Shown: one piece after another, positions 1 through 64,000 of the stretch
How the letters are laid out: each line of letters begins with the position of its first letter
Position numbering within the stretch: the first letter of the stretch is position 1
NCBI GenBank assembly: GCA_963826785.1
Contig: CAWGYD010000001.1
Coordinates: forward strand, 64,001 to 128,000
DNA from: an uncultured delta proteobacterium
GTDB taxonomy: Bacteria > Desulfobacterota > Desulfobacteria > Desulfobacterales > Desulfosalsimonadaceae
DNA: 64,000 bases
Direction: 5' to 3'
Program-made: the position numbers and the translations under genes
The notes under the pieces: generated by a model
The model's database searches: none
What the model was told of the DNA's origin: nothing
What the model saw: the letters and a program-made list of their open reading frames with translations, nothing else

Positions 1-2738
1 TTGCGGGAGGGGGCCAGGGTGCTGCCGGCCGCGCAGGCCGCGGCGCTGGCCTCGGTGATGGATGTCGGGATGTCCTTGGGCCCCTGGAAAATGCCGCAGG
101 CGAATACGCCCGGGCGCGATGTATTCACCGGAGTGAAGGGATGGGTCTTGGCAAAGCGGTAATGGTTCAGATCGACATGGAGCCGGTTGGCCATTTCAAC
201 GGTTTCGGGCGGGACCTGCAGGCCAACGGACAGCACCACCATGTCGAAATCCTCCATCTGCAGCTCGCCGGCTTCATCCACGTACCGCAGCCGCAGGTTG
301 TCGTTTTCGATCACGTCAATGGTGTGAATCCGCGCTTTTTCAAACCGGACGCCGGACTGTTCTTTGGCCCGCAGGTAATATTTTTCATAATCCTTGCCGA
401 AGGTCCGGATGTCCATGTTGAAGATCACCGTGTCCAGACCGTGATCCACGTGCGCCTTGGCGATCATGGCCTCCTTGATGGCATACATGCAGCACACTGA
501 CGAACAGTAGCCGTTTCCGCACCGGTTGGTGTCCCGGGAGCCCACACACTGGAGCCAGGCGATCCGCTTGGGCTCGGTATGGTCCGAGGGCCGCACCAGG
601 TGGCCCATGGTGGGGCCGGAAGCGGACAATATCCGCTCGAACTGGGCGCTGGTCAGCACATTGGCGGCCGACAGGTACTTGTAGGTGTCCTCCAGCACGG
701 CGGGGTCGTAGGTTTCATTTCCGGGGCAGAGAATTACCGATCCGACGGGCAGGTCACGCTCCATCACCGTCTGTTCATGATCGACGGCGCCGGCCAGGCA
801 GGCTTTCACACACTGGTAACATTCGGAGCAGATGCCGCATTTCAGACAGCGATCGGCCTCGGACTTGGCCTCTTCCTCGTTGTACCCATAGGAGACCTCC
901 AGGAAATTGCATTCCCGGGCCTCGGGGTTCAGGCACCGGACCGGCACCCGGTCCTTGTGGGGTTCGCCCAGGGCATCCGGCTTTTCAAAGACCCAGTCCT
1001 TGTCCCGGCCTTCCCTGAGGTCCAGCCCATTGATGTAGCGGTGGATGCTTTCGGCCGCGGCTTTTCCAGAAGACACGGCATCCACCACCGACTTGGGCCC
1101 ATAGAAGGCGTCGCCGCCGGCAAACACCCATTCAAGCGAGGTCTGCAGGGTCTGCGGGTCCGCATCCAGCCCGCCCACCCGGGTCAAGGGGACGTTCTGG
1201 CCTTCAAAGTCGGAAGTGTGGGTCCCCTGTCCGATGGCGATGATCACGGTGTCCCCGAAAAAAGCCTGGCAGGCCGATTCATCGAATTGAGGGGAAAACC
1301 GCCCTTCTTCGTTGAACACGGCGGTGCAGGTCTTGAACTCGATGCCGGAAACCTTTTTGTTGTCGTTGATGAAAAAGGACTTGGGCCCGAACGAGTTGAC
1401 GATGTCGATGTCGCCTTCCAGCGCCTCTTCTATTTCATGTTCCCATGCCGGCATCTCCTCGCGCTTTTCCAGGCAGAGCATGGTCACATTTTCCGCCCCC
1501 TTGCGCTTGGCGGTCAGGGCCACGTCGATGGCCACGTTCCCGCCGCCGATCACCAGCACGTCTTTGCCGATGGAAACGTCTTTGCCCATTGCCGCGTCCC
1601 GGAGGAAATCCACCCCCTGGAGCACGCCCTCGGCATCTTCGTTCTCCACGCCGAGCTTCCGGCCGCTGTGCAGACCGATGGCCATGAAGACGGCGGCATA
1701 GCCGTCCGCCTTGAGGCTGTCGAAGGTGACATCCTGGCCGAAGGTGACCCCCGTCTGGATCTCTACCCCCATCTCCTCGATGGCCCTGATTTCATTTTTC
1801 AGGATGTCCCGGGGGAGCCGGTATTCAGGGATGCCCACGGCCATCATACCGCCGGCCACGGGCAGTTTTTCAAAAATGGTGACCCCGTATCCCCGCCTGG
1901 CCAGGCTATAGGCGGCCGCCAGGCCCGCAGGACCGGACCCGATCACGGCCACCTTTTCGGCGCGTTTTTCCTCGGGCACGGCGGGCATGAATGTTTCGCC
2001 CTGTTCGTTTTCCCAGTCCGCCAGGAAGCGGTGAAGTTCCCGGATAGCCAGCGGCTGATCGTAATCGCCCCGGGTGCAGACCCCTTCGCAGGGATGATGG
2101 CAGACCCGGCCGCAGACGCCGGGGAAGGGGTGCTCTTCCCGGAACAGTTCCACGGCCTCCTTGTATTTTCCCTGGTTGATCAGGGCGATATAGCCCTGGA
2201 TGCTGACGTGTGCGGGGCAGGTGGCCTTGCAGGGGGCGGTCCCGCGCTTGCTGATGGCATAGGCCCCCGGAATGGCCTGGGCGTATTTCTTGTAGGCGGC
2301 TTTCCGGCTGCCCATCCCCTTGTCCTGTTCGCTGGGAACCTCGATGGGGCACACCTTGGCGCACTCGCCGCAGGAGGTGCATTTGGAAAGGTCGATATAA
2401 CGGGGTTCCTGGCGGATATGGGCCTTGAAGTTGCCCGGTTCGCCGTCAAGCGTGAGCAGTTCGGTGTTGGTTAAAAGCTCGATATTCAGATGCCGGCCGA
2501 CCTCGACCAGTTTGGGCGAGATGACTCACATGGCGCAGTCGTTGGTGGGAAAGGTCTTGTCCAGCTGGGACATGATGCCGCCGATGGCGGATGTTTTTTC
2601 CACCAGGTATACATAATATCCGGAATTGGCCAGGTCGATGGCCGACTGCATCCCGGAGATGCCTGCGCCGACCACCATGACGGACCCCACCGGCTGGCTG
2701 CGTTCAGGGGTTTTCCCGGATTCTTTTGCCTGTTCCAT
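1..2738 (-). CDS. HdrA/HdrL-like heterodisulfide-reductase-type flavoprotein with inserted GltD-like NAD(P)H module; probable selenoprotein (in-frame TGA 2526-2528); runs off the window
   Basis: ATG 2738 with [19 protein letters not shown]...[28 protein letters not shown] continues in frame. Later motifs: [20 protein letters not shown]...[52 protein letters not shown]...[27 protein letters not shown]. Confidence 0.9.
2493..2510 (-). promoter_or_regulatory. Candidate bacterial SECIS hairpin of the HdrA/HdrL gene
   Basis: mRNA CUGGUCG-AGGU-CGGCCGG: 7-bp stem (two G-U pairs) with an AGGU loop, starting 16 nt after the UGA. Confidence 0.7.
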
Positions 2739-3209
2739 TCTTATCTCCTTGTGATGTTGCTGCCGTACATATCCATTCAGATCATGCAAGAGGTCACGCA
2801 TAAAGCGAACGCCGTTCATGATGCGGTGCGATCATTTCCTGGTCCGCAGAATAAAATACGCGTGTAAACGAATTCACCGCACGCCCGGATCGAAACATAT
2901 TTTTTATTTTAAAGTGCCAGATATGTCAATGATAATAATATAATATTCATCGGGTTTGTTTTGAGAAATGTCTCAAAAAACGAAAATAAGAAGAGATCAA
3001 TCGTCTTCAATCGATTTTCATAAATATATGCATGTTGTTTTTGAACCGGGACATAATAGAGGCCTGATCTATTTCTTGACAAGAATATATCACTTTGTGG
3101 CAGAATGGTCCGAGTTCTTCATGCATTTGGAAAGTGCTTATATCCTGAGTTGAATATGAAATATAACATCCGTTTCTACTTTGGCCAGATTCTATGGGCA
3201 TTTTAGTGT

Positions 3210-3239
3210 TTGACAGGGAATCGGGATTTTTTTTATAGT
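3210..3239 (+). promoter_or_regulatory. Sigma70-type promoter for the first surface-protein gene
   Basis: TTGACA (3210-3215), 18-nt spacer, TATAGT (3234-3239). Confidence 0.55.
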
Positions 3240-3297
3240 GCCAAAAAAGTCCCATTTTCTTTATCATGAGCACATACATCAAGCAGGAGAATGTCCC

Positions 3298-5763
3298 ATG
3301 AGCCAGAAAAGATTGAACAGATTCAAGCCATGTCTGATGGCCGGTGTCTTCACGGCCCTCTTTTTAATGTGCATTTCAGCGCCGCAGTCCGTCTATGGCT
3401 GAGGATCCAGCAATCTGACCGTGACTGTCAGTCCAGCAAACACCGGCCACGTCAAAGTCAATGGAACGGTTTATACGGGTTCATGCGGCTATAGCTCTGG
3501 TACCAAGCTAACCCTGGAGGGGGTTGCTTCCGAAAATTACAAGTTCGATCGGTGGGGCGGCGCCTTGAGCGGCAGCACCAATCCGACAACGCTTACTATG
3601 GATACCAGTAAAAGCGTTACTGCCTACTTCCGATTGAAGACCGAATCGGTCTCTCTGTCCGGTGCGAAAAACCTGATGGATACCCAAAAAGACCTGGTGG
3701 TTATCGATGTGAGGCCGGCCGCCGAATACAGCACCGCTCACATGTTGTGCGCCAGAAATTACATCTGGAATGCGGGGGCTAAAAATTTCACCACACCCCT
3801 GAATACGCTTAATTCCTTAAAATCTCAAAATATCCTGGTTTATGACCGCGATGGCACCAACAGCGACGATGCCGCCGACTATCTGGCCAACCAGGGTTTC
3901 AACTCGGTTTATTACATGACCAACGGTCTGGATGACTGGATGGCCGCGGGATACGAGACCTTTGCCACGGCCGCGGACAGCAGCATCTGCACCAGCCTTG
4001 CGCCCATGGCCTATGCCGGCACGGATGTGACGGTCAATGAAAATACCATGGTGACGTTGAGCGGTTCAGGGGCGGACCCGGACGGGGGTTCGGTACTTTT
4101 ATCTATTGGACCCAGGTGGAAGGGACCACCGTCGCCTTATCGAATCCCGCATCGGCAAAACCCACTTTTAGGGCCCCGGTACCATCCGGGGGAGATGACG
4201 AGTTGATTTTTCATCTCACGGTCAACCGATGACGAGGGCCAGAAAGATACGGACAGTGTCACCGTGAAGGTCTCCTGGATAAATGATCCGCCCACGGCGG
4301 TGGCAACGGCGGACAAAACCAATCCCCAGCCCGGGGACACGGTGACCCTTAACGGATTGGGATCTTCCGACCCGGAAAACGGGACCCTGACCTATAGTTG
4401 GGTGGCTACATCCGGTACTTTGATGATCAATCTATCAAACCCGAATTCAGCCAAACCTTCTTTTGTAGTGCCTCCGGGCACGTCTGCCGGCCGGTGGGTG
4501 GAATTTACGCTGACGGTAACCGACAACGGTGGCCCAAAGAGCGACATACAAAGTCAAAATCACGGTGGCCGGCAGTTCGAACCAGCCGCCGTCGGCCTGC
4601 GCGGGGGACAACAAGACGGTGGCCGAAGGAACCATGGTTCAGCTGGACGGCTCCTGCTCCACGGACCCGGATGACGGAATAAAGCAGTATACTTGGGCGC
4701 AGACCGGCGGGCCGTCGGTGTCGCTGTCTAACATTCATGCGGTTAAACCCACCTTTACCGCGCCGCAGGTAACCCAGAACACCGCCCTTAATTTCAAACT
4801 GACGGTTCAGGATAACGGCGGCCTGACCCACAGCAAACGGTTACGGTAACGGTCACGGACAGCGGCGGCACCTCCGGTACTCCCGCCCCCCCGAAAAATG
4901 TTTCCGCAACGGACAACACGCTTGCAGGCAGGGTTCGCATCGCCTGGGCAGCCTCATCAGGGGCTCAGTCATATGATGTCTACCGAGCAGACATGCCGGC
5001 CTGGACGGGGGCGGTGCTCAGCCGAATTGCTTCGTCGGTAACCGGGACCTCCTATGACGACATCACGGCAAAGTCCGGCAGCCTTTATTATTATTGGGTC
5101 AGGGCCCGAAATGCCAAGGGGATGAGTAAATTCAGCGCTTTTGACACCGGATTTTTTGGGGCCACCGGCAAATCGCCCGCCCGGCCGACTGAAGTCGAGG
5201 CCAGTGAAAACAGTAGTGCCAACAAGGTGACCATCACCTGGAAGGGGTCTGCCGAAGCCTTGGTATACGAGGTCTACAGAGCGGATATCCCGGTGTATCT
5301 GGGTGGAAAAATAAAAAAAATCGCCACCGTCAAGACGCTCACTTATGATGATGCCACCGCGGCCGCGGGCAATCGGTATTATTATTGGATTACCGCCCGC
5401 AATTCCTGGGGGATCAGTCATTACAGCCTTTTTGATACGGGATATTGTTGCGGGCCGGCCCAGTCGCCCCCCGATTCGCCTGCAGGCGTGACGGCCAGCA
5501 AGGGAACGGTAGCGGGCAAAGTCCATATTTCATGGAATGCCTCCGCCAAAACGACCGTTTATGAAATCTGGCGAGCCAACAAACCGGGCAGTCAGGGAGG
5601 CAGGCCGGTTCGCATCGGTAAGGTGGACAGCAATACCTTTTCATTCGATGATAATTTATTGTCCTGTAACGTAAATTATTTTTATTGGGTAACTGCCCGA
5701 AACCCATGGGGCGTGAGTCGTTATAGCAAGTATGCTACCGGGTACTGTGGTTCGCTGCCCTGA
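3298..5763 (+). CDS. Secreted multidomain protein A: signal peptide, in-frame TGA (putative Sec35), InlB-B-repeat-like domain, Asp-type rhodanese domain, 3 PKD/K319-like Ig repeats, 3 Fn3-like repeats; 4 apparent frameshifts
   Basis: AGGAG 8 nt before ATG 3298. MSQKRLNRFKPCLMAGVFTALFLMCISAPQSVYG-TGA(3400)-GSSNLTVTVSPANTG...YKFDRWGGALSGSTNP. Rhodanese VIDVR...LVYD...GLDDW; AG.D.TV.E...V.L.G repeats; YYYWV.ARN repeats. Frame changes near 4100, 4224, 4540 and 4835. Confidence 0.75.
3415..3431 (+). promoter_or_regulatory. Candidate SECIS hairpin, protein A
   Basis: CUGAC-CGUGACU-GUCAG beginning 13 nt after the UGA at 3400-3402. Confidence 0.6.
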
Positions 5764-5838
5764 TTAACCTTTGGTTAGGGCGCAGACAACCAGAAAATAA
5801 TTAATAATTGAATACAAACCGATCACTTTAGAGAGACA

Positions 5839-5876
5839 AATTCCCTGCGGGCACATGCACGCGGGGAATTTTTTTT
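5839..5876 (+). terminator. Rho-independent terminator
   Basis: AATTCCCTGCG...CGCGGGGAATT stem followed by a T run, downstream of the stop at 5763. Confidence 0.75.
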
Positions 5877-6202
5877 GCCGCATCAAAGGAAATCGGCGAA
5901 ACTTTCTTTCTGGCTTAAAAATTGCATCTTTATACCGCCTATAGTGGATGCGCTAAATCCCATTCATCGCAATTGAGCTGTCGGCTTCATTCAAGCAATT
6001 TGCGGGGGAATCGGGTTTTTTTTATTGACAAGTGCCTGCTACAGTGTGGCAGTATCACAAACTGATATGGTTGCAAATTTTGACAAGACCGTATTCAAAA
6101 GAGGACACTTTTATCATTGGCGCGGTAATCTGTTTGTTCTAACGGGATGAGCAGTTATCGCATTTATTGGTAATCTTATGTACCAGGAGACAGTAATTGA
6201 AG

Positions 6203-9200
6203 ATGTTTGCAAATTCCGCTTCACCTTTCCGTTTCGCTTTCAAGGCATGCTGCCTGATCATGTTCACAGTGACGGCCCTGACCCTCTCTATTCCTGCACC
6301 CGCAGGCGCCGGCTGAGGCGGCCTGGCGCTGACCGTGGATGTCAGCCCCGCAAGGGCCGGTAAAATCAAGATCACTTACATAGACAGCAACCTGGTCACA
6401 AAGGTCTTAATCCCGACCAGTTATCCATCCGAAACCTACACTTGTATCAATTATGGCAGCACGGTCATACTGGAGGCGACGCCCTCGTCAGGGTACCGCT
6501 TCGATCACTGGGGCGGATCCGTTACCGGCAGCACAAATCCGGTGAAATTCGTGCTCAAGGAAGCCAGAGAGATCACGGCCTATTTTACCGGAAGCGCAAC
6601 CACTTCAATTACGGCGAACGCCGGGCCCGACCAGAACGTCAGCGAGAACCAGCAGGTGACCCTCAATGGAACAGGGTCGACCGGAACCATTTCTCGCTAC
6701 AGCTGGACCCAGACAAGTGGTCCGACGGTGGCGCTTTCAGGTTCTACATCCAGCCGCCCCACCTTTACCGCACCCTATGTGCAGGAGGGCGGAGCAACCC
6801 TCACCTTTCGCCTGACGGTGAGCAACAACCTGGGCCAGACAGATACCGACAGCGTCAACGTGCATGTGGCCTGGCAGGATCAGCTGACCGCATCCGCCGG
6901 ACCCGACCAGAGCGTCAGCGGGGGGCAGCAGGTGACCCTCAATGGAACCGGATCGACCGGAACCATTGCCCGCTACAGCTGGACCCAGACAAGCGGCCCG
7001 ACCGTTGTTCTTTCGGGTTCCACATCCAGCCGCCCCACCTTTACCGCACCTTATGTGCAGGCAGCCGGGGCAACGCTTACTTTTCTGCTGACGGTGAGCG
7101 ACAATCTGGGCCATACAGACTCGGACAGTGTCAATGTGCGTGTCGCTTCGCAGAATCTGAACCTGGCGGCAGCGGCCGGACCCGATCAGTCCGTCGAATC
7201 CGGTGCAACCGTTGTCCTGGATGGATCAAACTCCTCGCCCCAGAGCGACATCGTCTCATATCAATGGGTGATGATCGACAACAACTTAAACCTTTCCGGC
7301 ATCGATCTGACCAGCAAGTGGGGAGAGGGAATGGTGTCTTTTCTGGCACCCGAGCAGAGCGGTTGGATTGAATTTGAACTGACTGTCAGCGGTGTGGACG
7401 GCAGCAGCGACAGCGACACGGTTGTGGTCACGATCACTCAAACCAGCGGCGGCAGCGGGCTCGCAGCGAATGCCGGATCGGACCAGGCCGCCCTCATCGG
7501 GACCATGGTCATGCTCGATGGATCCGGTTCCCAGGGGGACAACCTGCAATATCAGTGGCGTTAGATCCCCGAAGCCACGGTCACCTTGTCCGGGGGAAAT
7601 GAATGGACGGGGATTTCCCTGCAGAAAACCCCGACTTTTACCGCCCCTGAAACCGGGCAGCCGCAGCAAACGCTGACCTTTGAGCTGAAGGTGAAAGATA
7701 CGGTCAGCGGACAGACGAGCATCGATACCGTGGATATCCTGATCAACAGCCAGGCTTACGTGGACAGCAATGCATCGCCGACCGCAGATGCGGGTCCGGA
7801 TCTTCAAGTCGCCCCCGGTGCGGTGGTAAAGCTTGATGCAAGCGGTTCCACAGATCCCGAAAACAGGATCATCTCCTATCTCTGGACGGTCCAATCCGGT
7901 TCGGCTGCTATCCGGCTGTCGGATGACAAGGCAATCGACCCGGTCTTTACGGCGCCGGCTGCATCCGGTTCGGCTGAATTCAAGTTGACCGTCATCGATG
8001 ATGCCGGAAAAAGCGATACGGACATGGTGACGGTCGACTGGGCCAATCAACCGCCCTCCGCGAACGCGGGAACGGATCAGACAGTTACCGAAGGAAGCAT
8101 GGTGACCATGGACGGTTCGGGTTCCTCGGATATCGATGACGGCATCGTCTCCTATGAATGGGTCCAGACAGGGGGCCTTTCCGTCGCGCTCACGGGTAAA
8201 GACACCGCCCAACCCACTTTCAGTGCGCCGATGATCACCACCGGGCAAACGGCGGCATTGTCCTTCCGCCTGACGGTTAAAGACCGCCTCGGACAGTCGG
8301 ATACGGACCAGGTGATTGTCACCGTCACCCGGGACGGTATGCCGCCAATCGCAGATGCGGGTCCGGACCGCACGGTCAACGAAGGCGATGTCATTGAGCT
8401 TGACGGGACGGAATCCATGGATCCGGACGGAAATATCGTCAGCTATCAATGGAAACAGGTTCACGGCCCGGTGGCCGGGATTTCAGACGAAACATCCGCA
8501 AAAGCCTCCTTTATCGCCAGGCGGTCAGGGTGGACCAGCTACCGCTGACCTTTGATTTGACGGTAGTGGACAACGAGGGACTGAGTTCTTCAGACCGGGT
8601 GATCATCACCATTGTCAATGTGGGGGAATTGCCCGTGGCGAATGCCGGGGAGGACCAGGCGGTTTACGAGCGTAAAACCGTCACCCTGGACGCATCCCGG
8701 TCAAAAGACAGGGACGGCCTCATCGAGCGGTATAAATGGAGCCAGATCACCGGTCCCACCGTCGTCTTTTCGGATTCCGAGGCCATGCAGCCCACCTTTG
8801 ACGCTCCCATCATCGGGGAAAATCCGGTGGATCTCGAATTCCAGCTCATGGTCGAGGACAACGACGGACTCAAAGGATTCGACCGGGTGAAGATCACCGT
8901 GAACCCGACCACCCAGGCCCCTGTGGCCGATGCAGGCCCGGATCAGACCGTGAAAGAAGGGGAAACAGTGGTCCTCGACGGGTCGGGATCTTCGGATCCG
9001 GATGACGGGATTATCAGTTATAAATGGACCCAGGCGGCCGGTTCGGTCACGGTTGAACTTTCCGACGAAACCGCCCCGCAGCCGACATTTGAGGCCCCGA
9101 AAATTAGCGGCGAAGACGTTGCGCTGAGCTTCAAGCTGGTGGCAGAGGATTTCAGCGGTCAGCAGGGGGTGGATACGTGTGGTCACCGTCACCGATAAAT

Positions 9201-9250
9201 CCGATGGCGGAGGCGGCGGCGGATGCTTCATCTCGACTTTGATGGAGTAA
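6203..9250 (+). CDS. Secreted multidomain protein B: signal peptide, in-frame TGA (putative Sec), InlB-B-repeat-like domain, about 9 PKD/K319-like Ig repeats, C-terminal GGGGGG-CFI tail; internal TAG and 2 apparent frameshifts
   Basis: AGGAG 6185-6189; start is ATG 6203 or TTG 6197. MFANSASPFRFAFKACCLIMFTVTALTLSIPAPAGAG-TGA(6314)-GGLALTVDVSPARAG...YRFDHWGGSVTGSTNP. Repeated ANAGPDQ.V...V.LDGS units. In-frame TAG 7562-7564; frame changes near 8518 and 9178; ends DKSDGGGGGGCFISTLME-TAA. Confidence 0.75.
6328..6346 (+). promoter_or_regulatory. Candidate SECIS hairpin, protein B
   Basis: GCUGAC-CGUGGAU-GUCAGC; the CUGAC arm starts 13 nt after the UGA at 6314-6316, the same spacing as in protein A. 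Confidence 0.6.
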
Positions 9251-9290
9251 ATGAAGTTTAGCCGCTTGGTCTTTTATTCATGATGATCTG

Positions 9291-9333
9291 AGCGTCCCTG
9301 CCGGGAAGAACTTCCGGCAGGGACGCTTTTTTT
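9291..9333 (+). terminator. Rho-independent terminator between convergent genes
   Basis: AGCGTCCCTGCCGG...CCGGCAGGGACGCT followed by a T run. Confidence 0.8.
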
Positions 9334-10447
9334 ATCGGCTATAAAATCTGGCGAATCCCGGGGTCATGGATTCCGCTATGGCGCCGTCGTCCTGTTCATA
9401 CAGGATGAGCGCCTCGATCCCCAGTTTCTGAGCGATGGCAAGGCCACCGGCGCGGCCGGCAACCGTGATGGCGGTGGCTGCGCCGTCCAGAAGGGCATTG
9501 GAAATCGCCGGGTCAATGGTCAGGGTGGTGACCCCCAGGATTTTTTCCGGGACCGGTTTGCCGGTTTCGGGGCTGAAGATGTGGTAGAATGCGTATCCCT
9601 GAATCATGATGGGCTGCTCATAATTGCCGCTGGTGGAAACCCTGAGCACGCCGGTGTGGCTGACGATGCCATAGACGGCATCGGGGTCCATGGGGTGCTG
9701 AATCCCGATGCGCCAGGGTTTGCCCTGGTTGTCCCCGAAAGCGGCCACTTCGCCGCCCAGCTGGATGATTCCGGCCGCGGCCCCGTTTTTTACCACCACT
9801 TGCCGCACCCGGTCCACCGCATATCCCTTGGCGATCCCGCCGAAATCAAACATGATGTTCGCATTGTCCAGATCGACATGGCCGTTCGACAGATGAACGT
9901 GCGAAAAACCCGTATCCTGCAGGGTGCTTCGGATTTGGCGCTCGGAAGGCACCTGCTGTTTTTTTTCGGCCTCCTGCCAGAGGCGCTTGATGGGCATCAT
10001 GGTGGGATCGAACAGCCCCCCGCTTTCCCGCCACAATCGATCCGACAGCGACAGCAGGGCGTACAGATCGCTTGAAATTTTGAAGCTGCCGGTTTCATGC
10101 GCGGCATTGAGTTTTGCCAGTTCAGAAGCGGGGTCAAACGGATTGACTATTTTGCCGATCCGGGAAAATTCCAGCCAGGCCTTCCCGGTCAACGCCTTGG
10201 CCTTCTGCGGTGAGGCGCCTGGGAGATAAAGGCGCACCCGGGCGGGAATTTGGTAGTAGATCGCCTGACGGCTTTCCCACCATCCGGGAGAGACTTCCTG
10301 CGGATTGATGTCCACATCGCTTTGCTTCGGCGCATTCGCCGTGCTTTTCGGCCCTGCGGGAGACCAACGGGTATGGACCCCCCAGGAGATGACGACGGCC
10401 GTCAATCCAATGAAAAAAAACAGCGGTATCCAGCTTGCCTTCTGCAA
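9332..10447 (-). CDS. apbE: FAD:protein FMN transferase (ApbE family)
   Basis: SELAKLN, SGGLFDPT, FDFGGIAKGYAVD, STSGNYE, YHIFSPETG; N-terminal TM helix; TTG start with GGAGG. Confidence 0.9.
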   Translation of the reverse strand: MQKASWIPLFFFIGLTAVVISWGVHTRWSPAGPKSTANAPKQSDVDINPQEVSPGWWESRQAIYYQIPARVRLYLPGASPQKAKALTGKAWLEFSRIGKIVNPFDPASELAKLNAAHETGSFKISSDLYALLSLSDRLWRESGGLFDPTMMPIKRLWQEAEKKQQVPSERQIRSTLQDTGFSHVHLSNGHVDLDNANIMFDFGGIAKGYAVDRVRQVVVKNGAAAGIIQLGGEVAAFGDNQGKPWRIGIQHPMDPDAVYGIVSHTGVLRVSTSGNYEQPIMIQGYAFYHIFSPETGKPVPEKILGVTTLTIDPAISNALLDGAATAITVAGRAGGLAIAQKLGIEALILYEQDDGAIAESMTPGFARFYSR

Positions 10448-10477
10448 TGGTCCTCCAATCCAGGTGCCCGGATGTAC

Positions 10478-11827
10478 TTACACGCCGGTAATCCGGATTA
10501 ATATATCATAATACTTGAGCACGCGCTCGACGAACCGGACGGCTTCTGTTCCTCTGGCATAACCGTAGCGGGTGTTTTCGTGATATTGGGGATAGACCAG
10601 AAGCGGCAGAATCTGCTCCATGGAACGCCATTTGCGCGGATTCAGACCTTTTTCCCGGGCAATGGACTGGGCGTCGCGGATGTGGCCGTACCCCACGTTA
10701 TAGCTGCCCAGCGCAAATTTGATCCGCTCATTCTCATCGATCCGGGGAAAACGATCATAAAGGGATTTAAGGTATTTGACCCCGCCCCGGATGCTCTGGA
10801 AGGGATCGAGGCGGTTTTCGATCTGCATTTCCACGGCGGTGGGAAGGGTCAGCTGCATGAGGCCGCAGACACCGGTATAACTGACGGCCAGGGGATCGAA
10901 CTCGGATTCCTGGTAGATGACCGCTGCGATCAGGCGCCAGTCCAGATCGTACATATCGGCAGTCTCGATGATAGCGGGCTTATATTCGGGAAGCCGGGTA
11001 TCCAGGCGGATGTGAAATTTTTTGATGTTGACATAGTCGAACTGGTCACGACCGGCGTAATACCGGTTGTAAATATCATCATAGACCCCGTTTTTTTTTA
11101 TGGTTTTAAAGAACCGGTTGATTTTTCGACGAAGGGCGTCGTCTTCCTTGCGCACCGCCCAGGCGATTTCCTGTTCACCGCTGATGGTGCAGGCGATTTT
11201 GATGTCCGGATAATACCGGCGGTTTAAACGGACGATGTTGGAGTCTGCTGCGGTGATATCGATTTCATGGTCCTGGATGCGCCGCAAAAATTCCTCGGTG
11301 GGGACATTATCGTAGAGGACCAGTTTAAGGTCGATGCCTTCGTCGATTAACTTCAGGAGCCGTTCATGGTAAGAGGTGTGTTTGCGGATGTGGATGGTCT
11401 TGCCGTTTAGATCCGAAATCTTCGTAATATCGGAATTTCCTTTTCGAACGACAATGTGCTGGCGTACGGACATATACGGAATGGAAAAAGAGACCCGATC
11501 CATCCGGTTCGGGGTACGGGTGAGGCTCGATGCGATGAGGTCGCCTTCATGATTGACGAGTGCATCCATGATTTTCCCCCATCCCGGTGTGACCACCTCG
11601 AGATCGACCGCAAGGTCATCCGCAAACTCCCGGGCCAGGTCGTATTCGAACCCCATGGGGGCGCTCCGGTAGAGATAGTATCCGTGGGAGCTGTTGTCGG
11701 TAATGATGGTGAGCTTTTTATGCCGCTTGATCCGGCGCAGGCTGTCATCGGTGAAATGACAGAATACGGCCGCCAGTATGCACGCGGCCAGCATCGCAAG
11801 CTTGATTTTCAGATGTTTGTGTTTCAA
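10478..11827 (-). CDS. mltF: Membrane-bound lytic murein transglycosylase F
   Basis: Solute-binding domain (PMGFEYDLAREFA) followed by an SLT domain (LIAAVIYQESEF, GLMQLT, SYNVGYGHIRDA, YGYARGTE). Confidence 0.9.
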   Translation of the reverse strand: MKHKHLKIKLAMLAACILAAVFCHFTDDSLRRIKRHKKLTIITDNSSHGYYLYRSAPMGFEYDLAREFADDLAVDLEVVTPGWGKIMDALVNHEGDLIASSLTRTPNRMDRVSFSIPYMSVRQHIVVRKGNSDITKISDLNGKTIHIRKHTSYHERLLKLIDEGIDLKLVLYDNVPTEEFLRRIQDHEIDITAADSNIVRLNRRYYPDIKIACTISGEQEIAWAVRKEDDALRRKINRFFKTIKKNGVYDDIYNRYYAGRDQFDYVNIKKFHIRLDTRLPEYKPAIIETADMYDLDWRLIAAVIYQESEFDPLAVSYTGVCGLMQLTLPTAVEMQIENRLDPFQSIRGGVKYLKSLYDRFPRIDENERIKFALGSYNVGYGHIRDAQSIAREKGLNPRKWRSMEQILPLLVYPQYHENTRYGYARGTEAVRFVERVLKYYDILIRITGV

Positions 11828-12219
11828 ATAAAAAAAGCCGGATTTTTTTGATTCCGTTTACATTCAAATCATCATCGTGCCGGCAAGAAAAGGGTGGCTC
11901 GAAATGGGGCGGCCCATGTCGGGGCACGAATACCTTTGACTGCGAACTGGAATGAGAAACTAAGCGAAAATAGACGGATATGATGTCAGAAGTCAAGAGC
12001 GACGTTCAGGCACAAGTTGGTGTCGGTCATCCCCCGCCGGTATATCAGCCGGGGCCAAAAGTATCGGTCCGGGCAAAAGGCCGATCCACGGTTTTTTGGC
12101 CTTGACAATCATCAGGATTAATACTGTAACTCAACTTTTCATCTTTATATTAGCGGCCCCGTATTGCATAATGCCGGAAAAGAAGAGCGCCATTCCATTT
12201 TGATTTAAAGGATTTTAAT

Positions 12220-12741
12220 ATGATACCGATGATTTCCGTAATCGGTTATTCCGATTCCGGCAAGACCACGCTGATCGAAAAGCTGGTGCCCGCCCTCAAA
12301 AAGATGGGCTTTCGGGTGGGGGCCATCAAGCACTCCGTTCACCAGTCCCGGTTTGATGTGAAGGGAAAGGACAGCTGGCGTTTCTATGAGGCCGGTGCAG
12401 ATGCGGTGGTGGTTTCTTCAGCTGATAATATTGCGGTTTTTAAACGAAAAGAGGAAAACAGCGGCGAGAAATATTCTGAACTTCCTGAATTGATGACGTA
12501 TTTCAATGACATGGATATCGTCATCGCGGAAGGCTACAAGAAGGGAAATCATCCTAAAATCGAGGTATACCGCTCGGGCGACAATGCCCCCATCTGTGAA
12601 AAGGATGGCCGGGTATTCGTACTGGTATCCGATTTGCCCGTAAAGACCGACATCCCCGTGTATGGCGCCGATGAAGTCGAAAAACTGGCGGAACTGATCA
12701 AAGACAGATTTCTCAACAATCGCGGTTTGCTCGCTGAGTGA
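12220..12741 (+). CDS. mobB: Molybdopterin-guanine dinucleotide biosynthesis protein B
   Basis: GYSDSGKTTLIEKL, AIKHSVH, GKDSWRF, EGYK, PKIEV. Confidence 0.9.
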   Translation: MIPMISVIGYSDSGKTTLIEKLVPALKKMGFRVGAIKHSVHQSRFDVKGKDSWRFYEAGADAVVVSSADNIAVFKRKEENSGEKYSELPELMTYFNDMDIVIAEGYKKGNHPKIEVYRSGDNAPICEKDGRVFVLVSDLPVKTDIPVYGADEVEKLAELIKDRFLNNRGLLAE

Positions 12742-12760
12742 AAAAACGTTTACGACGGCC

Positions 12761-12813
12761 AAGCGATTTTGAAACCGGAAAGAGCAGTGCGTTTTCCGGT
12801 TTCAAAATCGCTT
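12761..12813. terminator. Perfect 21-bp inverted repeat between convergent mobB and metK (likely terminator)
   Basis: AAGCGATTTTGAAACCGGAAA ... TTTCCGGTTTCAAAATCGCTT. Confidence 0.6.
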
Positions 12814-12966
12814 ATCTGGCCAAAGAATCATTCAATGATATCGGTTGAGGCAATCAGAATCAAATAGCAGATATTCGACGCCGGCATCAATTTGCCAGGG
12901 GGTTCCCGCGTTTCCCGGCACGTATTTTACAGATTCCATTTTGCCGGCATCGGATCATAACCTGAT

Positions 12967-14136
12967 TTAAAGTCCGGCCAGTGCCCGGATTTCATCTGCC
13001 CTGTTGGTCTTCTCCCAGGTAAAATCGGGGTCTTTCCGGCCGAAGTGACCGTATGCCGACGTCTTGCGGTAGATGGGGCGCAAAAGGTCCAGGTATTCGA
13101 TAATGGCCGCGGGCCGCAGGTCGAAAATCTCCCGGACGATTTCCCTGGCCTTGTATTCGGGGATATTGCCGGTGCCCAGAAAATCCACCAGGATGGAGAC
13201 CGGTTCGGCCACGCCGATGGCATAGGCCACCTGGACCTCGCATTTTCTGCCCAGCCCGGCGGCCACCAGGTTCTTGGCGATGTGCCGGCCCATGTAGGAT
13301 GCGCTCCGGTCCACCTTGGAGGGGTCTTTTCCCGAAAAGCAGCCGCCGCCATGGCTTCCCTGTCCGCCGTAGGTATCCACGATGATCTTCCGTCCGGTCA
13401 GCCCGCAGTCGCCCATGGGGCCGCCGATGACAAACCGTCCGGTGGGGTTGATGAAGTAGCGGGTGTCGCCGTCCACCATATCTTTGGGAATGGTTTTTTT
13501 GATCACCTCTTCAATAACGGCTTCCTTGACCTCGTCATAGGTGGCATCGGCCTTGTGCTGGGTGGAGACCACCACCGTGTCCACCCGCTTCGGAATGCCG
13601 TCGATGTACTCGATGGTGACCTGTGACTTGCCGTCGGGCCTCAGGAAATCCACCGAACCGTTTTTGCGGACCGTGGCCAGGCGCTTGGTCAGCTTGTGGG
13701 CAAAGGAGATGGGCATGGGCATGAGCTCCGGGGTCTCATCCGAGGCAAAGCCGAACATCAGCCCCTGGTCGCCGGCCCCCTGCTCCTTGAAGAGCCCCTG
13801 GCCCGTATCCACGCCCTGGGCGATATCCGGGGACTGCTGGCCGATGCTGGTAAGCACCGAGCAGGTCTGCCAGTCGAATCCCATCCGGGAAGAATTATAG
13901 CCGATATCCCGGATGGTATTTCGCACCACCTGGGGGATGTCCACGTAGCATTCTGTGGTGATTTCGCCGGAAACGAAGGCCAGTCCGGTGGTCACCAGGG
14001 TTTCGCATGCGACCCGGGCATGTTTGTCCTGTTCGATAATGGCATCCAGAACCGAATCGGAAATGGCGTCGGCAACCTTGTCCGGATGCCCTTCGGTTAC
14101 GGATTCAGAGGTAAAAAGGACGCTGTTCTGTGTCAT
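12967..14136 (-). CDS. metK: S-adenosylmethionine synthetase
   Basis: [50 protein letters not shown]. Confidence 0.98.
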
Positions 14137-14286
14137 ACATCACTCCTTTACGATTGGTTGTTAACGGGACAATTCCTCAACCAGGCATCGCTCCCTCGAA
14201 GGGGCTACGTTCCGGCTGTTACCCCGTGCACATGCCCGTGAACGTACACGTGTACGAATTTTCAAGCATTAAAAAGCAAAATGTCT

Positions 14287-15141
14287 TCAGCCTTTTTCCG
14301 GCTCCAGCACCATATTGTCGATGAGCCGCACGCTGCCCACCTTGACCGCTAAAGCCATCAGCACCGGTCCGGCGACGGTATCCACATTTTCCAGGGTGGA
14401 AGGGTCACAAACGGCGATGTAGTCGACGGTCGTTTCAGGGTGGGCGCCGATGATCTGTTCTGCCGCATGAATCAGGCGCCCGGCGTCGGTTTCCCCCCGG
14501 CGCACCTCGTCCCGGCAATGGTTCAGGGATTGAATCAGCAGCAGGGCGGGCTCCCGCTGGTGAGGCGCCAGGCGGACATTTCTGGAACTCATGGCCAGTC
14601 CGTCGGGTTCCCGGAAAGTCGGCTGGCCGATGATCTCGATGTCGAAATCAAGGTCCTTGACCATCCGCCGGATCACCGCCAGCTGCTGGAAATCTTTTTC
14701 CCCGAACACCGCCGCATGCGGGTTCACAATATGAAAGAGCTTGGCCACGATGGTGGTCACGCCCCGGAAATGGCCGGGCCGGGACAGTCCGCACAGGTGC
14801 TCCGGCAGGTTTTCCTGCACCACGTACGTTTCGAACCCGGCCGGGTACAGCGATCGGGCATCGGGGGCAAACAGCACGTCCGCGCCTGCGTTTTCGGCCA
14901 GAGAACGATCCCGGTCCATATCCCGGGGATAGGCCGCCAGGTCTTCTCCCGGCCCGAACTGCGTGGGATTTACGAACAGACTGACCACCAGATTATCGCA
15001 GACCTGCCGGGCTTTATGCATCAGGGAAAGGTGCCCTTCGTGGAAGTAGCCCATGGTAGGCACCAGGGCGATGCGGTTGTCCGCCCCTCTCATCCGTCCG
15101 GACCAGTTTTTCATTTCTTTTATGGATTGAATGACCTCGAT
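14287..15141 (-). CDS. panC: Pantoate--beta-alanine ligase; probable non-canonical ATC start at 15141 (first ATG is 15114)
   Basis: VPTMGYFHEGHLSL, FVNPTQF, RPGHFRGV, FGEKDFQQ, GLAMSSRN, RLIDN. AGGAGG lies 9 nt before ATC-GAG-GTC-ATT-CAA-TCC. Confidence 0.95.
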   Translation of the reverse strand: MEVIQSIKEMKNWSGRMRGADNRIALVPTMGYFHEGHLSLMHKARQVCDNLVVSLFVNPTQFGPGEDLAAYPRDMDRDRSLAENAGADVLFAPDARSLYPAGFETYVVQENLPEHLCGLSRPGHFRGVTTIVAKLFHIVNPHAAVFGEKDFQQLAVIRRMVKDLDFDIEIIGQPTFREPDGLAMSSRNVRLAPHQREPALLLIQSLNHCRDEVRRGETDAGRLIHAAEQIIGAHPETTVDYIAVCDPSTLENVDTVAGPVLMALAVKVGSVRLIDNMVLEPEKG

Positions 15142-15154
15142 GTGAGCGGTCCTC

Positions 15155-16483
15155 CTATTCGAAAAGTGCGTTCATCACCTGGCCGGTGATAACCTTGGGA
15201 TAATAAAACGTGGTTTTCCGGGGCATGGTCAGCCCGGCTTCGGCGATCTTCCGGACCTGGTCGTTTGTGGGCGGATTCAGGATAAACGCCACGTCATGCG
15301 TTCCCGAGGCGATGGCCGCCGCCGCATGCCGCACGTTGCTGGTAAACGCCATCTTTTCCGGATCATCGAGATCCTCCGGCGCCATGTTCATGATTTTCAT
15401 GAGCACCAGCCGGGTCAGCACCGTCACGTCGAGCTGAAGAAGCGGTGAGGGGATCTGGCCGGCAAATATTTTTTCCATGATACCGGGTTTAAGGGTCATC
15501 ATGGCGCATTTGGGCTGATGTTTCATCAGCAGGCCGATGCGGTGCACCCCGTTTTCAGCCGCCATTGCCGACTGGAGGCAGTTCAGGGCCGTTTTCGTTT
15601 GAGCGGGATCGACCGGCATTTCGGTGATATCAAAGTAATCCTGCGCAGCAATTCGAAACGCCTCTGACTGCTGTGCATCGATATCGGACAGCAGCCGGTG
15701 GGTCGGGAGAATGATCAGCCCCTGGTCCTGCACCGGGCACAGATACATCATGATGTAATTGGCCGGATGGTCGGCGGGCAGCTCCGGCGTCTGCTGTGCC
15801 AGCCAGTTCCGGTAATTGAGCGCGGTCTCGTAGCGGTGGTGGCCGTCGGCAATGTAGAGCCGCCGGTCGGCAAATCCATCGGCCACCGATTTTACCAGAT
15901 CCGGGTCGGTGATGCGCCACAGCCGATGGCGGTGGCCGGCATCATCGAAAAAATCCTGATCCGCCCCCTTTCCGGCGGCAAAATCCGTTAACGCGGCCAT
16001 GACCCGGTCCTTATCTGAAAAAATAGAAAATATGTGGCTGAAATTGGCCTGGCATGCCTTCATCAATTCCAGGCGTTCGGATTTCACCTTGGAAAATGTT
16101 TCTTCGTGGGGGAGCACCACCCCCTTGTCAAAGGGTTCCAGCCGGACCCGGGCGATCAGCCCGAAGCGGCTGACGGTTTTGCCTTCCAGTTCAAAATCGA
16201 TACGGGTGAGGTAATAGGCCGGGATCGGGTCCCGGATCAGAATCTTCTGGTCCAACCAGTCCCGGAAACATCCGGCCGCCCGGGTGTACGGATTGTCTGC
16301 ATCCGTATCGGCGGCGGTGGGCATGTTCTTGTCCAATCGGATGATATTATGGGGATGCCTCGTATAAAACGCCTCCTGCTCCTTTCCGGAGATGATGTCG
16401 TAGGGCGGAGTGGTCACTTCAGACAGATTTTCAATTTTCCCGGTGTCATAAAAAATTCCCTGAAACGGAAGAACAACAGCCAT
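15155..16483 (-). CDS. DUF1015 family protein
   Basis: TPPYDII, VLPHEET, YIADGHHRYETA, ILPTHR, MPRKTTFYYPK. Confidence 0.85.
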   Translation of the reverse strand: MAVVLPFQGIFYDTGKIENLSEVTTPPYDIISGKEQEAFYTRHPHNIIRLDKNMPTAADTDADNPYTRAAGCFRDWLDQKILIRDPIPAYYLTRIDFELEGKTVSRFGLIARVRLEPFDKGVVLPHEETFSKVKSERLELMKACQANFSHIFSIFSDKDRVMAALTDFAAGKGADQDFFDDAGHRHRLWRITDPDLVKSVADGFADRRLYIADGHHRYETALNYRNWLAQQTPELPADHPANYIMMYLCPVQDQGLIILPTHRLLSDIDAQQSEAFRIAAQDYFDITEMPVDPAQTKTALNCLQSAMAAENGVHRIGLLMKHQPKCAMMTLKPGIMEKIFAGQIPSPLLQLDVTVLTRLVLMKIMNMAPEDLDDPEKMAFTSNVRHAAAAIASGTHDVAFILNPPTNDQVRKIAEAGLTMPRKTTFYYPKVITGQVMNALFE

Positions 16484-16573
16484 AAATTCTATTTCCTTGT
16501 ATGCGGCGCGAATGATCGAACAGCCCCGGCGGCAGTGAAGCCCGGTCGAGTGGTTGAATTTGTTAAGCGAGAA

Positions 16574-16602
16574 ATATTAATGAACTTTAATAAATTTGTC
16601 AA
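16574..16602 (-). promoter_or_regulatory. Putative sigma70 promoter for DUF1015-panC-metK
   Basis: Minus strand TTGACA (16602-16597), 17-nt spacer, TAATAT (16579-16574). Confidence 0.45.
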
Positions 16603-17044
16603 CTTTATTCAAAAAAGTTGCCTAATCGCTATAATTTTTAGTGGGTTGTATGGACTTTGAGTGGGGGTTGACAAAACAATATTTTTATTATAATAATATC
16701 AAATCATTATATATTACTATAGAAACAAAATTTCAGGCATATAAAAAGTAATTCGTAAAAAAAAATTTGCCGAATTTAAGAACATCATTATTCTCTTAAA
16801 TAACCATTAAAAGGCCATTTAACATGAAATGGATTTTGCGGGGCCTATATTCAGATGATATATTAATGAAAATTAGATTGAAATAACGCACTGAAAAATA
16901 TCCCACTAGAAAATTTATAAAAATCATTTTAATCAAACACTTATATTGTATATAATTAATAGCATGATCTAATTCAATTTGTATTAATTTCTATGATTTA
17001 GATTTATGAGATCGTGCGCAAATGACGACAGGAGGAAAATTTTC

Positions 17045-17881
17045 ATGCAGCAGAATACCTATTCAGAAACTGTCGAGGTTGCCCGGACCTATTACAACAG
17101 CTCGGATGCCCATAATTTCTATACCACCATATGGGGCGGGGAAGATCTTCACCTGGGCATCTATGAAAAGGCGGATGACGCCATTTTCGATGCCAGCCGC
17201 AGAACCATCGCCCACATGGCCTCCCGGTCCGCCTCGATGGGCAAAAAGATTCGCGTGATTGACCTGGGGGGCGGTTTTGCCGGATCGGCGCGGTACCTGG
17301 CCAAAAATTACGGGTGGGAAGTGGTGGTGCTGAACCTGAGCGAAACTGAAAATGAATGGGGTCGGCGGATGAACCGGGAGCAGGGGCTGGATCATCTCAT
17401 AGAGGTAGTGGACGGCAGCTTTGACGACATTCCCTTCCCGGATGGGTCTTTTGACATCGTCTGGTCCCAGGATGCCATCCTGCACAGCGAAAACCGCGGC
17501 CGGGTGATTGAGGAAGCCTACCGGGTGCTCAAGCCCGGCGGCGAGATGATCTTTTCCGATCCCATGCAGTCAGACGACTGCCCCGACGGGGTGCTGGACA
17601 AAATTTATCAGCGCATTCACCTCAAAAGCCTGGGATCTCCCGCCTTTTACATGGATCATGCCCGGAAGACCGGGTTTGGCCGTGTCGATTTTGAATCCCT
17701 GACGCCGCATCTCACCACCCATTATGACCGGATCCTGCAGGAAATGATTGCCCGCGCAGATGAACTGGAAAAGGTGGTCAGCCGCGAATACATCACCAAC
17801 ATGAAAGAGGGCCTCCGCCACTGGGTGGATGGCGGAAGCAAGGGATATCTGGCCTGGGGCGTATTCCATTTCACGAAATAG
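17045..17881 (+). CDS. SAM-dependent N-methyltransferase, sarcosine/dimethylglycine N-methyltransferase (SDMT)-like
   Basis: YYNSSDAHNFY..IWGGEDLHLGIY, DLGGGFAGSARYLA, WSQDAILHS, FSDPMQ, YLAWG; AGGAGG RBS. Confidence 0.85.
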   Translation: MQQNTYSETVEVARTYYNSSDAHNFYTTIWGGEDLHLGIYEKADDAIFDASRRTIAHMASRSASMGKKIRVIDLGGGFAGSARYLAKNYGWEVVVLNLSETENEWGRRMNREQGLDHLIEVVDGSFDDIPFPDGSFDIVWSQDAILHSENRGRVIEEAYRVLKPGGEMIFSDPMQSDDCPDGVLDKIYQRIHLKSLGSPAFYMDHARKTGFGRVDFESLTPHLTTHYDRILQEMIARADELEKVVSREYITNMKEGLRHWVDGGSKGYLAWGVFHFTK

Positions 17882-17966
17882 CGCTGCGGCACAATCTTGT
17901 ACCTAATTTTCCGTTTTTGAACGGACGAATAATCTTACCAAAAACCAAAAGAGGAGGAATTTGAAC

Positions 17967-18605
17967 ATGGCAGTTGATTTGGGAAATATGGCGAATTTGC
18001 TGATCGCGGGTAAAGTGGACGATGTCAAGGCAATGACCGGGGAAGCGATTGATGCGGGCATGGCTCCGGAGGAAATCTTGCAAAAAGGCCTGATCGCCGG
18101 CATGGAAGTGGTGGGCCAGCGGTTCAAGGCCTGTGAGATGTTCATTCCCGAGGTGCTCCGCTCGGCAAAAGCGATGAGTTCGGGCATGGAGCAGCTGCGT
18201 CCCCTGCTGGTGGCCAGCGGCGCCAAGATGGCCGGGACCCTGGTGATCGGGACCGTCAAGGGCGACCTGCATGATATCGGTAAAAACCTGGTGGGAATGA
18301 TGTTCGAAGGCGCCGGGTTCAAGGTGGTCAACCTGGGCATCGACCTGGATTCACAGGTATTCGTGGATGCGGTCAAGGAGCACAAGCCCGAACTGCTGGG
18401 CATGTCCGCCCTGCTCACCACCACCATGCCCAAGATGGGCGAGGTGATCAACGCCCTGAAAGAAGCCGGTATCCGGGATGAAGTCAAGATCATGGTGGGC
18501 GGCGCACCGGTCACCGAGGAATTCGCCAGGGAAATCGGCGCCGATGTTTACGGCGCCAACGCCGCCAGCTCAGTGGACAAGGCCAAAGCGACGCTCGGGC
18601 TATAG
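17967..18605 (+). CDS. Corrinoid (B12-binding) protein, MttC/MtbC-like
   Basis: GTVKGDLHDIGKNLV (DxHxxG), SALLTTTM, MVGGAPVT; N-terminal cap domain. Confidence 0.95.
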   Translation: MAVDLGNMANLLIAGKVDDVKAMTGEAIDAGMAPEEILQKGLIAGMEVVGQRFKACEMFIPEVLRSAKAMSSGMEQLRPLLVASGAKMAGTLVIGTVKGDLHDIGKNLVGMMFEGAGFKVVNLGIDLDSQVFVDAVKEHKPELLGMSALLTTTMPKMGEVINALKEAGIRDEVKIMVGGAPVTEEFAREIGADVYGANAASSVDKAKATLGL

Positions 18606-18623
18606 GCGCCTGATCACAGAGAA

Positions 18624-18705
18624 TCTCTCGCAAAGCGCGCAGGGGGCGGTCAGGAAATATTTTTTCAATTTCTTTCTTTGCGGTCCTTTGCGCCCTGGTG
18701 AGAGA
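18624..18705. repeat. REP-like imperfect palindrome
   Basis: TCTCTCGCAAAGCGCGCAGGGG ... CTTTGCGGTCCTTTGCGCCCTGGTGAGAGA, with complementary ends. Confidence 0.45.
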
Positions 18706-18784
18706 ACTCGAATACCGGGTGAAAATAGAAACAGTCAGGTTTCCGGATGCTTTGCCGAAAACCTTCAATATACAGGAGATGCTC

Positions 18785-20270
18785 ATGCAATGGGAATGTA
18801 ATATGCCAAAAATGGAGATCATGAACCATACCGTCCAGGAGACGCCCAGTTACCGTGTCCTGACGGAGGATCAGATCGAACAGATATATTTCGCCGCACT
18901 TGAAGTGCTGGAGCGGGTCGGCTCCCGGGTGCACCAGGAAGAGGCACTGGAACTGTTCCGCAGCAGCGAGGCCGTTGTCGGCGACGACAAGCGGGTCCGG
19001 GTGCCGGTCTCCCTGGTGGAGCGGGCTTTAAAGACATATCCCCGGAAGATCACCCTCAAGGGGCGAAACGGCGTCCGGTCCATGGCCCTGCAGAAGGACC
19101 ATGTCTATTTCGGCACCGGCTCCGATTTGCCCTTTACCTATGACCGCAAGACCGGCGAACGCCGCCGAACCCTGTACAGCGACATTGTCAACGCGGCCCG
19201 GATCGTGGATGCGCTGCCCAATTACGATTTTTTCATGTCCCACGGCATCGTGGGCGATGCGCCCAATCCCCTGACCTATGACCGGCACCAGTTCATGGCC
19301 ATGCTGGAGGGGTGCACCAAACCGATGGTGCTCACCAGCGTGGACGGCGAAGGGCTTAAAGATCTGTGGAAAATGGCCTGCCTGGTGCAGGGGGGCGAGG
19401 CGGAATTTCGGTTAAATCCCATGTTCGTGGCCTACATCGAGCCGATCTCACCGCTGACAAATGACCGCACTGCGGTGGAAAAACTGTCTGTTTGCCGCGG
19501 AAAAGGGGATCCCGGCCATGTACACGCCGTGTCCGTCCTCCGGCGCCACCGCGCCGGCCACCATTGCGGGCATGCTGGTCCAGTCCCTGGCCGAAACCCT
19601 GCTGGCCGTGGCGCTGTGCTATCTCAAGAAACCGGGCATGCCGCTGGTCATGGGGGGCGTGACCACCGTCATGGACATGCGCACCACCACCTATTCCTAC
19701 GGCGCCCCGGAACTCTCCCTGGCCTCGGCCGCCAACACGGACATTTCCAAGTGGCTGGGACTGCCCATGTTCTCCACCGGCGGATGCACCGATGCCAAGG
19801 TGCTGGACGAGCAGGCCGCCATCGAGTGCACCATCAGCCTGCTCAATGCCTACATGTCCGGCGCCAACCTGGTCCATGACGTGGGATACATCGATTCGGG
19901 GGTAAACGCCTCTCTGGAGAGCCTGGTCATGAACGAGGAGATCATCCGCATGGTCCGACAGGTCGGAAAAGGGATCAAGACCGATGAGGCCCACATGGCC
20001 TTAAACATCATCGATGAAGTGGGCCCCGGCGGCGAATACGTCACCCACGACCATACCTATGAACACTGGAAGGAATGGTTCAAGCCGCAGCTCATCGACC
20101 GTTCGGATTGGGAAACCTGGAATGCGGAAGGGAAAAAAACCATGCTGGACCGGGTCAATGAGGAGACTGAAAAGCTGCTCAACACCTATCAGCCAAAGCC
20201 CCTGGATGAAAAACTGGCCCAGGAGGTTCGGGCGGTTGTTGAAGACGCGGACCGGCGGCATTCCCATTAA
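18785..20270 (+). CDS. MttB-superfamily (trimethylamine-type) methyltransferase 1, non-pyrrolysine; +1 frameshift near 19487
   Basis: IYFAALEVLERVG, FGTGSD, EPISPL, SGATAPATIAG, YGAPE, STGGCTDAK. Removing one T in AAACTGTCTGTTT restores EKLLFAAEKG. Confidence 0.88.
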
Positions 20271-20325
20271 TTTCGTCTCCCCCAAAAGGTGCGGCGTAAA
20301 GATAGGTTAACAGGAGAATACAATT

Positions 20326-21792
20326 ATGACCATCAGGACCAATTATACAGTTAACAAGACCCCCCGGTTTTCGTTTCTTTCCGAAGACCAGAAGGACCGG
20401 TTGTTTCGCGGGGTCATTAAAACCTTGAACGATACCGGCGCCAACGTGAACCACGAAGGCGTCCGGGAACTGCTGGGGAAAAACCGGTGCAACGTGGACG
20501 GAAAACGGGTGCGGATTCCGCCGGAAGTGGTCAAAGATGCGCTCTCATCGCTTCCGCCCACCACCACCCTGTACAGCTGGGACGGCAGCGAGGAGATGGT
20601 TTACGTGGAAAAAGGGCGCAGCTATTTCGGCCCCGGCCCCACCCCGCCCAATTTCATCGATCCCTACACTCTGGAGCGCAGACCCTATGTCCGAAAGGAC
20701 GCAGAGATCGTGGCCCGGGTCTGCGATGCCCTGCCCAACATCGGCTACGTCCAGTCCCTGGGTTCGATAAACGACGTGACCAACGGCTTGGCCGACGTGT
20801 ACGAGTTTGCCGACATGATCCAGCACACCCGCAAGATCATCATGAACTGGGCCTTCAACGTGGAAAACATCAAGGACGAGCACAAGATCGGCATCATCAT
20901 GGCCGGCGGGGAAGAAGCCTTCCGGCAGCGCCCGAACTTCATCCATTACAGCGAGCCCATTTCGCCCCTGACCAGCGACTTCGACGCCATCGGCAAGTGC
21001 ATGTACTGCGCCGAGCACCGGATTCCACAGGTCTATACCCCCTGCTGCATCGGCGGGGCCACCGTGCCGGCCACCCATGCGGGCCAGCTGGTGGTGGCCA
21101 TGTCCGAGGCCATGGTGGGGGTGGTGGTCTCCCAGTTGATGAACCCGGGCACCTGCATCATCATCGGCGGGGTTCAGTCCATCCTGGACATGCGCCGGGC
21201 CATCTATTCCTACGGCGCACCGGAGCTGGGGATCATGAGCGCGGCATTTACCGAACTGCTCAGCCATGTGGGCCTGCCCATGTACTCCACCTCGGGATGC
21301 ACCGACACCAAGATGATGGAACTCCAGTCCGGCATCGAGGCCGCTTATTCCATCCAGATGGCCATGTACAGCGGCGCCAATTTCGTTCACGACAACGGAT
21401 ACACCGAATCCGGGATCACGGGAGATGTCTACCAGACCATCATGGACGACGAGATCATCGGCATGTGCAGGCTCATCGGCGGGGGCGTGGAAGTCAACGA
21501 AGAAACCCTGGCCGTGGAAGAAATCTGCAGCGTGGGGCCCGGCGGTCATTACCTGTACGAAGACCATACCATGAAGCACTTCCGGAATCACTGGGTACCC
21601 ACACTCATGGACAGAAACTCCTACGAGGACTGGGACGCCCAGGGCCGGACCACCATGAAGGAGCGGATCGTCAAGAAGGGGCAGGATATCATCGAAAACT
21701 ACCCCGGCCCGAGTGTCAAGGTGCCGGCGGAGGCCAAGGCCGATATCGACAAGGTCCTGGCGGCCGCCGAGGAACGGGTAAAATCTCTGTAA
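20326..21792 (+). CDS. MttB-superfamily methyltransferase 2, non-pyrrolysine
   Basis: EPISPL, GGATVPATHAG, YGAPE, STSGCTDTK, VGPGGHYL..DHT. Confidence 0.92.
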   Translation: MTIRTNYTVNKTPRFSFLSEDQKDRLFRGVIKTLNDTGANVNHEGVRELLGKNRCNVDGKRVRIPPEVVKDALSSLPPTTTLYSWDGSEEMVYVEKGRSYFGPGPTPPNFIDPYTLERRPYVRKDAEIVARVCDALPNIGYVQSLGSINDVTNGLADVYEFADMIQHTRKIIMNWAFNVENIKDEHKIGIIMAGGEEAFRQRPNFIHYSEPISPLTSDFDAIGKCMYCAEHRIPQVYTPCCIGGATVPATHAGQLVVAMSEAMVGVVVSQLMNPGTCIIIGGVQSILDMRRAIYSYGAPELGIMSAAFTELLSHVGLPMYSTSGCTDTKMMELQSGIEAAYSIQMAMYSGANFVHDNGYTESGITGDVYQTIMDDEIIGMCRLIGGGVEVNEETLAVEEICSVGPGGHYLYEDHTMKHFRNHWVPTLMDRNSYEDWDAQGRTTMKERIVKKGQDIIENYPGPSVKVPAEAKADIDKVLAAAEERVKSL

Positions 21793-21805
21793 ACGATGCA
21801 ACTTT

Positions 21806-21849
21806 CGTGAACGTGAACGTGCATGTGCTCGTGCACGTTCATGTGCATG
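21806..21849. repeat. Intergenic degenerate hexamer repeat (CGTGAA/CGTGCA/TGTGCA type)
   Basis: CGTGAACGTGAACGTGCATGTGCTCGTGCACGTTCATGTGCATG; a similar tract lies at 14225-14256. Confidence 0.6.
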
Positions 21850-21888
21850 AAAAAGCGCCTTTTGATCAATGATATGAGAAATGATGAA

Positions 21889-23943
21889 ATGACCAGTACC
21901 AACAAACCCTTCGATCCCGGCGCGCGTCAGCGCAGCCGGGGGCGAAAGGAAGGCGGGGCTGATTACGTGGTGGGGATCGATACGGGAGGCACCTACACTG
22001 ACGGGGTGCTGCTGGATTACCGATCCCGCAGCGTCCTTGCCTCCGGCAAGACCCTGACCACCCGGGACGACCTGTCCCGCGGGGTGATCGAGGTCTTGAA
22101 GATGCTCGCCATCAAGGATCCCGGCCGGATCCGGCTGGTGGGGATTTCCAGCACCCTGGCCACCAATTCCATCGCCGAGGGAAAGGCCCGGGAGGTCGGG
22201 CTGATCCTCATCGGATACGACCCGGACCTGATCGAAAAATTTTCGCTCAAGGACAAATTCACCACTGCCCACTATGCCATCTTCAAAGGGGGGCACACCC
22301 CCCAGGGTGCGGAAAAAGCGCCGCTTGACCTGGAAGGGATCAGAAATTGGGTGGATCTTTACAAGGACCGGGTGGATGCATTTGCCATTTCAAGTTATTT
22401 CAGTCCTTTGAATCCATCCCACGAGGAGGCGGCGTTTGCCGAAATCCGCGATATCGGCGATCACCCGGTAGTGATGGGACACCAGTTGTCCACCCAGCTC
22501 GACTCGATCAAGCGGGCGGCCACGGCCTCCCTCAATGCCTCCCTGGTGGCGGTGATGCAGGAATTTATCATTGCGGTGGGCGATGCGCTCAAATCCCAAA
22601 ATATCAACGCCCCCCTGATGATCGTCAAGGGGGACGGGTCCCTGATGCCCTATACCGAGGCATCCGAAAAACCGGTGGAAACCGTGCTGTCGGGTCCGGC
22701 CGCCAGTGCTATCGGCGGTCAGTTCTTTTCCCATCACGCCAATGCGCTGATGATCGACGTGGGGGGGACCACCACGGACATGGCCTTCATCGAAAACGGC
22801 CGGGTGGCGGTGACCGACACCGGGGCCCGGGTGGGTCAGATCGAGACCGCCGTCCGGGCGGCCCGGATCCGCACCGCCTGTGTGGGGTGCGACAGCCGGA
22901 TCGCCTTTGCCCAGGGCGGCGTCACTACGGTGGGACCCGACCGGGTGGTTCCCCTGTCGCGCCTGGCCCACCGGTTCCCCCAAGTGGCCGACAGCATCGA
23001 GGCGCTCTTTCGATATGAAAACCATATGTGGAGCGCAGCCGACATCCGTTACTGGTACATGCACCGGCCGGATGACGCCGATATCGTCCAGGGATTGGAA
23101 CCCCGGCAGCGCCAGCTGGTCAATCAGCTCAAGGAGGGACCGAAAAGCGTGTTTCAACTGGTCCGGGCAACCAAAGTCAATCATGAGGTGCAGCTATGTG
23201 CAGATCTGCTCCTGCGGCAGGGAATCATCGAGGAGGCCACCCTGACGCCCACGGATCTGCTGCATATCAACGGCCGGATGGACCTCTGGGATGTCCGCAC
23301 CGCCCGCCGGGCAGTCGAGGTCGCCTGCGCGGTCAACGGAAAGGACACAAAGACGTTTGTGGAAGAAACGTTGGACCTGATCATTGCCATGATGGTGAAG
23401 GAGGCCGTGATCTTCCTGGCCCGGCAGGAAAGCCCGCATGAACTGCCGGAAACCATAGCCGGCCCGTGGGGAAAATGGATGATCGATGAGGCGGTTGCCC
23501 GCCGCGATCCCTGCCTTTCCGTGCAGATCTCCTGCCGGTATCCGATTATCGGGATCGGTGCGCCCGCCGAATATTTTGTAAAACGGGTGGCGGAGCTGCT
23601 CAAAGCCCCCTTCGTGCTTCCCCGGCATGCCGGTGTGGCCAACGCGGCCGGGGCCGTTGCCGGCTCCGTGGTCACCGAGCAGGAGGCCATCGTCTATATC
23701 CAGGAATCCGATGACCAGCACTGCCACATCGTTCAGATCGGAGAGGACCGGAAAACCTTCAACGAATATGATGAGGCCATGGCTTATGCCCGGAAAGCAT
23801 CGGGCAGCCGGGCCCTGGAGAAGGCCGAATCCGCCGGCGCCGCCGCCCCCCAGGTCAGTATTACCGTAAAAACCGAAGGGGCCATCGAGCGCGTGCGCGC
23901 CCGGGCTGCGGGCAACCCGAGACTGAGCGAGCAGTGGGGCTGA
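21889..23943 (+). CDS. Hydantoinase/oxoprolinase A-like (ASKHA-fold) ATP-binding protein
   Basis: GIDTGGTYTDG, STLATN, TVLSGPAAS, IDVGGTTTD, TPTDLLH, VANAAGA; start uncertain. Confidence 0.85.
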   Translation: MTSTNKPFDPGARQRSRGRKEGGADYVVGIDTGGTYTDGVLLDYRSRSVLASGKTLTTRDDLSRGVIEVLKMLAIKDPGRIRLVGISSTLATNSIAEGKAREVGLILIGYDPDLIEKFSLKDKFTTAHYAIFKGGHTPQGAEKAPLDLEGIRNWVDLYKDRVDAFAISSYFSPLNPSHEEAAFAEIRDIGDHPVVMGHQLSTQLDSIKRAATASLNASLVAVMQEFIIAVGDALKSQNINAPLMIVKGDGSLMPYTEASEKPVETVLSGPAASAIGGQFFSHHANALMIDVGGTTTDMAFIENGRVAVTDTGARVGQIETAVRAARIRTACVGCDSRIAFAQGGVTTVGPDRVVPLSRLAHRFPQVADSIEALFRYENHMWSAADIRYWYMHRPDDADIVQGLEPRQRQLVNQLKEGPKSVFQLVRATKVNHEVQLCADLLLRQGIIEEATLTPTDLLHINGRMDLWDVRTARRAVEVACAVNGKDTKTFVEETLDLIIAMMVKEAVIFLARQESPHELPETIAGPWGKWMIDEAVARRDPCLSVQISCRYPIIGIGAPAEYFVKRVAELLKAPFVLPRHAGVANAAGAVAGSVVTEQEAIVYIQESDDQHCHIVQIGEDRKTFNEYDEAMAYARKASGSRALEKAESAGAAAPQVSITVKTEGAIERVRARAAGNPRLSEQWG

Positions 23944-24030
23944 CCCGGCCGGAATCATCAGGATGCATGCGGATCGAAAATGACAATGCGGATGAAACAG
24001 GTGCTTGTAATGACCTAATGGCGACGGGAA

Positions 24031-24241
24031 TGGAATGGTGGAATGATGGAATGATGGAGTGATGGCACATGTCCTAACCATCGTGATCTTGCTATGCCTA
24101 CCCTTGAGGTACGACCCTCCTAAATTCCCCCCTTGAGGGGGGCGAAGGGGGGTGTAAGGCCTTGCGGCAAACAAATACAGCCGGTTATACAAGTAGTGCT
24201 GTTTCTCCCATTATTCCATTATTCCAATATTCCATCATCCA
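24031..24241. repeat. Composite intergenic element: TGGAATGA octamer array, central CCCCCTTGAGGGGG palindrome, inverted octamer array
   Basis: 4 units at 24031-24062; reverse-complement units at 24208-24241. Confidence 0.6.
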
Positions 24242-24311
24242 ATTGTGTCTGCCTTCCCTTGGGCCAATTTCATCTCAAATTTGAAAAATACGTTTTAAGG
24301 TAATTGCTCAT

Positions 24312-24848
24312 ATGACAAGTGAATACGTCTTTTCGGCCGTTGGGAGAAACATCACCGGTACGGTGGCCAAGGTTTCCAAAGAGATATACGCGTGCGGGTG
24401 CAATTTCGAGGATTCCCGCATGACCCTGCTGGGCAGTCATTTCGCCCTGATGATCCTGGTGACCGCCAAAGGCGATGAAATGGGCCGGGAACTGGCGCGG
24501 CGCTGCGACCGGCTGCAGCAGGATACGGATCTGGCCATCACCCTGTTTCCGGTGGACAAAAACATCCCGGAAGGAAAAAGGACGCCCACCGAACCCAATT
24601 ATGAAATCCGGGTCAAGGGTGCTGACCGGATGGGGATCGTCTACCGGACCACCCAGCTGCTGGCTGAACTCAACATCAACATCGTGGAGATGAAAACCCG
24701 CCTGGTGCCGGGCAAGAAGGGGGAGCCCCTTTTTTCCATGCGCATGGGGGTGGCCGTGCCCCGGGAAGTGGACGGGGAAACCCTGCGCAATGAACTCAAA
24801 TACCTGGCCGAGGACAACCGGGAGATGATTTCACTTACCCGGATGTAA
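24312..24848 (+). CDS. Double ACT-domain protein (GcvR-like)
   Basis: SAVGRNITGTVA...CNFEDSRMTLLG.HFALMIL; second ACT domain VKGADRMGIV. Confidence 0.8.
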   Translation: MTSEYVFSAVGRNITGTVAKVSKEIYACGCNFEDSRMTLLGSHFALMILVTAKGDEMGRELARRCDRLQQDTDLAITLFPVDKNIPEGKRTPTEPNYEIRVKGADRMGIVYRTTQLLAELNINIVEMKTRLVPGKKGEPLFSMRMGVAVPREVDGETLRNELKYLAEDNREMISLTRM

Positions 24849-24857
24849 AGGTGGATT

Positions 24858-26636
24858 ATGCACGAACTTAAAATCGAAGGCTACGATAAGGTCATCTTGA
24901 CCCGCAGGGGCGAGAGCGTGCGCGACGCCCTGTACCGGGCGGGGGTGGAGATCGACTCCCCCTGCAGCGGCGACGGCATATGCGGCAAGTGCCTGATCCG
25001 GGTTTCGCCCCCGGGCGCGGTGGCCAGGACGCCCCACAGGGACATCACAGAAGAGCAGGCGGCCGATGGGGTCCGGCTGGCCTGCCAGGTGATCTGCCGT
25101 TCGGACATGGCCATTTCCCTGCTGTCCGACTTTGCCGTGGACGAGCACCGCATTCTGGAGGGGGACCGGGACCCCGATGCAACGCCGTGGGGGGGAGAAA
25201 AGAAACAGCATTACGATGACCACTATACCGGGGGAAAGCGATCCGCCGTGCGCCTGGAGCGTAAAAATCGCACCCGCATCTTCCATTATGAATCCGATGC
25301 GCCCGCTGTCCTGAAACCCTGGAAAAAAGGCGCCGCTCCCATGGGGTTGGCCGTGGATCTGGGCACCACCACCATGGTGGCCACGGTGGTGGATTTGGAT
25401 ACCGGGAAAGAGATGGCCACCACCTCGGGGTTAAATCCACAAATCCGGTTCGGCCATGACGTGGTCCGCCGGATTCAGCACGGATCGAGCCGGGAAGGGC
25501 TCCGGGAGCTGGTCGACTGCGTCGGCGAGGGGATCAATGATCTGGCGGCACAGGCCTGCGAGGATTCGGATGTGTCACCGGAAGAGATCCTGGATGTGGT
25601 CATCGGCGGAAACACCGCCATGCTGCAGATTGCCGCCGGCATCGATCCCGAGCCCCTGGGCCGGGTCCCCTTCACCGTGGATCTCAAAAGCGGCCGGCAC
25701 TATCTGGCAGGCGTTTTCGGCCTGCGGGTCCATCCGTTGGCCCGGGTGTATGTGCCGCCGGTGATTCACGCCTATGTGGGATCGGACATCAGCGCCGGGC
25801 TTCTGGTGTGCCGGGGCTTTTTCAGGGAGGACCGCACCACGCTGTTCATCGATATCGGGACCAACGGTGAAATCGGGCTTTCCGCCAATGGAAACTGGCT
25901 GATGACATCGGCTGCGGCCGGTCCGGCATTCGAGGGGATGGGCATCTCCTCGGGGATGCGCGCCCGCATCGGCGCCATCGAGGCCCTCACCAGCGACGGC
26001 CGGTCCATCAAGGTGCACGCCATCGGTGATGTCAAACCCACCGGGATCTGCGGCAGCGGCATTATCGATGCCGCCGCGGTGCTTTCAAAAACCGGGGTCA
26101 TCGATCCGTCCGGCAGGATGGTGATGCCGCCGGATGCGCACCTGCCGGGCATGCTGGCCTACCGGCTGGAGAGGGTCGATGACAAGCCGGCCTTCAAGCT
26201 GGCCGACGATGTCTATTTTACCCAGGAAGATGTGCGCCAGGTGCAGCTGGCGAAAAGCGCCATCCGGGCGGCCATCGATATCCTGCTTTCAGAGGCCGGC
26301 ATCACTGCAGACGATATCGACCGGATCATACTGGCGGGGGGATTCGGCTACAGCCTGCGGCCCAGAAACCTGGAGGCCATCGGCCTGCTGCCGCCCGGGA
26401 CTGCACCCCGCGTCTATTTCGCCGGCAACACCTGCCGCATCGGGTGCGTTCGCATGCTGCGCAGCGTGGACAACCGGCGCTTTATCGAGGAAAAGGTGAA
26501 AAAGATCCGGCATGTGGCCATTGAAACCCGCCCGGACTTCATGGAGCAGTATGTGGAGGCCATGGAATTCCCGGAGATCGTCCGGGGCCGGGAAAATACG
26601 GGAGCCGTTTCAAAAATCCATGCAAATTGCAAATAA
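24858..26636 (+). CDS. Reductive activator of corrinoid proteins (RACo/DUF4445 ASKHA ATPase with N-terminal [2Fe-2S])
   Basis: CSGDGICGKC...RLACQ, DLGTTT, NPQIRFGHDV, DIGTNGE, AAGPAFEG, GICGSG, LAGGFG. Confidence 0.92.
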   Translation: MHELKIEGYDKVILTRRGESVRDALYRAGVEIDSPCSGDGICGKCLIRVSPPGAVARTPHRDITEEQAADGVRLACQVICRSDMAISLLSDFAVDEHRILEGDRDPDATPWGGEKKQHYDDHYTGGKRSAVRLERKNRTRIFHYESDAPAVLKPWKKGAAPMGLAVDLGTTTMVATVVDLDTGKEMATTSGLNPQIRFGHDVVRRIQHGSSREGLRELVDCVGEGINDLAAQACEDSDVSPEEILDVVIGGNTAMLQIAAGIDPEPLGRVPFTVDLKSGRHYLAGVFGLRVHPLARVYVPPVIHAYVGSDISAGLLVCRGFFREDRTTLFIDIGTNGEIGLSANGNWLMTSAAAGPAFEGMGISSGMRARIGAIEALTSDGRSIKVHAIGDVKPTGICGSGIIDAAAVLSKTGVIDPSGRMVMPPDAHLPGMLAYRLERVDDKPAFKLADDVYFTQEDVRQVQLAKSAIRAAIDILLSEAGITADDIDRIILAGGFGYSLRPRNLEAIGLLPPGTAPRVYFAGNTCRIGCVRMLRSVDNRRFIEEKVKKIRHVAIETRPDFMEQYVEAMEFPEIVRGRENTGAVSKIHANCK

Positions 26637-26656
26637 GACAATTATTCAGAAGGCAG

Positions 26657-27352
26657 ATGAAAGTTCAAAAAAGACAGAAGCACGCCCGGGTGGTGATCGC
26701 CTGCCGGGTGATCCGGGCCGAACTGGAGGCGCTGCGGACATCCCGCACAACCGATGTGGAGGTGCATTACCTGGACCAGAACCTGCACCGGACGCCGGAT
26801 CGGATGCCTGCGATCATCCAGGCGGAGATCGATGCGGCAGCAGAATATGCTGCCGAGATCATTCTCGGCTACGGCCTGTGCTCAAACGGCGTGGTGGGCG
26901 TCCGGGCCGCAAACCAGCCCATCTATATCCCCCGGGTGCACGACTGCATCTCCCTGCTGCTGGGGTCGAGGGGCATCTACCAGAAGGCCTTTTCCGGCCG
27001 GCCGGGCACCTATTACCTGACCCCGGGATGGATGGCCGAGGAAAAAGATCCCCTGGGGATGATGGAAAACGAATATGCCCCCAAGATGGGCCGCGAGACG
27101 GCCGAATGGGGGATCCGGGAGGAGCTGAAGCATTACACCCACATCGTTTTTATCAACACCGGGGCAGGGGACATCGATTTTCTGCGGGACCGGGCGCGCA
27201 AAAATGCCGCGTTTCTTAAAAAAGAATTCGAAGAAGTGGCGGGATCGATGGATTATTTTCAAAAAATCCTGTTCGGGCCAAACGAGCCCCCGGATTTCGT
27301 CTGCATTCCGCCGGGTGAAAAGATTGCGGCCAGGCCGTTTTTAATGGATTAG
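26657..27352 (+). CDS. DUF1638 family protein
   Basis: VIAC.VI, LH..P, LGYGLCSNG, HDCISLLLG, YYLTPGW. Confidence 0.85.
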   Translation: MKVQKRQKHARVVIACRVIRAELEALRTSRTTDVEVHYLDQNLHRTPDRMPAIIQAEIDAAAEYAAEIILGYGLCSNGVVGVRAANQPIYIPRVHDCISLLLGSRGIYQKAFSGRPGTYYLTPGWMAEEKDPLGMMENEYAPKMGRETAEWGIREELKHYTHIVFINTGAGDIDFLRDRARKNAAFLKKEFEEVAGSMDYFQKILFGPNEPPDFVCIPPGEKIAARPFLMD

Positions 27353-27465
27353 AAGAAGTGGTTTCAAAGACCTATTTCAGGCGGCGATGGCTGACCTGCC
27401 TCGACCCTGATCTGAAATTTTGAATCGCTTCCACGCAAGTTAATTCAGCATTAAGGAGCGATTTT

Positions 27466-28263
27466 ATGCAAATTGTCGGAGAACTGATCAATTCATCCCG
27501 AAGCGCCATCAAGGCGGCCATCGAAAAAGGAGATGGGGCCGAGATCCAGCGCATCGCCAAGGCGCAGCATGAAGCCGGGGCCGGCTACATCGATGTCAAC
27601 GCGGGCACCTTCGTGGGAAAGGAAGCCGAATATATGAAATGGCTCATCACCCAGGTGCAGTCCGCAACTGAAACCCCCTGCTGCATCGACAGCCCGGATC
27701 CCAGGGTGATCGAGGCGGCCCTGACGGTGCACCGGGGAACCCCCATGATCAATTCCATTTCCCTGGAAAAGGATCGCTATGATGCCCTGCTGCCGGTGAT
27801 CGCCGGCACGGATTTCAAAGTGATCGCCTTGTGCATGAGCGATGAGGGGATGCCGGAAACCAAAGACGACCGCTTGGCCATTGCCGAAAAACTGATCAAT
27901 GCCCTGGTCAAAGAAAACGTGGCTGTGGAGAACATCTATGTGGACCCGCTGGTGCAGCCGATCTCCACCAAAGATTCCTATGGCATCGAATTTTTAGATG
28001 CCATATCGGCCATCATGACCGGCTTTCCGGGGGTCAACACGGTTTGCGGACTGTCAAATATTTCATATGGCCTGCCGGAAAGAAAGCTGATCAATCAGAC
28101 CTTCATGGCCATGGCCATCGCCAGAGGCTTAAACGGCGCCATCATGAATCCCCTGGACAAAAAGATGATGGCCAACATCATCACCGCTGAAATGCTCTCC
28201 GGCCGGGACGAGTACTGCGGGAATTTTCTGACGGCCTACCGGGAGGAGAAGTTCAAGTTCTGA
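27466..28263 (+). CDS. Methyltetrahydrofolate:corrinoid methyltransferase (AcsE-like pterin-binding barrel)
   Basis: IVGELIN, IDVNAG, IDSPDP, MINSIS, VDPLV, GLSNISYGLP. Confidence 0.92.
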   Translation: MQIVGELINSSRSAIKAAIEKGDGAEIQRIAKAQHEAGAGYIDVNAGTFVGKEAEYMKWLITQVQSATETPCCIDSPDPRVIEAALTVHRGTPMINSISLEKDRYDALLPVIAGTDFKVIALCMSDEGMPETKDDRLAIAEKLINALVKENVAVENIYVDPLVQPISTKDSYGIEFLDAISAIMTGFPGVNTVCGLSNISYGLPERKLINQTFMAMAIARGLNGAIMNPLDKKMMANIITAEMLSGRDEYCGNFLTAYREEKFKF

Positions 28264-28285
28264 TGCATTCAGGGAAGTAACATGA

Positions 28286-28482
28286 CCCGAGGCGACATGG
28301 CAGCGGATTTCTCCCGCTCACTGTTCATGATTTTGATGCTTCTAAGATTCGCTCCGCTGCATCCTGGAAACTCGCCTGTCGGCTCAGACAGTCCAGGATG
28401 CGGCCGCTCCGCTTCATCTAAGAAGCATTCGCAAAATAATGAAGCAATGTTCGCCGGGAGAAACCCACAGCCATGTCTTGGG
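28286..28482. repeat. About 200-nt nested imperfect palindrome (MITE/REPIN-like or structured RNA)
   Basis: Paired arms GACATGGC/GCCATGTC, TTTCTCCCG/CGGGAGAAA, ATGCTTCT/AGAAGCAT, GCATCCTGGA/TCCAGGATGC. Confidence 0.7.
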
Positions 28483-28587
28483 CCATCCATTTCCTTTTGC
28501 AAAAATATCGCGCAGCAGCGTAGTGAAATTCAAGAAAGAGCTTGGCTGCACGTACACGATTTTTAATAAAAATCCATGGAGGAAAAC

Positions 28588-30171
28588 ATGAAAGTACTCG
28601 TCAGCGATAAACTCGGACAGGCCGGGATCGACATATTCGAGGCGGAAGAGGGAATTGACGTGGATGTCAAGACCGACCTGTCGCCCGACGAACTTAAAAG
28701 CGTCATCGGCGACTATGACGCCCTGGTGGTGCGCAGCGCCACCAAAGTGACCGAAGATTTGCTGGAATCGGCGGGAAAACTGCGGGTGATCGGCCGTGCC
28801 GGCATCGGGGTGGACAACATCGATCTGGCGGCGGCCACCCGGCGGGGCATCATCGTCATGAACACCCCCGGCGGCAACATTGTGACCACCGCCGAACACG
28901 CCATTGCCATGATGATGGCCCTGACCCGGAACATCCCCCAGGGGACCGAGTCATTAAAAGCCGGCCGCTGGGACAAGAAGAAGCTGCAGGGACGCGAAAT
29001 CATGCGCAAGACCCTGGGGGTGATCGGGTTCGGCAAAATCGGGTCCATCGTGGCCAACCGGGCCCGGGGCCTGAAAATGCAGGTGATCGTCTATGATCCG
29101 GTGGTCACCCCGGAGAAGATCGAAAAGCACGGATGCGAGTCCGTGTCGCTTACCGAACTCTACCGCCGGGCCGATTATATTTCCATCCATGTGCCCAAAA
29201 TGAAGAAGACGCTGGGCATGATCGACCACAAATCGTTTGCCGGGATGAAAGACGGCGTGATGCTGATCAACTGCGCACGGGGCGGGATTGTCGACGAGGA
29301 GGCGCTCCAGGAAGCCATGTCATCCGGGAAGGTGGCCGGCGCGGCCCTGGACGTGTTCGCCCTGGAACCGCCATCGCAAGATCATCCCCTGCTCAAACTT
29401 CCCAACCTGATCGCCACGCCGCACCTGGGGGCCTCCACCCTGGAAGCCCAGACCAATGTGGCCGTGGCCATCGCACAGCAGATCATCACCTTTTTGAAAA
29501 CCGATACCATTGAAAATGCCGTCAATGCCGCCTGCGTCTCCTGTGAGATAATGGAAAAGCTGGCGCCGTTCATCCATCTGGCCGATCGGATGGGTCGTAT
29601 CCAGGCGCAACTGGTCTCGGGCCACATCAAGGAAGTGGAAATTTCATACAACGGGGATTTTCTCCATGACGATCTGGCCCCCGTTACCACCGCTTTCCTG
29701 ATGGGGCTGCTGGAACCGATTACGTTGGATGACGTCAACATGGTCAATGCGCCCTGGCTGGCCAAGGAAAAAGGGATCAAGGTGTCCGAAGCCACCAGCG
29801 CCGACGCCAGTGAATACAACAATCTGATCACCATCAAGGTCGTCACCGATGAAGGAAACAATGCCGTGTCCGGCACCGTATTCGGCAGGAGCTATCCCCG
29901 GGTGGTGAAGATCAACGATTTCCGGCTGGAGATGGAACTGGAAGGGTACATGACCCTGATTCAGAACCAGGACAGGCCCGGCGAGATCGGAAACATCGGC
30001 ACCGTTTTAGGGGAGCACGACATCAATATTTCCCGGATGACCGTGGGGCAGGCCCGGGGCGGCGGACGCAACATCGTGGTGCTCAGGACCGATTCCGCCC
30101 TGGATGACGGCATCATCGCCCAACTTCAGGACCTGCCCATGAGCCGGTCGGTGACCTACCTGGAATTGTAA
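28588..30171 (+). CDS. serA: D-3-phosphoglycerate dehydrogenase (type I, with ASB and ACT domains)
   Basis: VRSATKVT, RAGIGVDNID, GFGKIG, NCARGGIVDE, TPHLGAST.EAQ, C-terminal DRPG.IG ACT domain; GGAGG RBS. Confidence 0.95.
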   Translation: MKVLVSDKLGQAGIDIFEAEEGIDVDVKTDLSPDELKSVIGDYDALVVRSATKVTEDLLESAGKLRVIGRAGIGVDNIDLAAATRRGIIVMNTPGGNIVTTAEHAIAMMMALTRNIPQGTESLKAGRWDKKKLQGREIMRKTLGVIGFGKIGSIVANRARGLKMQVIVYDPVVTPEKIEKHGCESVSLTELYRRADYISIHVPKMKKTLGMIDHKSFAGMKDGVMLINCARGGIVDEEALQEAMSSGKVAGAALDVFALEPPSQDHPLLKLPNLIATPHLGASTLEAQTNVAVAIAQQIITFLKTDTIENAVNAACVSCEIMEKLAPFIHLADRMGRIQAQLVSGHIKEVEISYNGDFLHDDLAPVTTAFLMGLLEPITLDDVNMVNAPWLAKEKGIKVSEATSADASEYNNLITIKVVTDEGNNAVSGTVFGRSYPRVVKINDFRLEMELEGYMTLIQNQDRPGEIGNIGTVLGEHDINISRMTVGQARGGGRNIVVLRTDSALDDGIIAQLQDLPMSRSVTYLEL

Positions 30172-30286
30172 TCTGAAGAATTCCGGGGCAGCCGGGGCCG
30201 CTGCAATCTGTCAAGCGGATTCCTGTCTTCGATGAAATTCGCACAACGGCCCAGGATGTTTCTTGCCATGGGGTGTCCCCGAATCC

Positions 30287-31426
30287 CTACGGCTTGAAAA
30301 TAATCTTGATGACGCCCTTTTCCCGTTTATCAAACATCTGGTAGGCTTTGGGGGCGTCGTTAAGCTTCATGGTATAGCTGATCAGGCGGGTGGGATCGAT
30401 CCGGCCCGCCTCGATGAGATGGAGCAGCTGCTCGTTGTAATTTTTCACCGGGCACTGGCCCATCCTCAGCTGGATCTCCCGGGAAAACAGGTCGCCGAAG
30501 GGGAACTGGTCGAACACCCCGATGTACACCCCCGGGATGCCCACCGTGGAAAACTTGGGGGCGGTCTGGCTGACCCACTTCATGACCTGCACCGCGTTTA
30601 GATTCTTATAGGGCGGCTCTTCCATCTGGGGAGCCGTCTGCGGGGCGGGATGATGACCCACCGCTTCGTATCCCACCGCATCGATGCAGATGGCCCCGTG
30701 TCCCCTGGTGGCCTCCTTGATGTGCTCCACCGGGTTTGTTTCATCGAAATTGACGGCCTCAGCCCCCAGTTCCCGGGTCAGGTCCAGCCGGTCCGGCTGA
30801 CGGTCCACCGAGAACACCCGGGCCGCCCCCCGGATGAATGCGCTCATCACCGCAAAATAGCCCACCGGACCCGCGCCGAACACCGCCACGTCATCCCCGG
30901 GCTGCACGTTGGCGATGTCTGCGCCGAAATACCCCGTGGGCAGGATGTCGGACAGGAAGATGACCTGTTCATCGGTGAGATGGTCCGGCACCTTCAGCGG
31001 GTTGGTATTGGCGTAGGGAACCCGCACATACTCGGCCTGCCCGCCGTCATATCCCCCCATCATCTGGGAATACCCGTAGGCCGCGCCCACTTCGGCATTG
31101 GGATTGGACCGGTCGCACTGGGACCATTTCTGGTGCCGGCAGAACCAGCATTTCCCGCAGCTGATGTTAAACGGGATCACCACCCGGTCGCCTTTTTTCA
31201 CCTCGTGCACTTCCGGGCCGGCTTCCTCCACGATCCCCATGAATTCGTGCCCCAGGGTCTGGCCCTGTTCCATGGTGGGCACCGTGCCGTGATACAGATG
31301 CAGGTCCGAACCGCACAGTGCGGTGGTGGTCACCTTGAGGATGATATCCTCGGGGTCTTTGATCTTGGGTTCGGGCTTGTCCACCACCCGGACGTCATAT
31401 TTGTCATGATAAACCAATGCTTTCAT
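30287..31426 (-). CDS. Zinc-dependent alcohol/formaldehyde dehydrogenase-like (MDR family)
   Basis: LCGSDLH, GHEFMG, CGKCWFC......C, SDILPTG, GAGPVG. Confidence 0.9.
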   Translation of the reverse strand: MKALVYHDKYDVRVVDKPEPKIKDPEDIILKVTTTALCGSDLHLYHGTVPTMEQGQTLGHEFMGIVEEAGPEVHEVKKGDRVVIPFNISCGKCWFCRHQKWSQCDRSNPNAEVGAAYGYSQMMGGYDGGQAEYVRVPYANTNPLKVPDHLTDEQVIFLSDILPTGYFGADIANVQPGDDVAVFGAGPVGYFAVMSAFIRGAARVFSVDRQPDRLDLTRELGAEAVNFDETNPVEHIKEATRGHGAICIDAVGYEAVGHHPAPQTAPQMEEPPYKNLNAVQVMKWVSQTAPKFSTVGIPGVYIGVFDQFPFGDLFSREIQLRMGQCPVKNYNEQLLHLIEAGRIDPTRLISYTMKLNDAPKAYQMFDKREKGVIKIIFKP

Positions 31427-31767
31427 TTCATACTCCTTTTTTTACGGTCGATTGCGGATCAATTGACAGATTTCTTCTTTTGATTGGAAAAATCCGTTTT
31501 TACTTCAACAAAAGTAAAAACAATCGCGGGCTTTCATATGATGAAAATCGTGTATTTCAATCACCGGGCGACCGTATTTGCGCCATTGAATATGCGTAAT
31601 GTTAAACAAAATGCCTGCCCCTTCTGACGGGTCGAAATTTCTCCGGCGGCTTGAAATGGACGGCATCCTGCATAGTTTTTTATTCGGAAGCCGGAAAAAA
31701 AAAGGAATCTTAGTTTCCGGGACCCAAACAGATGATCGAGAAAATTCGATAAAAAGCGAGGTGGATC

Positions 31768-32553
31768 ATGGCAAAGAAACAAGAAGATCAGGAGCAGGAA
31801 AAAGCTGTGACCCTGGAGCGGGGGGATATTTTTTTCTTTTACCGGCCCAAGGTGGAAGAGGAAGACCCGGATAGCCTGTCCGATGTCCAGCGCATGTACA
31901 TGGTGCTGAAGCCCGAAAATAAAAAGAAGGTCCGGCTGGCGATCGTGGGGAAGAAGCGTCTTCCCGACCCGAATAAATCGGGCAAGGGCAGAAACTGGGG
32001 ATTTGTGGAAACCGTACGCAACTCTCCCGATTTTTTAAAAGAAGAATTTGCGCAAGAGTCCTATCAGACCAAGACCCGGGGAGAGCGGCATACGCCGCCG
32101 GCCCGTCCGCTGGGGGAGGGGGTATACCGCATTGTGCGCCACAGCGGCCACACCCACCTGGTCTATGCCCTGGAACTGCCGGAATCGCCCGGCCCGGCCC
32201 AGGAGGAGACCCGCATAGAAGATCAGGCCAGCTACATCATCAGCATCAAAAACCCGGAAAAAGGCTCCCCCGTGGCCACGGGTCTGTCAGAAGACAGGAA
32301 AGCCGAGTACCCCAGGAAACTCCAGGAAAAATTCAGGGACCGGAGGTTCGCGGATGCCGATCCGCCCGAATTCCTGGATAAGGAGGGCACGCAATTCATC
32401 CTGGCGTCCGCATCCGAAGACATCGAAGATGAGCTGGATATCAACATGCGTCCGGAAGATGAATCCATTGATCAGGCCGGCATTTTCAGCCAGCTCCATC
32501 TGGACAGAAGCGAAAGGCCGACAAAACCCCTTTCCGAAGGAGACTGGGCCTGA
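31768..32553 (+). CDS. Hypothetical acidic protein
   Basis: 261-aa ORF with GAGGTG RBS; motifs GDIFFFYRPKV and GEGVYRIV..HTHLVYALELP; function not recognised. Confidence 0.75.
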   Translation: MAKKQEDQEQEKAVTLERGDIFFFYRPKVEEEDPDSLSDVQRMYMVLKPENKKKVRLAIVGKKRLPDPNKSGKGRNWGFVETVRNSPDFLKEEFAQESYQTKTRGERHTPPARPLGEGVYRIVRHSGHTHLVYALELPESPGPAQEETRIEDQASYIISIKNPEKGSPVATGLSEDRKAEYPRKLQEKFRDRRFADADPPEFLDKEGTQFILASASEDIEDELDINMRPEDESIDQAGIFSQLHLDRSERPTKPLSEGDWA

Positions 32554-32601
32554 GCGCCCATCCGGATGGCAAAGACTTCCAATATCCGCATCATGCCCGA
32601 A

Positions 32602-34416
32602 TCAAATCCTGCCTTCGGGTAAATCCGGTTCGTCCACCATGGCGATAAGGGTCTGTCCCGGGTGAGGGGTCATCTTCTTGTCGGTGGTGAAGATCAGCAG
32701 GTTGTTTTTATCGGTGATGAGGGCCATGGGGATGGCCGACGCCCCGTAGTAATCTTTGAATGCCGCGTAATCGAACGCTTCAGTCAATGTCGTGGCCTTG
32801 ATGACCGATCCGGATTGAAACCGGCGGGTCATGCCGGCATAATCGATGTCTTTTCCAAACAGATATCTTCCCCGCAGGTGCTGGGGGGAATAGAGCTGCT
32901 CGTCATCGATTCCGCTTTTTGCCGGGGCCAGCTGATAGAGTTCTTCCCGGTCGAACATCTCGGAAAAGTGAAGAATGGCCAGCGAATTGAGTTCATCGTT
33001 GGGGGTGATGGCCATGAGGCGGCCGATGCCGTTGAGCTGCAGCCTCCCCGTGAGTTCCCGGGTCAGCCCCGGGTTGTAATAGACAGGGACCCCGGCCATT
33101 TTGGCATGAAAGATGTCCGGCCGGTAAGTGTCCGTCATCAGCACGTTGAAATTTTTCTCCTGCAGGATTTTGGCCAGTTCCACCGCCCAGGGGAGCGCGC
33201 CCAGGAACAAGACCCCCTGGGGATTGGACTGATCCAGCTTCAGCCAGCGGGCCATGGGAAGCGCGGTCAACCCATAGAAGATAACGGTTCCCATGATCAC
33301 GGTAAAGGTCAGGGGGACCAGGGCGCCTGCCTGGGGAAATCCGGCGGCATTGAGGCGCAGGGCAAAGATGGAAGAGACGGCGGCGGCAACGATCCCCCGG
33401 GGGGCCATCCAGGACAGAAACAGCTTCTCCCGCCAGGTGAGATCGGCGTTCATGGTGGAAACAAACACCGCCGTGGGCCGGGCCAGGAGGATGAGAATGC
33501 CCAGAAAAGCCAGGCTGTTGATGGAAAGCAGGAAAAACAGGTTGAGCTTGATGCGTGCGGACAAAATGATAAACAGCACGGATATGATCAGCAGACGCAG
33601 GTTCTCCTTGAATTCCATGATGTTCTTCACCGGCACCCAATTCTGATTGACCACCATGATCCCCATCAGGGTGGCGGCAAACAGGCCGGATTCCTCCTGG
33701 AAAAAATTCGAACCCATATAAGCGCCCAGCACCAGGGTCAAGGTGATGCTCTCGGTGAGGTATTCGGGAATCCAGAAATTCTTGAGCAGCAGGATCAGGA
33801 AGGCCGCAAACAGGCCGCCGAAAAGCGTGCCGAAAACAATGGTTTTGACCAGTCCCAGCAGCACCGTGGCGCCGGTGCTTTCCATCCCGCCGATGAGGAC
33901 GGCCTCGAACACCAGCACCGCCATGAGCGCGCCGATGGGATCGGTCACGATCCCTTCCCATTTTAAGATGTCGGTGACTTTCCCGATGGGCCGGATGAAG
34001 CGCAGCAGCGGACCGATGACGGTGGGGCCGGTCACCACCAGGATGGCCCCCAGGAGTACGGCCATCCGGGTATTGAGCCCGAACAGGTAGTGGGCCGAAA
34101 TGGCCGCAAAACCGCAGGTGATGAATACCCCCACCGTCACCATGAAAAAAATGATCCGACCGACCTCCTTGAGTTCGCTGACCCGCAGGGTCAGCCCGCC
34201 CTCGAACAGGATGATGGCCACGGAGAGGGAGACAAACGGGACCAGCAATTCCCCCATGAATTCATCCGGGTTGAGAAACCCGGTGACCGGTCCGGCGATG
34301 AAGCCGAAAAGGAGGAGAAAGACGATGGACGGCAGTTTCAGCCGCCAGGCAATCCACTGGGCGGCGATGCCGAGGAACAAGACGATGGTGATATCGGTGA
34401 TGATGTGCTCGGGCAT
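32602..34416 (-). CDS. CPA1 (NhaP-type) cation:proton antiporter with cytoplasmic C-terminal domain
   Basis: ILFEGGL, VTGPTVIGP, WEGIVTDPIG, APRGIVAAA; many TM segments. Confidence 0.9.
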   Translation of the reverse strand: MPEHIITDITIVLFLGIAAQWIAWRLKLPSIVFLLLFGFIAGPVTGFLNPDEFMGELLVPFVSLSVAIILFEGGLTLRVSELKEVGRIIFFMVTVGVFITCGFAAISAHYLFGLNTRMAVLLGAILVVTGPTVIGPLLRFIRPIGKVTDILKWEGIVTDPIGALMAVLVFEAVLIGGMESTGATVLLGLVKTIVFGTLFGGLFAAFLILLLKNFWIPEYLTESITLTLVLGAYMGSNFFQEESGLFAATLMGIMVVNQNWVPVKNIMEFKENLRLLIISVLFIILSARIKLNLFFLLSINSLAFLGILILLARPTAVFVSTMNADLTWREKLFLSWMAPRGIVAAAVSSIFALRLNAAGFPQAGALVPLTFTVIMGTVIFYGLTALPMARWLKLDQSNPQGVLFLGALPWAVELAKILQEKNFNVLMTDTYRPDIFHAKMAGVPVYYNPGLTRELTGRLQLNGIGRLMAITPNDELNSLAILHFSEMFDREELYQLAPAKSGIDDEQLYSPQHLRGRYLFGKDIDYAGMTRRFQSGSVIKATTLTEAFDYAAFKDYYGASAIPMALITDKNNLLIFTTDKKMTPHPGQTLIAMVDEPDLPEGRI

Positions 34417-34425
34417 GGCCTGTCG

Positions 34426-35163
34426 CTATGCAGCAGATCGGGTTCTGCGGATGGCCGCGATCAGTTGTTCTTTGTCGCCGCTTTTCCTGAGGTAATCCGT
34501 TGCGCCGGCTTGCTCGATGGCGGTGGCCTGATCGGCGGCATCGAACATGGACAATCCGATGACACGGATGCCGGGATGTTCTTTATGGATGATCCGCGTG
34601 GCCTCGATCCCGTTCATTTTCGGCATGCTGATATCCATCAGAATCACGTCCGGATCGAGTTTGCGGGCCATCTGTATGGCTTCTTCTCCATCCGAGGCCT
34701 CGCCGGTGATGGCGATATCGGGATAATCCGAGAGGAGTTCGGAAAGCCCCTGGCGCATGACCGCATGATCATCCACCAGCATCACCCGGATACGGCAGTC
34801 GTTTGATTGCATTCCGGGCCTTTCACATTCCTTTCCGAAATTCCCGGCGGATGAAGCGTTTTCGCCGGCCGGAAGGGCCGTTGATTTTTCCGGGGCCATC
34901 AAATCCAGAACATCGAGTGATTCCGTGAGAAGGTCCACGGCCGTATCCAGCGTCGGCAAAATGTCTGCATCGCTTTTGCCCTTCAATAGATTCAAATCAT
35001 CCCTGGTACGCACCAGCAAATGCAAAAGACGTTCATGCAGAACCTGTACCCGGCGTTTTGGTTCCATGATCATTTCCGAATACAGCCGGACGCGCGGCTG
35101 CCGCGTGCCCTGCAGTTGCTGTTGGCGGCGAGGGCAGTCAAATTTGCAATCATTGTCATTCAC
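34426..35163 (-). CDS. Response regulator receiver protein with N-terminal extension (start uncertain; alternatives 35073 and 35067)
   Basis: [34 protein letters not shown]; no output domain. Confidence 0.8.
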
Positions 35164-35310
35164 CTTTCAAAAATGAATTAAAATATAAGTACAACCCCAT
35201 ATTTGGCAAACTTTCGCCCAATGATCGAGGAAAATGCGTTTTATCGGTTCACGTCACATCCTTTTAACATTTCGGCACAACAGGCATGAAACTGTTTTTA
35301 TGCCCTGATC

Positions 35311-35775
35311 TCAACTGCCGGGTTTTTTCGGGGTGACATACATGGTGATTTTTGCGCGGAACACGGTCTCGCCGGAAGGGTTTTTGACCTCTACGGGTAC
35401 GATGACATCGCCGGGGGTGATCCGGTCCGCCGGAATTTCGGAGGTGCCGGTCAGCGTGCCTTTGGCTTTTTTCAGGTATTCCACCGTCATTTTACGGGGG
35501 ATCCACCGCAGATTGACCGGCGTGGCCGCTTCCAGGGCCAGGCCACCGGCAAGCTCGGCCATGTTGCACATGACGATGGCATGCACCGTGTTGAGATGGT
35601 TGCGCACCCGTTTCCGGTCTTTGACGACCACGCTGCATCTGCCGGGGGAAAGGTGGGTAATCAGCGGCCGGATGGTTTTGAAATAGGGCGCCTTTGCCGC
35701 CACCAGGCGTGAAAAAACCTGCCTGCCCAGGGGCCATGCCGACAGCCGCTGATAGATACTGAGCGTTTTGCTCAT
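35311..35775 (-). CDS. Hotdog-fold thioesterase-like protein (DUF4442-like)
   Basis: KAPYFKTI.P, NHLNTVHAI.MCNMAE, WIP.KMTVEYLKKA. Confidence 0.85.
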   Translation of the reverse strand: MSKTLSIYQRLSAWPLGRQVFSRLVAAKAPYFKTIRPLITHLSPGRCSVVVKDRKRVRNHLNTVHAIVMCNMAELAGGLALEAATPVNLRWIPRKMTVEYLKKAKGTLTGTSEIPADRITPGDVIVPVEVKNPSGETVFRAKITMYVTPKKPGS

Positions 35776-35926
35776 CCGCTTCCTCCCCGCCCGGCCACCG
35801 GACGTTTGTCAATTTATCGTTTTGCTGCTATAGACGAGATGTCTGTCACGGTTGACATATCTGAAGTTATTCTAATATCCTATTTGATATGATTTCAAGA
35901 ATTTTAAACACAAGTGAGGAGAAAAC

Positions 35927-36832
35927 GTGATGCAAATCGACGATATCGGACAGGTGCTGATCATCGGGTCGGGAAACATGGGGCAGCAGATCGGGTTTCA
36001 GTGCGCCGTAAGCGGATATTCGGTGGTGCTCTATGATGTGGGCCAGGTGCAACTCGATCTGGCCATGGGGCGCCTGGGAAAACTGGCCCGAAATTTCATG
36101 GCCGCCGGCAGGCTCACCGAATCCGAAGCCGCCGCCGCCCTAAAACGGATCCGGGCCACCCCATCGGCCCAGGAGGCCGGCGCCAATGCCGATTTTGTAA
36201 GCGAATCGGTTCCCGAAGACCCGGTGCTCAAAGGGAAAGTGTTTGCCCGATTCAACGCCATCTGCCCTGCGCATACCATTTTCACCACCAACACCTCATC
36301 CCTGATCCCCTCCATGTTCGCCGAGGCCACCGGACGTCCCGACCGGTTTGCGGCGTTTCACTTCCACGATGTCCGGGTGACCCACATCGTAGACATCATG
36401 CCCCATCCCGGCACATCGGAACAGACCGTCCGACTCATCGCCGAATTCGCCCGATCGATCGGCCAGGAAGCCATCGTTCTCAAAAAAGAGAATTTCGGAT
36501 ATGTATTCAATGCCATGCTCATGGAACTGCTCCGCTCGGCCCAGTCCCTGGCCGCAAACCAGGTGGCCAGTGTCGAGGATATCGACCGGTCGTTCATGGG
36601 GGTGATGCACACCCTGATGGGGCCCTTCGGCATCATGGACAGCATCGGCATCGATACGGTCTACAAGGTCACCCGCTACTGGGCGGACGAGTTAAAGGAC
36701 CCCCAGGCCATCGCCAATGCCGATTTCCTGAAGCAGTATGTGGACCGTGGTGATCTGGGCGCCAAAACCGGGAAAGGATTCTATTCGTATCCGGACCCGG
36801 ATTTCGGCAAACCCGGATTTATCCGGAAATGA
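35927..36832 (+). CDS. 3-hydroxyacyl-CoA dehydrogenase
   Basis: IIGSGNMG, ESVPED, TNTSS, GPFGIMD.IG.D, LGAKTGKGFY. Confidence 0.9.
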   Translation: MMQIDDIGQVLIIGSGNMGQQIGFQCAVSGYSVVLYDVGQVQLDLAMGRLGKLARNFMAAGRLTESEAAAALKRIRATPSAQEAGANADFVSESVPEDPVLKGKVFARFNAICPAHTIFTTNTSSLIPSMFAEATGRPDRFAAFHFHDVRVTHIVDIMPHPGTSEQTVRLIAEFARSIGQEAIVLKKENFGYVFNAMLMELLRSAQSLAANQVASVEDIDRSFMGVMHTLMGPFGIMDSIGIDTVYKVTRYWADELKDPQAIANADFLKQYVDRGDLGAKTGKGFYSYPDPDFGKPGFIRK

Positions 36833-36959
36833 GAATACGGCGGCCATGGCGGTGATATCTCCTCCTGGCGCTTGACTTCTGACGCCAGATGATTTCCTTC
36901 TGATTTGAAACTATTTTAAACGTTCCTATTTTATAACCCAAGAAGCATCGGAAACATTT

Positions 36960-36989
36960 AAAACCCGATCATGAAAATGATCGGGTTTT
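36960..36989. terminator. Perfect 13-bp hairpin with GAAA loop (terminator or attenuator)
   Basis: AAAACCCGATCAT-GAAA-ATGATCGGGTTTT, ending 20 nt upstream of ATG 37010. Confidence 0.55.
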
Positions 36990-37009
36990 CTCATTCGGGG
37001 AGGAACGCC

Positions 37010-40000
37010 ATGGTCCGGAGCGGGTTGCCTGTCGAACACATCCAGGAGGTTCTCGAGGAAATCAACAGCATCATCATCGGCCTCGATGCCGAAGGGCGGA
37101 TCACATTCTTGAACCGGTTCAGCGAAGATCTGTTCGGCTATTCCAGGGATGAAGCGCTTGGAAAACCCCTGGTGGGAACCTTCCTTCCGGAAAAGGAAAG
37201 TTCGGGCAAAGACAATTCCGGGCTGGTTCAAAGCATCATCCAATTTCCCGCCAAACACTACATCAATGAATCCGAGGGCATCAGAAAAAACGGGGAACGG
37301 GTCTGGATTTCCTGGAGCGCCCGGCTGGTTCTGGATGAACAGGGAAATGCGGCAGAAATCTTCATCGACGGAAATGATGTGACGCAGCAGCATCAACAGG
37401 GACTCAAGGCCCGGGAAGCCTACGAAATGATCAATCAGTCACCGGACCTGGTGATCCGACTGGATGCGAAACGAAGATACCTGTTTGTCAACCGCGCCTT
37501 TTCAGAAACCGCCGGTGTGCCGCCGGAAGACATTCTGGGCAAACGCGGGGAGGTCCACCTGCCGAAGCAAACGGTCAAATTCATCACAGAAGCACTGGAT
37601 CGCGCAGCAGAAGCGCATGACGAGATCACCGCCGAGATCCCCTATGGTGAGCGCTGGTTTTTGTCCACGGTCAAACCGGTGTTCGGGGAAAACGAACGCA
37701 TTGAATCGTTCATGATTTTTGCAAAGGATATTACCCGGCGGCGGCATGCCGCAGAAAGCGCACTGAAAGCCCAGCAGCAGGCGACTGAAAGCGAAGCCCG
37801 TTTCCGCACGGTCCTGGAAAATTCCCTGGATGCGGCTTACCGCCGGGACCTGCGCACCGATGCCTATGACTACCTCAGCCCGGTGATCGAAAAGATCACC
37901 GGGTACAGTGTCGATGAATTTGCGAGTATGGATACGGATGCCATCATGTCCGTCATCCATCCCGACGACCAAAGCCGGGTGAACGGGAGCATGGCCGCCG
38001 CGCTGGATTCCGAGAGCGGCTCCGGGCGGATCGTTTACCGGCTGAAGGGAAAAGACGGGTCTTATCGCTGGCTGTCGGACAACATGATCGTGGTCAAAGA
38101 TGAGACCGGCACCCCGGTCTACCGTGTGGGAAATGTGCGCGACGTCACGCAATCCATGCAGCTGCAGGAAGAGTTGCAGAATTCCAAGGAAACGGCCGAA
38201 AAACGGGCACGGGAAGCCGAAGAGGGGGAGCAGATACTGGAGGCTATCCTGGAGCATGTCCCCGAAGGGCTTTCCATTGTGGATGCCCAGAGCCGGAAGG
38301 TATTGACGGTCAGCCGATATCTGGCGCAATTTGTCGGAAAAGAGCGGGGGGATTTTGAAGGCATTCCCCTTGCGCAGTACCTGGAAACCTTCAACGCCGC
38401 CCGCATCGACGGCACGCCCATCGAGGCGGACGAGGCGCCCATGTGGCGCTCCATTTACCTGGGGGAAACGGTGGTCAACGAACAGTACCTGCTCAGCACC
38501 CACAGCGGGGAGCAAATCAGCGTCCTGGTCAATACCGCCCCGATCCTGGACCGCGGCGGAAGGATTGTGGGCGGGATCGCCACCTGGCGAAATGTCGAAC
38601 CCCTGATTCAGGCGGAAAAGGAATTGAAAGTCTCCCGGGATGCCGCCGAAGAAGCCGCCCGTCTGGCCGAGGATCAGCAGCGAATTTTAGAAGCCATCCT
38701 GGTCAGCATCCCCGAAGCGATTATCGTCCTGGAAGCCCCCGAAGGCCGCCTGCGGCTGGCCAGCCGGTATTATACGGAATTCGTGGGGGTCGCCCCTGAA
38801 AAGCTTCTGGAATCCTCCATGTCGGAAAGAATCGGCGGCGTGCTGTCCGGGTTTTCCGGTTACCGCAACGGATCCGAATCCGAAAAATATCCGGCGGCCC
38901 GGGCGCTGGCGGGTGAAACGATCATGGATGAGGAATGGCATGTGAAGAAACCGGACGGGAGCACCGCGGTGATATCGATTGCGGCAGCCCCGGTCCGGGA
39001 TGCTACGGGTTTGATCACCCACGCGGTGGTGGGCTGGCGGGACATCACGGTATCCAAGGAGATGGAAACGGTCCTCCGTCGCAGCGAGCACGAATTAAAA
39101 ACGCTGGTGGAAAGCTCCCCGGACATCATCATCCGCATGGACCGGGGCATGCGCTACATCTTTGCCAACGCCACCTATGAGCGGATCGCGGGAGTTTCGC
39201 GGGAAAGCCTGAAGGGAAAGACCAACCAGTCGCTGGGGATGCCCGAGGAGCAGTCCCGGCAGTGGGAGGAAACCATGCGCAAGGTCATCCGCACGGGCCG
39301 GGAAACCAATATCGAGTTTTCTTTTTCCGGTCTGTTCGGCACCCGTTTTTTCTGGGGGCGGATCATTCCCGAATTTGACAAGAACGGCATGGTGGAATCG
39401 GTGATGATGGTGGCCCGGGACATCACCGAGCGCAAGCGGGCCGAGGCCCACATCCGGTATGTCAGCTTCCATGACAATGTCACCGGTCTGTACAACCGGG
39501 CCTACTTCGAAGAAGAGGTCAACCGCTTAGACACCGTGCGCTCCCTGCCGGTAAGCTTCATCATGGGCGACGTGAACAACCTGAAGCTGGTCAATGATGC
39601 CTTCGGTCACAACGAAGGCGATATCCTGCTCAAGGCCATCGCCGATATCCTGAGGGAAGCCTGCCGGGAAAGCGATATCATCGCCCGGTGGGGGGAGACG
39701 AGTTTGCCGTCATCCTGCCCCATACGGATCTGGCCACCACCCGGGAAGTGATGAACCGGATCCGGGCCGTGTCACAGCAGCGTGCCGGCACGGCGGTTCC
39801 GGCCAGCATTTCCCTGGGCGTTGCGGTAAAGTCCAGCGACAGGGAAAACATTTATCATATCATCCGGATGGCCGAAGCGGAAATGTACGATGACAAACTG
39901 CTCCGGAGCCGGGAGAATCATGAGCGGGTCATCGCCGCACTTCTGGCGAGGGTTCATGAAAGCCGGCCGGATCTTGCGCATCACACCCGGCGGGCACAGG

Positions 40001-40470
40001 CCCATGTCCGGACCTTCGGGGCCGCCATGGGTTTAAGTGATTCCCAGATGGAAAACATGGAACTGATGGCGCGCCTTCACGATATTGGTAAAGCAGTGAT
40101 CCCCAAAGAGGTGATCCAGAAGCAGGGACGGTTGAATGACCAGGAGTGGCAGATCATGAAACGCCATCCCGAGGCCGGCTACCGGATCGTCAAAACCTTT
40201 GCTGAAACCGCCCGGATTTCAGATGATATACTGGCCATCCGGGAGCGGTGGGATGGCACCGGATACCCCCGGGGTCTGAAAAAAGAGAAAATCCCCTACC
40301 TGGCCCGGATGTTTTCCATCATCGACGTATTTGACGCCATGACCCATGAACGGCCCTATGGGCGGGTGTACACCGCAAAGGAAGCCGCCGTGCAGATCCG
40401 GGAGAATGCGGGCGCGCAGTTCGATCCAAAGCTTGCGGAAGCCTTTGTCCGGACCATTCTGACGGAATAA
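37010..40470 (+). CDS. Multi-PAS diguanylate cyclase with degenerate HD-GYP domain; -1 frameshift in the G run at 39690-39695
   Basis: About 6 PAS domains; D.VTGLYNR, RESD I-site. RWGGDEF is restored by adding one G. LHDIGK, RERWDGTGYP. Confidence 0.88.
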
Positions 40471-40738
40471 ACGCCAGAAGCGGATATGCCTTATCCATAT
40501 CGCATCCGCCTTTTTCGTTCGGGCACAAGTTATCACCCGCCGATGAACCAGCCAAAAAAAATCGATCAAGAAAGACTTTTTCATTATTTAAGTAAATCAA
40601 TCACGTACTGCTTTTAAAATCGTTTTTGTATCCATCCCTGTTTGCCCTTGTTCGCCAGCGACTCTATATTTAGAGTTGGCGGACATCCTCTGATGCCCTC
40701 ACCAGCCAGCTTCCAAACCGGTGCAGGATCGACGTTAA

Positions 40739-43700
40739 ATGAACATCAACGATATTCATGATGCGCGGGCTCATATCGAAGCCGTGTTCGAAACCGTGCG
40801 TGATCCGCTGCTGATCATAGGGGAACAGTTTCGGGCAATCTATGCGAATCCGGCTTTTTACGGCAAATTCAGGTTATCGGAAACCGAGGCGAAGAATCAG
40901 CCGGTTTTCGAACTGGCCGGCGGCGTATTCGATGCGGACGCTCTGCAAGCGGCGCTTTCGACAATCGCCGCCGGGAAAACCGATGTTTTCGAATTGAATC
41001 TCAAAGCCCGGCTATTGAAGGAAGGAGACCGGATACTGCGGATCAGCGGCCGGCGGATCGGAGAAGAAAACGGCAACGGATTGCGCATCCTCCTGTCGAT
41101 ACAGGATGACACCGAACAGGTGATGAACCGGCGGGCGCTCGACTTGATCGATCGATCGCCCAATTTGGTCATCCACCTCGATCCGGACCGGACTTACCGG
41201 TTTGTCAATGCGGCATTTGCCCGGCTGGCGGGAATGGAAGCGGAGCAGATCCGGGGCAAACGGCTGGGGGAAATCCGGTTTCCCGAGCGCCTGACGCAGT
41301 ATGTCAATCAGGCACTGGATGAAGTGGAGCGGGAAGGGGCGGAGAAAACGTTTGAAATCCCTTTCGAAGGCCGAATTCACATGTCCGCCGTGGTCCCGGT
41401 GCGCGAGGCATCCGGCGCATTCTCGTTTATGATTTATACCGTCGATATTACCGAGCTTCGGAAAACCCAGAAGATGCTCGAAGAAAAACAGCAGCGTCTG
41501 GCCGAAAGCGAAAGCCGGTTCCGGCGCGTGCTCGAAGATTCACAGGATATCGCCTACCGCATCGATCTGACCACCAGAGGCGTCGACTATGTGAGCCCGA
41601 TCATACAGGCGATGGTCGGTTATTCGGGTGAGGATTTGAACCGCACCGGCATGAAAATCCTGCGCGAGGGCATCCACCCTGAAGATTGGAAGCGCCTGAA
41701 TGCGGAATTTTCAGAATTAATGGCCTCCGACAGGTCATCGGGAATTGCTGAATTCCGGTTCAAGGGAAAAGATACCGATTATTTCTGGTTTGCCGATAAA
41801 TTCTCGGTGATACGGGATGATAAAGGCGTTCCCCGTTACCGGGTGGGGATGGTGCGGGATGTGACCACCGACAAGAAGATGGAAGAAATTGTCCGGGTAT
41901 CCCTGGATACAGCCGAAAAAAGAGCGTTGGAGGCCGAGGAAGGGCGGCGGATCCTGGAGGCCATCCTGGAAAATGTACCCGAGGGACTCATTATCGCCGA
42001 TGCCGAAAAAAATCAGGTGCGGCTGGTCAGCCGCTATCTGGCGGAGTTTTCGGGCATGTCCCGGACCGATTTCGAGAACAAACCCCTTTCCGACTATGCA
42101 GAAAAAATCAAAATCATGAAAATGAACGGGGAGCCCATCGCTTTTGAGGAAATGCCCCTGTGGCGATCTTTGAATGTAGGAGACCGGGTGGAGAGCGAAA
42201 ACTACCTGATGACCAGCCCGGACGGAAATATCATCCCGGTGCTGGTGAATACCGCTCCCATTCGCGATGGCGAGGGGAGGATCATTGGCGGGGTCGCGGC
42301 CTGGCGGAATATCGAGCATCTCATCGAGGTGGAGGAGGAATTGCGGTCTTCAAGGGATACGGCCCGGGAAGCCGCTCGAAGGGCAGAGGAGCAGCGGCGG
42401 ATTCTCGAAGCCATCATCGCCAGCATTCCCGAGGGATTTATGATCTCCAAGGCACCGGATGGGATACTCCAGCTGGTGAGCACCTATTTCGAGAATTTTA
42501 TCGGAATTCCGGTAAAGCAGATGATGCAGATGAACATTGCGGAAAGATTCGCCAGTCTGGGTGAATTTCACCGGTATGATGACGGAGCGGATTCATTTGA
42601 AGATTATCCCGGCCTTCGGGCACTGAAATACGGCGAAGTGGTCATCAATGAGGAATGGAGCCTTCTCAAGCCGGACAAAACCCGGGCAGTCATATCGGTG
42701 ATCGCGGCTCCCGTGAGGGACCCCGAGGGGGAAATCACCCATTCCGTGGTCAGCTGGCGGGATGTCACCGAAAGCAAGAACATGGAAGCCAGCCTGCGCC
42801 GCAACCAGTATGAACTCCAGACCCTGGTGGAAAGCTCGCCCGACATCATCATGCGCCTGGACCGGGAACTCCGCTATATCTTCGTGAACACGGCCTATGA
42901 GCAGATCACCGGGTTGACCCGGGAACAGTTCATCGGCAGAAACAACCAGGAACTGGGCATGCCCGAAGCGCATTCCCGGCAGTGGGAGGAGGCGACCCGG
43001 AAGGTGGTCTCCTCCGGCCGGGAAGCCAGCATTGAATTCAGTTTTTCGGGATTGTTCGGAAACCGTCATTTCTGGGCGCGGATCATTCCCGAATTCGACA
43101 AGGGGGGGCTGGTGGAATCGGTGATGATGGTGGCCCGGGATATCACCGAACGCAAGCGGGCCGAAGCCCACATCCGGTTTGTCAGCTTCCACGACAGTGT
43201 CACCGGCCTGTACAACCGGGCCTATTTTGAAGAGGAGATCGCGCGGCTCGACACCAACAGGTCTCTTCCGCTGGGCTTTATCGTGGGCGATGTGAATCAC
43301 ATGAAGCTGATCAATGATATATTCGGGCACAGCGAGGGTGACCGTCTGCTGATGGCCATTGCCGATATCTTCCGGGAGGCCTGCCGGGAAAGCGATATCA
43401 TTGCCCGCTGGGGCGGGGATGAATTCGCGGTCATCCTGCCAAAAACGGATATCGCCACGACGCGGGGGATCTGTGACCGCATTCAGACGCTGCTCAAACA
43501 GCACAAGGGGGCCGTCATCCGGCCGGGCATCTCGCTGGGCACGGCGGCAAAGACGGATGCCGGGGAAAAGATCCAGCGGGTCATCCGCCTGGCCGAAGAA
43601 TCCATGTATGACGGCAAGCTGATCGAAAGCCGCAATAACCAGGAACTGGTGCTCTCCTCGCTGATGTCGAAACTGGATGCCAAATGTCCGGAACTGGGGC

Positions 43701-44191
43701 TGCATCTGGATCGCGCGCGCCGTCTTTCACGCGCTTTCGGCAGTACTTTAGGGCTATCCGATGGTGACCTGGAGGAAATGGAAATGATGATCCATCTCCA
43801 TGACATCGGCAAAATCGTGATTCCCGAAGAGTTGATCCGCAAGCCCGGACCGCTCGACCCCGAAGAGTGGGAAATGATCAAGCGGCACCCAGACGCGGGG
43901 TACAGAATTGCCAAGGCGTTTCCGGATACGGAAAAAATTTCCGAAAAGATCCTGGCCTACAGAGAAAATTGGGACGGCACCGGGTATCCCCGGGGGCTCA
44001 AGGGCGAGGAGATCCCCTATTTGTCACGGGTATTTTCCATTATCGATGCCTATGATGTGATGACCCATGAGCGCCCTTACGGGCGTCCGCTGACCCCGGA
44101 GGAGGCGCTGGATCAGATCCGGGCGGCGGCGGGGAAGAAATTCGAAGCCCGACTGGTAAACTCCTTTATTGAAAGCCTTTCGACATCATAA
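40739..44191 (+). CDS. Multi-PAS diguanylate cyclase with degenerate HD-GYP domain (paralogue of the upstream gene)
   Basis: PAS repeats, RESDIIARWGGDEF, LHDIGK, YRENWDGTGYP. Confidence 0.92.
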   Translation: MNINDIHDARAHIEAVFETVRDPLLIIGEQFRAIYANPAFYGKFRLSETEAKNQPVFELAGGVFDADALQAALSTIAAGKTDVFELNLKARLLKEGDRILRISGRRIGEENGNGLRILLSIQDDTEQVMNRRALDLIDRSPNLVIHLDPDRTYRFVNAAFARLAGMEAEQIRGKRLGEIRFPERLTQYVNQALDEVEREGAEKTFEIPFEGRIHMSAVVPVREASGAFSFMIYTVDITELRKTQKMLEEKQQRLAESESRFRRVLEDSQDIAYRIDLTTRGVDYVSPIIQAMVGYSGEDLNRTGMKILREGIHPEDWKRLNAEFSELMASDRSSGIAEFRFKGKDTDYFWFADKFSVIRDDKGVPRYRVGMVRDVTTDKKMEEIVRVSLDTAEKRALEAEEGRRILEAILENVPEGLIIADAEKNQVRLVSRYLAEFSGMSRTDFENKPLSDYAEKIKIMKMNGEPIAFEEMPLWRSLNVGDRVESENYLMTSPDGNIIPVLVNTAPIRDGEGRIIGGVAAWRNIEHLIEVEEELRSSRDTAREAARRAEEQRRILEAIIASIPEGFMISKAPDGILQLVSTYFENFIGIPVKQMMQMNIAERFASLGEFHRYDDGADSFEDYPGLRALKYGEVVINEEWSLLKPDKTRAVISVIAAPVRDPEGEITHSVVSWRDVTESKNMEASLRRNQYELQTLVESSPDIIMRLDRELRYIFVNTAYEQITGLTREQFIGRNNQELGMPEAHSRQWEEATRKVVSSGREASIEFSFSGLFGNRHFWARIIPEFDKGGLVESVMMVARDITERKRAEAHIRFVSFHDSVTGLYNRAYFEEEIARLDTNRSLPLGFIVGDVNHMKLINDIFGHSEGDRLLMAIADIFREACRESDIIARWGGDEFAVILPKTDIATTRGICDRIQTLLKQHKGAVIRPGISLGTAAKTDAGEKIQRVIRLAEESMYDGKLIESRNNQELVLSSLMSKLDAKCPELGLHLDRARRLSRAFGSTLGLSDGDLEEMEMMIHLHDIGKIVIPEELIRKPGPLDPEEWEMIKRHPDAGYRIAKAFPDTEKISEKILAYRENWDGTGYPRGLKGEEIPYLSRVFSIIDAYDVMTHERPYGRPLTPEEALDQIRAAAGKKFEARLVNSFIESLSTS

Positions 44192-44381
44192 GCGGATTGT
44201 CTTTGCCGGTATATCAAAATTGCTGGGCTGATCGGCAATCGATTGCTTTTTCCGCTTTATCCGTGTAAGTTCCGATCCGGATTTCATTTTCCCCCAAAAG
44301 GCGCGAGGAAAAGGATTTCACCGCCTTTCGTTTTTTTCGTGAAAAATATGATTTTACAGAAGATGAACAGGAATATTTCTC

Positions 44382-44726
44382 TTGGAAAAACTGACAAGCC
44401 AGCAACGAAAGTATCTGAAGGGATTGGGCCACAAACTCAAGCCGGTGGTATTTGTAGGCCAGAAGGGTTTATCCGATTCCCTGGTCCGGGCGGTTGACGA
44501 ATCACTTGAAAAGCATGAACTGATCAAAATCAAATTCATCGATTTCAAGGAAAAATCCGAAAAAGAAGAAATCAGCGAAATGATTCAGGACCGCACAGGA
44601 TCGGAGCGGGTGGGCATGATCGGCCACATGGCCATGTTTTACCGGCAGCACCCCGATCCGGAAAAACAAAAAATCCACCTGCCCATGAAACGCATCGAAA
44701 AAAAAGCGCCCGCCCCTCGACCGTAA
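44382..44726 (+). CDS. yhbY: YhbY family RNA-binding protein (CRM domain)
   Basis: LT.QQRKYLKGLGHKLKPVV.VG.KG, HELIKIK, IGH....YR. Confidence 0.9.
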   Translation: MEKLTSQQRKYLKGLGHKLKPVVFVGQKGLSDSLVRAVDESLEKHELIKIKFIDFKEKSEKEEISEMIQDRTGSERVGMIGHMAMFYRQHPDPEKQKIHLPMKRIEKKAPAPRP

Positions 44727-44778
44727 AAGCGTCGCCCCTGCGGTTGGAAAAACCCCGAAAATCGGTTATCCGCTTCCG

Positions 44779-45201
44779 CTATTGCACGTCCACGACCTTC
44801 ACATCGAAATAAAGGGTCTCGCCGGCCAGGGGGTGATTAAAATCGATGGTGGCCGTGCTCTCTTTTAATTCGGTCACCCTTCCCCGGAGGGTCTGCCCGT
44901 CGGGACTCTGGCTCTGCACCCGGGCGCCGGTCTGCTGCAGTTCTTGCGGCAGCTGAGTTTTTTCCACTTCGATGACGGCCTCGGGGATGGTCGGTCCGTA
45001 TCCTTCCTCCGGCTTGACCTCCACCTTTCGTTCATCGCCCTTTTCAAGGCCTTCTATCTCTTTTTCGAGCCCCGGGATGATCTGGTTGGAGCCGTGGACA
45101 TATGTCAGGGGTTCCCCTCCGACGTTGGTATCGACGACCTCATCGTTTTGAAGCTTGAGGGTATATTCAATGGAAACGGTTTTGCCTTCTGTAATGCTCA
45201 T
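44779..45201 (-). CDS. FKBP-type peptidyl-prolyl isomerase, SlyD-like
   Basis: VSIEYTL, IIPGLE, PEEGYG, DFNHPLAGETL.FDV.V. Confidence 0.92.
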   Translation of the reverse strand: MSITEGKTVSIEYTLKLQNDEVVDTNVGGEPLTYVHGSNQIIPGLEKEIEGLEKGDERKVEVKPEEGYGPTIPEAVIEVEKTQLPQELQQTGARVQSQSPDGQTLRGRVTELKESTATIDFNHPLAGETLYFDVKVVDVQ

Positions 45202-45453
45202 GTGTTCATCCTTTCTTTTTGATGCCGTTTTTTTTCGGCTCGATTCCAAAGTGCCCGTTTGCAGATGATGATCCAAGCGTGTACGGATGCATTTTGGCAG
45301 AAACAGGAAAAGAGAAAATCGGAGAAAACGACAGGGATATCCCTGAGTCCGCAAACAGGACGATTTGAATGTTATTAATTAAAACTTAAGAACCCTTCGG
45401 CTTGAATGCAAGCGTTTTTCTATGCCTGTGCCTTCACCATCCGGAAATCGAAT

Positions 45454-46143
45454 TCAGGCCCGGGAGGCGGAAAGGTAGAGGAGCACCGCAAAAAAATGGG
45501 CGGTGCTTCCCCCCAGAACGAACAGGTGCCAGATGGCATGGTTGTAGGGAAGCTTTTTCCAGACGTAGAAGACGATGCCCAGGGAATACAGCAGACCTCC
45601 GATGAAAATCCAGGCCAGCAGGCCCGCGGGCAGCAGATCCAGCATCGGCTTGATGGCGATGATGGCCAGCCACCCCATGGAGGCATAGATCGACAGGCTC
45701 ACCGCCTTGTGCCGGCCCAGGTAGAGGAGTTCATAGATCAGACCGGAGGCGGCCATGATCCAGATCAGGCAGAACAGGGTCCATCCCCAGGCACCCCGCA
45801 TGGCGATCAGGGTCACCGGGGTATAGGTGCCGGCGATCAGGACAAAGATAAAGGAATGATCCATCATCCGGAAAAAATGCTTGATCCGTTCGTTGGAAGA
45901 GGCGTGATACAGCGTCGATGCCAGGTACAGAAGGATCAGGGAGGCGCCGTAAATGGAAAAGCAGACCACCCGCCAGGTGTCCCGGTAATTGCCTCCGTAG
46001 GTGATCAGAACAATAAGGGCGATGATCCCCAGGGCCACGCCGATGCCGTGGGTGGCGGCGTTGGCGATCTCTTCGGATACGGTATAATGCATTTTGGGTT
46101 TGATTTTTCGATTGTCCGGGTGTTCCGGAAAAGCGGCGGTCAT
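45454..46143 (-). CDS. Hemolysin III / PAQR family membrane protein
   Basis: EEIANA.THG, STLYH, DHSFIFVLIAGTYTP, HAIWHLFV. Confidence 0.92.
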   Translation of the reverse strand: MTAAFPEHPDNRKIKPKMHYTVSEEIANAATHGIGVALGIIALIVLITYGGNYRDTWRVVCFSIYGASLILLYLASTLYHASSNERIKHFFRMMDHSFIFVLIAGTYTPVTLIAMRGAWGWTLFCLIWIMAASGLIYELLYLGRHKAVSLSIYASMGWLAIIAIKPMLDLLPAGLLAWIFIGGLLYSLGIVFYVWKKLPYNHAIWHLFVLGGSTAHFFAVLLYLSASRA

Positions 46144-46463
46144 AAATTGAGCATCCTCTCGGCGATGCATTTGCAGCGCAAATTAACATATAAAATCGGA
46201 TCCGGTTCTCCGGCTTACCCCGGTAAATCGATTCCGGATCAATGAAATGCGGATTTTTTTTACAAAGCGATCAGAAAAGATATTTTTTCCCGATTTCAGG
46301 GTAGAGATCTTCATCCCCTTTGCCGCTTTGGGGGCGGAAATCTCATTCTGGTCCACTATCGGATCCGCATAGAAATTTTTCTATCACGGATGAGGCGCAA
46401 TGAAAACCGCTTTATTCGGACCTGAAATAAACGGCCCTGGTGCGGAAGTTTCGGATGCCGGCT

Positions 46464-47420
46464 TTACTCCGCGTGCCCGATTCGGTCCGGGCCCCTGACC
46501 GGCCATACGAAAAATTCCGGGTTGGTCTTGTAGCCCACCCCTATGATGCCGTCGATGGTGTAGAGCGCCCAGGCATAGGTCCGGTCGTAGCGGCTGGTGG
46601 TGGCGGACCAGTAAAATTGTCGCACATTTGCAAACGGCGCCCCTGCCGGCAGTGCTGGCGAATCGGCATTCAGGTCCACCAGGCTTTCGAGTTCCCGGAT
46701 GTGGGGAAGCCGCCAGTCGGCATGACCGTATCGCGCATCCCTGTTCATGGCCTCGATTTTTCGGACGGCGGTCTGCCAGTCCACCGGTTTTCGGGTAAGA
46801 TCTGCGTCTTTTGACCAGGCAAGCCCGGTCAATCGATCGACTGCCGTATATCCGTCCCCGGTGAATCGGGGGGAGGGCCAGCAGATGCCGGTTTGAAATT
46901 GGCCGTCCTGGCCGGAATGGTCACAGGCCATCTTTTGCCCGGCCGCGTCATAGCAGGATGTCTGGCCGGTTTGAAAAATGCGGGCAGGTCCGGCGCTCCG
47001 CACCGGCCAGACCATGTAAGAGCCGTGCTTCATCCCTTTAAACACCCGGGCGCCGCCCAGGTGGATGTACCATGCCTGGTCCGGCAGACGGCGGCAGGTG
47101 GTGGACGTCCAGTAATAACCGTTAAAGACATTTTTGAATGGATGGCCTTCCGGCAGGGCCGGGTTAATGCTGTCATAGCTGATCAGGCTCATCAGTTCCC
47201 GGCGGTTGGGCAGTTTCCAGTCGGTATGCCCGAATTGTTCATTGCGGTTCATCTGTTCAATGAACTCGAAGGCCTCCGCCCAGGAAAGCGGAAATTCGGA
47301 AATACCGGCATCTTTCATCCAGATCATCCCCGAGCGGGTATCGTGGACTTGATCCCCCGCAACGATAAAGCGGCTACGCGATTTGAAAACAGCACAGATA
47401 ATGGTAATCCCCCACGTCAC
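46464..47420 (-). CDS. Tandem DUF1566 (Lcl C-terminal-like) domain protein
   Basis: Two repeats of D..(T/S)G..W, DW.LP..EL.SL and YWS.T; TGQT.CYD linker. Confidence 0.85.
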   Translation of the reverse strand: MTWGITIICAVFKSRSRFIVAGDQVHDTRSGMIWMKDAGISEFPLSWAEAFEFIEQMNRNEQFGHTDWKLPNRRELMSLISYDSINPALPEGHPFKNVFNGYYWTSTTCRRLPDQAWYIHLGGARVFKGMKHGSYMVWPVRSAGPARIFQTGQTSCYDAAGQKMACDHSGQDGQFQTGICWPSPRFTGDGYTAVDRLTGLAWSKDADLTRKPVDWQTAVRKIEAMNRDARYGHADWRLPHIRELESLVDLNADSPALPAGAPFANVRQFYWSATTSRYDRTYAWALYTIDGIIGVGYKTNPEFFVWPVRGPDRIGHAE

Positions 47421-47943
47421 TGGTCTTGAAACTCTGAAAACCGTGGGCTTTGAGGAATGACTTCAGTTCTTCGGGAGAAAGCCGGATGTGCCGGGGCGGT
47501 CCGGGCGGGCCCTCGATTTTTTTAAATTCCACCACCGCGAGGATGCCGTCGTCTTTCAACACGCGCCTGATTTCCGACAGGGCCCCTTGAGCCTTTTGAT
47601 CTTCGATCAGGTCGTGAAGCACGGATGCGGTCAGGCACAGGTCGATGAAGTCATCGGATGCCGGGATATGGACGCTGACATCCGCCACCTCGGCGCGGAT
47701 ATTGGTGATGGCTTTTTTCGATATGGATTCTTTCAAAAGGGCGATTCCTTCCGCCCACGCATCAACGGCGTAGACCACACCGCCGTCTCCGATGACCTCG
47801 GCCAGGGCCAGCGTATACGCACCCGGCCCGCACCCGGCATCCAGCACCCGGCTGCCGGGAATCAGGGGAAGCGATTTGAACAGCCGTTTCCGGTCGATCA
47901 GGTCAAAGCTGTCCTTTCCCGCGCCTGCGGGTTTTTCAGGCAT
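47374..47943 (-). CDS. Class I SAM-dependent methyltransferase
   Basis: VLDAGCGPG, VYAVD, EIRRVLK, GPP.HIRL; AAGGAGG RBS before ATG 47943. Confidence 0.85.
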   Translation of the reverse strand: MPEKPAGAGKDSFDLIDRKRLFKSLPLIPGSRVLDAGCGPGAYTLALAEVIGDGGVVYAVDAWAEGIALLKESISKKAITNIRAEVADVSVHIPASDDFIDLCLTASVLHDLIEDQKAQGALSEIRRVLKDDGILAVVEFKKIEGPPGPPRHIRLSPEELKSFLKAHGFQSFKTSDVGDYHYLCCFQIA

Positions 47944-47953
47944 CGAGTCCTCC

Positions 47954-49141
47954 TTACTGCGTCTGGATGGCAAACCGGAGCAGCGCCCCGATGCCGTGTC
48001 TGGCAAAATCCGCGTGATCGGTGAACACATGCTCGATTTTCGCGTCCTGCTGAAGGGCGAAATCGATCAACTCGTCGGGAAGATAAACCGTGTGCCGCAT
48101 GGACTGGCCGCACATGGGACAGGACTGCTCCATGGAGGAGAGGATCCGGTCGTTGTCGCAGATGAATCCCTCGGCATGAAAATCATGGTTCATCACCAGG
48201 GTATGCACCTGGCCCAGACCCAGCGCCTTGATGACGGGATCCAGTCCGACGACGCTCAGCCCCTGGGGGCCGCATTTCTCAAAAAGATCCTGCAGGACCT
48301 GCTCCTCACGGGCGCGTTCCCACCGGGCGGCCGCGGCAAGCGCCTTTTCCTTGAGCTGGGGTGTGGGATCATCCGGCTGTGCGGAAAATTCACCGGCCAG
48401 GCGTTCCTGAAGGTAGCTGTGCAGGTGCGTCTTGAGCCGGGGGAGCGTCTTGTCCTCGGGACCGGCCAGGATCAGCCTCGAAAATCCCTCTTCCTTGAAA
48501 TAATCAAACACCCGGGCGGCCACGGCCTTCAAGTGTTTGTGCATGTGCTCCTTGATGTGCCGGTCGATTCCCTGGGAGCCGTATCCGCTCTGCACCTCCG
48601 TTTCGTTTCTCGTGATCATGCCCCTGCGGGCGTCGCTTGCGCCCACCCGGTCCGGCACCTCGCTTTCCATGAAAATATCGGGTTCCGGCTCCAGCGCGCC
48701 CATGTGCAGCGAAAAAATCCGGGCTTTGCGTGAATCAACCACCAGCACCAGGTAGCGTTCAAATTCATCCAGCAGAACGGAGAGCGGCCGGGTGTAGGGA
48801 TCCGAGTTGATCACCATCCGGCTGGGCCGGTCCATCGGCAGCAGGTATTCCTTGAAAATGCCGTCCATGTCTGCAAAAAGCGCCACCAGGCGGGTTTGTT
48901 TCAGCGGTTTGAGATGGTTGACATAGGTCTTTAAGGTATCAAACGTCTTTTCCAGATCCCGCACCCGGTCCTTGTCCACGCCGCCGTCCTGCTTCATTTC
49001 GGTGAGGGCCTGATGGGCCAGGGAATTGATCTCCGTCTCGATGCGCCGGAGGGGTTGGACGTTCAGATAGAGACTGACCACCGGGGGAGACTTGCTTTCA
49101 AACCGGCTCAATTCTTCGATTTCATTTCTTTCGATTACCAT
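47954..49141 (-). CDS. Bacterial aeRF1-like release-factor homologue (baeRF10-like)
   Basis: VVSLYL, LVVDSRKARIF, LILAGP, VHTLV, CPMCG ribbon, GIGALLRF. Confidence 0.8.
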   Translation of the reverse strand: MVIERNEIEELSRFESKSPPVVSLYLNVQPLRRIETEINSLAHQALTEMKQDGGVDKDRVRDLEKTFDTLKTYVNHLKPLKQTRLVALFADMDGIFKEYLLPMDRPSRMVINSDPYTRPLSVLLDEFERYLVLVVDSRKARIFSLHMGALEPEPDIFMESEVPDRVGASDARRGMITRNETEVQSGYGSQGIDRHIKEHMHKHLKAVAARVFDYFKEEGFSRLILAGPEDKTLPRLKTHLHSYLQERLAGEFSAQPDDPTPQLKEKALAAAARWERAREEQVLQDLFEKCGPQGLSVVGLDPVIKALGLGQVHTLVMNHDFHAEGFICDNDRILSSMEQSCPMCGQSMRHTVYLPDELIDFALQQDAKIEHVFTDHADFARHGIGALLRFAIQTQ

Positions 49142-49326
49142 AAGGGCATCCTTTCCCGAATCGTCTGTTACAGGATACAGCATTCGTCCAGCATTACAAA
49201 GGCTCGATTTTTTTGCCGGATAATGAATGACTTTATAGAAAAACATGATGCCGGAAGGCGCTTGTGTCAAGGATGCGGCGCAACTGGCGGGATTTTCGAT
49301 TTGAAGCGGTTCGGGAGCCGGTTCGT

Positions 49327-49794
49327 TTAAGATCGCTTCATCGAAAACATGGATTCAAAGGCATCGAGCAGCGGGAGTTGGCCGGGAAGGATTTTTTCCC
49401 GGGCGGTCTTCATGAAAAACCAATCGGCCCGGTCGACTTCGGGGAAAACGGCCTTTCGGCCCGATCGCGGAGGCCATTCCATTTCAAAGGTATTGCTTGC
49501 GATCACGGAGACCTCGATGTCGCCGGGAACCGCCCAGGCACAAACCTGCTTGCCTCCTTTCTGCACGACATCCGGCAGCCGGATGAACTCGCCTTCGGCC
49601 CTGAAGCCGGTCTCCTCGTAAAATTCCCGCGCGGCGGCCGTCAACGGGTCCTCGTCGGGATTAACTTCACCCTTGGGGATCGACCATGCGCCCGCATCCC
49701 GCTTTTTCCAGAAAGGCCCGCCGGGATGGACCAGCAGCACCTGAAGCTGTCCCTCTTTCCTGCGATACATGAGAATGCCGGCGCTCTTTTTCAT
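49327..49794 (-). CDS. NUDIX hydrolase
   Basis: LVHPGGPFW, WSIPKGE....E....AAAREFYEETG, FPEVDRA.W. Confidence 0.9.
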   Translation of the reverse strand: MKKSAGILMYRRKEGQLQVLLVHPGGPFWKKRDAGAWSIPKGEVNPDEDPLTAAAREFYEETGFRAEGEFIRLPDVVQKGGKQVCAWAVPGDIEVSVIASNTFEMEWPPRSGRKAVFPEVDRADWFFMKTAREKILPGQLPLLDAFESMFSMKRS

Positions 49795-49853
49795 ATGAAT
49801 TCAGGATGGCTCGAGCATCCCCCCTGCAGATAGCACAAATATTCAAATCCTGG

Positions 49854-49916
49854 CCCATTACCCATTACCTATTACCTATTACCTATTACCTATTACCTAT
49901 TACCCATTACCTGTTA
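49854..49916. repeat. Tandem heptamer repeat (CC[C/T]ATTA) x9
   Basis: CCCATTA x2, CCTATTA x5, CCCATTA, CCTGTTA. Confidence 0.9.
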
Positions 49917-49920
49917 CCCT

Positions 49921-50802
49921 TCAGCCTTCTTCCCTGCTGTCCGGCTCCAGGTGGACCACCACATCCAGTACATCGGGCCCCTGATCGATGAGCCGGTGTT
50001 TTACTTTTTCGGCAATGTCGTGGCCGGTGCGGACGGAGAGTTGGGGATCGACCGCGATGTGAAGATCGACCTGCAGGTTCGGGCCGATTTTGCGGGTCCG
50101 GATGGCATGGACCTCCCTGACCCCGGAAACCCCGCCGGCAATATCGCCGATCAGTTCACGCTCGCCGGGGGCGGCGCCGCAGTCCGTTAGCTCCAGCAGC
50201 GGGGGGCAGATGATGTCCCAGGCGACTTTGAGAATAAAGATGGAAATGATCAGGGCGCCGATGTGGTCGATAAAGGCCCAGCGGGGTGCGCTGGCCGCCA
50301 CACCCACGGCGATCACCGCCGGTATGGAACTCAGGGCATCCGACCGGTGGTGCCAGGCATTCGCCACCAGCGCCGCGGATTTGGTCCGCCTGCCGATCCG
50401 GACGGTCCACTGGTACAGGATCTCCTTGCACACGATGGACAGGGCCGGGGCAAGCATGGCGATCCACAGGGTCTGCCGGTAATGCTTTTCACGGATGGTG
50501 ACCAGCGCATTCCAGGCGATGCCGACGGCAGCGGCGGCAAGCAGGATGGCGATGGCCGTGGTGATCAGCGCCTCGATCCGGTGGTGCCCGTATGGGTGGT
50601 TTTCATCCGGCGGGGCGGACCAGTACTTGACCCCGAACAGGACCGCAAAATCGGTGGCCAGGTCGGACAGGCTGTGGACACCGTCGGCAATCACCGCCTG
50701 GCTGGCACCGATGATGCCCAGCAAAAATTTTATCGCCGCCAGAACGATATTGATGATGATGCCGATCCAGGTGATCCGCCGGATCTCGGTGATCTGGGAA
50801 AT
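49921..50802 (-). CDS. Cation diffusion facilitator transporter; probable ATT start at 50802 (first TTG is 50724)
   Basis: ADGVHSLSD, HPYGH.R.E, AWHHRSDA, VDLHI, VVVHLEP. TM1 (ITWIGIIINIVLAAIKF) lies upstream of 50724; AGGAG is 7 nt before the ATT. Confidence 0.88.
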   Translation of the reverse strand: MSQITEIRRITWIGIIINIVLAAIKFLLGIIGASQAVIADGVHSLSDLATDFAVLFGVKYWSAPPDENHPYGHHRIEALITTAIAILLAAAAVGIAWNALVTIREKHYRQTLWIAMLAPALSIVCKEILYQWTVRIGRRTKSAALVANAWHHRSDALSSIPAVIAVGVAASAPRWAFIDHIGALIISIFILKVAWDIICPPLLELTDCGAAPGERELIGDIAGGVSGVREVHAIRTRKIGPNLQVDLHIAVDPQLSVRTGHDIAEKVKHRLIDQGPDVLDVVVHLEPDSREEG

Positions 50803-50819
50803 AGCCGCTCTCCTGTGAA

Positions 50820-51176
50820 TCAGTCGATAAACTCGGCGATGGACTTGTGCCGCTGTTTGATTTCCTGCAGCAGGCTTTCCTGATGCCGCATCCGCAGAAA
50901 AGAACGGATGATCAGGTAGGCGCCCAGGGCGATTAAAAGGGTATTTAAAATAAACAGCGGCACCAGAAATCCGATGACATTTTTAACATCATAGTACCGG
51001 GAGGTGGCCACCAGCAAGCTCAAAACGGATAAGGGCAGCGCCAGCACGGCAATCCCGGTGCGCATCACGGCAAGCGATGTCCGCTTCTCCGCCAGGATAA
51101 GCTGGGCTTCATTGATGATGATGGCATCCGGCCCGGATTTGACGGCTGCTTCTCTTGCCTGGGTTCGTTTCGTCAA
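50820..51176 (-). CDS. Small membrane protein, DUF202/YidH-like
   Basis: LAEKRTSLAVMRTG plus hydrophobic helices. Confidence 0.7.
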   Translation of the reverse strand: MTKRTQAREAAVKSGPDAIIINEAQLILAEKRTSLAVMRTGIAVLALPLSVLSLLVATSRYYDVKNVIGFLVPLFILNTLLIALGAYLIIRSFLRMRHQESLLQEIKQRHKSIAEFID

Positions 51177-51438
51177 GATGTGTGCCTCTTTTTGGAATTC
51201 GACCGTGCTGACTCCGGGAAAAACTAATATGGACCGAATTGCAGATCAACTCTTTTTTTGCATTTCAGGGCGAAATCCGTTTTAAGATTCAAGAAGATAT
51301 CCGCATGGCCGGAAGATGATAATGCAGCCGGATCGAACAGTGCCTGGATGCAAAATGGAAGCAAAAGATGTATTGACATGAAAAAGCGCAAACCGGATAG
51401 TTTAGCTCACATATGAATCACGATAAATGAGGTGCGAG

Positions 51439-52674
51439 ATGATCCAAAATGAATGCAGCAAAACCGGCCGGCCCATGCCCCTTGAAGGGGTGCGGATCGT
51501 GGAATACGGTCTCTTTCATGCCGGCCCCGGCGGAACGGCCATCCTGGGCGACCTGGGGGCGGAAATCATCAAGATCGAATCCGGATTCGGCGACCCGGAG
51601 CGGTACTGGACGAAAATCGCCGGTCTGGACATGTCCCTTCCCAACAATGAAAGCCTGATGCACGAAGTTTCCAATCGGAACAAGCGGGGTATCTGCCTGG
51701 ATATCAAGACGGAAAAAGGCCGGCAGGTATTTGACCGGCTGGTCAAGGGCGCCGACGTGTTTCTGACCAACCTGAGAAAGAGCACCAAGGCCCGGCTGAA
51801 AATCGACTACGAGAGTTTAAAGTCATTAAATCCGAGGCTGATTCATGCCAACGTGTCCGGCTACGGGCCTCAAGGCCCCATGGAGGACCTGGGGGCGTTC
51901 GATCCCCTGGGCCAGGCCGTGTCCGGCATGATGTATACCACCGGCGCGGACGAGCCGTTGCTGATGCACCTGGGGATACTGGACCAGGCCACGGCCATGG
52001 CGGTCAGCCATGCCATCCTCACCGCCCTGTACGTCCGGGAGCGCAACGGCATCGGCCAGGAGGTGCATGTTTCGCTGTTCGGCACCGCCCTGTGGATGCA
52101 GCATCCCAACCTGATGCTGGCCTCCGTGCTGGGCGTCGATCCCTGCGTGCGCTCCGTCCGGACCGATCATTCGCCCCTGCGCAACCGGTTTAAGTGCAAA
52201 GACGGCGGGTGGATCATCGGCACCCACCACCCCGAGGAAAAATACTGGAAACGATTCTGTGAATTGACCGGGCATGCAGAATTGATGAAAGATGCCCGCC
52301 ACACCGATCCCCAGGGCCGGCCGATCCCGAGCGCCGAACTGCTGGCCCTGTTCGATGCCGTCTTTGCCACCCGCACCCGGGACGAGTGGATCGCGCTGTT
52401 TCTGGGGCAAGGGCTGATGTTCTGCCCGGTCAGGCATGTCCGGGAAATCAAGGAAGACGAGCAGGCCAGTGCCAACGGCTATGTCACGGATTTTAACCAC
52501 CCCGCACTCGGCAAGATCAAAATTCCGGGTTATCCCGTACATTTCTCCGAATGCCGGGCCGGCACCCGCACCGCCGCACCGGCACTGGGGCAGCACACCA
52601 CCGAGGTGCTCCGGGAAATCGGCTGCACGGATGAAGAAATCCGGGAAATGCGGGAATCGGGTGTGCTTGGATAG
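51439..52674 (+). CDS. Family III CoA-transferase (CaiB/BaiF)
   Basis: PLEGVRIVE, AGP....LGDLGAEIIKIE, NRNKRGI.LD, SGYG..GP, AP.LGQHT. Confidence 0.92.
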   Translation: MIQNECSKTGRPMPLEGVRIVEYGLFHAGPGGTAILGDLGAEIIKIESGFGDPERYWTKIAGLDMSLPNNESLMHEVSNRNKRGICLDIKTEKGRQVFDRLVKGADVFLTNLRKSTKARLKIDYESLKSLNPRLIHANVSGYGPQGPMEDLGAFDPLGQAVSGMMYTTGADEPLLMHLGILDQATAMAVSHAILTALYVRERNGIGQEVHVSLFGTALWMQHPNLMLASVLGVDPCVRSVRTDHSPLRNRFKCKDGGWIIGTHHPEEKYWKRFCELTGHAELMKDARHTDPQGRPIPSAELLALFDAVFATRTRDEWIALFLGQGLMFCPVRHVREIKEDEQASANGYVTDFNHPALGKIKIPGYPVHFSECRAGTRTAAPALGQHTTEVLREIGCTDEEIREMRESGVLG

Positions 52675-52697
52675 GCGCGGCAAGCAATGCTTTTAAA

Positions 52698-54227
52698 TTA
52701 TTCGCCCTGCGGGCCGGCAATGCGCCAGAGGCGGATCCGATCGCCGGAGGCGGCGGCCAGGATCTGCCCGTCGGGGCTGAGGGCCGCATCGGTCACCGAG
52801 GTTTCGGAGGTGCCGTCGAACGTTTTCACGACGGACTGGCCGGCGATGTCATAGAGGACCGCCTGCTGGTAGGAAATCATGATCAGCCGGTCGTTTTTGG
52901 GGGTGAATGCGGTGTAGAAAACCCGGTCCGGCGCGGCCCAGTTTTCCTTGGGGGTGCGCGCGGGGTCGATCTCTTTTTTTGATACGGACACGAACCGCGG
53001 CGCATACATGCTTTCCTTGTGCGGGTGGCGCGCCCCCCAGGCCAGCCATGCGCCGTCTCGGCTGTAGGCGATGGAATGGGGCATCCCCTTGTCCTGAAAC
53101 TTCATCAGGTTCTTTGTCGCGGGGTTGTAAAGCGCAATGCCTTTCTGGTAGGTGAAGGCAAAGGCGAACCCGTGGGGGTCTTTTCCCGTGGGATGAAAGG
53201 CGATGGTGTTGATCATGCCGAAGACCGGGTAAAAGGAATCGTCTCCCACGATCAGGCTGTCGATGCGTCCCGAATTGGGTTCCCAGATGATCAGTTCATT
53301 GGTGCTCCCGGATACCAGGATCTTCGCATCCGGGCTGAACTCGATGCAGTTGACCCGGTCCGTGTGTCCGGCCAGTTTCCGGATCTGTTTTCCGGTCTGC
53401 GTATTCCACAGGGTGATGAGCTTGTCGTTTCCGGCCGATGCGATGATCCGGCCGTCCGGTGAAAACGCGGCCGCCCGGACACGGTCGCCATGTGAAAGTT
53501 TGTGGACGATGCGCCAGTCCCGGGTATCCCATAGGAACAGGTGCCCGTCATAGCTTCCCGAGGCCAGCATGCGGCCGTCCGGGCTGAAGCACAAGGCGGT
53601 GACCAGCCCCGTGTGTCCGGACAGGTTTTCCGGCAGGGCTGTAGCGGAAACGGATGCGGTTGCGGGCGCAAGCGCACCGGATTCAGGTGCCGCCGGCGCC
53701 TGGGCCTGGGTCTGTGTTTTTGGCCGCACTTTCGGAATGATTTTGTCGGCCGGACGGATATCCATCCGGGACACATTCGCGATGGCTTTTTCGTTTAACA
53801 CTACTTTTAATACGGTATCGTTCTTCAGGTCGACAAAGTGATGGAAACTCTGGTAGCCGTCGTTTTCAACGAGGATTTCGTAGCGGTTGGGGGGAAGTTT
53901 GATGCCCGGGTAATACCGGGGGATGATGTTTAAGATCTTGACCGTGCTGAATCGGGGTTCCACCTGGATGGTCAGGCTGTATTTATCCGGCAAATCTGGA
54001 GCCTGCGTCGTTTCCACAGGTGCCGCGGAGCCGGGGGCGGTCTGTTCTGCCGGGGGGACGATTTTGGTGGTCATCCCCTGGGTGTGATCTTCTTCGTTTT
54101 TGAAGCGCTCCATTTCCATTTTTTGAAGGACCGTCCGGACGTCCGTTTCGATTCCCACCATGGTGCTCTGGCAGCCGTAGGCCAAAAGCGCAAGGATCCC
54201 CGCAAGAATGAATGCAAGCCGTTTCAT
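52698..54227 (-). CDS. WD40-repeat lipoprotein
   Basis: Lipoprotein signal MKRLAFILAGILALLAYG-C; repeats GH...V....FSPDG..LASGS.D....LWD. Confidence 0.85.
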   Translation of the reverse strand: MKRLAFILAGILALLAYGCQSTMVGIETDVRTVLQKMEMERFKNEEDHTQGMTTKIVPPAEQTAPGSAAPVETTQAPDLPDKYSLTIQVEPRFSTVKILNIIPRYYPGIKLPPNRYEILVENDGYQSFHHFVDLKNDTVLKVVLNEKAIANVSRMDIRPADKIIPKVRPKTQTQAQAPAAPESGALAPATASVSATALPENLSGHTGLVTALCFSPDGRMLASGSYDGHLFLWDTRDWRIVHKLSHGDRVRAAAFSPDGRIIASAGNDKLITLWNTQTGKQIRKLAGHTDRVNCIEFSPDAKILVSGSTNELIIWEPNSGRIDSLIVGDDSFYPVFGMINTIAFHPTGKDPHGFAFAFTYQKGIALYNPATKNLMKFQDKGMPHSIAYSRDGAWLAWGARHPHKESMYAPRFVSVSKKEIDPARTPKENWAAPDRVFYTAFTPKNDRLIMISYQQAVLYDIAGQSVVKTFDGTSETSVTDAALSPDGQILAAASGDRIRLWRIAGPQGE

Positions 54228-54418
54228 GAAGCGCCAACTCCCTTTGATCATCAGCCAAGGTATAAAGAACGCGTCGGTATGGTTATTTCAATAGCATAAA
54301 ATGCGGGGATCGCAAAAGCGTAATTTGGTGATAAGAGATGAAATGTGGATTGGCGGGAAAAGCGCGTGTTCAACTGCGCGCCCATCCGGAGTCCGGCCCG
54401 GAATGGGCGCGGAGGTCT

Positions 54419-54955
54419 TCAGGTCTGCTCGAGTTCGTCGATGACCTTTTCATATTTTTCATGGATCATTTTCCGGTCGAATTCCCAGAAGTCCGACAGC
54501 ATGTCCGACTGCTCCTGATCGGAAAAATACGCCATGACCGCCGGAAAGAAGACCTTGTCCTCTTTCCGGATATGTTCGGGATAGAAACCGATAAGGGTTT
54601 TTAACTTGTCCAGAATCGTTTCGGCTGCGGACGGATCCTGTTTCAGCCAGGCGTTCTTGGCCGCCACCAGTTCCCCGGTGATTTTGCGGCCGAATGCATG
54701 CTCGGCGACGAGTTCGTCCATCAGCCTGCGATTTTCATCATCCAGGTCTTTTCGGCCCAGGTCGGCAAAAAGGATCTCCTCCTCCTTGCCGTGATGGGTC
54801 CGGTCCGCATACATGCGGATGAAATCCACCGCCGTGTCGATAAAGAGCGGATCGACGTTCCCGGTTTTTTCAATCGCCTTGATTTCCCGGGCGATCCGGG
54901 CGATCATCTTTTCGATCAGGCGGTGTTCGATCATCAGAGGGCCGCGTACCTGCAT
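54419..54955 (-). CDS. Hemerythrin/HHE cation-binding domain protein
   Basis: LMIEH, HHGKEEEILF, EH..GR, HIRKEDKVFF. Confidence 0.88.
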   Translation of the reverse strand: MQVRGPLMIEHRLIEKMIARIAREIKAIEKTGNVDPLFIDTAVDFIRMYADRTHHGKEEEILFADLGRKDLDDENRRLMDELVAEHAFGRKITGELVAAKNAWLKQDPSAAETILDKLKTLIGFYPEHIRKEDKVFFPAVMAYFSDQEQSDMLSDFWEFDRKMIHEKYEKVIDELEQT

Positions 54956-54994
54956 AATAGGTCTCCTGTTGAGAATTGAAACGTGGGGCTGCGA

Positions 54995-55309
54995 TCAGTG
55001 AAGCCGGCTGCCGGCATCCTTGAACCGGTCGCCCACATGGTTTAAGGTCGCTTCCAGGTCGGTTTTCAGGCCTTTCCAGGCATTATCGCCGGTTTTGCGC
55101 AGGCCATCGAGTTTTTTGCGGACATCCGTATAGGCCTTCTGCATGCTTTGAATTTTTTGCTGATACTGCTCCTGCAGCTTTGCATCGGCCTTCTCTTCCT
55201 CGGCCTGCGCTTCCTTTGCCCGGGCTTCGGCCTTGGTTTTTTCGATCTCCTGGTCCCAGCTTTCAAGCTGCGCCTCAATCTTATTTTCAAATGCCTGTTT
55301 CAGTCCCAT
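54995..55309 (-). CDS. Small coiled-coil protein (sll1863-like putative stress protein)
   Basis: K.EAQL..W..EI.K.KA.A...L..L......W..LK; AAGGAG RBS. Confidence 0.7.
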   Translation of the reverse strand: MGLKQAFENKIEAQLESWDQEIEKTKAEARAKEAQAEEEKADAKLQEQYQQKIQSMQKAYTDVRKKLDGLRKTGDNAWKGLKTDLEATLNHVGDRFKDAGSRLH

Positions 55310-55408
55310 AGAATTCTCCTTTCTGCGTGAACGTTTTGGTTTTGCGCCCGAAAGCGGGCGCCGCATGATCCGTTCATACAAAAATGATAATCATCAATTG
55401 ATGATTTG

Positions 55409-56247
55409 TCACACGGGCGATGCCGCCAAACGGCGGCGGCGGCGACGGGCCTGGCGGATCAATTCCCTGAACAGGCGGTGCTGAAGGTCGATCTGTGGCA
55501 TGTATTCCGGGTGCCACTGAATCCCCAGCATGAAGGGGTACCCCGGAATGCTCGATGGCCTGGATGACGCCATTTGATTCCACGGCCGAAATTTTGATCC
55601 CTTGGCCGGTTTCCTTGACCGACTGGAAGTGAAGGGCGTTTATCCGGCAGCGGGTGGTCCCAAGGATGCTCCCCAGCAGGCTGCCGGGTTTGATTTCGAC
55701 GGTTTTCCGGGGCAGAATCGTGTAGAGCTGGGGTGTTTCCACATAAAAGGAACTGATATCCTGGTAAAGGGTCCCCTTGAAGAAAATATTGATCAGCTGG
55801 GCCCCGCGGCAGATGCCTAAAACCGGCAGTTTCCGGGCGGCCGCCCGGGTGAGCAGGTCAAGCTCCATCGCATCCCGCGCCCGGTCCGGGCCGGAGATGC
55901 GCTTGGGGCTGATGAATTTGCGCAGGGCGAAGATCGAGCGGGGAGAACAGAAGCGTGAAGAATCGTTCGGTCTTGCCGGTCAGCCTGCGGATATGGGGGG
56001 TGACGTCCAGTGCGGGTTCGAAGTAGCGCCCCGGGTCGATGTCGGCGCCGCCGCCGAGGATCAGCCCATTCAGCCGCGGCTGGCCCCTCTTTCGCCCGGG
56101 TGTGATGCGGACCGGGCGGCCCCCGGAAAGCGTCACGGCAAGCCGGGTGAACAGCCAGGCGGCCATTCCGCCACGGTCCGGCCCGGTGACGCCGATGACC
56201 GGGCGGTGGTCGCTCAGGTAATCCAGTTTTTCACTTCGCGGATCCAT
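55409..56247 (-). CDS. Peptidase C26 / gamma-glutamyl hydrolase-like glutamine amidotransferase; frameshifts near 55936 and 55541
   Basis: PVIGVTG, LILGGGADIDP, PVLGICRGAQL.N, GIQWHPE, split across frames. Confidence 0.8.
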
Positions 56248-57197
56248 GCGCCTTGATGTTTTCCATCCTCGAGGGCGAGAAAGGTTTCGCCCATGCGGTT
56301 TATTTTTTCCGGATCGGCGGCGAGTTTTTCGATTTCCACCCAGTATTGCCATTCCAGGGCCGGACTCCACGACGGCTCGTCGATCAGGGAGTTTGGCAGC
56401 CGGAAGTGGAATGCCGGCCGGGCCGAAACCAGGTCCGGGTGTTCCACCCGGCCGCGGATGTATGTTTCGTCGATGACGGCAAATATAGGAAGAAGGTCGA
56501 GCGCGCGGTTCCGGGTGGGGTTTGCCCCCACATAATCCGCCATCAGGGTGTTGATATCCGGCTGATAATCCGGATCGACCACTTTTGCTGAATATTCGGC
56601 GGGAAACGGATCGATAAACGGCGTGATTCTGCGGGCCAGATCGATGCCGGAAGTCTCCAGTATCCAGTCGTAGACCAGGAAAAACGCCTTCAGGTAAAAA
56701 GCAAGGGTCCGGGCGTCCAGAGAGGGGGTCTCCGGATTTACATGCAGGCCGAAGGCATAGATGATCGAAGACCGGGTCCCTTTTGCGCCGGCCGCCCGGA
56801 GTCTTTCGCAGAGCCGCTCCATGATGTCCATTTCGGTCATGGGGATGGGCGGGGTGACGATCTCGTAGGGGACCACAACGGAGGCGAGCCTGTTCATGAC
56901 CGTTTCCATCGATTGCCGCAGATTCAGGGCATCGAGGTCCACCCCGATCATTTTCAGGTAGCGGTCATATTTTTTCTCGAGAAGGATCGACGTGTCCAGC
57001 TCGATTTTGATATCCCCCCAGGGCGTATCCGACACCACCCGGTGAAACTCGCTGCGGGTACCGGGTTTTCCGCCGAAGACGTCCGCCACGATGGCGGCTG
57101 ATTGCTCGAGGTCCACGCCCGCATATTCGATTTCAAATCCGACTCCGCGGACCTGTCCCTTGTCGTTTTTCAAGCGGGGCGGCAGGGTGAAGGGCAT
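56214..57197 (-). CDS. Putative amidoligase family protein
   Basis: VGFEIEY.G, P.EIVTPP, AFGLHVNPE, NPTRNRALD, RPAFHFRLPN. Confidence 0.85.
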   Translation of the reverse strand: MPFTLPPRLKNDKGQVRGVGFEIEYAGVDLEQSAAIVADVFGGKPGTRSEFHRVVSDTPWGDIKIELDTSILLEKKYDRYLKMIGVDLDALNLRQSMETVMNRLASVVVPYEIVTPPIPMTEMDIMERLCERLRAAGAKGTRSSIIYAFGLHVNPETPSLDARTLAFYLKAFFLVYDWILETSGIDLARRITPFIDPFPAEYSAKVVDPDYQPDINTLMADYVGANPTRNRALDLLPIFAVIDETYIRGRVEHPDLVSARPAFHFRLPNSLIDEPSWSPALEWQYWVEIEKLAADPEKINRMGETFLALEDGKHQGAWIREVKNWIT

Positions 57198-57216
57198 CAG
57201 GTAACCTTATTTACAA

Positions 57217-57963
57217 TCAGGGGATAGTGTCGATCCCGGCAAATTCGGGCTCGTGCAGCGGCAGCAGGATATCCGCGGTTTTCTTGATCTTCATCATCGT
57301 GTCATAGGCCTCGTAGACATTGACGTGGGTGCCGGGCGGGATCACCTCCATCTCCATGGCGCAAACCGCCGGCGGCGGATCAAAATTTTCCTTGATGACA
57401 CAGAACCCCGTGATGACCGCCTTTCCTTTTTCCGTGTCGATGATCACCGACAGGCCGCCGTCCGTATGAACCGGGGTGTGCATCACGGATATGCCGTCCA
57501 GTATCTGCCGGTCTTCGGTCACCACCTCGATCTGTCCGTTTTCCTCGATGTCTTCGATATAGTCTTCCAGGTACCTGAAATCCAGCGGGTGAACATGATG
57601 GATCCGGTCCAGTTCCTTCTGGTGGATGTAAAACCGGGCATTTGCGCATTTGTAGTCGTTTTCGCAATGATCGTTGTGCAGGTGGGTATGGATGACGATG
57701 TCCACGTCTTCGGGCGTCAGGTGATACCGGGCCAGCCCCTCCTCAAAGGTGTAGATTTTTCCGCCGATGGCCGCTTCCCGGTCGGCGGAGCGGATGGGAT
57801 TCATCTCACCGGTATCCACCAGGACGACCTTGTCCGGACCCTCGATATACCAGCAGTAAATGGGGATGGTAAACGGTTTTCCGTAATCGTGCTGATAGGT
57901 CATCATCCCCTTGTCAAAGATCTTGGTTCCCATGACGATGGGATGGATTTTCCAGTGGGTCAT
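57217..57963 (-). CDS. Metallo-beta-lactamase-fold hydrolase (AHL-lactonase-like)
   Basis: LVDTG, THLHNDH, HTPVHT.G, LPLHEP. Confidence 0.85.
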   Translation of the reverse strand: MTHWKIHPIVMGTKIFDKGMMTYQHDYGKPFTIPIYCWYIEGPDKVVLVDTGEMNPIRSADREAAIGGKIYTFEEGLARYHLTPEDVDIVIHTHLHNDHCENDYKCANARFYIHQKELDRIHHVHPLDFRYLEDYIEDIEENGQIEVVTEDRQILDGISVMHTPVHTDGGLSVIIDTEKGKAVITGFCVIKENFDPPPAVCAMEMEVIPPGTHVNVYEAYDTMMKIKKTADILLPLHEPEFAGIDTIP

Positions 57964-57972
57964 GAAATCACC

Positions 57973-58764
57973 TCATGAAATCTTGCGGAACTGGGCGATC
58001 TGCCGGCAAAGGGCCACGAGCCGGCCGTCCTCGTCCCAGAGTTCGCCGTTTTCCTCCAGCAGCCCGCAGCTGATATGCCGGGTCCTGAAAATACATTTGA
58101 GCCAGCGGGTCTTCGGGATATTGTGGATATCGACGCTCAGTTCCAGGGTGGGGACCCAGGCCACCAGTCCCTGGCTGGAAAATACCGGGGGCGGAAAGGC
58201 GTCGGCCATCAGCAGAATGGAAAAATGGTCGTGGGGCCGGTCGTCTGCAAACCGGATCCACCCCTTGTGCTCGGAAATTTTGGCCAGTTTTCCCTGCATC
58301 CACCCGGCGCAGGCCGGGTCCAGGCGTACATCCATGTGATCATAGAGGGTATAGCCCTGCATCAGGGGCGGAATCTGGACGCACTGGTCAAGGTCCGCCA
58401 TCTCCGGCGGCCCGCTCTCATGGCGCTCGATGAAGCATTCATCCGTCTGTACCGCAAATATGCCCGAGGCCCGGCATTTTTCCACCCCATCCTGGATCAG
58501 CTTCACCTGCAGCCGGTTGAACTGTTTGGATTCGGCCACGTTTTCCACGTACAGGCCGGCTTCCCCGGGAATGGTTTTGGCCAGAAAACTGACTGTGACA
58601 ACGGGCGTCTGCCGCTTTTCACTCTGAAGGGACATGGCTTTGGCCAGCAGCGCCGTGACATAGCCGCCGTTTGGGTTCCCATTAATGGACCAGTTATCAG
58701 CCACTTCCGCCGTAAAAGCGCTCTGGCCCTGACGGTCAAGCCGGATATCGTCGTCGAAAAGCAT
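57973..58764 (-). CDS. Acyl-CoA thioesterase-like double-hotdog protein
   Basis: W..NGNPNGGY, ADAFPP, WVPTLELSV, ELWDEDG.LVA..RQ. Confidence 0.85.
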   Translation of the reverse strand: MLFDDDIRLDRQGQSAFTAEVADNWSINGNPNGGYVTALLAKAMSLQSEKRQTPVVTVSFLAKTIPGEAGLYVENVAESKQFNRLQVKLIQDGVEKCRASGIFAVQTDECFIERHESGPPEMADLDQCVQIPPLMQGYTLYDHMDVRLDPACAGWMQGKLAKISEHKGWIRFADDRPHDHFSILLMADAFPPPVFSSQGLVAWVPTLELSVDIHNIPKTRWLKCIFRTRHISCGLLEENGELWDEDGRLVALCRQIAQFRKIS

Positions 58765-58835
58765 TAATCAAACCCCCGTGTTCGGATAATCCGGCGATGC
58801 AGCCGGTGCGCCCTGGACGGGTTTTGAAGCCGCAT

Positions 58836-60290
58836 TTAGAATGTTCCCATTCCAGTGGCTTCCATCCACCGGTATAATAACATACGCAGCATGGAATGAT
58901 CCGCAAACGTTTCATAAGCGGTTGTAAAATGGCGGCCGGCCGCGTTGCTCCACAGCATGTCCGCGTATCGGCCCGCGTCGGAAAATATATCGGCGGTTGA
59001 TGATCCGAAAACGGCCACATCGGTTTCCAGGTTGTAGTCATCTAAATTTCGACGGGTGAAATTGGCCGATCCCAGGATCAGGGCGGCCTTGCCGCTGCGA
59101 TACTGGACCCGCAGCAGCTTGGCATGGGCCTGCTCCCCATGGGTGTCGCTGAAGCGGACGCGGATGCCGGCGTTTTTCAGTTCGGCGGCACTCTGGCGAT
59201 TGGGAATCCCGTTCTTGGCATAGCCGAAGGCGTCCCGGTTGGGGTCTAAGATGATCCGGATGTCGGCCCCGCGCTTGCGTGCGGATTTCAGGGCCGCGAT
59301 GATTTTTCTGTCCGAGAGGTAGAACATGACCAGGTCGATCCTGTCTCCGCCGCCGCAGGATGACAGGACTTCCAGGACGGCGCTTTTGATCTTTTTCTCG
59401 GTGAGCACCTGCATTTGAAGCCCGTTTGCAGGCGGGTGTTCCGAAAAGACGATATCAGGCGGCAGCCGCCCTCCGGAAAAGGCCAGCACCGCCTTTTCGG
59501 ATTCCAGCAGATCCATTACCGCCGGTCCTGAAAAATAGAGCCCCGCATTTCCGTGGGCGGAGCTGGCGTCATGGGGGTTGGCGGATGAGACCAGGGCCGC
59601 ATGTCCGCCGGGGGTATCGGCAATGATGAGCTTGCGGTGATTGGCCTTGAAGTTGAGCAGCTTCAAATAGCTTAGGACCGATACCCGGCCATTGCCGCCG
59701 AAGGGATTGGGGAGTTGTTCGCCGGGCCGGCTGCCGAAGGGGCGGACCAGGATGCGCCAGAGGGCCGAATAGACCGGGTTGGAATCCCTGAGCCGGTCGA
59801 GTTCGGTGAAGGTGAGCCAGATGCCGTTTTCAGAGAGGCGCTCCAGCGGGGAATGGGCCAGGCCGCCGTAGACGGTGTTTATGGGGTCGGTGATGACGAT
59901 GATCGTCATGTCCGGAAATTTTCGTTTTTGAGCGATCAGGGCGTCCGTCAACTCCTTGGAGACCGGCCGCAAGGCGCCGTCGGTTTCCCCGGAAAAGTCA
60001 TTGTACAGGAACATGTCCACCAGAATGAACCGGCGGGCGTTTCGGATCATCGAAAGGACCCGGTCGAAAATTTCCTGGGCCATGAAGCGGCTGCCGGCCG
60101 GGTCCGACCAGGTGAGATCCTTTAGAAGTTGAATTTCGGAGACCGGGCGGAGCGGTCCTTTATAGGAGATTCCCCGGGGCAGGGGCTTTAATACATGACA
60201 GGCGCCCACGCAGACGAGCAGGAGAAGGAGCAATCCGGCCAGCATCAGCAGGGGATGGCGGAAAAATATCAACAGGCGGTCCGGCAGCAT
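58836..60290 (-). CDS. Phospholipase D family protein
   Basis: ANHRKLIIAD and QAHAKLL...GSANFTRRN HKD-type motifs; N-terminal TM helix. Confidence 0.88.
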   Translation of the reverse strand: MLPDRLLIFFRHPLLMLAGLLLLLLVCVGACHVLKPLPRGISYKGPLRPVSEIQLLKDLTWSDPAGSRFMAQEIFDRVLSMIRNARRFILVDMFLYNDFSGETDGALRPVSKELTDALIAQKRKFPDMTIIVITDPINTVYGGLAHSPLERLSENGIWLTFTELDRLRDSNPVYSALWRILVRPFGSRPGEQLPNPFGGNGRVSVLSYLKLLNFKANHRKLIIADTPGGHAALVSSANPHDASSAHGNAGLYFSGPAVMDLLESEKAVLAFSGGRLPPDIVFSEHPPANGLQMQVLTEKKIKSAVLEVLSSCGGGDRIDLVMFYLSDRKIIAALKSARKRGADIRIILDPNRDAFGYAKNGIPNRQSAAELKNAGIRVRFSDTHGEQAHAKLLRVQYRSGKAALILGSANFTRRNLDDYNLETDVAVFGSSTADIFSDAGRYADMLWSNAAGRHFTTAYETFADHSMLRMLLYRWMEATGMGTF

Positions 60291-60334
60291 AGTCCAACTG
60301 TATAGGGGACTTGCCGCCTTACCGCAATCATTTT

Positions 60335-61696
60335 CTATATTTTCTCATAGGGGGTAAACCCCTTGGGCCAGCCGCTTTTCAGGGCTTCGCGGGGTTTGTG
60401 AAAGGCAGACGTGTCGAAGATGAATTTCAGGAGATCATCCCGGATGTCGGGCTGGGCCAGGTAGGCGATTCCCACGGCATGCTCCGACATGCTCAGCCCC
60501 TTGGGGTCGAATGCGCCATGCTCGGTCACGATGATCACCGGATCGGCGGGGATGCCGGTGGTCGTGATGCCGGCCGGGCAGGAGTGGACGATCTTGGAAA
60601 CCCCGCTGCGGGTGGTGGATTTAAGGGCGATAATGGGCGCACCGCCTTCGGACAGGTAGGCTCCCCGGATGAAATCCGCCTGTCCCCCCACGCCGCTGTA
60701 AATGCTTCTGGCCTCCATGGAGTCGGCCCAGATGTTGGCGTGCAGGTCCACGCCGATGGCGCTGTTGATGGCGATCATCTTCGGCTGCCGGGCGATGTTG
60801 ATGATGTTGTTGGTATAATCCGACGGCCGGCTCTGGACGGCGCTGTTCACCCCCAGCCAGTCGTATCCCGCCTTGCTGCCGGACAGGAAGATGGAGGCGA
60901 TGGAGAAATTGCTCCGGGTGAAGGTAAAGCGGTTGGTGACGATGCGCTTCTCCACCAGTTTGCGCATGGCGTCGGCAAACAGTTCGGTATGGATGCCCAG
61001 GTCCTTGACTTTTTTTTCCAGGATGGCGTCGGTCACCGCCTCGGGAACCTCCCCGATGCCGTATTGCAGGGTGGCGCCGTCGGTGATGTATTTTTCCGCG
61101 ATGATCCGGGCGATGCGCCGGGCGCGGTGGTCCGGCTCGGGCACCGGGCTCAGGGGCAGGTCGTATTCGCAGTCATAAAGGTAGTCGATGTCGTCCTTGT
61201 GCAGAAAGGTCCCCAGAACAAATGGCATTTTGGCGTTGCGCTCCGCCAGCACCACCCCGCCGTTTTTCTTGACCGATTCGATGGCGCCCATCATCCCCTC
61301 AACCGTGCAGCCCAGGCTGAAATTGCCGCCGCTGTCCGGCCCGCTCACGGAAACCATGACCGCGTCCAGGGGGATATAGTCCCTGAACTGCCGGGGGATG
61401 TCCGACAGGTGCATAAGCTGGTACTTGGCCCATCCATTGTTGACCGCTTTTCGCGAGTGCGGTCCGTTGAAGATGATCCGGTGGGTGACCCGGCTGCAGG
61501 TTTCTTCTGAAAACAGATCTTCGATGTCGCCCAGCAGCAGCACGGAGAAAAGTTCGATGTGGCGGATGGCGGAGTCGTACGCCACCCGGTTGAGCAGCGC
61601 CTGGGGCGTGGCCGCATTGCCTGACACATAGATGCGTGATCCGGCGCTTAAAATATCCGGGTTGATCATCTCTTCCACATGCTGAACAATCTTCAT
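60335..61696 (-). CDS. Acetyl-CoA hydrolase/transferase family (4-hydroxybutyrate CoA-transferase-like)
   Basis: TLQYGIGEVP, LGIHTE, AINSAI.VDL, SGVGGQADFIRGA, IVTEHG. Confidence 0.9.
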   Translation of the reverse strand: MKIVQHVEEMINPDILSAGSRIYVSGNAATPQALLNRVAYDSAIRHIELFSVLLLGDIEDLFSEETCSRVTHRIIFNGPHSRKAVNNGWAKYQLMHLSDIPRQFRDYIPLDAVMVSVSGPDSGGNFSLGCTVEGMMGAIESVKKNGGVVLAERNAKMPFVLGTFLHKDDIDYLYDCEYDLPLSPVPEPDHRARRIARIIAEKYITDGATLQYGIGEVPEAVTDAILEKKVKDLGIHTELFADAMRKLVEKRIVTNRFTFTRSNFSIASIFLSGSKAGYDWLGVNSAVQSRPSDYTNNIINIARQPKMIAINSAIGVDLHANIWADSMEARSIYSGVGGQADFIRGAYLSEGGAPIIALKSTTRSGVSKIVHSCPAGITTTGIPADPVIIVTEHGAFDPKGLSMSEHAVGIAYLAQPDIRDDLLKFIFDTSAFHKPREALKSGWPKGFTPYEKI

Positions 61697-61787
61697 GATC
61701 CCTCCGTAAAAAGCGCTTTTATTGCGGGAGAAACAAATGGGGGTCTCCCGATCCGCCCGGGCTTTTTTAAAAAATGTGGATATCAGG

Positions 61788-62579
61788 TCATCCGGCGGCG
61801 GGCGGGGGCTGACGGTCCGGGCAGAAATAGGTGCCGCGGCCGTTTACGGTGATCTTCTCGATCCGGCCGCTCCCCTTCGGGCAGTCGGCCCCGGATTTGC
61901 GCGCATGGATCAGCCATGAATCCGGGAACTGCCCGGGATCGGCTTTTCGGTCAATGGCTTCTTCGAGCACCCGTCCCATGACCCGGTGAAGGGTTTTGAA
62001 CTGGTCTTTAGAGAGTTCGCCGATGGGCATCTCCGGGTGAAGCTGAGCCTGAAACAGGACCTCGTCCGTGTAGATATTTCCCAATCCGGCGATGACGCGC
62101 TGGTCCATGAGCCGGGATTTGAGTTTTCCCCTTCCGGAGAGCCGCTCTTTGAATTTTTCGAGGGAAAGTCCCCGGGCGTCGGGCCCCAGGTTTTGATCAT
62201 CGATAAAGGTGCCGGGGCTTTTGATCAGAGAGGCAAAGCCCAGCATCCGCCTGGAAATATAGGCAAGGCTTCCCCGTTCAAGCCCGAAAAGAATCCGGGT
62301 GTAATCGGGCTCTTTTTCCGGGTCTTTGAAGTAGCGGATGTCCCCGGTCATGCCGAAATGCAAATGGAGCCAGAAATCGCCGTCTGTTTCCAGAAACAGA
62401 TGTTTTCCGTGTCGAAACGCCGAAACAAATCGGCGGCCGGAAAGGTTTTCGCAAAAGGCCTGCGTGCCGCCGCCCCGGATAATTTTTTCATTTTTGAGCC
62501 GGATGCCCTGGATCTGCTGGTGCAGGGAGGTGGCGTCGATATAGCGCTTGTAAATTTCCACATCGGGCAGTTCAGGCAT
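61788..62579 (-). CDS. Fpg/Nei family DNA glycosylase/AP lyase
   Basis: N-terminal MPELPDVE, RHGKHL, HFGMTG, LMDQ..IAGLGNIY.DE.LF; degenerate C-terminal finger. Confidence 0.9.
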   Translation of the reverse strand: MPELPDVEIYKRYIDATSLHQQIQGIRLKNEKIIRGGGTQAFCENLSGRRFVSAFRHGKHLFLETDGDFWLHLHFGMTGDIRYFKDPEKEPDYTRILFGLERGSLAYISRRMLGFASLIKSPGTFIDDQNLGPDARGLSLEKFKERLSGRGKLKSRLMDQRVIAGLGNIYTDEVLFQAQLHPEMPIGELSKDQFKTLHRVMGRVLEEAIDRKADPGQFPDSWLIHARKSGADCPKGSGRIEKITVNGRGTYFCPDRQPPPAAG

Positions 62580-62682
62580 CGTCCTTTCCTTTGAATACGA
62601 AAAATTCAAGCAATCGATTAATCGCTTCTTTTTTTTAAATTTCCAGATCAGGATAGAACGCAGGAAAAGGGGGCACCGGTAT

Positions 62683-63622
62683 TCAGGTCCCTTCCCGGGT
62701 GATGCTCGACGGGGGTTTGTCCCTGCTGAGCCCCTTGAAACTGGGATGGCGCAGCCGTCCGTCTTTGGTCCATTCCGAGAACTCGACATCCCCGACGTAC
62801 TTCGGTGTCACCCAGTGGACATCCTGGGTCGGCACGTCACCGGTTGCAAAAGGGGAAGTCTTGCGTTCATCGCGCAGCAGTTTTCTGCTGATGGAGCGCA
62901 GCATGTCATTGTCATACCCGCTGCCCACCTTGCCGGCATAGCACAGTTGACCATTTTCATAGTAACCCACCAGAAGCGCGCCGAATCCGATGCGGTTTCC
63001 CCTGGGTTCCGTATATCCGCCGATAACGAAATTCTGCCGGCGGGCGGATTTAAAAGAAGTCTTTTCCCGGAAATCGCCATGGGCATCCGGGACGGCAAGG
63101 TCGCAGTCGTCGAAACTCTGCGCGGTTTCCTCGAATCGAAGCGGATCGGTGAAATGAAATATCCGCTTCAGCACGTTTTTCCGGTCCGCCAGCATCAATC
63201 CGGAGATGTCGTATCCATCTGCAAACAGCAGGTCGAATATATAATAAACCGTCTCCGGCGTCTCTGTTGTCCCGTATTCCGGGCCCGGGTCCGGCGGTCT
63301 CGTCGAAAGGGACGATTTGCGCGCCAATGGTCACGATCTTTCCGTCCACAATGAAGTTTTTGCATTCCTGAACGCGCAGCGCTTTCACTAGATGCGGGTA
63401 CTTCTGGTTCAGGTCTTTTCGGCTTCGGGACATGAGCGTCAGATCATTGCCGTTTCGAAATGCCAGGCATCGTTCGCCGTCGAGTTGTTCATATATCCAG
63501 TCCGGATCGGAAAACGGGTCCTGGGCCAGCGTGGCGGACACGGGCTGGGTCCATTCCGAAACCGGTATTTTGCGGATCCTGAACTGTTCGTCTTCAGGAA
63601 TCAGGTTTAACAGATCATTCAT
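62683..63622 (-). pseudogene. Degenerate LigD-type ATP-dependent DNA ligase (no catalytic Lys, internal motifs missing, frameshift near 63325)
   Basis: WIYEQLDGER where ExKxDGxR is expected; IVDGKIV, YYIFDLL; the OB domain (FVIGGYTEPRG.R.GFGALLVG...RHPSFKG) is intact. Confidence 0.7.
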
Positions 63623-63809
63623 GGGGTATCCTCGCTACGGATGTCGTTACTTCTCATTAAGGATAAATCCCATCGGATGAATTTGCAAAAGCGGCGCCCT
63701 TTTATTTCGGGCTGTTCAGAATGGATTTAAAATGCCGGGGCTATGCAAAAATCTTCAAAGCCATCTTCCGGCGCTGGCCGGAAGTGCAAGGATTTCTATG
63801 ACGCCATCC

Positions 63810-64000
63810 CTAAAGGTGCGTTCCGCAGTATTTGCAGAACGCCGCATCCAGGTCATGGCCTTCAGCGCCGCAGGCCGGGCAGGCCTGGGTGGAGACCGGC
63901 TTTTTCCGGGAAGCTTCCGTCATTTCCACGGTGACGATCCCGGTGGGCACCGCGATGATGCCATACCCCAGAACCATGACCACGCAGGCCAGGGTTTTTC
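63810..64000 (-). CDS. Ion transporter (voltage-gated K+-channel-like), C-terminal fragment with Zn ribbon
   Basis: [23 protein letters not shown]...[22 protein letters not shown]. Confidence 0.8.

Follow-up and report, generated by a model that had tools for sequence, protein, structure and literature searches.

Two neighboring genes on the forward strand of the window (the whole 64,000-nucleotide stretch of DNA that we analyzed) are each interrupted by an in-frame TGA just behind a predicted signal peptide. Are these codons stops, errors, or selenocysteine (Sec)? A preliminary description proposed that they belong to a candidate new family of secreted selenoproteins, in which Sec would be at or next to the N-terminus of the mature chain. 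The two TGA codons lie at 3400..3402 (gene A) and 6314..6316 (gene B), each behind a ribosome binding site and a start codon, as had been described. The codons found at this position in homologs, together with a conserved SECIS-type hairpin, bear out the proposal, and UGA is almost certainly read as Sec in these genes.

Gene A (3298..5763, + strand) begins at the ATG at 3298, with AGGAGA 7 nt upstream. A candidate sigma-70-like promoter for gene A at 3210..3239 (+) has TTGACA and TATAGT separated by 18 nt; it matches at 11 of 12 positions and ranks first of 13 sites, as a consensus match only. The predicted signal peptide (3298..3399, +; 34 amino acids) has a basic n-region, a hydrophobic core, a proline, and small residues at -3 and -1, and it ends in V-Y-G. 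The TGA is codon 35 from the ATG (predicted Sec35). It is followed by an all-beta domain that resembles the InlB B-repeat (PF18998; 3403..3636, +; 34.4 bits, versus the Pfam gathering cut-off of 23.6 bits). This domain has a single cysteine, Cys63, at 3484-3486; its structural model has a pLDDT of 95, and a single-sequence fold with a pLDDT of 45 was set aside. The rest of the protein comprises a rhodanese-like domain (3646..3957, +; PF00581, 46.4 bits) in which aspartate replaces the catalytic cysteine, three PKD repeats, and three FN3 repeats (4880..5760, +; PF00041, found in the translation). With a rhodanese-like domain and with FN3 repeats at its end, gene A does not consist of Ig repeats alone, as the preliminary description's label had suggested.

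Gene B (6197..9250, +) starts at a TTG (6197) or an ATG (6203), downstream of AGGAGA at 6184-6189, and its TGA, the predicted Sec, is codon 40 or 38, respectively. Behind the signal peptide and the TGA, it encodes a PF18998 domain (6317..6595, +; 36.1 bits) with a single cysteine at 6443-6445, nine PKD repeats (counted by eye), and a CFI-box, which is a putative C-terminal sorting motif (9203..9244, +; 17.9 bits for NF041763, with a cut-off of 15.9). Gene A has no CFI-box. An intrinsic terminator-like hairpin with 17 pairs and then a run of T lies 3' of gene B (9290..9328, +). The claim that a domain of this type with one cysteine follows each UGA was correct. The two genes were also said to align without gaps past the stop; this is true of the 19 residues that were quoted, but further on about 12-15 extra residues are found in gene B.

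Homology searches, once parsed, gave 43 distinct genes, including the two from the window, in 26 genomes from eight families of the host's order. Each of the 43 genes has one in-frame TGA immediately after the signal peptide. Across 61 related genomes, the same single TGA is present in 19 of 35 matches, all 19 of which are arranged as signal peptide, TGA, and domain, and a search of 401 genomes of the order gave 30 rows with one TGA. The preliminary description had argued that the two TGAs are not independent errors. We agree: with the same single TGA in these other genomes, the codons are neither chance nor a sequencing error. We also searched GTDB with a pattern that leaves the codon open (TGN), and the 50 loci found have 36 TGA, 9 TGG, 4 TGC, and 1 TGT. 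Family members account for 34 of the 36 TGA loci and for none of the TGG loci, and two of the TGC codons encode the cysteine of a U-C dipeptide. Among the family members that we read, the codon at this column is TGA or cysteine and never tryptophan or variable, the outcome that the preliminary description had named as support. In metagenomes, which were scanned with the DNA pattern only, TGA occupies the column at 20 of 21 loci, and all 20 are family members.

Beyond the order, phylum-level searches of 400 genomes identified one genuine member (in G545), by both pattern and profile; for the profile search, we read 26 of the 45 matches other than our own. When protein representatives were searched with a profile, tandem-repeat proteins dominated the matches, and nothing could be learned from them. 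A genome can have up to five or six members of the family, and the hosts are sediment sulfate reducers and syntrophs. Metagenome-assembled genomes account for all of the named family records that we read. We also found versions with cysteine at the Sec position, in 8 of 15 proteins returned. Two cysteine versions were read at the DNA level in genomes, and the consensus hairpin sequence is altered in both. Two of the eight proteins lack a second cysteine.

A hairpin that the preliminary description overlooked follows each TGA in the window. In gene A (3415..3431, +), it has a 5 bp stem and a 7 nt loop with G in the second position, and the loop starts 17 nt after the UGA. In gene B (6328..6346, +), a 6 bp upper stem sits atop a longer lower stem, with an energy of -21.6 kcal/mol. 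All 43 genes have a hairpin 17-26 nt downstream of the UGA, with a stem of 5-6 bp, a 7 nt loop, and G second. This geometry fits the model for bacterial SECIS elements, namely a loop of 3-9 nt with G in positions 1-2, 16-37 nt after the UGA, a stem of at least 4 bp, and a minimum free energy of -7.5 kcal/mol or below (PMC13188914). Using a set of 53 members that was selected for TGA and hairpin, 52 reach this energy limit. The hairpin of gene A is the weakest of the 53 (-7.4 kcal/mol, with the hairpin enforced) and falls short by 0.1.

The independent evidence about the hairpin comes from the 43 genes alone, as these were found by homology. Their synonymous codons are frozen within the hairpin: ACC for threonine (42/42), GTG for valine (43/43), and GTC for valine (42/42). 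In the rest of such genes, these codons are used 44%, 29%, and 31% of the time, respectively. The proline codon that follows the hairpin codons is free (17/10/7/6), and codons vary in 23 first strands without Sec. Separately, pairing holds in 98.7% of 318 cells, and 3 of 6 pairs show compensatory changes on both sides, although these changes come from few sequences (6 cells), and related sequences are not independent. Judging from these codons, the hairpin is under RNA-level constraint. The near-invariant 19-nt hairpin could be a clean model SECIS for this phylum.

Does the host have the machinery for inserting Sec? The preliminary description took the HdrA-like neighbor as a sign that the genome uses Sec. 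We found selC and a split selA, but not selB or selD, in this assembly, which is 87.8% complete. The genome contains five other Sec-type TGAs. The divergent HdrA-like neighbor does have its own in-frame TGA (2526..2528, - strand); it provides context and is not part of the family. When we searched this genome for TGA with a loose hairpin, none of the 121 matches beyond the two window genes was a recognized real gene. Across the 26 carrier genomes, 23 have selA; the remaining three have selD, and two of these also have selB (we considered carriers only, with no control group).

Both genes are broken downstream in this assembly, which had been overlooked. Gene A has four frame changes (near 4100, 4225, 4545, and 4840), and gene B is interrupted by a TAG at 7562 and shifts frame near 8530 and again near 9175; the frame changes were located by eye in the three-frame translation. 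An ortholog of gene A in another genome (G013) is a single open frame, with 767 amino acids from the first GTG past the TGA. Compared with control genes, the two copies in the window have a much higher frequency of breaks. Given this excess, and given that selB and selD were not found, genes A and B may be decaying in this genome.

Every one of the 53 Sec domains has exactly one cysteine. Ordinary repeats of this kind rarely do (7/63), and 39 of 63 have two. The cysteine is offset from Sec by 1-3, 28-45, 49, 59-69, or 71-74 residues, which corresponds to at least five different sites. On the tree, which has few columns and many open forks, 9 changes of site are needed (the minimum is 4), one of them within a starred clade. 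Five of the 53 members have U-C, UxC, or UxxC, and in L128 (offset 49) the cysteine is at the opposite end of the domain. (We judged whether Sec and cysteine are near each other from the order of strands in the predicted fold.) Because every Sec domain has exactly one cysteine, we think that Sec and this cysteine probably form a selenosulfide within the domain, provided that UGA encodes Sec; this lends indirect support to the Se-S bond suggested in the preliminary description. The domain has no conserved catalytic residues and no conserved histidine or third ligand. The structures closest to its model are pilin- or CnaB-like sandwiches, with Z of 5-6 and rmsd of 2.3-2.8 over 67-76 residues; Z below 8 may reflect merely a common arrangement. 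Foldseek returned nothing for the model at E of 0.001, and VIA-align nothing at Z of 8; the solved InlB B-repeat, which may still be similar, was not among the matches listed.

The signal peptide has a hydrophobic core in all 53 members, and a signal peptide and a ribosome binding site lie upstream of the UGA in every case that we read. By our own rule scan, a loose cleavage rule places Sec at +1 or +2 in 52 of 53 members, and the strict A-x-A rule does so in 28 of 53. We rejected the idea of a Sec lipobox, as just 1 of 53 is lipobox-like and the core ends 5-18 residues ahead of Sec. The Sec module tops varied stalks (PKD, FN3, SdrD-B, and other domains), and the smallest members consist of a signal peptide, the Sec domain, a linker, and a CFI-box. 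The rhodanese-like domain is probably not a sulfurtransferase, as the catalytic cysteine is missing in all 16 complete rows: the residue in the catalytic loop is aspartate in 15 and glycine in 1 (the count covers the rows picked up by our pattern, which missed L039, L114, and some others with a rhodanese domain). There is no conserved reductase among the neighbors, which differ between families, and we rejected a link to the ApbE or HdrA neighbors, as that synteny is found within one family only.

We propose that UGA, almost certainly, is read as Sec, steered by the hairpin, and that the protein would be exported and cut by signal peptidase I, which would leave Sec as the first or second residue (+1 or +2) of the mature protein. 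Sec would then start a small all-beta domain at the outer tip of a stalk, which in many members terminates in a CFI-box, and would form a selenosulfide with the domain's single cysteine. With this resolving cysteine, Sec would most likely be a reactive site that exchanges with extracellular thiols, sulfide, or polysulfide, or with the cysteine of a partner, and the pair would be neither a tuned active site of an enzyme nor a plain structural staple. We give this account, with Sec read-through, export, the Se-S pair, and the exchange-site role taken jointly, about an even chance. An extracellular role in redox, sulfur, or metal chemistry, as suggested in the preliminary description, may thus apply to the module.

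Alternatively, the UGA might really end translation, be an error, or encode another residue (tryptophan, glycine, or cysteine), and the body of the protein would be translated from a GTG in the first strand. Public gene calls do begin there (P0153-P0155), and these calls lose the signal peptide and Sec, so that the family escapes notice and its proteins seem to be cytoplasmic. Also, these genes contain many errors in this assembly, and selB and selD were not found. Against this are the recurrence of the TGA across the 26 genomes, the signal peptide and ribosome binding site upstream of it, the constraint on the hairpin RNA, and the odd number of cysteines. Nor is UGA reassigned to tryptophan or glycine, as TGA terminates 392 of 821 frames of at least 500 codons in this genome and tryptophan is TGG; a 96-nt call of "tRNA-Trp" was unconvincing as a recoding tRNA. 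A methylation-linked error of long reads at GCTGAGG was rejected, as the TGA is found in many independent assemblies and in other contexts too. We consider this whole alternative very improbable.

If Sec is inserted, the Se-S bond might serve only to staple the structure and remain intact where the surroundings are sulfidic and reducing. Ordinary repeats mostly carry pairs of cysteines, two of the cysteine versions (P0161 and P0162) keep both the N-terminal and the loop cysteine, and the position of the partner shifts between members, which is not how an active site behaves. But in U-C, UxC, and UxxC members, the closely spaced pair cannot tie the end of the chain to the fold, other cysteine pairs of the same proteins remain sulfur, and N-terminal repeats without Sec exist (L044, L048, L053, L075, and L078), so we view a staple as unlikely. 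Another, rather improbable, idea is that Sec and the cysteine, together with the free amine of the N-terminus, coordinate a soft metal (Hg, Cu, or Ni) on the cell surface: the predicted position of Sec in the mature chain would suit this, and C-U motifs occur in HgcA and SAO proteins (10.1101/2022.07.06.499078), but a conserved histidine or third ligand is lacking, the geometry varies, and no metal transport genes recur among the neighbors. Or the UGA could be a selenium-dependent gate, which without selenium would yield only a harmless signal peptide, with the cysteine merely capping the selenol. The UGA is invariably right behind the signal peptide, where breaking off costs least, and the proteins that follow the module are unrelated to each other. 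We think this quite improbable, as a gate explains neither the lone Sec domain of the smallest members nor the cysteine paralogs that adjoin Sec genes. The module could also be a selenium-based covalent hook, with a selenosulfide at the stalk's tip that is transferred to a partner's free cysteine. The target might be another cell, the CFI-box cysteine of the next subunit (giving head-to-tail fibers), or a sulfur or metal-sulfide surface. The hook and these targets are long shots; if correct, thioester adhesins would have a counterpart based on selenium, and Sec would have a use beyond enzyme catalysis.

Based on its sequences, this is, almost certainly as far as the reading of Sec is concerned, an uncatalogued family of selenium-carrying surface proteins in sulfate-reducing bacteria. 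It matches none of the 119 entries in Table 1 of a 2026 inventory (PMC13188914). None of the 19 N-terminal regions compared with selenoprotein models was matched, even with E allowed up to 1, NCBIfam 20 models gave no family match, and NF049953 (GUxG) was found in 0 of 5 genomes, without a positive control. Rhodanese seleno models match the rhodanese-like domain only, far below the cut-off. We found no description of the family in the literature, in which subscription journals were thinly covered. Like bacterial selenoproteins that have a SECIS in the coding region, such as FdhA, HdrA, and SelD of these organisms, the family has an in-frame UGA, a downstream hairpin that fits the model (PMC13188914) with G close to where the loop starts, and cysteine homologs. 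Unlike them, it has no enzyme fold, Sec is predicted to lie at the N-terminus once the exported stalk protein is mature, and the partner cysteine is at many positions. Most of the bacterial selenoproteins catalogued so far act as redox enzymes or have fixed redox motifs, while here Sec would be on a non-enzymatic surface domain whose partner cysteine moves around the fold. Since the domain is small (85 residues), it could allow a direct test of which extracellular tasks require selenium and cannot be done with sulfur.

Other surface proteins with PF18998 resemble the family in domain score and in their PKD and FN3 stalks, but in their ordinary repeats Sec is absent, the codons of the first strand are free, and the number of cysteines is mostly even. 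MccSep/ExtKL, the GSU2204 family, SaoB, and the UGC proteins of the Ig-like DUF1573 also involve a Sec protein that leaves the cytoplasm. The family differs from these in lacking haem motifs, a barrel, or a binding-protein fold, and its proteins had no NCBIfam or Pfam match to the corresponding models. (MccSep reduces polysulfide; PMC13510729.) Stalk domains of CnaB-type pilins and thioester adhesins may be comparable: the nearest structures are pilin- or CnaB-like, at Z of just 5-6, and thioester adhesins carry a reactive bond at the tip of a stalk. The family differs from these in having Gram-negative hosts and no conserved Cys-Gln thioester or isopeptide residues. Lastly, gene B and 16 of 38 complete members share their terminal motif with the CFI-box proteins (NF041763). 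Proteins that lack Sec can have a CFI-box at their end too, and the motif is absent from many members with Sec.

Two tandem genes on the forward strand of the window, A and B, each have an in-frame TGA (predicted selenocysteine, or Sec) behind a signal-peptide-like first segment, with AGGAGA upstream. Gene A starts with ATG at 3298 and has its TGA at 3400; gene B starts with TTG at 6197 or ATG at 6203 and has its TGA at 6314. In both, the domain after the TGA (the Sec domain) scores above the Pfam threshold for PF18998, the divergent InlB B-repeat, and contains one cysteine. This domain is followed in A by a rhodanese-like domain, three PKD repeats, and three FN3 repeats, and in B by nine PKD repeats and then a CFI-box (a putative C-terminal sorting motif, NF041763) over its cut-off. 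The source genome has no copies besides A and B. These two share a near-identical stretch, GGGAATCGGG and then a T run (3217-3242 and 6004-6036), which overlaps promoter-like sites; as a pattern, it matched none of 51 other Sec genes. It is possibly a duplication remnant or a common operator.

The preliminary description took the in-frame TGA to be real and conserved, and this is borne out: the same TGA lies behind a signal peptide in 43 genes from 26 genomes. With the domain of A as the query, we found matches in 19 of 61 genomes, and 19 of the 35 matches had exactly one TGA. All 19 had the arrangement signal peptide, TGA (at codon 35-38), domain. Of the 16 matches lacking TGA we examined 11, namely ten internal repeats and one match cut short where its contig ends. 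When 401 genomes of the order were searched with a profile, 30 hits had one TGA; after fetching and parsing, we had 43 distinct genes in eight families. The same search found two tandem paralogs with cysteine at about the TGA position, and several proteins with an ordinary repeat behind the signal peptide and neither Sec nor the hairpin described below.

We also searched with a DNA pattern (TGN) that leaves the third base open. In GTDB, this gave 50 loci (36 TGA, 9 TGG, 4 TGC, and 1 TGT). On reading the loci, we assigned 34 of the 36 with TGA to the family; two with TGC are the cysteine in a U-C dipeptide, and the remaining 14, including all nine with TGG, are unrelated. The family members that we read have TGA or cysteine at the aligned position, an outcome that the preliminary description had named as support for its claim. 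In JGI metagenomes, 20 of 21 matches (some of them duplicates) were family members with TGA. Carriers with a name belong to the Desulfobacterales or the Syntrophales/Syntrophaceae, or are deltaproteobacterial MAGs. Beyond the order, the family seldom occurs: 400 genomes sampled from the phylum contained one member. Two related genomes have Sec genes in tandem, two or three in a row (L183 in G103 and L067 in G208), and elsewhere both have a Sec gene followed directly by a Cys paralog.

Downstream of the UGA is a hairpin within the codons for the first strand, L-T-V-x-V-S. The 43 genes were found by homology and can test this element, while the set of 53 members was chosen for TGA plus hairpin and only describes it. 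Among the 43, codon choice is nearly fixed: CTG for Leu (41/43), ACC for Thr (42/42), GTG for Val (43/43), and GTC for the second Val (42/42). Further downstream in those genes, the same codons are used 41%, 44%, 29%, and 31% of the time; the Pro codon just outside the hairpin varies freely, and codons are mixed in 23 first strands that lack Sec. In the 53-member set, 98.7% of 318 cells are paired (15-52% if the partner is slid), and three of the six pairs show changes in both partners, in six cells. G is the second base of the 7-nt loop, whose distance from the UGA is 17 nt in 43 of the 53 members and 20-26 nt in the others. All but gene A (-7.4 kcal/mol) reach -7.5 kcal/mol. Spacing, loop, and energy fit the bacterial SECIS model as given in PMC13188914. 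Two Cys paralogs that we read at the DNA level have a changed consensus, although in one of them a weak stem can still form. Judging from sequence, this candidate element behaves like a SECIS.

Many members of this order use Sec, so the presence of selA in 23 of the 26 carriers (selD is present in the remaining three, together with selB in two of these) indicates only compatibility with Sec insertion. The expectation that the source genome has Sec machinery held in part: tRNA-Sec and selA (in two frames, C3:45278-46644) are present, but neither profiles nor tblastn with relatives' proteins found selB or selD in the 87.8% complete assembly. Five other genes (two FdhA and three HdrA) have Sec-type TGAs, and TGA is also an ordinary stop, ending 392 of 821 long frames. 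Within 5.5 kb, the two genes together have six frame changes (four in A, two in B) and one TAG (in B); control genes had 1 frameshift in 50 kb, and a second control set had about 4 in 74 kb. Orthologs of these copies are open frames (767 amino acids in the related genome G013). The breaks could be local consensus errors or real decay. Given the split selA and the absence of selB and selD from the assembly, the source lineage may have lost the trait, though HdrA and FdhA retain their TGAs. The family-level result is independent of the state of A and B. Separately, G013 has a second, weaker full-length SelB-like match (C108:97974-99851; 250 bits, just over the cut-off) beside a normal selB, and a 96-nt tRNA-Trp(CCA) call in the source genome (C1:229358-229453) has poor stems and is probably false.

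All 53 Sec domains contain exactly one cysteine. It lies within 3 residues of Sec in 5, in the loop before strand 3 in 33, after strand 4 in 4, in the turn that leads into the last strand in 10, and elsewhere in 1. Among 63 ordinary repeats, 8 have no cysteine, 39 have two, 6 three, and 3 four; the seven with one include a Cys paralog and a cut family member. On a tree built with Sec and Cys masked, in which many forks are unresolved, nine changes of site are needed (the minimum is four), and one (starred) clade from two genomes contains both loop and strand-4 types. A confident AlphaFold model (53 sequences; pLDDT 95, pTM 0.82) has an all-beta fold and bridges at residues 5 and 32. From the strand order, 52 of the 53 cysteines would lie on the end that bears the N-terminus. 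The best structural matches are pilin/CnaB-like domains at Z 5-6, which is no evidence of function. In L049, L055, L056, and L057, ordinary tandem repeats alternate a cysteine in the strand 3-4 turn with one in the next repeat's N-terminal loop, which suggests bonds between repeats; Sec in the first domain may replace the absent upstream partner.

A search with a Cys paralog gave 15 proteins, eight with cysteine behind the signal peptide: three have CxC, two also have the loop cysteine, one has a second cysteine elsewhere, and two lack a partner. In protein records, Sec members are truncated and start inside the first strand.

Every member has a hydrophobic core that ends 5-18 residues before Sec, and under a loose (-3,-1) rule 52 of 53 would have Sec at +1 or +2; a lipobox-like sequence occurs in just one. 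The bodies that follow vary (PKD stalks, FN3, SdrD-B, DUF5719-like or unassigned of ~410 amino acids, choice-of-anchor U, and rhodanese-like; domain scans covered 33 and 24 of 49). In the rhodanese-like body (window 3646-3957 and homologs, at least 17 of 53 members), Asp replaces the catalytic cysteine and two other cysteines are conserved. The ~410-residue body (L008:1852-3090, L062, and L098) has no Pfam or NCBIfam match, with weak DUF5719 in relatives. By pattern, a CFI-box ends 16 of the 38 complete members; in the source genome the box is at or over cut-off in six places, of which gene B's alone follows a Sec domain. Three members have nothing but the signal peptide, the Sec domain, an acidic linker, and the CFI-box, which argues that function resides in the Sec domain.

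We are confident that Sec is inserted at the UGA, and consider a UGA without Sec very improbable. The one-cysteine rule seems best explained by a Sec-Cys bond. If this bond were a structural staple, it would be hard to account for the five members whose cysteine adjoins Sec, where it would staple nothing; we consider a staple unlikely. For this reason, and because no other nearby residue is fixed, we favor a reactive exchange site, in which Sec and a resolving cysteine would sit on the tip of a surface stalk. We give that mechanism as a whole about an even chance. A metal site formed by Sec with the cysteine is more doubtful than the staple, and a selenium gate on expression is less probable still.

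This is very probably a real selenoprotein family of unusual type, and apparently undescribed. It matches none of the 119 entries in Table 1 of PMC13188914, and no selenoprotein model of NCBIfam 20 matched the N-terminal region of 19 members. The words PKD and InlB are absent from the searched text of PMC13188914, PMC13326102, PMC12013277, PMC13745706, and 10.1101/2022.07.06.499078, as is PKD from passages of PMC1976440. The openly available literature that we searched holds no description of it. The recoding mechanism is already known; the type of protein is new.

In the source organism's own family, the Sec genes are flanked by a probable large HdrA on one side and probable ApbE/MobB/MetK genes on the other, whereas the neighboring genes in other families are unrelated. 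Elsewhere in the window (18698-20270), two overlapping frames resemble a single frameshifted methyltransferase gene, presumably MttB-like, which adjoins a corrinoid protein.

What the first reader, a model, noticed from the sequence alone, without database searches (positions are those of the whole stretch)
3403..6346. Identical SECIS-like hairpin at identical spacing after both UGAs
Seen: exactly 12 nt after each UGA comes CUGAC-CGUG(AC/GA)U-GUCAG (3415-3431 and 6329-6345), a 5-6 bp stem with a 7-nt G-containing loop. Synonymous codon choices (CTG ACC GTG nnT GTC AGY) are shared while flanking DNA differs, and the differences fall in the loop. Possible lower stems are GGA/UCC in A and GCGG/CCGC in B. 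Established: bacterial SECIS elements lie just 3' of the UGA and have an apical G. Inference: this is RNA-level selection for recoding, with a loop type different from the AGGU loop of the HdrA gene.
Basis: partly seen in the sequence, partly recalled or inferred. Interest (0 to 1): 0.7.

Follow-up and report, generated by a model that had tools for sequence, protein, structure and literature searches.

The report
Selenocysteine signal in exported surface proteins
Two neighbouring genes for exported surface-type proteins carry a UGA "stop" right behind the export signal plus the same small RNA hairpin; relatives keep both while cysteine versions lose or weaken the hairpin, so UGA is likely read as selenocysteine, in a family missing from the 2026 selenoprotein inventory I read.

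Summary
Observation confirmed: UGA + 12 nt + CTGAC-N7-GTCAG occurs exactly twice in the 4.4-Mb genome, at the reported places. Both UGAs are in frame, directly behind a signal peptide and ahead of a divergent InlB B-repeat domain (PF18998) in PKD-repeat proteins. The layout recurs at 33 sites in 17 genomes and one metagenome contig.

The five-pair stem is intact at 32 of 32 UGA-preceded domains and 0 of 45 related domains without UGA. Of two Cys-encoding paralogues, one has lost the hairpin and one keeps a weakened remnant. All 14 other carrier genomes tested have selB. UGA domains carry an odd number of Cys (32 of 32, against 10 of 77), which points to a Se-S pair.

The hairpin is very likely an ordinary bacterial SECIS; the novelty is the exported, Sec-tipped protein family.

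Against: only one compensatory change was seen, the proposed lower stems are unsupported, this assembly lacks selB and selD, and both genes here are broken downstream (errors or decay). Nothing was tested at the bench. The scan noted what looks like the same family earlier on other DNA.

The parts
3210..3239 (+). Sigma-70-like promoter match upstream of gene A (11 of 12)
   Evidence: consensus match only
3298..3399 (+). Gene A: start codon and predicted signal peptide (34 aa, type I-like)
   Evidence: signal peptide judged by eye
3400..3402 (+). Gene A in-frame UGA (codon 35), inferred Sec at about mature position 1
   Evidence: TGA at the same place in orthologues
3415..3431 (+). SECIS-like hairpin A: 5-pair stem, 7-nt loop CGUGACU; encodes L-T-V-T-V-S
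3403..3636 (+). Gene A divergent InlB B-repeat domain (Flg_new_2, PF18998)
   Evidence: confident model
3484..3486 (+). The single Cys of gene A's N-terminal domain (residue 29 from U); inferred Se-S partner
3664..3945 (+). Gene A rhodanese-like domain; Asp stands where a relative (G063) has the active-site Cys
3946..5763 (+). Rest of gene A: PKD-like and fn3 repeats, broken by about four frame changes in this assembly (near 4100-4225, 4530-4550, 4830-4840)
   Evidence: orthologues are open frames of 773 and 776 aa after the UGA
6197..6313 (+). Gene B: start (TTG 6197 or ATG 6203) and predicted signal peptide
6314..6316 (+). Gene B in-frame UGA, inferred Sec at about mature position 2
   Evidence: TGA at the same place in the orthologue on L011
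6328..6346 (+). SECIS-like hairpin B: 6-pair stem, 7-nt loop CGUGGAU; encodes L-T-V-D-V-S
6317..6589 (+). Gene B divergent InlB B-repeat domain with a single Cys (6443-6445)
6590..9250 (+). Rest of gene B: K319L-like PKD repeats ending in a Gly-rich CFI-box-like tail; in-frame TAG at 7562-7564 and frame changes near 8510 and 9190 in this assembly
   Evidence: (NF041763, 14.9 bits, just under the 15.9 cut-off)
9290..9328 (+). Terminator-like hairpin behind gene B
2493..2528 (-). Comparator, not part of the family: HdrA Sec-UGA (2528-2526) and its SECIS with AGGU loop

Best explanation
The repeated hairpin is very likely an in-gene bacterial SECIS that would let SelB and tRNA-Sec read the UGA behind each signal peptide as selenocysteine, so that the exported protein is predicted to begin with Sec (position 1 or 2 after cleavage), likely bonded to the one spare cysteine of its first domain. 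Shown: the UGA, its frame, the hairpin, their conservation, the loss or decay of the hairpin in Cys paralogues, the odd Cys count, and selB in relatives. Inferred: read-through as Sec, the cleavage site, the Se-S bond and surface display. The 18 nt serve twice, as the first beta-strand of the domain (L-T-V-x-V-S) and as the hairpin; this double constraint explains the near-invariant sequence and the scarce covariation. The partner Cys sits at five different places, even next to U, and three members are just signal peptide, Sec domain, linker and CFI tail. I therefore favour a redox-active or self-protecting selenenylsulfide at the tip of a PKD stalk over a fixed structural staple (inference, about 0.5). 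Whether the two copies in this genome are still intact is open.
For: Conservation: 29 distinct sites in 15 of 401 genomes of the order, all with an in-frame TGA 12, 15 or 18 nt upstream although 9-24 was allowed, and all with the same stem letters although alternatives were allowed; the reversed control pattern matched once. With 4 more sites, 33 in all. Sites in loci fetched by protein query alone: 12 of 12 have the full stem. Controls: 18 of 18 against 0 of 7; 32 of 32 against 0 of 45, and 31 of 31 against 0 of 6 when only L-T-V-x-V-S is counted. Codon use predicts the five codons with probability 0.016 in this genome and about 4e-6 in AT-rich G089, where they are present. One compensatory change and one wobble keep the pairing. 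Cys/Sec pairs exist: two Cys paralogues nest inside the UGA clade (98/94), and 0 of 8 full-length Cys forms keep L-T-V-x-V-S. All 8 close database homologues of gene A start just behind the U position and lack a signal peptide. All 23 stop-containing rows among the 150 listed (of 242) matches of the profile search have one TGA. bSECIS model (PMC13188914, Fig. 2 legend): loop 7 nt, G at loop position 2, 17-23 nt from UGA in 33 of 33; energy at or below -7.5 in 32 of 33. selB over the cut-off in 14 of 14 other carrier genomes tested, one copy only in 11. tRNA-Sec(UCA), selA and about 18 recognisable selenoprotein genes in this genome. Cys parity: odd in 32 of 32 UGA domains, 10 of 77 others.
Against: No experimental or expression data. 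Covariation is thin: 1 pair with a change on both sides, 15 of 500 shuffles as high. Sites are related by descent, 29 of 33 were found with a DNA pattern, and the 45 and 77 control rows include tandem repeats from few genomes and some mis-anchored rows. The G174 Cys paralogue still folds a shifted 5-pair hairpin, and its domain has an unpaired Cys. Site A misses the -7.5 kcal/mol criterion (-6.4) and lacks the closing pair; stem probability is under 0.5 in 2 of 33 sites. selB and selD were not found in this 88%-complete assembly, and selA is split by a frameshift; neighbours of selB in a relative, including purM- and tsaD-like core genes, are also missing, which fits a gap. Genes A and B show about 7 breaks in 5.5 kb against 6 frameshifted of 148 compared frames in 163 kb. 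The models gave no coordinates, so U-Cys proximity was not measured.
Confidence: 0.88

Rival explanations
1. UGA is read as cysteine by the selC* tRNA-Cys(UCA)/SelB* system described in Desulfobacterales, and the hairpin is the signal for SelB*.
For: The system exists in this group (PMC5389517, passages). G214 has a second UCA tRNA just upstream of a second selB; G067 and G201 also have a second selB-like gene. Cys would satisfy the parity rule equally.
Against: 11 of 14 tested carrier genomes have a single selB, among them 97-99%-complete G134, G174, G221, G394 and G280; 4 of 5 genomes scanned have one tRNA-Sec-like gene only.
Confidence: 0.05
2. The shared 17 nt are a by-product of a conserved beta-strand and common codons; the hairpin has no role.
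For: CTG, ACC and GTG are preferred codons here (0.55, 0.65, 0.45); neither window folds better than shuffles; little covariation.
Against: The same peptide without UGA never uses these codons; they are kept in AT-rich G089; the wobble G before the stem is kept across 12 codons while the next Pro codon is free; Cys forms relax the peptide itself.
Confidence: 0.03
3. UGA is a true stop ending a leader peptide, and the downstream protein restarts at a near-cognate codon in or near the hairpin (or all these genes are pseudogenes).
For: Gene callers start the proteins at GTG/ATG just downstream; both genes in this genome are broken further on.
Against: The product would lack a signal peptide although it has extracellular domains and sorting tails; Cys paralogues are continuous across the site; the stop is always TGA and in frame; relatives have long intact frames; one member has GGG instead of the GTG.
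Confidence: 0.03
4. The inverted repeat is a DNA site for a dimeric regulator rather than an RNA signal.
For: It is a near-perfect DNA palindrome with almost no sequence change.
Against: Spacing to the TGA is always a multiple of three; a U-G wobble variant keeps RNA pairing but breaks the DNA palindrome; it decays when UGA becomes a Cys codon.
Confidence: 0.01

Closest known systems
Bacterial in-gene SECIS (bSECIS consensus; fdhF/FdhA type, and this genome's HdrA, FdhA, MvhD elements)
   Same: Stem-loop just 3' of an in-frame UGA; 7-nt loop with G in position 2 followed by U; loop 17-23 nt from the UGA; canonical SelB and tRNA-Sec in carriers.
   Different: Family-wide near-invariant sequence (loop C-G-U-G-N-N-Y) with no conserved lower stem; longer loop than the 3-5 nt loops of most other selenoprotein genes here; the loop's first and last bases usually do not pair.
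Known exported or envelope bacterial selenoproteins (SaoB, SaoX, ExtKL, GSU2204 family, FCYXU TonB-dependent receptor; Table 1 of PMC13188914)
   Same: Exported proteins with one Sec that gene callers truncate; Cys homologues exist.
   Different: No PF18998 or PKD family is among the 119 entries. Here Sec sits at the mature N-terminus of an otherwise structural repeat domain, with no fixed CxxU/UxxC motif.
Divergent InlB B-repeat (Flg_new_2, PF18998) / K319L-like PKD surface proteins with CFI-box tail (NF041763)
   Same: Same domains: 18 of 18 tested N-terminal domains match PF18998.
   Different: Ordinary repeats have no UGA, no hairpin and mostly an even Cys count. The predicted fold matched solved structures only weakly (CnaB-type domains E 0.02-0.04; InlB B-repeat E 0.42).
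selC* tRNA-Cys(UCA)/SelB* opal recoding (PMC5389517)
   Same: UGA recoding in the same bacterial group; present in at least one carrier genome.
   Different: Absent from most carriers tested, so it cannot be the general decoder.
Rhodanese-like selenoproteins, forms 1-5 (Table 1 of PMC13188914)
   Same: Gene A contains a rhodanese-like domain.
   Different: Sec is not in the rhodanese domain, gene A has Asp at the active-site position, and most family members have no rhodanese domain.

Membership tests
Bacterial SECIS (bSECIS consensus) | Apical loop 3-9 nt and upper stem 4-16 bp | tested here: met
   7-nt loop, 5-6 pairs; 98.9% of cells paired in 31 aligned sites
Bacterial SECIS (bSECIS consensus) | G in the first two loop positions, often followed by G or U | tested here: met
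   33 of 33
Bacterial SECIS (bSECIS consensus) | 16-37 nt between UGA and loop | tested here: met
   17, 20 or 23 nt in 33 of 33
Bacterial SECIS (bSECIS consensus) | Free energy at or below -7.5 kcal/mol | tested here: inconclusive
   32 of 33 pass on my window (UGA to 12 nt behind the stem); site A does not (-6.4), site B does (-14.5). The window is my choice, not the published predictor's.
Bacterial SECIS (bSECIS consensus) | SelB binds the hairpin and Sec is inserted | not testable with these tools
   needs binding, reporter or 75Se data
Bacterial selenoprotein gene | In-frame TGA conserved across homologues, homology continuing on both sides | tested here: met
   33 sites; only TGA among listed stop-containing rows
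Bacterial selenoprotein gene | Cys at the same position in homologues | tested here: met
   2 genomic paralogues and 8 database entries, 2 of them the same proteins
Bacterial selenoprotein gene | Sec machinery in carrier genomes | tested here: met
   selB in 14 of 14 other carriers tested (2 carriers and the metagenome contig untested); tRNA-Sec in 5 of 5
Bacterial selenoprotein gene | Complete Sec machinery in this genome | tested here: inconclusive
   tRNA-Sec and frameshifted selA present; selB and selD not found in an 88%-complete assembly
selC*/SelB* Cys recoding | Second selB and tRNA-Cys(UCA) in every carrier | tested here: not met
   second selB-like gene in 3 of 14; second UCA tRNA in 1 of 5
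Lipoprotein (U as the lipidated residue) | Lipobox [LVI][ASTVI][GAS]C directly after the hydrophobic stretch | tested here: not met
   Residues before U are A-x-A-type sites behind a polar stretch; one has Asn at -1. Judged by eye; the consensus is recalled.
CFI-box sorting motif (NF041763) | Score over the curated cut-off at the C-terminus | tested here: inconclusive
   14.9 bits against 15.9 for gene B's tail; similar tails in many but not all relatives; gene A ends in fn3 repeats
Catalogued selenoprotein families | Match to an NCBIfam selenoprotein model or a Table 1 entry | tested here: not met
   No such model hits the N-terminal domain in 18 members; no entry in Table 1

The most novel reading that the evidence does not exclude
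An unpublished family of cell-surface selenoproteins of anaerobic, probably Desulfobacterales, bacteria. A portable module (signal peptide, UGA, SECIS-encoding first strand, InlB-B-like domain) is fused to varied PKD, fn3 and rhodanese stalks and shows a redox-active Se-S couple at the tip, for sulfur, metal or partner-cell contact. The UGA directly behind the signal peptide would also make surface display depend on selenium supply.
Probability: 0.45. Interest if true: 0.75.

Novelty: new variant of a known kind. Interest (0 to 1): 0.6.

Why it matters
It adds a selenoprotein family of an unusual type: exported, non-enzymatic in fold, with Sec at the mature N-terminus. Gene callers cut these proteins at the UGA and record them without a signal peptide. 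It also supplies a clean natural experiment on bacterial SECIS elements: 33 Sec genes with one minimal 6-pair hairpin at three spacings, plus a Sec-to-Cys switch in which the hairpin and the peptide it encodes decay. That defines a short, testable SelB recognition element for this group and shows an RNA signal constraining a protein sequence.

Tried and rejected
Rfam scan of 2400-6600: three weak unrelated matches, none at the sites. Folding against shuffles: not significant. Lower stems: not in the consensus fold. A first loose DNA pattern matched 191 of 301 genomes and was mostly noise; the 22 hits in G276 are nearly all one repeated element and were dropped. Collection scans with the single protein gave only 1 useful metagenome locus and 2 weak genome loci. 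Profile search of 1.84 billion representatives was swamped by multi-repeat proteins and gave nothing on Cys forms. Phylum sample: 1 carrier among the genomes outside the order, 1 chance hit dropped. Viral contigs: 0 matches. Sequencing runs: none was listed, so expression and the breaks could not be checked. Structure models were confident (pLDDT 93.7 and 96.5, with U read as Cys) but gave no distances, and fold matches were weak. Literature searches with no description of this family. The BSepDB supplement search found none of five terms, not even 'rhodanese', so it probably did not reach the family table and is uninformative. In one search the 17 frames 'with stop' are mostly opposite-strand shadow frames and were not counted as lesions. 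Lipoprotein, selC* and re-initiation readings were considered and rejected as above.
Full report
Observation. Both sites are as described. The pattern UGA-N12-CTGAC-N7-GTCAG occurs twice in the window and never in 100 shuffles, and only at these two places in the 4.43-Mb genome. Folding alone does not single the hairpins out (z +1.02 and -0.80).

The genes. Gene A starts at 3298 and gene B at 6197 or 6203. Each encodes what looks like a type I signal peptide, then the UGA, then a divergent InlB B-repeat domain (PF18998). Gene A continues with a rhodanese-like domain and PKD and fn3 repeats; gene B with K319L-like PKD repeats and a Gly-rich CFI-box-like tail. The hairpin encodes the first strand of the domain, L-T-V-x-V-S. 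The N-terminal domains are paralogous (37% identity), so the two copies alone cannot separate RNA selection from shared descent. I infer that the organism belongs to Desulfobacterales from its gene content and one database label; no tool named it.

The family. All 8 close database homologues of gene A begin just behind the U position, without a signal peptide. An orthologous locus on contig FWPV01002023.1 has both genes, each with TGA and a hairpin 12 nt on; one shows a compensatory swap and the other a U-G wobble. A DNA pattern that allowed other letters and any spacing of 9-24 nt found 29 distinct hairpins in 15 of 401 genomes of the order (31 rows, 2 being second listings of the same hairpin); the reversed pattern matched once. 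All 29 have an in-frame TGA 12, 15 or 18 nt upstream, behind a signal peptide. With the two metagenome sites, one in G201 and one in G520 from another order, the set is 33 sites in 17 genomes and one contig. In a phylum sample of 401 genomes only G520 was added, so this exact motif is patchy and mostly confined to the order.

Is the hairpin selected as RNA? Four tests say yes. First, a codon-blind search in 301 genomes gave 25 hits: 18 of 18 behind a UGA use the hairpin codons and 0 of 7 others do; 4 of those 7 are true homologous domains and 3 look like chance frames. Second, over all fetched loci the 5-pair stem is complete in 32 of 32 UGA-preceded domains and 0 of 45 others, and 31 of 31 against 0 of 6 when the peptide is held to L-T-V-x-V-S; the control rows include tandem repeats from few genomes and a few mis-anchored rows. 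In loci fetched by protein query alone the count is 12 of 12. Third, the wobble base before the stem is G in 31 of 33 sites over 12 codons and pairs with the C closing the Ser codon, while the next Pro codon is spread over all four forms. Codon use gives the five codons a probability of 0.016 here and about 4e-6 in AT-rich G089. Fourth, Cys paralogues lie next to Sec genes in G067 and G174 and nest inside the UGA clade as one Sec-to-Cys event. One has lost the hairpin; the other keeps a shifted, weaker 5-pair remnant. None of 8 full-length Cys forms in the database keeps L-T-V-x-V-S. Classical covariation is thin: one pair, 15 of 500 shuffles as high. That is expected, because with Leu-Thr and Val-Ser fixed only one stem pair can change silently. 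The sites are kin, so no probability should be multiplied across them.

Which residue? The element meets the published bSECIS constraints on loop, stem, apical G and spacing in 33 of 33 sites, and on energy in 32 of 33, site A being the exception (PMC13188914, Fig. 2 legend seen). This genome has tRNA-Sec(UCA), selA and about 18 recognisable selenoprotein genes whose hairpins sit at similar distances (families named from recalled motifs). selB and selD are not in the 88%-complete assembly, but core genes next to selB in a relative are missing too. All 14 other carrier genomes tested have selB, 11 of them one copy only. The selC*/SelB* Cys system (PMC5389517, passages) is present in G214 and perhaps G067 and G201, so it cannot be the general decoder. 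Sec is the best reading.

How it likely works. SelB-Sec-tRNA binds the loop, Sec is inserted, the protein is exported and cleaved at an A-x-A site, and Sec ends up at position 1 or 2. A lipobox is not present. Every UGA domain has an odd number of Cys (32 of 32) while other repeats mostly have an even number (10 of 77 odd), which points to a Se-S pair. The partner lies at residue 2, 29-44, 60, 68-70 or 72-89. Models with U read as Cys have an ordered N-terminus for both main classes (pLDDT 90 and 93 over the first ten residues), but distances were not available. Three members consist only of the Sec domain, a linker and a CFI tail. I infer a redox-active or self-protecting selenenylsulfide displayed on a repeat stalk; its substrate is not known.

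State of these two copies. Gene A has about four frame changes and gene B one in-frame TAG and two frame changes, all well downstream of the hairpins: about 7 breaks in 5.5 kb, against 6 frameshifted of 148 compared frames in 163 kb elsewhere. Several lie in short base runs. Orthologues are intact. Poor polishing and decay both remain possible (I put decay at about one in three), and no reads were listed. The family-level conclusion does not depend on this.

Known or new. The hairpin is a member of a known kind. The protein family is not among the 119 entries of Table 1 of PMC13188914 (section 7, parts 1-2 read), no NCBIfam selenoprotein model matches the domain, and searches found no description. 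Papers seen: PMC13188914 (passages and section 7, parts 1-2 of 3), PMC13326102 (first sixth of the text, passages, an uninformative supplement search; its family table was not seen and may bear on novelty), PMC5389517 (passages), bioRxiv 10.1101/2022.07.06.499078 (passages; supplements closed). Most subscription papers are not searchable here. After my own analysis I found three earlier notes of this scan on other genomes that describe what looks like the same family; they are unchecked notes and I count them as no support.

Verdict. Observation confirmed; interpretation supported except for the lower stems. Sec recoding through this hairpin 0.88; Se-S pairing about 0.7; redox role about 0.5. 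New variant of a known kind; interest 0.6.

Noticed in passing
window 3664-3945 (+): The rhodanese-like domain of gene A and of its close homologues has Asp in place of the active-site Cys, whereas the member in G063 keeps the Cys motif; two other conserved Cys flank the domain.
   Followed up: partly
G000:C3:45278-46644 (L009, L010): selA is split by a frameshift in this assembly; selB and selD were not found.
   Followed up: partly
G214:C108:97974-99977 (L053, L063): A selC*-like tRNA with UCA anticodon directly upstream of a divergent second selB; no cysS-like frame was seen just behind it. G067 and G201 also have a second selB-like gene.
   Followed up: partly
G000:C6:272934 and 272739 (-): A MerB-like gene with two in-frame UGAs, each followed by a hairpin: a candidate double selenoprotein.
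   Followed up: no
G000:C4:88680 (-), C4:367407 (-), C4:114451 (+), C3:276950 (+): Further in-frame UGA candidates with coding potential on both sides (UshA-like, rhodanese-like, DUF1573-like and OsmC-like by recalled motifs).
   Followed up: no
L022 (G187:C85): A secreted protein with a heavy-metal-associated-like domain reading G-C-G-U-G before a rhodanese domain: another candidate selenoprotein.
   Followed up: no
L044:2188-2970 (+); G000:C1:835210, C4:351391, C5:140032: Fe-S oxidoreductase (CCG-domain) genes with the E-U-G-H motif, three copies in this genome, two with near-identical hairpins with a 3-nt loop.
   Followed up: no
G276, many contigs (L077-L102): One 37-nt stretch repeated about 20 times in identical form, probably part of an insertion sequence; unrelated to this family.
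   Followed up: no
window 9332-14136: The genes lie between hdrA and apbE, an MltF-like transglycosylase, mobB and metK; relatives keep one to two Sec genes in the same neighbourhood (L011, L044, L046).
   Followed up: partly
G174 and G067 (L076, L080, L084, L088, L123, L127, L129): Five Sec members per genome; several are fused to an unnamed C-terminal domain ending in a conserved V-V-G-F-Q-L-N-G-S motif instead of PKD repeats.
   Followed up: no

Follow-up and report, generated by a model that had tools for sequence, protein, structure and literature searches.

The window analysed here is a stretch of 64,000 nucleotides from the genome of an uncultured member of the Desulfosalsimonadaceae, whose nearest relatives are salt-lake Desulfobacterales belonging to salt-adapted lineages. 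Positions 17045-30171 hold a run of ten co-directional genes, and open reading frame and profile searches recovered every one of them where the first-pass annotation had placed it. In order, these encode an SDMT-like protein, a corrinoid protein, two MttB-family paralogues (MttB1 and MttB2), a HydA-like ATPase, a protein with two ACT domains, RACo, a DUF1638 protein, a methyl-THF methyltransferase and SerA. Facing away from it lies a second run, likewise as described before, in which a DUF1015 gene (15155..16483, minus strand; PF06245, 302 bits) and panC (14287..15114, minus strand; TIGR00018, 319 bits) precede metK, the third and last gene, encoding SAM synthetase (12967..14136, minus strand; TIGR01034, 589 bits). 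The position of panC is conserved, as is that of the DUF1015 gene in the Desulfobacterales loci, and metK lies beside the cluster in relatives too. The A+T-rich region between the two runs (16484..17044) contains promoter-like plus-strand sites at 16608-16697 and 16824-16851; compared with Rfam at E-values up to 1, it matched no family except for one hit at chance level.

The first gene of the run (17045..17881, plus strand, as are all that follow) is predicted to encode a SAM-dependent sarcosine/dimethylglycine N-methyltransferase (PDB 2o57, 1e-58), and its ATG at 17045 has AGGAGG 8 nt upstream. The B12-binding methyl carrier (17961..18605) combines PF02310 and PF02607, its scores for MtgC_2 (232 bits) and pyl_corrinoid (208 bits) both lying below the cut-offs. 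MttB1 extends over 18803-20270, and MttB2, an intact non-pyrrolysine paralogue, over 20326..21792 (PF06253, 264 bits; PDB 2qne, 6e-61). The HydA-like ASKHA ATPase (21823..23943; PF05378 and PF01968) gives a full-length match to the ATP-binding subunits of hydantoinase, acetone carboxylase and caprolactamase, and the cluster contains no HydB partner for it. Further downstream are the two-ACT-domain protein (24312..24848; PF13740 and PF01842), which is weakly GcvR-like (PRK11589, 51 bits, below the cut-off); a RACo-type reductive activator of corrinoid enzymes (24858..26636) with Fer2, Raco_middle and RACo_C_ter domains (AcsV-like at 363 bits, below the cut-off); the DUF1638 protein (26627..27352; PF07796, 149 bits), a type predicted to be a corrinoid-recharging partner in the portion of the source available to us (PMC12478193); and the pterin-binding methyl-THF:corrinoid methyltransferase (27466..28263; NF005719, 354 bits against a cut-off of 259; PF00809). 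An ORF of 94 aa at 28282-28566 has no family match and no counterpart in relatives. The run closes with an extra copy of serA (28576..30171; TIGR01327, 656 bits), one of three 3-phosphoglycerate dehydrogenase paralogues in the genome. Profile searches found no transporter gene within 17045-30171. The genome encodes a Wood-Ljungdahl ACS, so that methyl-THF and corrinoids should be at hand.

The first-pass annotation overlooked the one-base insertion that splits MttB1 over two frames. The N-terminal part of the gene (18803..19490) lies in the frame of the ORF at 18698, where orthologues align from residue 33-39, and matches PF06253 positions 21-246 with 104 bits; its C-terminal part (19491..20270) continues in the frame of 19461 over profile positions 242-493 with 220 bits. 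The extra base falls within CTGTCTGTTT (near 19489-19494), in the interval 19486-19495 on the plus strand: in DNA alignment the window is one base longer than all seven aligned orthologues, and the gene is in a single frame in 14 of the 14 orthologues that have both halves. This would mean either a strain with a damaged copy or an assembly error. That the base was not inserted within a homopolymer favours a genuine lesion, which would leave the pathway broken or reduced to MttB2 in this strain. However, every other gene of the cluster is intact, and at least one indel of the homopolymer type affects a different conserved gene of the assembly, a G-run near 39686-39692 in a GGDEF gene being one G short; the 11 contigs and 87.8% completeness of the assembly are as expected of an indel-prone assembly. 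We consider decay in this strain rather unlikely.

The SDMT-like protein covers positions 6-277 of the 278 in NF041675 and scores 404 bits against a cut-off of 550. This cut-off seems stricter than the lineage allows, since SDMTs from the same phylum that have a GSMT partner reach only 430-439 bits. As the first-pass annotation had it, the window has neither GSMT nor a betaine transporter, and the genome-wide absence of GSMT that it proposed to check is borne out: NF051855 has no match in the window's genome (87.8% complete; best score 19.8 bits), among 36 class-I methyltransferase ORFs, or in 23 of the 29 family relatives that carry the same SDMT type. Counting the window's genome, 24 of the 30 family genomes that carry an SDMT of this type are thus without a GSMT match, and 14 of the 24 are at least 90% complete, the incompleteness of metagenome-assembled genomes limiting such absences. 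GSMT is present in the remaining six and in a Bacteroidales MAG, and adjoins the cluster in metagenome loci L115 and L125; the MttB pair is therefore not simply a replacement for GSMT. Canonical GSMT/SDMT loci were also found (L062-L064, L066, L069), and none of the five genomes with adjacent GSMT and SDMT genes has an MttB2 orthologue, a complementary pattern. The earlier statement that an uptake system is missing holds for the window but fails for the genome, which lacks BCCT throughout and has, 62-65 kb upstream of the cluster, all the genes of an ABC system of the OpuA type (C1:15424-18474). No methionine synthase is recognisable in this genome; the homocysteine-binding domain PF02574 gives no match there, has none either in 10 of the 12 family relatives, and occurs in the Bacteroidales locus L019.

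What could the MttB pair act upon? Residues were mapped to MtgB through HMMER and MAFFT alignments with eight orthologues per MttB. At the columns of MtgB Tyr97/Arg312/His348/Phe356, all eight MttB1 sequences have S/F/H/G and all eight MttB2 sequences P/Y/H/G; both thus lack three of the four residues that bind betaine in MtgB (Arg312, Tyr97 and Phe356) and keep only His348. The report on MtgB describes Arg312 as essential to that enzyme and finds it again in MtcB, MtpB, MthB and MtyB, where it is conserved (PMC13080624). The wider MttB2 site signature, P/Y/C/H/D/Y/G, is nearly the same in MttB pairs of lower identity (56-63%), and an MttB with the true MtgB signature occurs in locus L162, with none in the window's cluster. 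Both paralogues have the PF06253 fold without pyrrolysine, as MtgB does (PDB 7xcl is matched with 212 bits by an MttB1 orthologue and with 167 bits by MttB2). Neither contains an in-frame TAG, and both have a conserved Cys at the pyrrolysine column, in which they differ from the pyrrolysine-dependent trimethylamine methyltransferase MttB of the same superfamily, as it appears in the accessible part of its description (PMC9842639). The TAG flagged in G415 sits upstream of the start.

The recurrence of the arrangement in two phyla and on many metagenome contigs makes chance a very poor explanation for it. All 16 Desulfobacterales genome loci that continue beyond SDMT keep the order SDMT-Corr-MttB1-MttB2, which confirms the tight synteny of SDMT with the corrinoid genes that the first-pass annotation had wished to see checked, and serA follows the methyl-THF methyltransferase and closes the run in all five further family loci. 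The Bacteroidales version adds a cut-down MetH, MetF, AhcY and MetK, and in L019 it reads, in one direction, MetH-like, MetF, Corr, MttB1, MttB2, HydA, DUF1638, MtrH, SDMT, AhcY, MetK; the pair likewise lies between the cut-down MetH, MetF and AhcY-MetK in L109, L111, L117, L126 and L150. When 80 metagenome loci were split by the identity of their MttB2 to that of the window, SDMT was present in 11 of 11 informative loci at or above 64% and in none of five below it (21/42 and 0/38 when all loci are counted). The SDMT-linked pair forms an identity class of its own, apart from look-alike pairs in transporter-bearing clusters: the lower-identity pairs adjoin MFS, BCCT, RpiR and sarcosine-oxidase-like genes, and the clusters examined look catabolic. 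Descent alone can preserve gene order within one family, and an SDMT-like gene might merely have come to lie beside an ordinary betaine-type corrinoid cluster with which it shares no function; but the linkage recurs in Bacteroidales with another gene order as well as on the metagenome contigs, and within this MttB clade it holds strictly, so that we give a chance neighbourhood hardly any credence.

Several known systems resemble parts of this locus. The halophile GSMT/SDMT clusters of the Methanohalophilus type share with it an SDMT 52-61% identical to the GSMT-partnered enzymes and a neighbouring metK, joined by ahcY in the Bacteroidales type; the window's cluster and genome, in contrast, lack GSMT, and a corrinoid methyl-transfer set and serA stand in its place. 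The MtgBCA glycine betaine:THF system of Desulfitobacterium hafniense, so far as the available part of its report describes it (PMC13080624), likewise pairs a pyrrolysine-free MttB-family TIM barrel with a cognate corrinoid protein, a pterin-binding methyltransferase and an ATP-dependent reductive activator alongside; besides the betaine-binding residues noted above, it differs in having Leu at the pyrrolysine column, one MttB protein instead of two paralogues, a BCCT and no linkage to SDMT. In Ruegeria pomeroyi and Phaeobacter inhibens, the MtgBCD/split methionine synthase system offers a corrinoid protein, DUF1638, MttB-family genes, a bidirectional pterin-binding methyltransferase and a RamA-like activator, and its homocysteine-binding MetH piece has a counterpart in the Bacteroidales relative, whereas the window's genome has no such domain; the portion of that study available to us describes no SDMT and takes the MttBs there as true betaine demethylases (PMC12478193). 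Clusters of 'Ca. Formimonas warabiya' DCMF, Sporomusa ovata and 'Ca. Frackibacter' also present CoP, two MttB paralogues, a HydA-like gene and then MTII, a likeness of gene order by description; they include betaine transporters, unlike the window's run, and no SDMT is mentioned in the accessible part of their description (PMC9768040). A literature search found no published description of a cluster such as the present one.

We tentatively favour the reading, which we place somewhat short of an even chance, that this conserved operon-like run makes glycine betaine, the MttB pair methylating glycine and sarcosine from methyl-THF. SerA would supply serine as a source of glycine and C1 units, and the pterin-binding methyltransferase would transfer methyl groups from methyl-THF to the corrinoid protein. 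From there MttB1 and MttB2, which might form a heterodimer, would methylate glycine and next sarcosine, standing in for the GSMT that the genome seems to lack; SDMT, supplied by MetK, would carry out the last, energetically demanding tertiary-to-quaternary step, while RACo and DUF1638, probably together with the HydA-like ATPase, would maintain the cobalt centre in its active state. We infer the direction of methyl flow from gene context and residues, and count in favour of this reading the synteny, the SDMT linkage, the missing GSMT match, the complementary distribution of MttB2 and adjacent GSMT-SDMT genes, the atypical residues, the run free of transporters, the extra serA, the energetics given below and the Wood-Ljungdahl ACS.

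The main rival is a turnover of betaine, in which the MttB pair demethylates betaine and/or dimethylglycine, whether self-made or imported through OpuA, and the corrinoid protein hands the methyl groups to THF, to be oxidised through sulfate reduction or used to make methionine. With rising salt, SDMT would turn the demethylated skeleton back into betaine, and for that reason no GSMT would be needed. All characterised members of the MttB family demethylate, moving a methyl group from substrate to Co(I) in the available portions of PMC13080624 and PMC9768040, which also counts against synthesis; the latter reports CoP-MTI-MTI-HydA to be betaine-induced in strain DCMF, where betaine is converted to dimethylglycine and then to sarcosine, and in the accessible text on Ruegeria the corrinoid and pterin modules are common to betaine demethylation and methionine synthesis (PMC12478193). 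Two MttBs would mirror the two steps that SDMT reverses, and OpuA is encoded in the genome and directly follows SDMT in locus L173. Set against this are the absence of Arg312 and of both MtgB cation-pi residues, the occurrence of a true MtgB-signature MttB in L162 and not here, and a run that lacks a transporter and whose extra serA has no role in turnover. Co-directional, tightly spaced genes for synthesis and breakdown would create a futile cycle, and the MttB clade was always accompanied by SDMT (11/11 informative loci), though a betaine demethylase could well serve a cell that only imports betaine. Turnover is, in our estimate, unlikely but to be taken seriously.

Alternatively, the pair might strip some other methylated compound and deliver its methyl groups through the corrinoid protein to methyl-THF or methionine, regenerating the SAM consumed by SDMT, with sarcosine or dimethylglycine coming from outside or SDMT performing all three steps. 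The position of the Bacteroidales-type pair between the cut-down MetH, MetF and AhcY-MetK, residues that do not fit a carboxylate betaine, and the lack of a recognisable methionine synthase in the window's genome speak for such harvesting. However, six of the 12 family relatives have no MttB and are likewise without MetH and MetE, so the cluster does not account for the missing methionine synthase; the run has no transporter for a donor, and the source of the SDMT substrate is left unexplained. We regard this as improbable. As for betaine synthesis, the betaine induction of the like-ordered DCMF cluster, the look-alike pairs at 56-63% identity in catabolic-looking clusters, the OpuA-type uptake system, the GSMT of some relatives and the frameshifted MttB1 of this assembly are observations against it. 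The first-pass annotation had proposed a corrinoid system run in reverse with SDMT finishing the osmolyte, and it is partly supported: the extra serA, the missing MtgB residues and the separate identity class agree with it, while the demethylating activity of characterised MttBs and the GSMT of some relatives do not.

The energetics bear on how synthesis might be divided. By our estimate, methyl-THF is a stronger methyl donor than secondary and tertiary amines. The values tabulated in a review, -241 kJ per mol CH4 for the conversion of betaine to dimethylglycine and -31 for trimethylamine (PMC7374477), are in keeping with a need for SAM at the quaternary step and not at the steps before it. 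That a pyrrolysine-free, Cys-bearing MttB pair runs the chemistry of its superfamily biosynthetically, with SAM spent only on quaternisation by SDMT, is possible rather than probable; glycine betaine would then cost one SAM instead of three.

Glycine betaine ranks among Earth's main osmolytes, and the expense of making it is considered to restrict the metabolisms that can persist at high salt. The only established routes to it, to our knowledge, are SAM-dependent methylation (GSMT/SDMT) and choline oxidation. Should the pair instead demethylate betaine, the operon would be a built-in switch for making and unmaking an osmolyte, which is not known to have been described either. If betaine synthesis as proposed here is correct, drawing two of three methyl groups from methyl-THF via B12 would alter the cost of betaine for sulfate reducers and other anaerobes, and betaine production in salt lakes would be tied to cobalamin supply. 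A large uncharacterised part of the MttB superfamily would gain a biosynthetic role, and a B12-dependent osmolyte pathway would lower the energy barrier to high-salt life in energy-poor anaerobes.

The plus-strand gene run at 17045-30171, recovered by ORF, Pfam and NCBIfam searches, has the genes that the first-pass annotation had listed. It opens with the SDMT-like methyltransferase gene (17045-17881), which has AGGAGG 8 nt 5' of its ATG. The product matches NF041675 over model positions 6-277 of 278 with 404 bits, below the curated cut-off of 550 bits, and the solved structure that it matches best is that of the Galdieria SDMT (2o57, 1e-58). There follow, all on the same strand, the corrinoid protein (17961-18605), the non-pyrrolysine MttB paralogues MttB1 (18803-20270, in two frames) and MttB2 (20326-21792), a HydA-like ATPase (21823-23943), a two-ACT-domain protein (24312-24848), RACo (24858-26636), DUF1638 (26627-27352), a methyl-THF:corrinoid methyltransferase (27466-28263) and serA (28576-30171). 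DUF1015, panC and metK (12967-16483) lie divergently on the opposite strand. Consensus scans found no plus-strand terminator-like sites between the cluster genes, and promoter-like sites only 5' of the SDMT gene, with one weak site ahead of serA. The structure model of the HydA-like protein (mean pLDDT 65) aligns full-length with the ATP-binding subunits of hydantoinase, acetone carboxylase and caprolactamase; judged from this predicted fold, the matches are generic and point to no specific role. Rfam searches at gathering score revealed no riboswitch in the window or in loci L067, L019, L004 and L071 from other genomes, and the sole match within 16300-17200 was a chance-level miRNA (E 0.19). 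Of 12 orthologous DUF1015-SDMT intergenic regions, 8 (L001, L003, L004, L006, L007, L012, L015 and L018) share an A+T-rich motif of 14 bases, with TGTCAA about 15-20 bases downstream; it does not occur in the window's own DUF1015-SDMT region. Elsewhere in the window, three neighbouring ORFs at 4264-8548 all resemble the C-terminal repeat region of myxosortase-dependent M36-type proteins and have no peptidase part.

How stable is this arrangement among relatives? A scan with one genome per species recovered a close SDMT-like gene at 19 loci, 18 of them in MAGs titled Desulfobacterales, Desulfobacteraceae or Desulfosalsimonadaceae. The first-pass annotation had placed the SDMT gene in one unit with the corrinoid genes, and this synteny holds in 16/16 Desulfobacterales loci whose DNA extends past SDMT: the corrinoid protein and MttB1 come next in each. 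Longer loci go on to MttB2, HydA, ACT, RACo, DUF1638 and MtrH; serA is next in 5/5 further family loci, and the divergent DUF1015-panC-metK genes lie upstream of SDMT wherever the DNA reaches that far. The 19th locus, from a Bacteroidales MAG, has another, wholly co-directional order: a short MetH with just the homocysteine and activation domains, MetF, corrinoid protein, MttB1, MttB2, HydA, DUF1638, MtrH, SDMT, AhcY and MetK. Within the window's family, an SDMT-like gene occurs in 31 of 58 genomes and is of the window's type (68-76% identity) in 30 of these, in nine of which its linkage to MttB was checked.

The first-pass annotation missed that the MttB1 gene is split over two frames. Its N-terminal half lies in the frame of 18698 and its C-terminal half in that of 19461, and DNA alignment with seven orthologues places one surplus base, absent from all seven, in CTGTCTGTTT, near 19489-19494. 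A programmed frameshift is ruled out by these alignments and by the single reading frame of MttB1 in 14/14 orthologues with both halves found, which leaves a mutation or an assembly error. No public sequencing run covers half or more of the sequence words from 18600-20400, the best share being 0.12, and none of the runs listed for this stretch is an RNA run. A comparable break occurs in the PAS/GGDEF/HD-GYP gene (36971 onward), where the frame changes inside the GGDEF motif at a G-run near 39686-39692 that has 6 G in the window and needs 7 G for in-frame reading; this homopolymer-type indel suggests assembly errors. Given this loss and an assembly scored as 87.8% complete in 11 contigs, indel errors in the window's assembly are plausible. 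A further candidate for a split gene is the Peptidase_C26 ORF at 54995-55868, whose match is confined to profile positions 93-206 and which overlaps a short ORF next to it.

The usual partner of SDMT, GSMT, was sought with NCBIfam NF051855, reached via a canonical metK-ahcY-GSMT-SDMT locus of the same phylum whose GSMT matches PDB 5gwx at 2.8e-123; NF041674 was discarded as a model, being that of an RNA-binding protein. The absence of GSMT noted at first within the window extends to the whole genome, which has no NF051855 match above 19.8 bits and in which none of 36 class-I methyltransferase ORFs matches the model. The cut-off is passed in 7 of 58 family genomes. One of these, G463, has a canonical adjacent GSMT-SDMT pair; the other six carry window-type SDMT, and their GSMT stands alone on a separate contig, adjoined by neither SDMT nor metK in the four contexts examined. 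No GSMT was found in 24 of the 30 carriers of window-type SDMT, and 14 of these 24 genomes have a completeness of 90% or more. In the Bacteroidales MAG, GSMT lies on another contig, in the order metK-metF-GSMT-metE. None of five genomes with adjacent GSMT-SDMT has an MttB2 orthologue. A FastTree rooted at its midpoint appears to set the five GSMT-partnered SDMTs apart from 27 MttB-linked ones.

The wider genome holds no MttB genes other than the cluster's two, and encodes the acetyl-CoA synthase of the Wood-Ljungdahl pathway. No transporter gene lies within the cluster run, and the absence of a betaine transporter noted at first holds for the window; the genome has a full OpuA-type ABC system (C1:15424-18474), though no BCCT. 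Three PGDH paralogues are encoded, the cluster's serA among them; the other two are full-length as well (G000:C6:750735-752318 and C6:1071014-1072606). AhcY and MetF are encoded outside the cluster. The homocysteine-binding MetH/BHMT domain (PF02574) was not found in this genome or in 10 of 12 family relatives, nor the MetE/Mes domain (PF01717) in this genome or 11 of the 12, irrespective of whether the relatives have MttB; metK and ahcY are present. The protein encoded directly upstream of ahcY (G000:C3:246699-249090) combines an ArsR-type HTH with a class-I methyltransferase domain, a fusion that we take to resemble a SahR-type SAH-sensing regulator.

Both MttB1 and MttB2 resemble the glycine betaine demethylase MtgB (2qne/9yce; 247 and 210 bits) more than they do pyrrolysine MttB (7xcl; 212 and 167). 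They share an HDxGY motif and have Cys at the column where a relative's pyrrolysine-type MttBs have TAG. A pyrrolysine reading was rejected, as neither gene has an in-frame TAG and the one flagged in G415, another genome, lies upstream of the start. According to a 2026 study (PMC13080624), MtgB binds betaine through cation-pi contacts of Tyr97 and Phe356 and through Arg312 and His348 at the carboxylate; R312L abolishes activity, and Arg312 is common to MtcB, MtpB, MthB and MtyB. In our alignment, the positions of Tyr97, Phe356, Arg312 and His348 are occupied by Ser, Gly, Phe and His in MttB1 and by Pro, Gly, Tyr and His in MttB2, each in 8/8 orthologues. An ESM Atlas search returned generic MttB clusters only. 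In a quick tree, from which short or partial rows (B1N_window, B1C_window, o_L092, o_L089) were omitted, the MttB1 and MttB2 clades are sisters, and each holds one member of a second pair from G236, another genome. The pair is thus old and has been reused in several contexts, and the two proteins may form a heterodimer. Downstream of the second pair (L070, 5726-10775 of G236:C95) lies a 417-aa ORF that matches no Pfam family, and neither corrinoid protein nor HydA is encoded nearby; another such pair occurs at L161.

A scan with the MttB2 alignment gave 80 metagenome loci, which we sorted by MttB2 identity to the window's, counting as informative those with at least 3.5 kb upstream and at least 7.5 kb downstream of MttB2. 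SDMT is present in 5 of 7 loci at 79% identity or more (2/2 informative) and in 16 of 35 at 64-78% (9/9), and is absent from all 29 at 56-63% (0/4) and all 9 below 56% (0/1). The 64-78% class shows variants of the Bacteroidales order with the same site residues, the Arg312 column of MttB2 being Tyr or Phe; L115 and L125 have GSMT adjoining the cluster, and in L173 SDMT is followed by an OpuA transporter. The 56-63% class is ordered RpiR regulator, corrinoid protein, MttB1, MttB2, HydA or RACo, MFS transporter and a third MttB, and its clusters look catabolic. Near these genes, L155 has BCCT and OpuAC, L143 and L138 have sarcosine-oxidase-like genes, and L162 has an MttB that bears the complete MtgB signature; these marine-sediment contigs, with L141, probably represent an uncharacterised betaine-type catabolic cluster. 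Enolase-superfamily and proline-racemase-like genes also occur among them. The split of SDMT presence by identity and the catabolic look of the 56-63% class make the SDMT-linked pair a separate, dedicated class.

What could such a cluster do? Our literature searches found no published account linking SDMT to MttB-type genes; among described systems, MtgBCA, the Ruegeria MtgBCD/split MetH hub and the DCMF-type cluster come closest. We tentatively favour the first-pass proposal that a methyl-THF/corrinoid route and SDMT together make betaine. The corrinoid protein would be loaded from methyl-THF, the MttB pair would methylate glycine and sarcosine, and SDMT would perform the last, SAM-requiring methylation. 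This proposal accounts for more of the observations than the others do, among them the lack of a GSMT, the additional serA, the absent quaternary-amine binding residues and co-transcription. It is also energetically coherent. By our estimate from textbook values, methyl-THF is the better methyl donor when set against secondary or tertiary methylamines. In a published review (PMC7374477), the step from betaine to dimethylglycine is tabulated at -241 kJ per mol CH4, compared with -31 for trimethylamine and -63 for choline; according to the same source, neither dimethylglycine nor sarcosine is a substrate for methanogenesis.

Against betaine synthesis by this route stands the superfamily's lack of precedent for the biosynthetic direction. 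In strain DCMF the same gene order is betaine-induced (PMC9768040), which counts against it too, as do the 56-63% relatives, which have nearly the same MttB2 signature and belong to catabolic-looking clusters. That the cluster instead turns betaine over is the main rival, which we rate as somewhat less likely than synthesis. Harvesting of methyl groups by the MttB pair from another donor is less probable still. The synthesis reading is further weakened by the minority of carriers that do have GSMT and by the HydA-like ATPase, which it does not explain, the model matching generic ATP-binding subunits only. We consider a chance neighbourhood of SDMT and the corrinoid cluster highly improbable: the linkage recurs in Bacteroidales in a different gene order, and SDMT is found in every informative locus of the two upper identity classes. 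The operon is tied to betaine synthesis by its SDMT, by MetK, by the full methyl cycle of the Bacteroidales variant, by the extra SerA, by the transporter-free run and by the fact that this MttB clade is strictly linked to SDMT.
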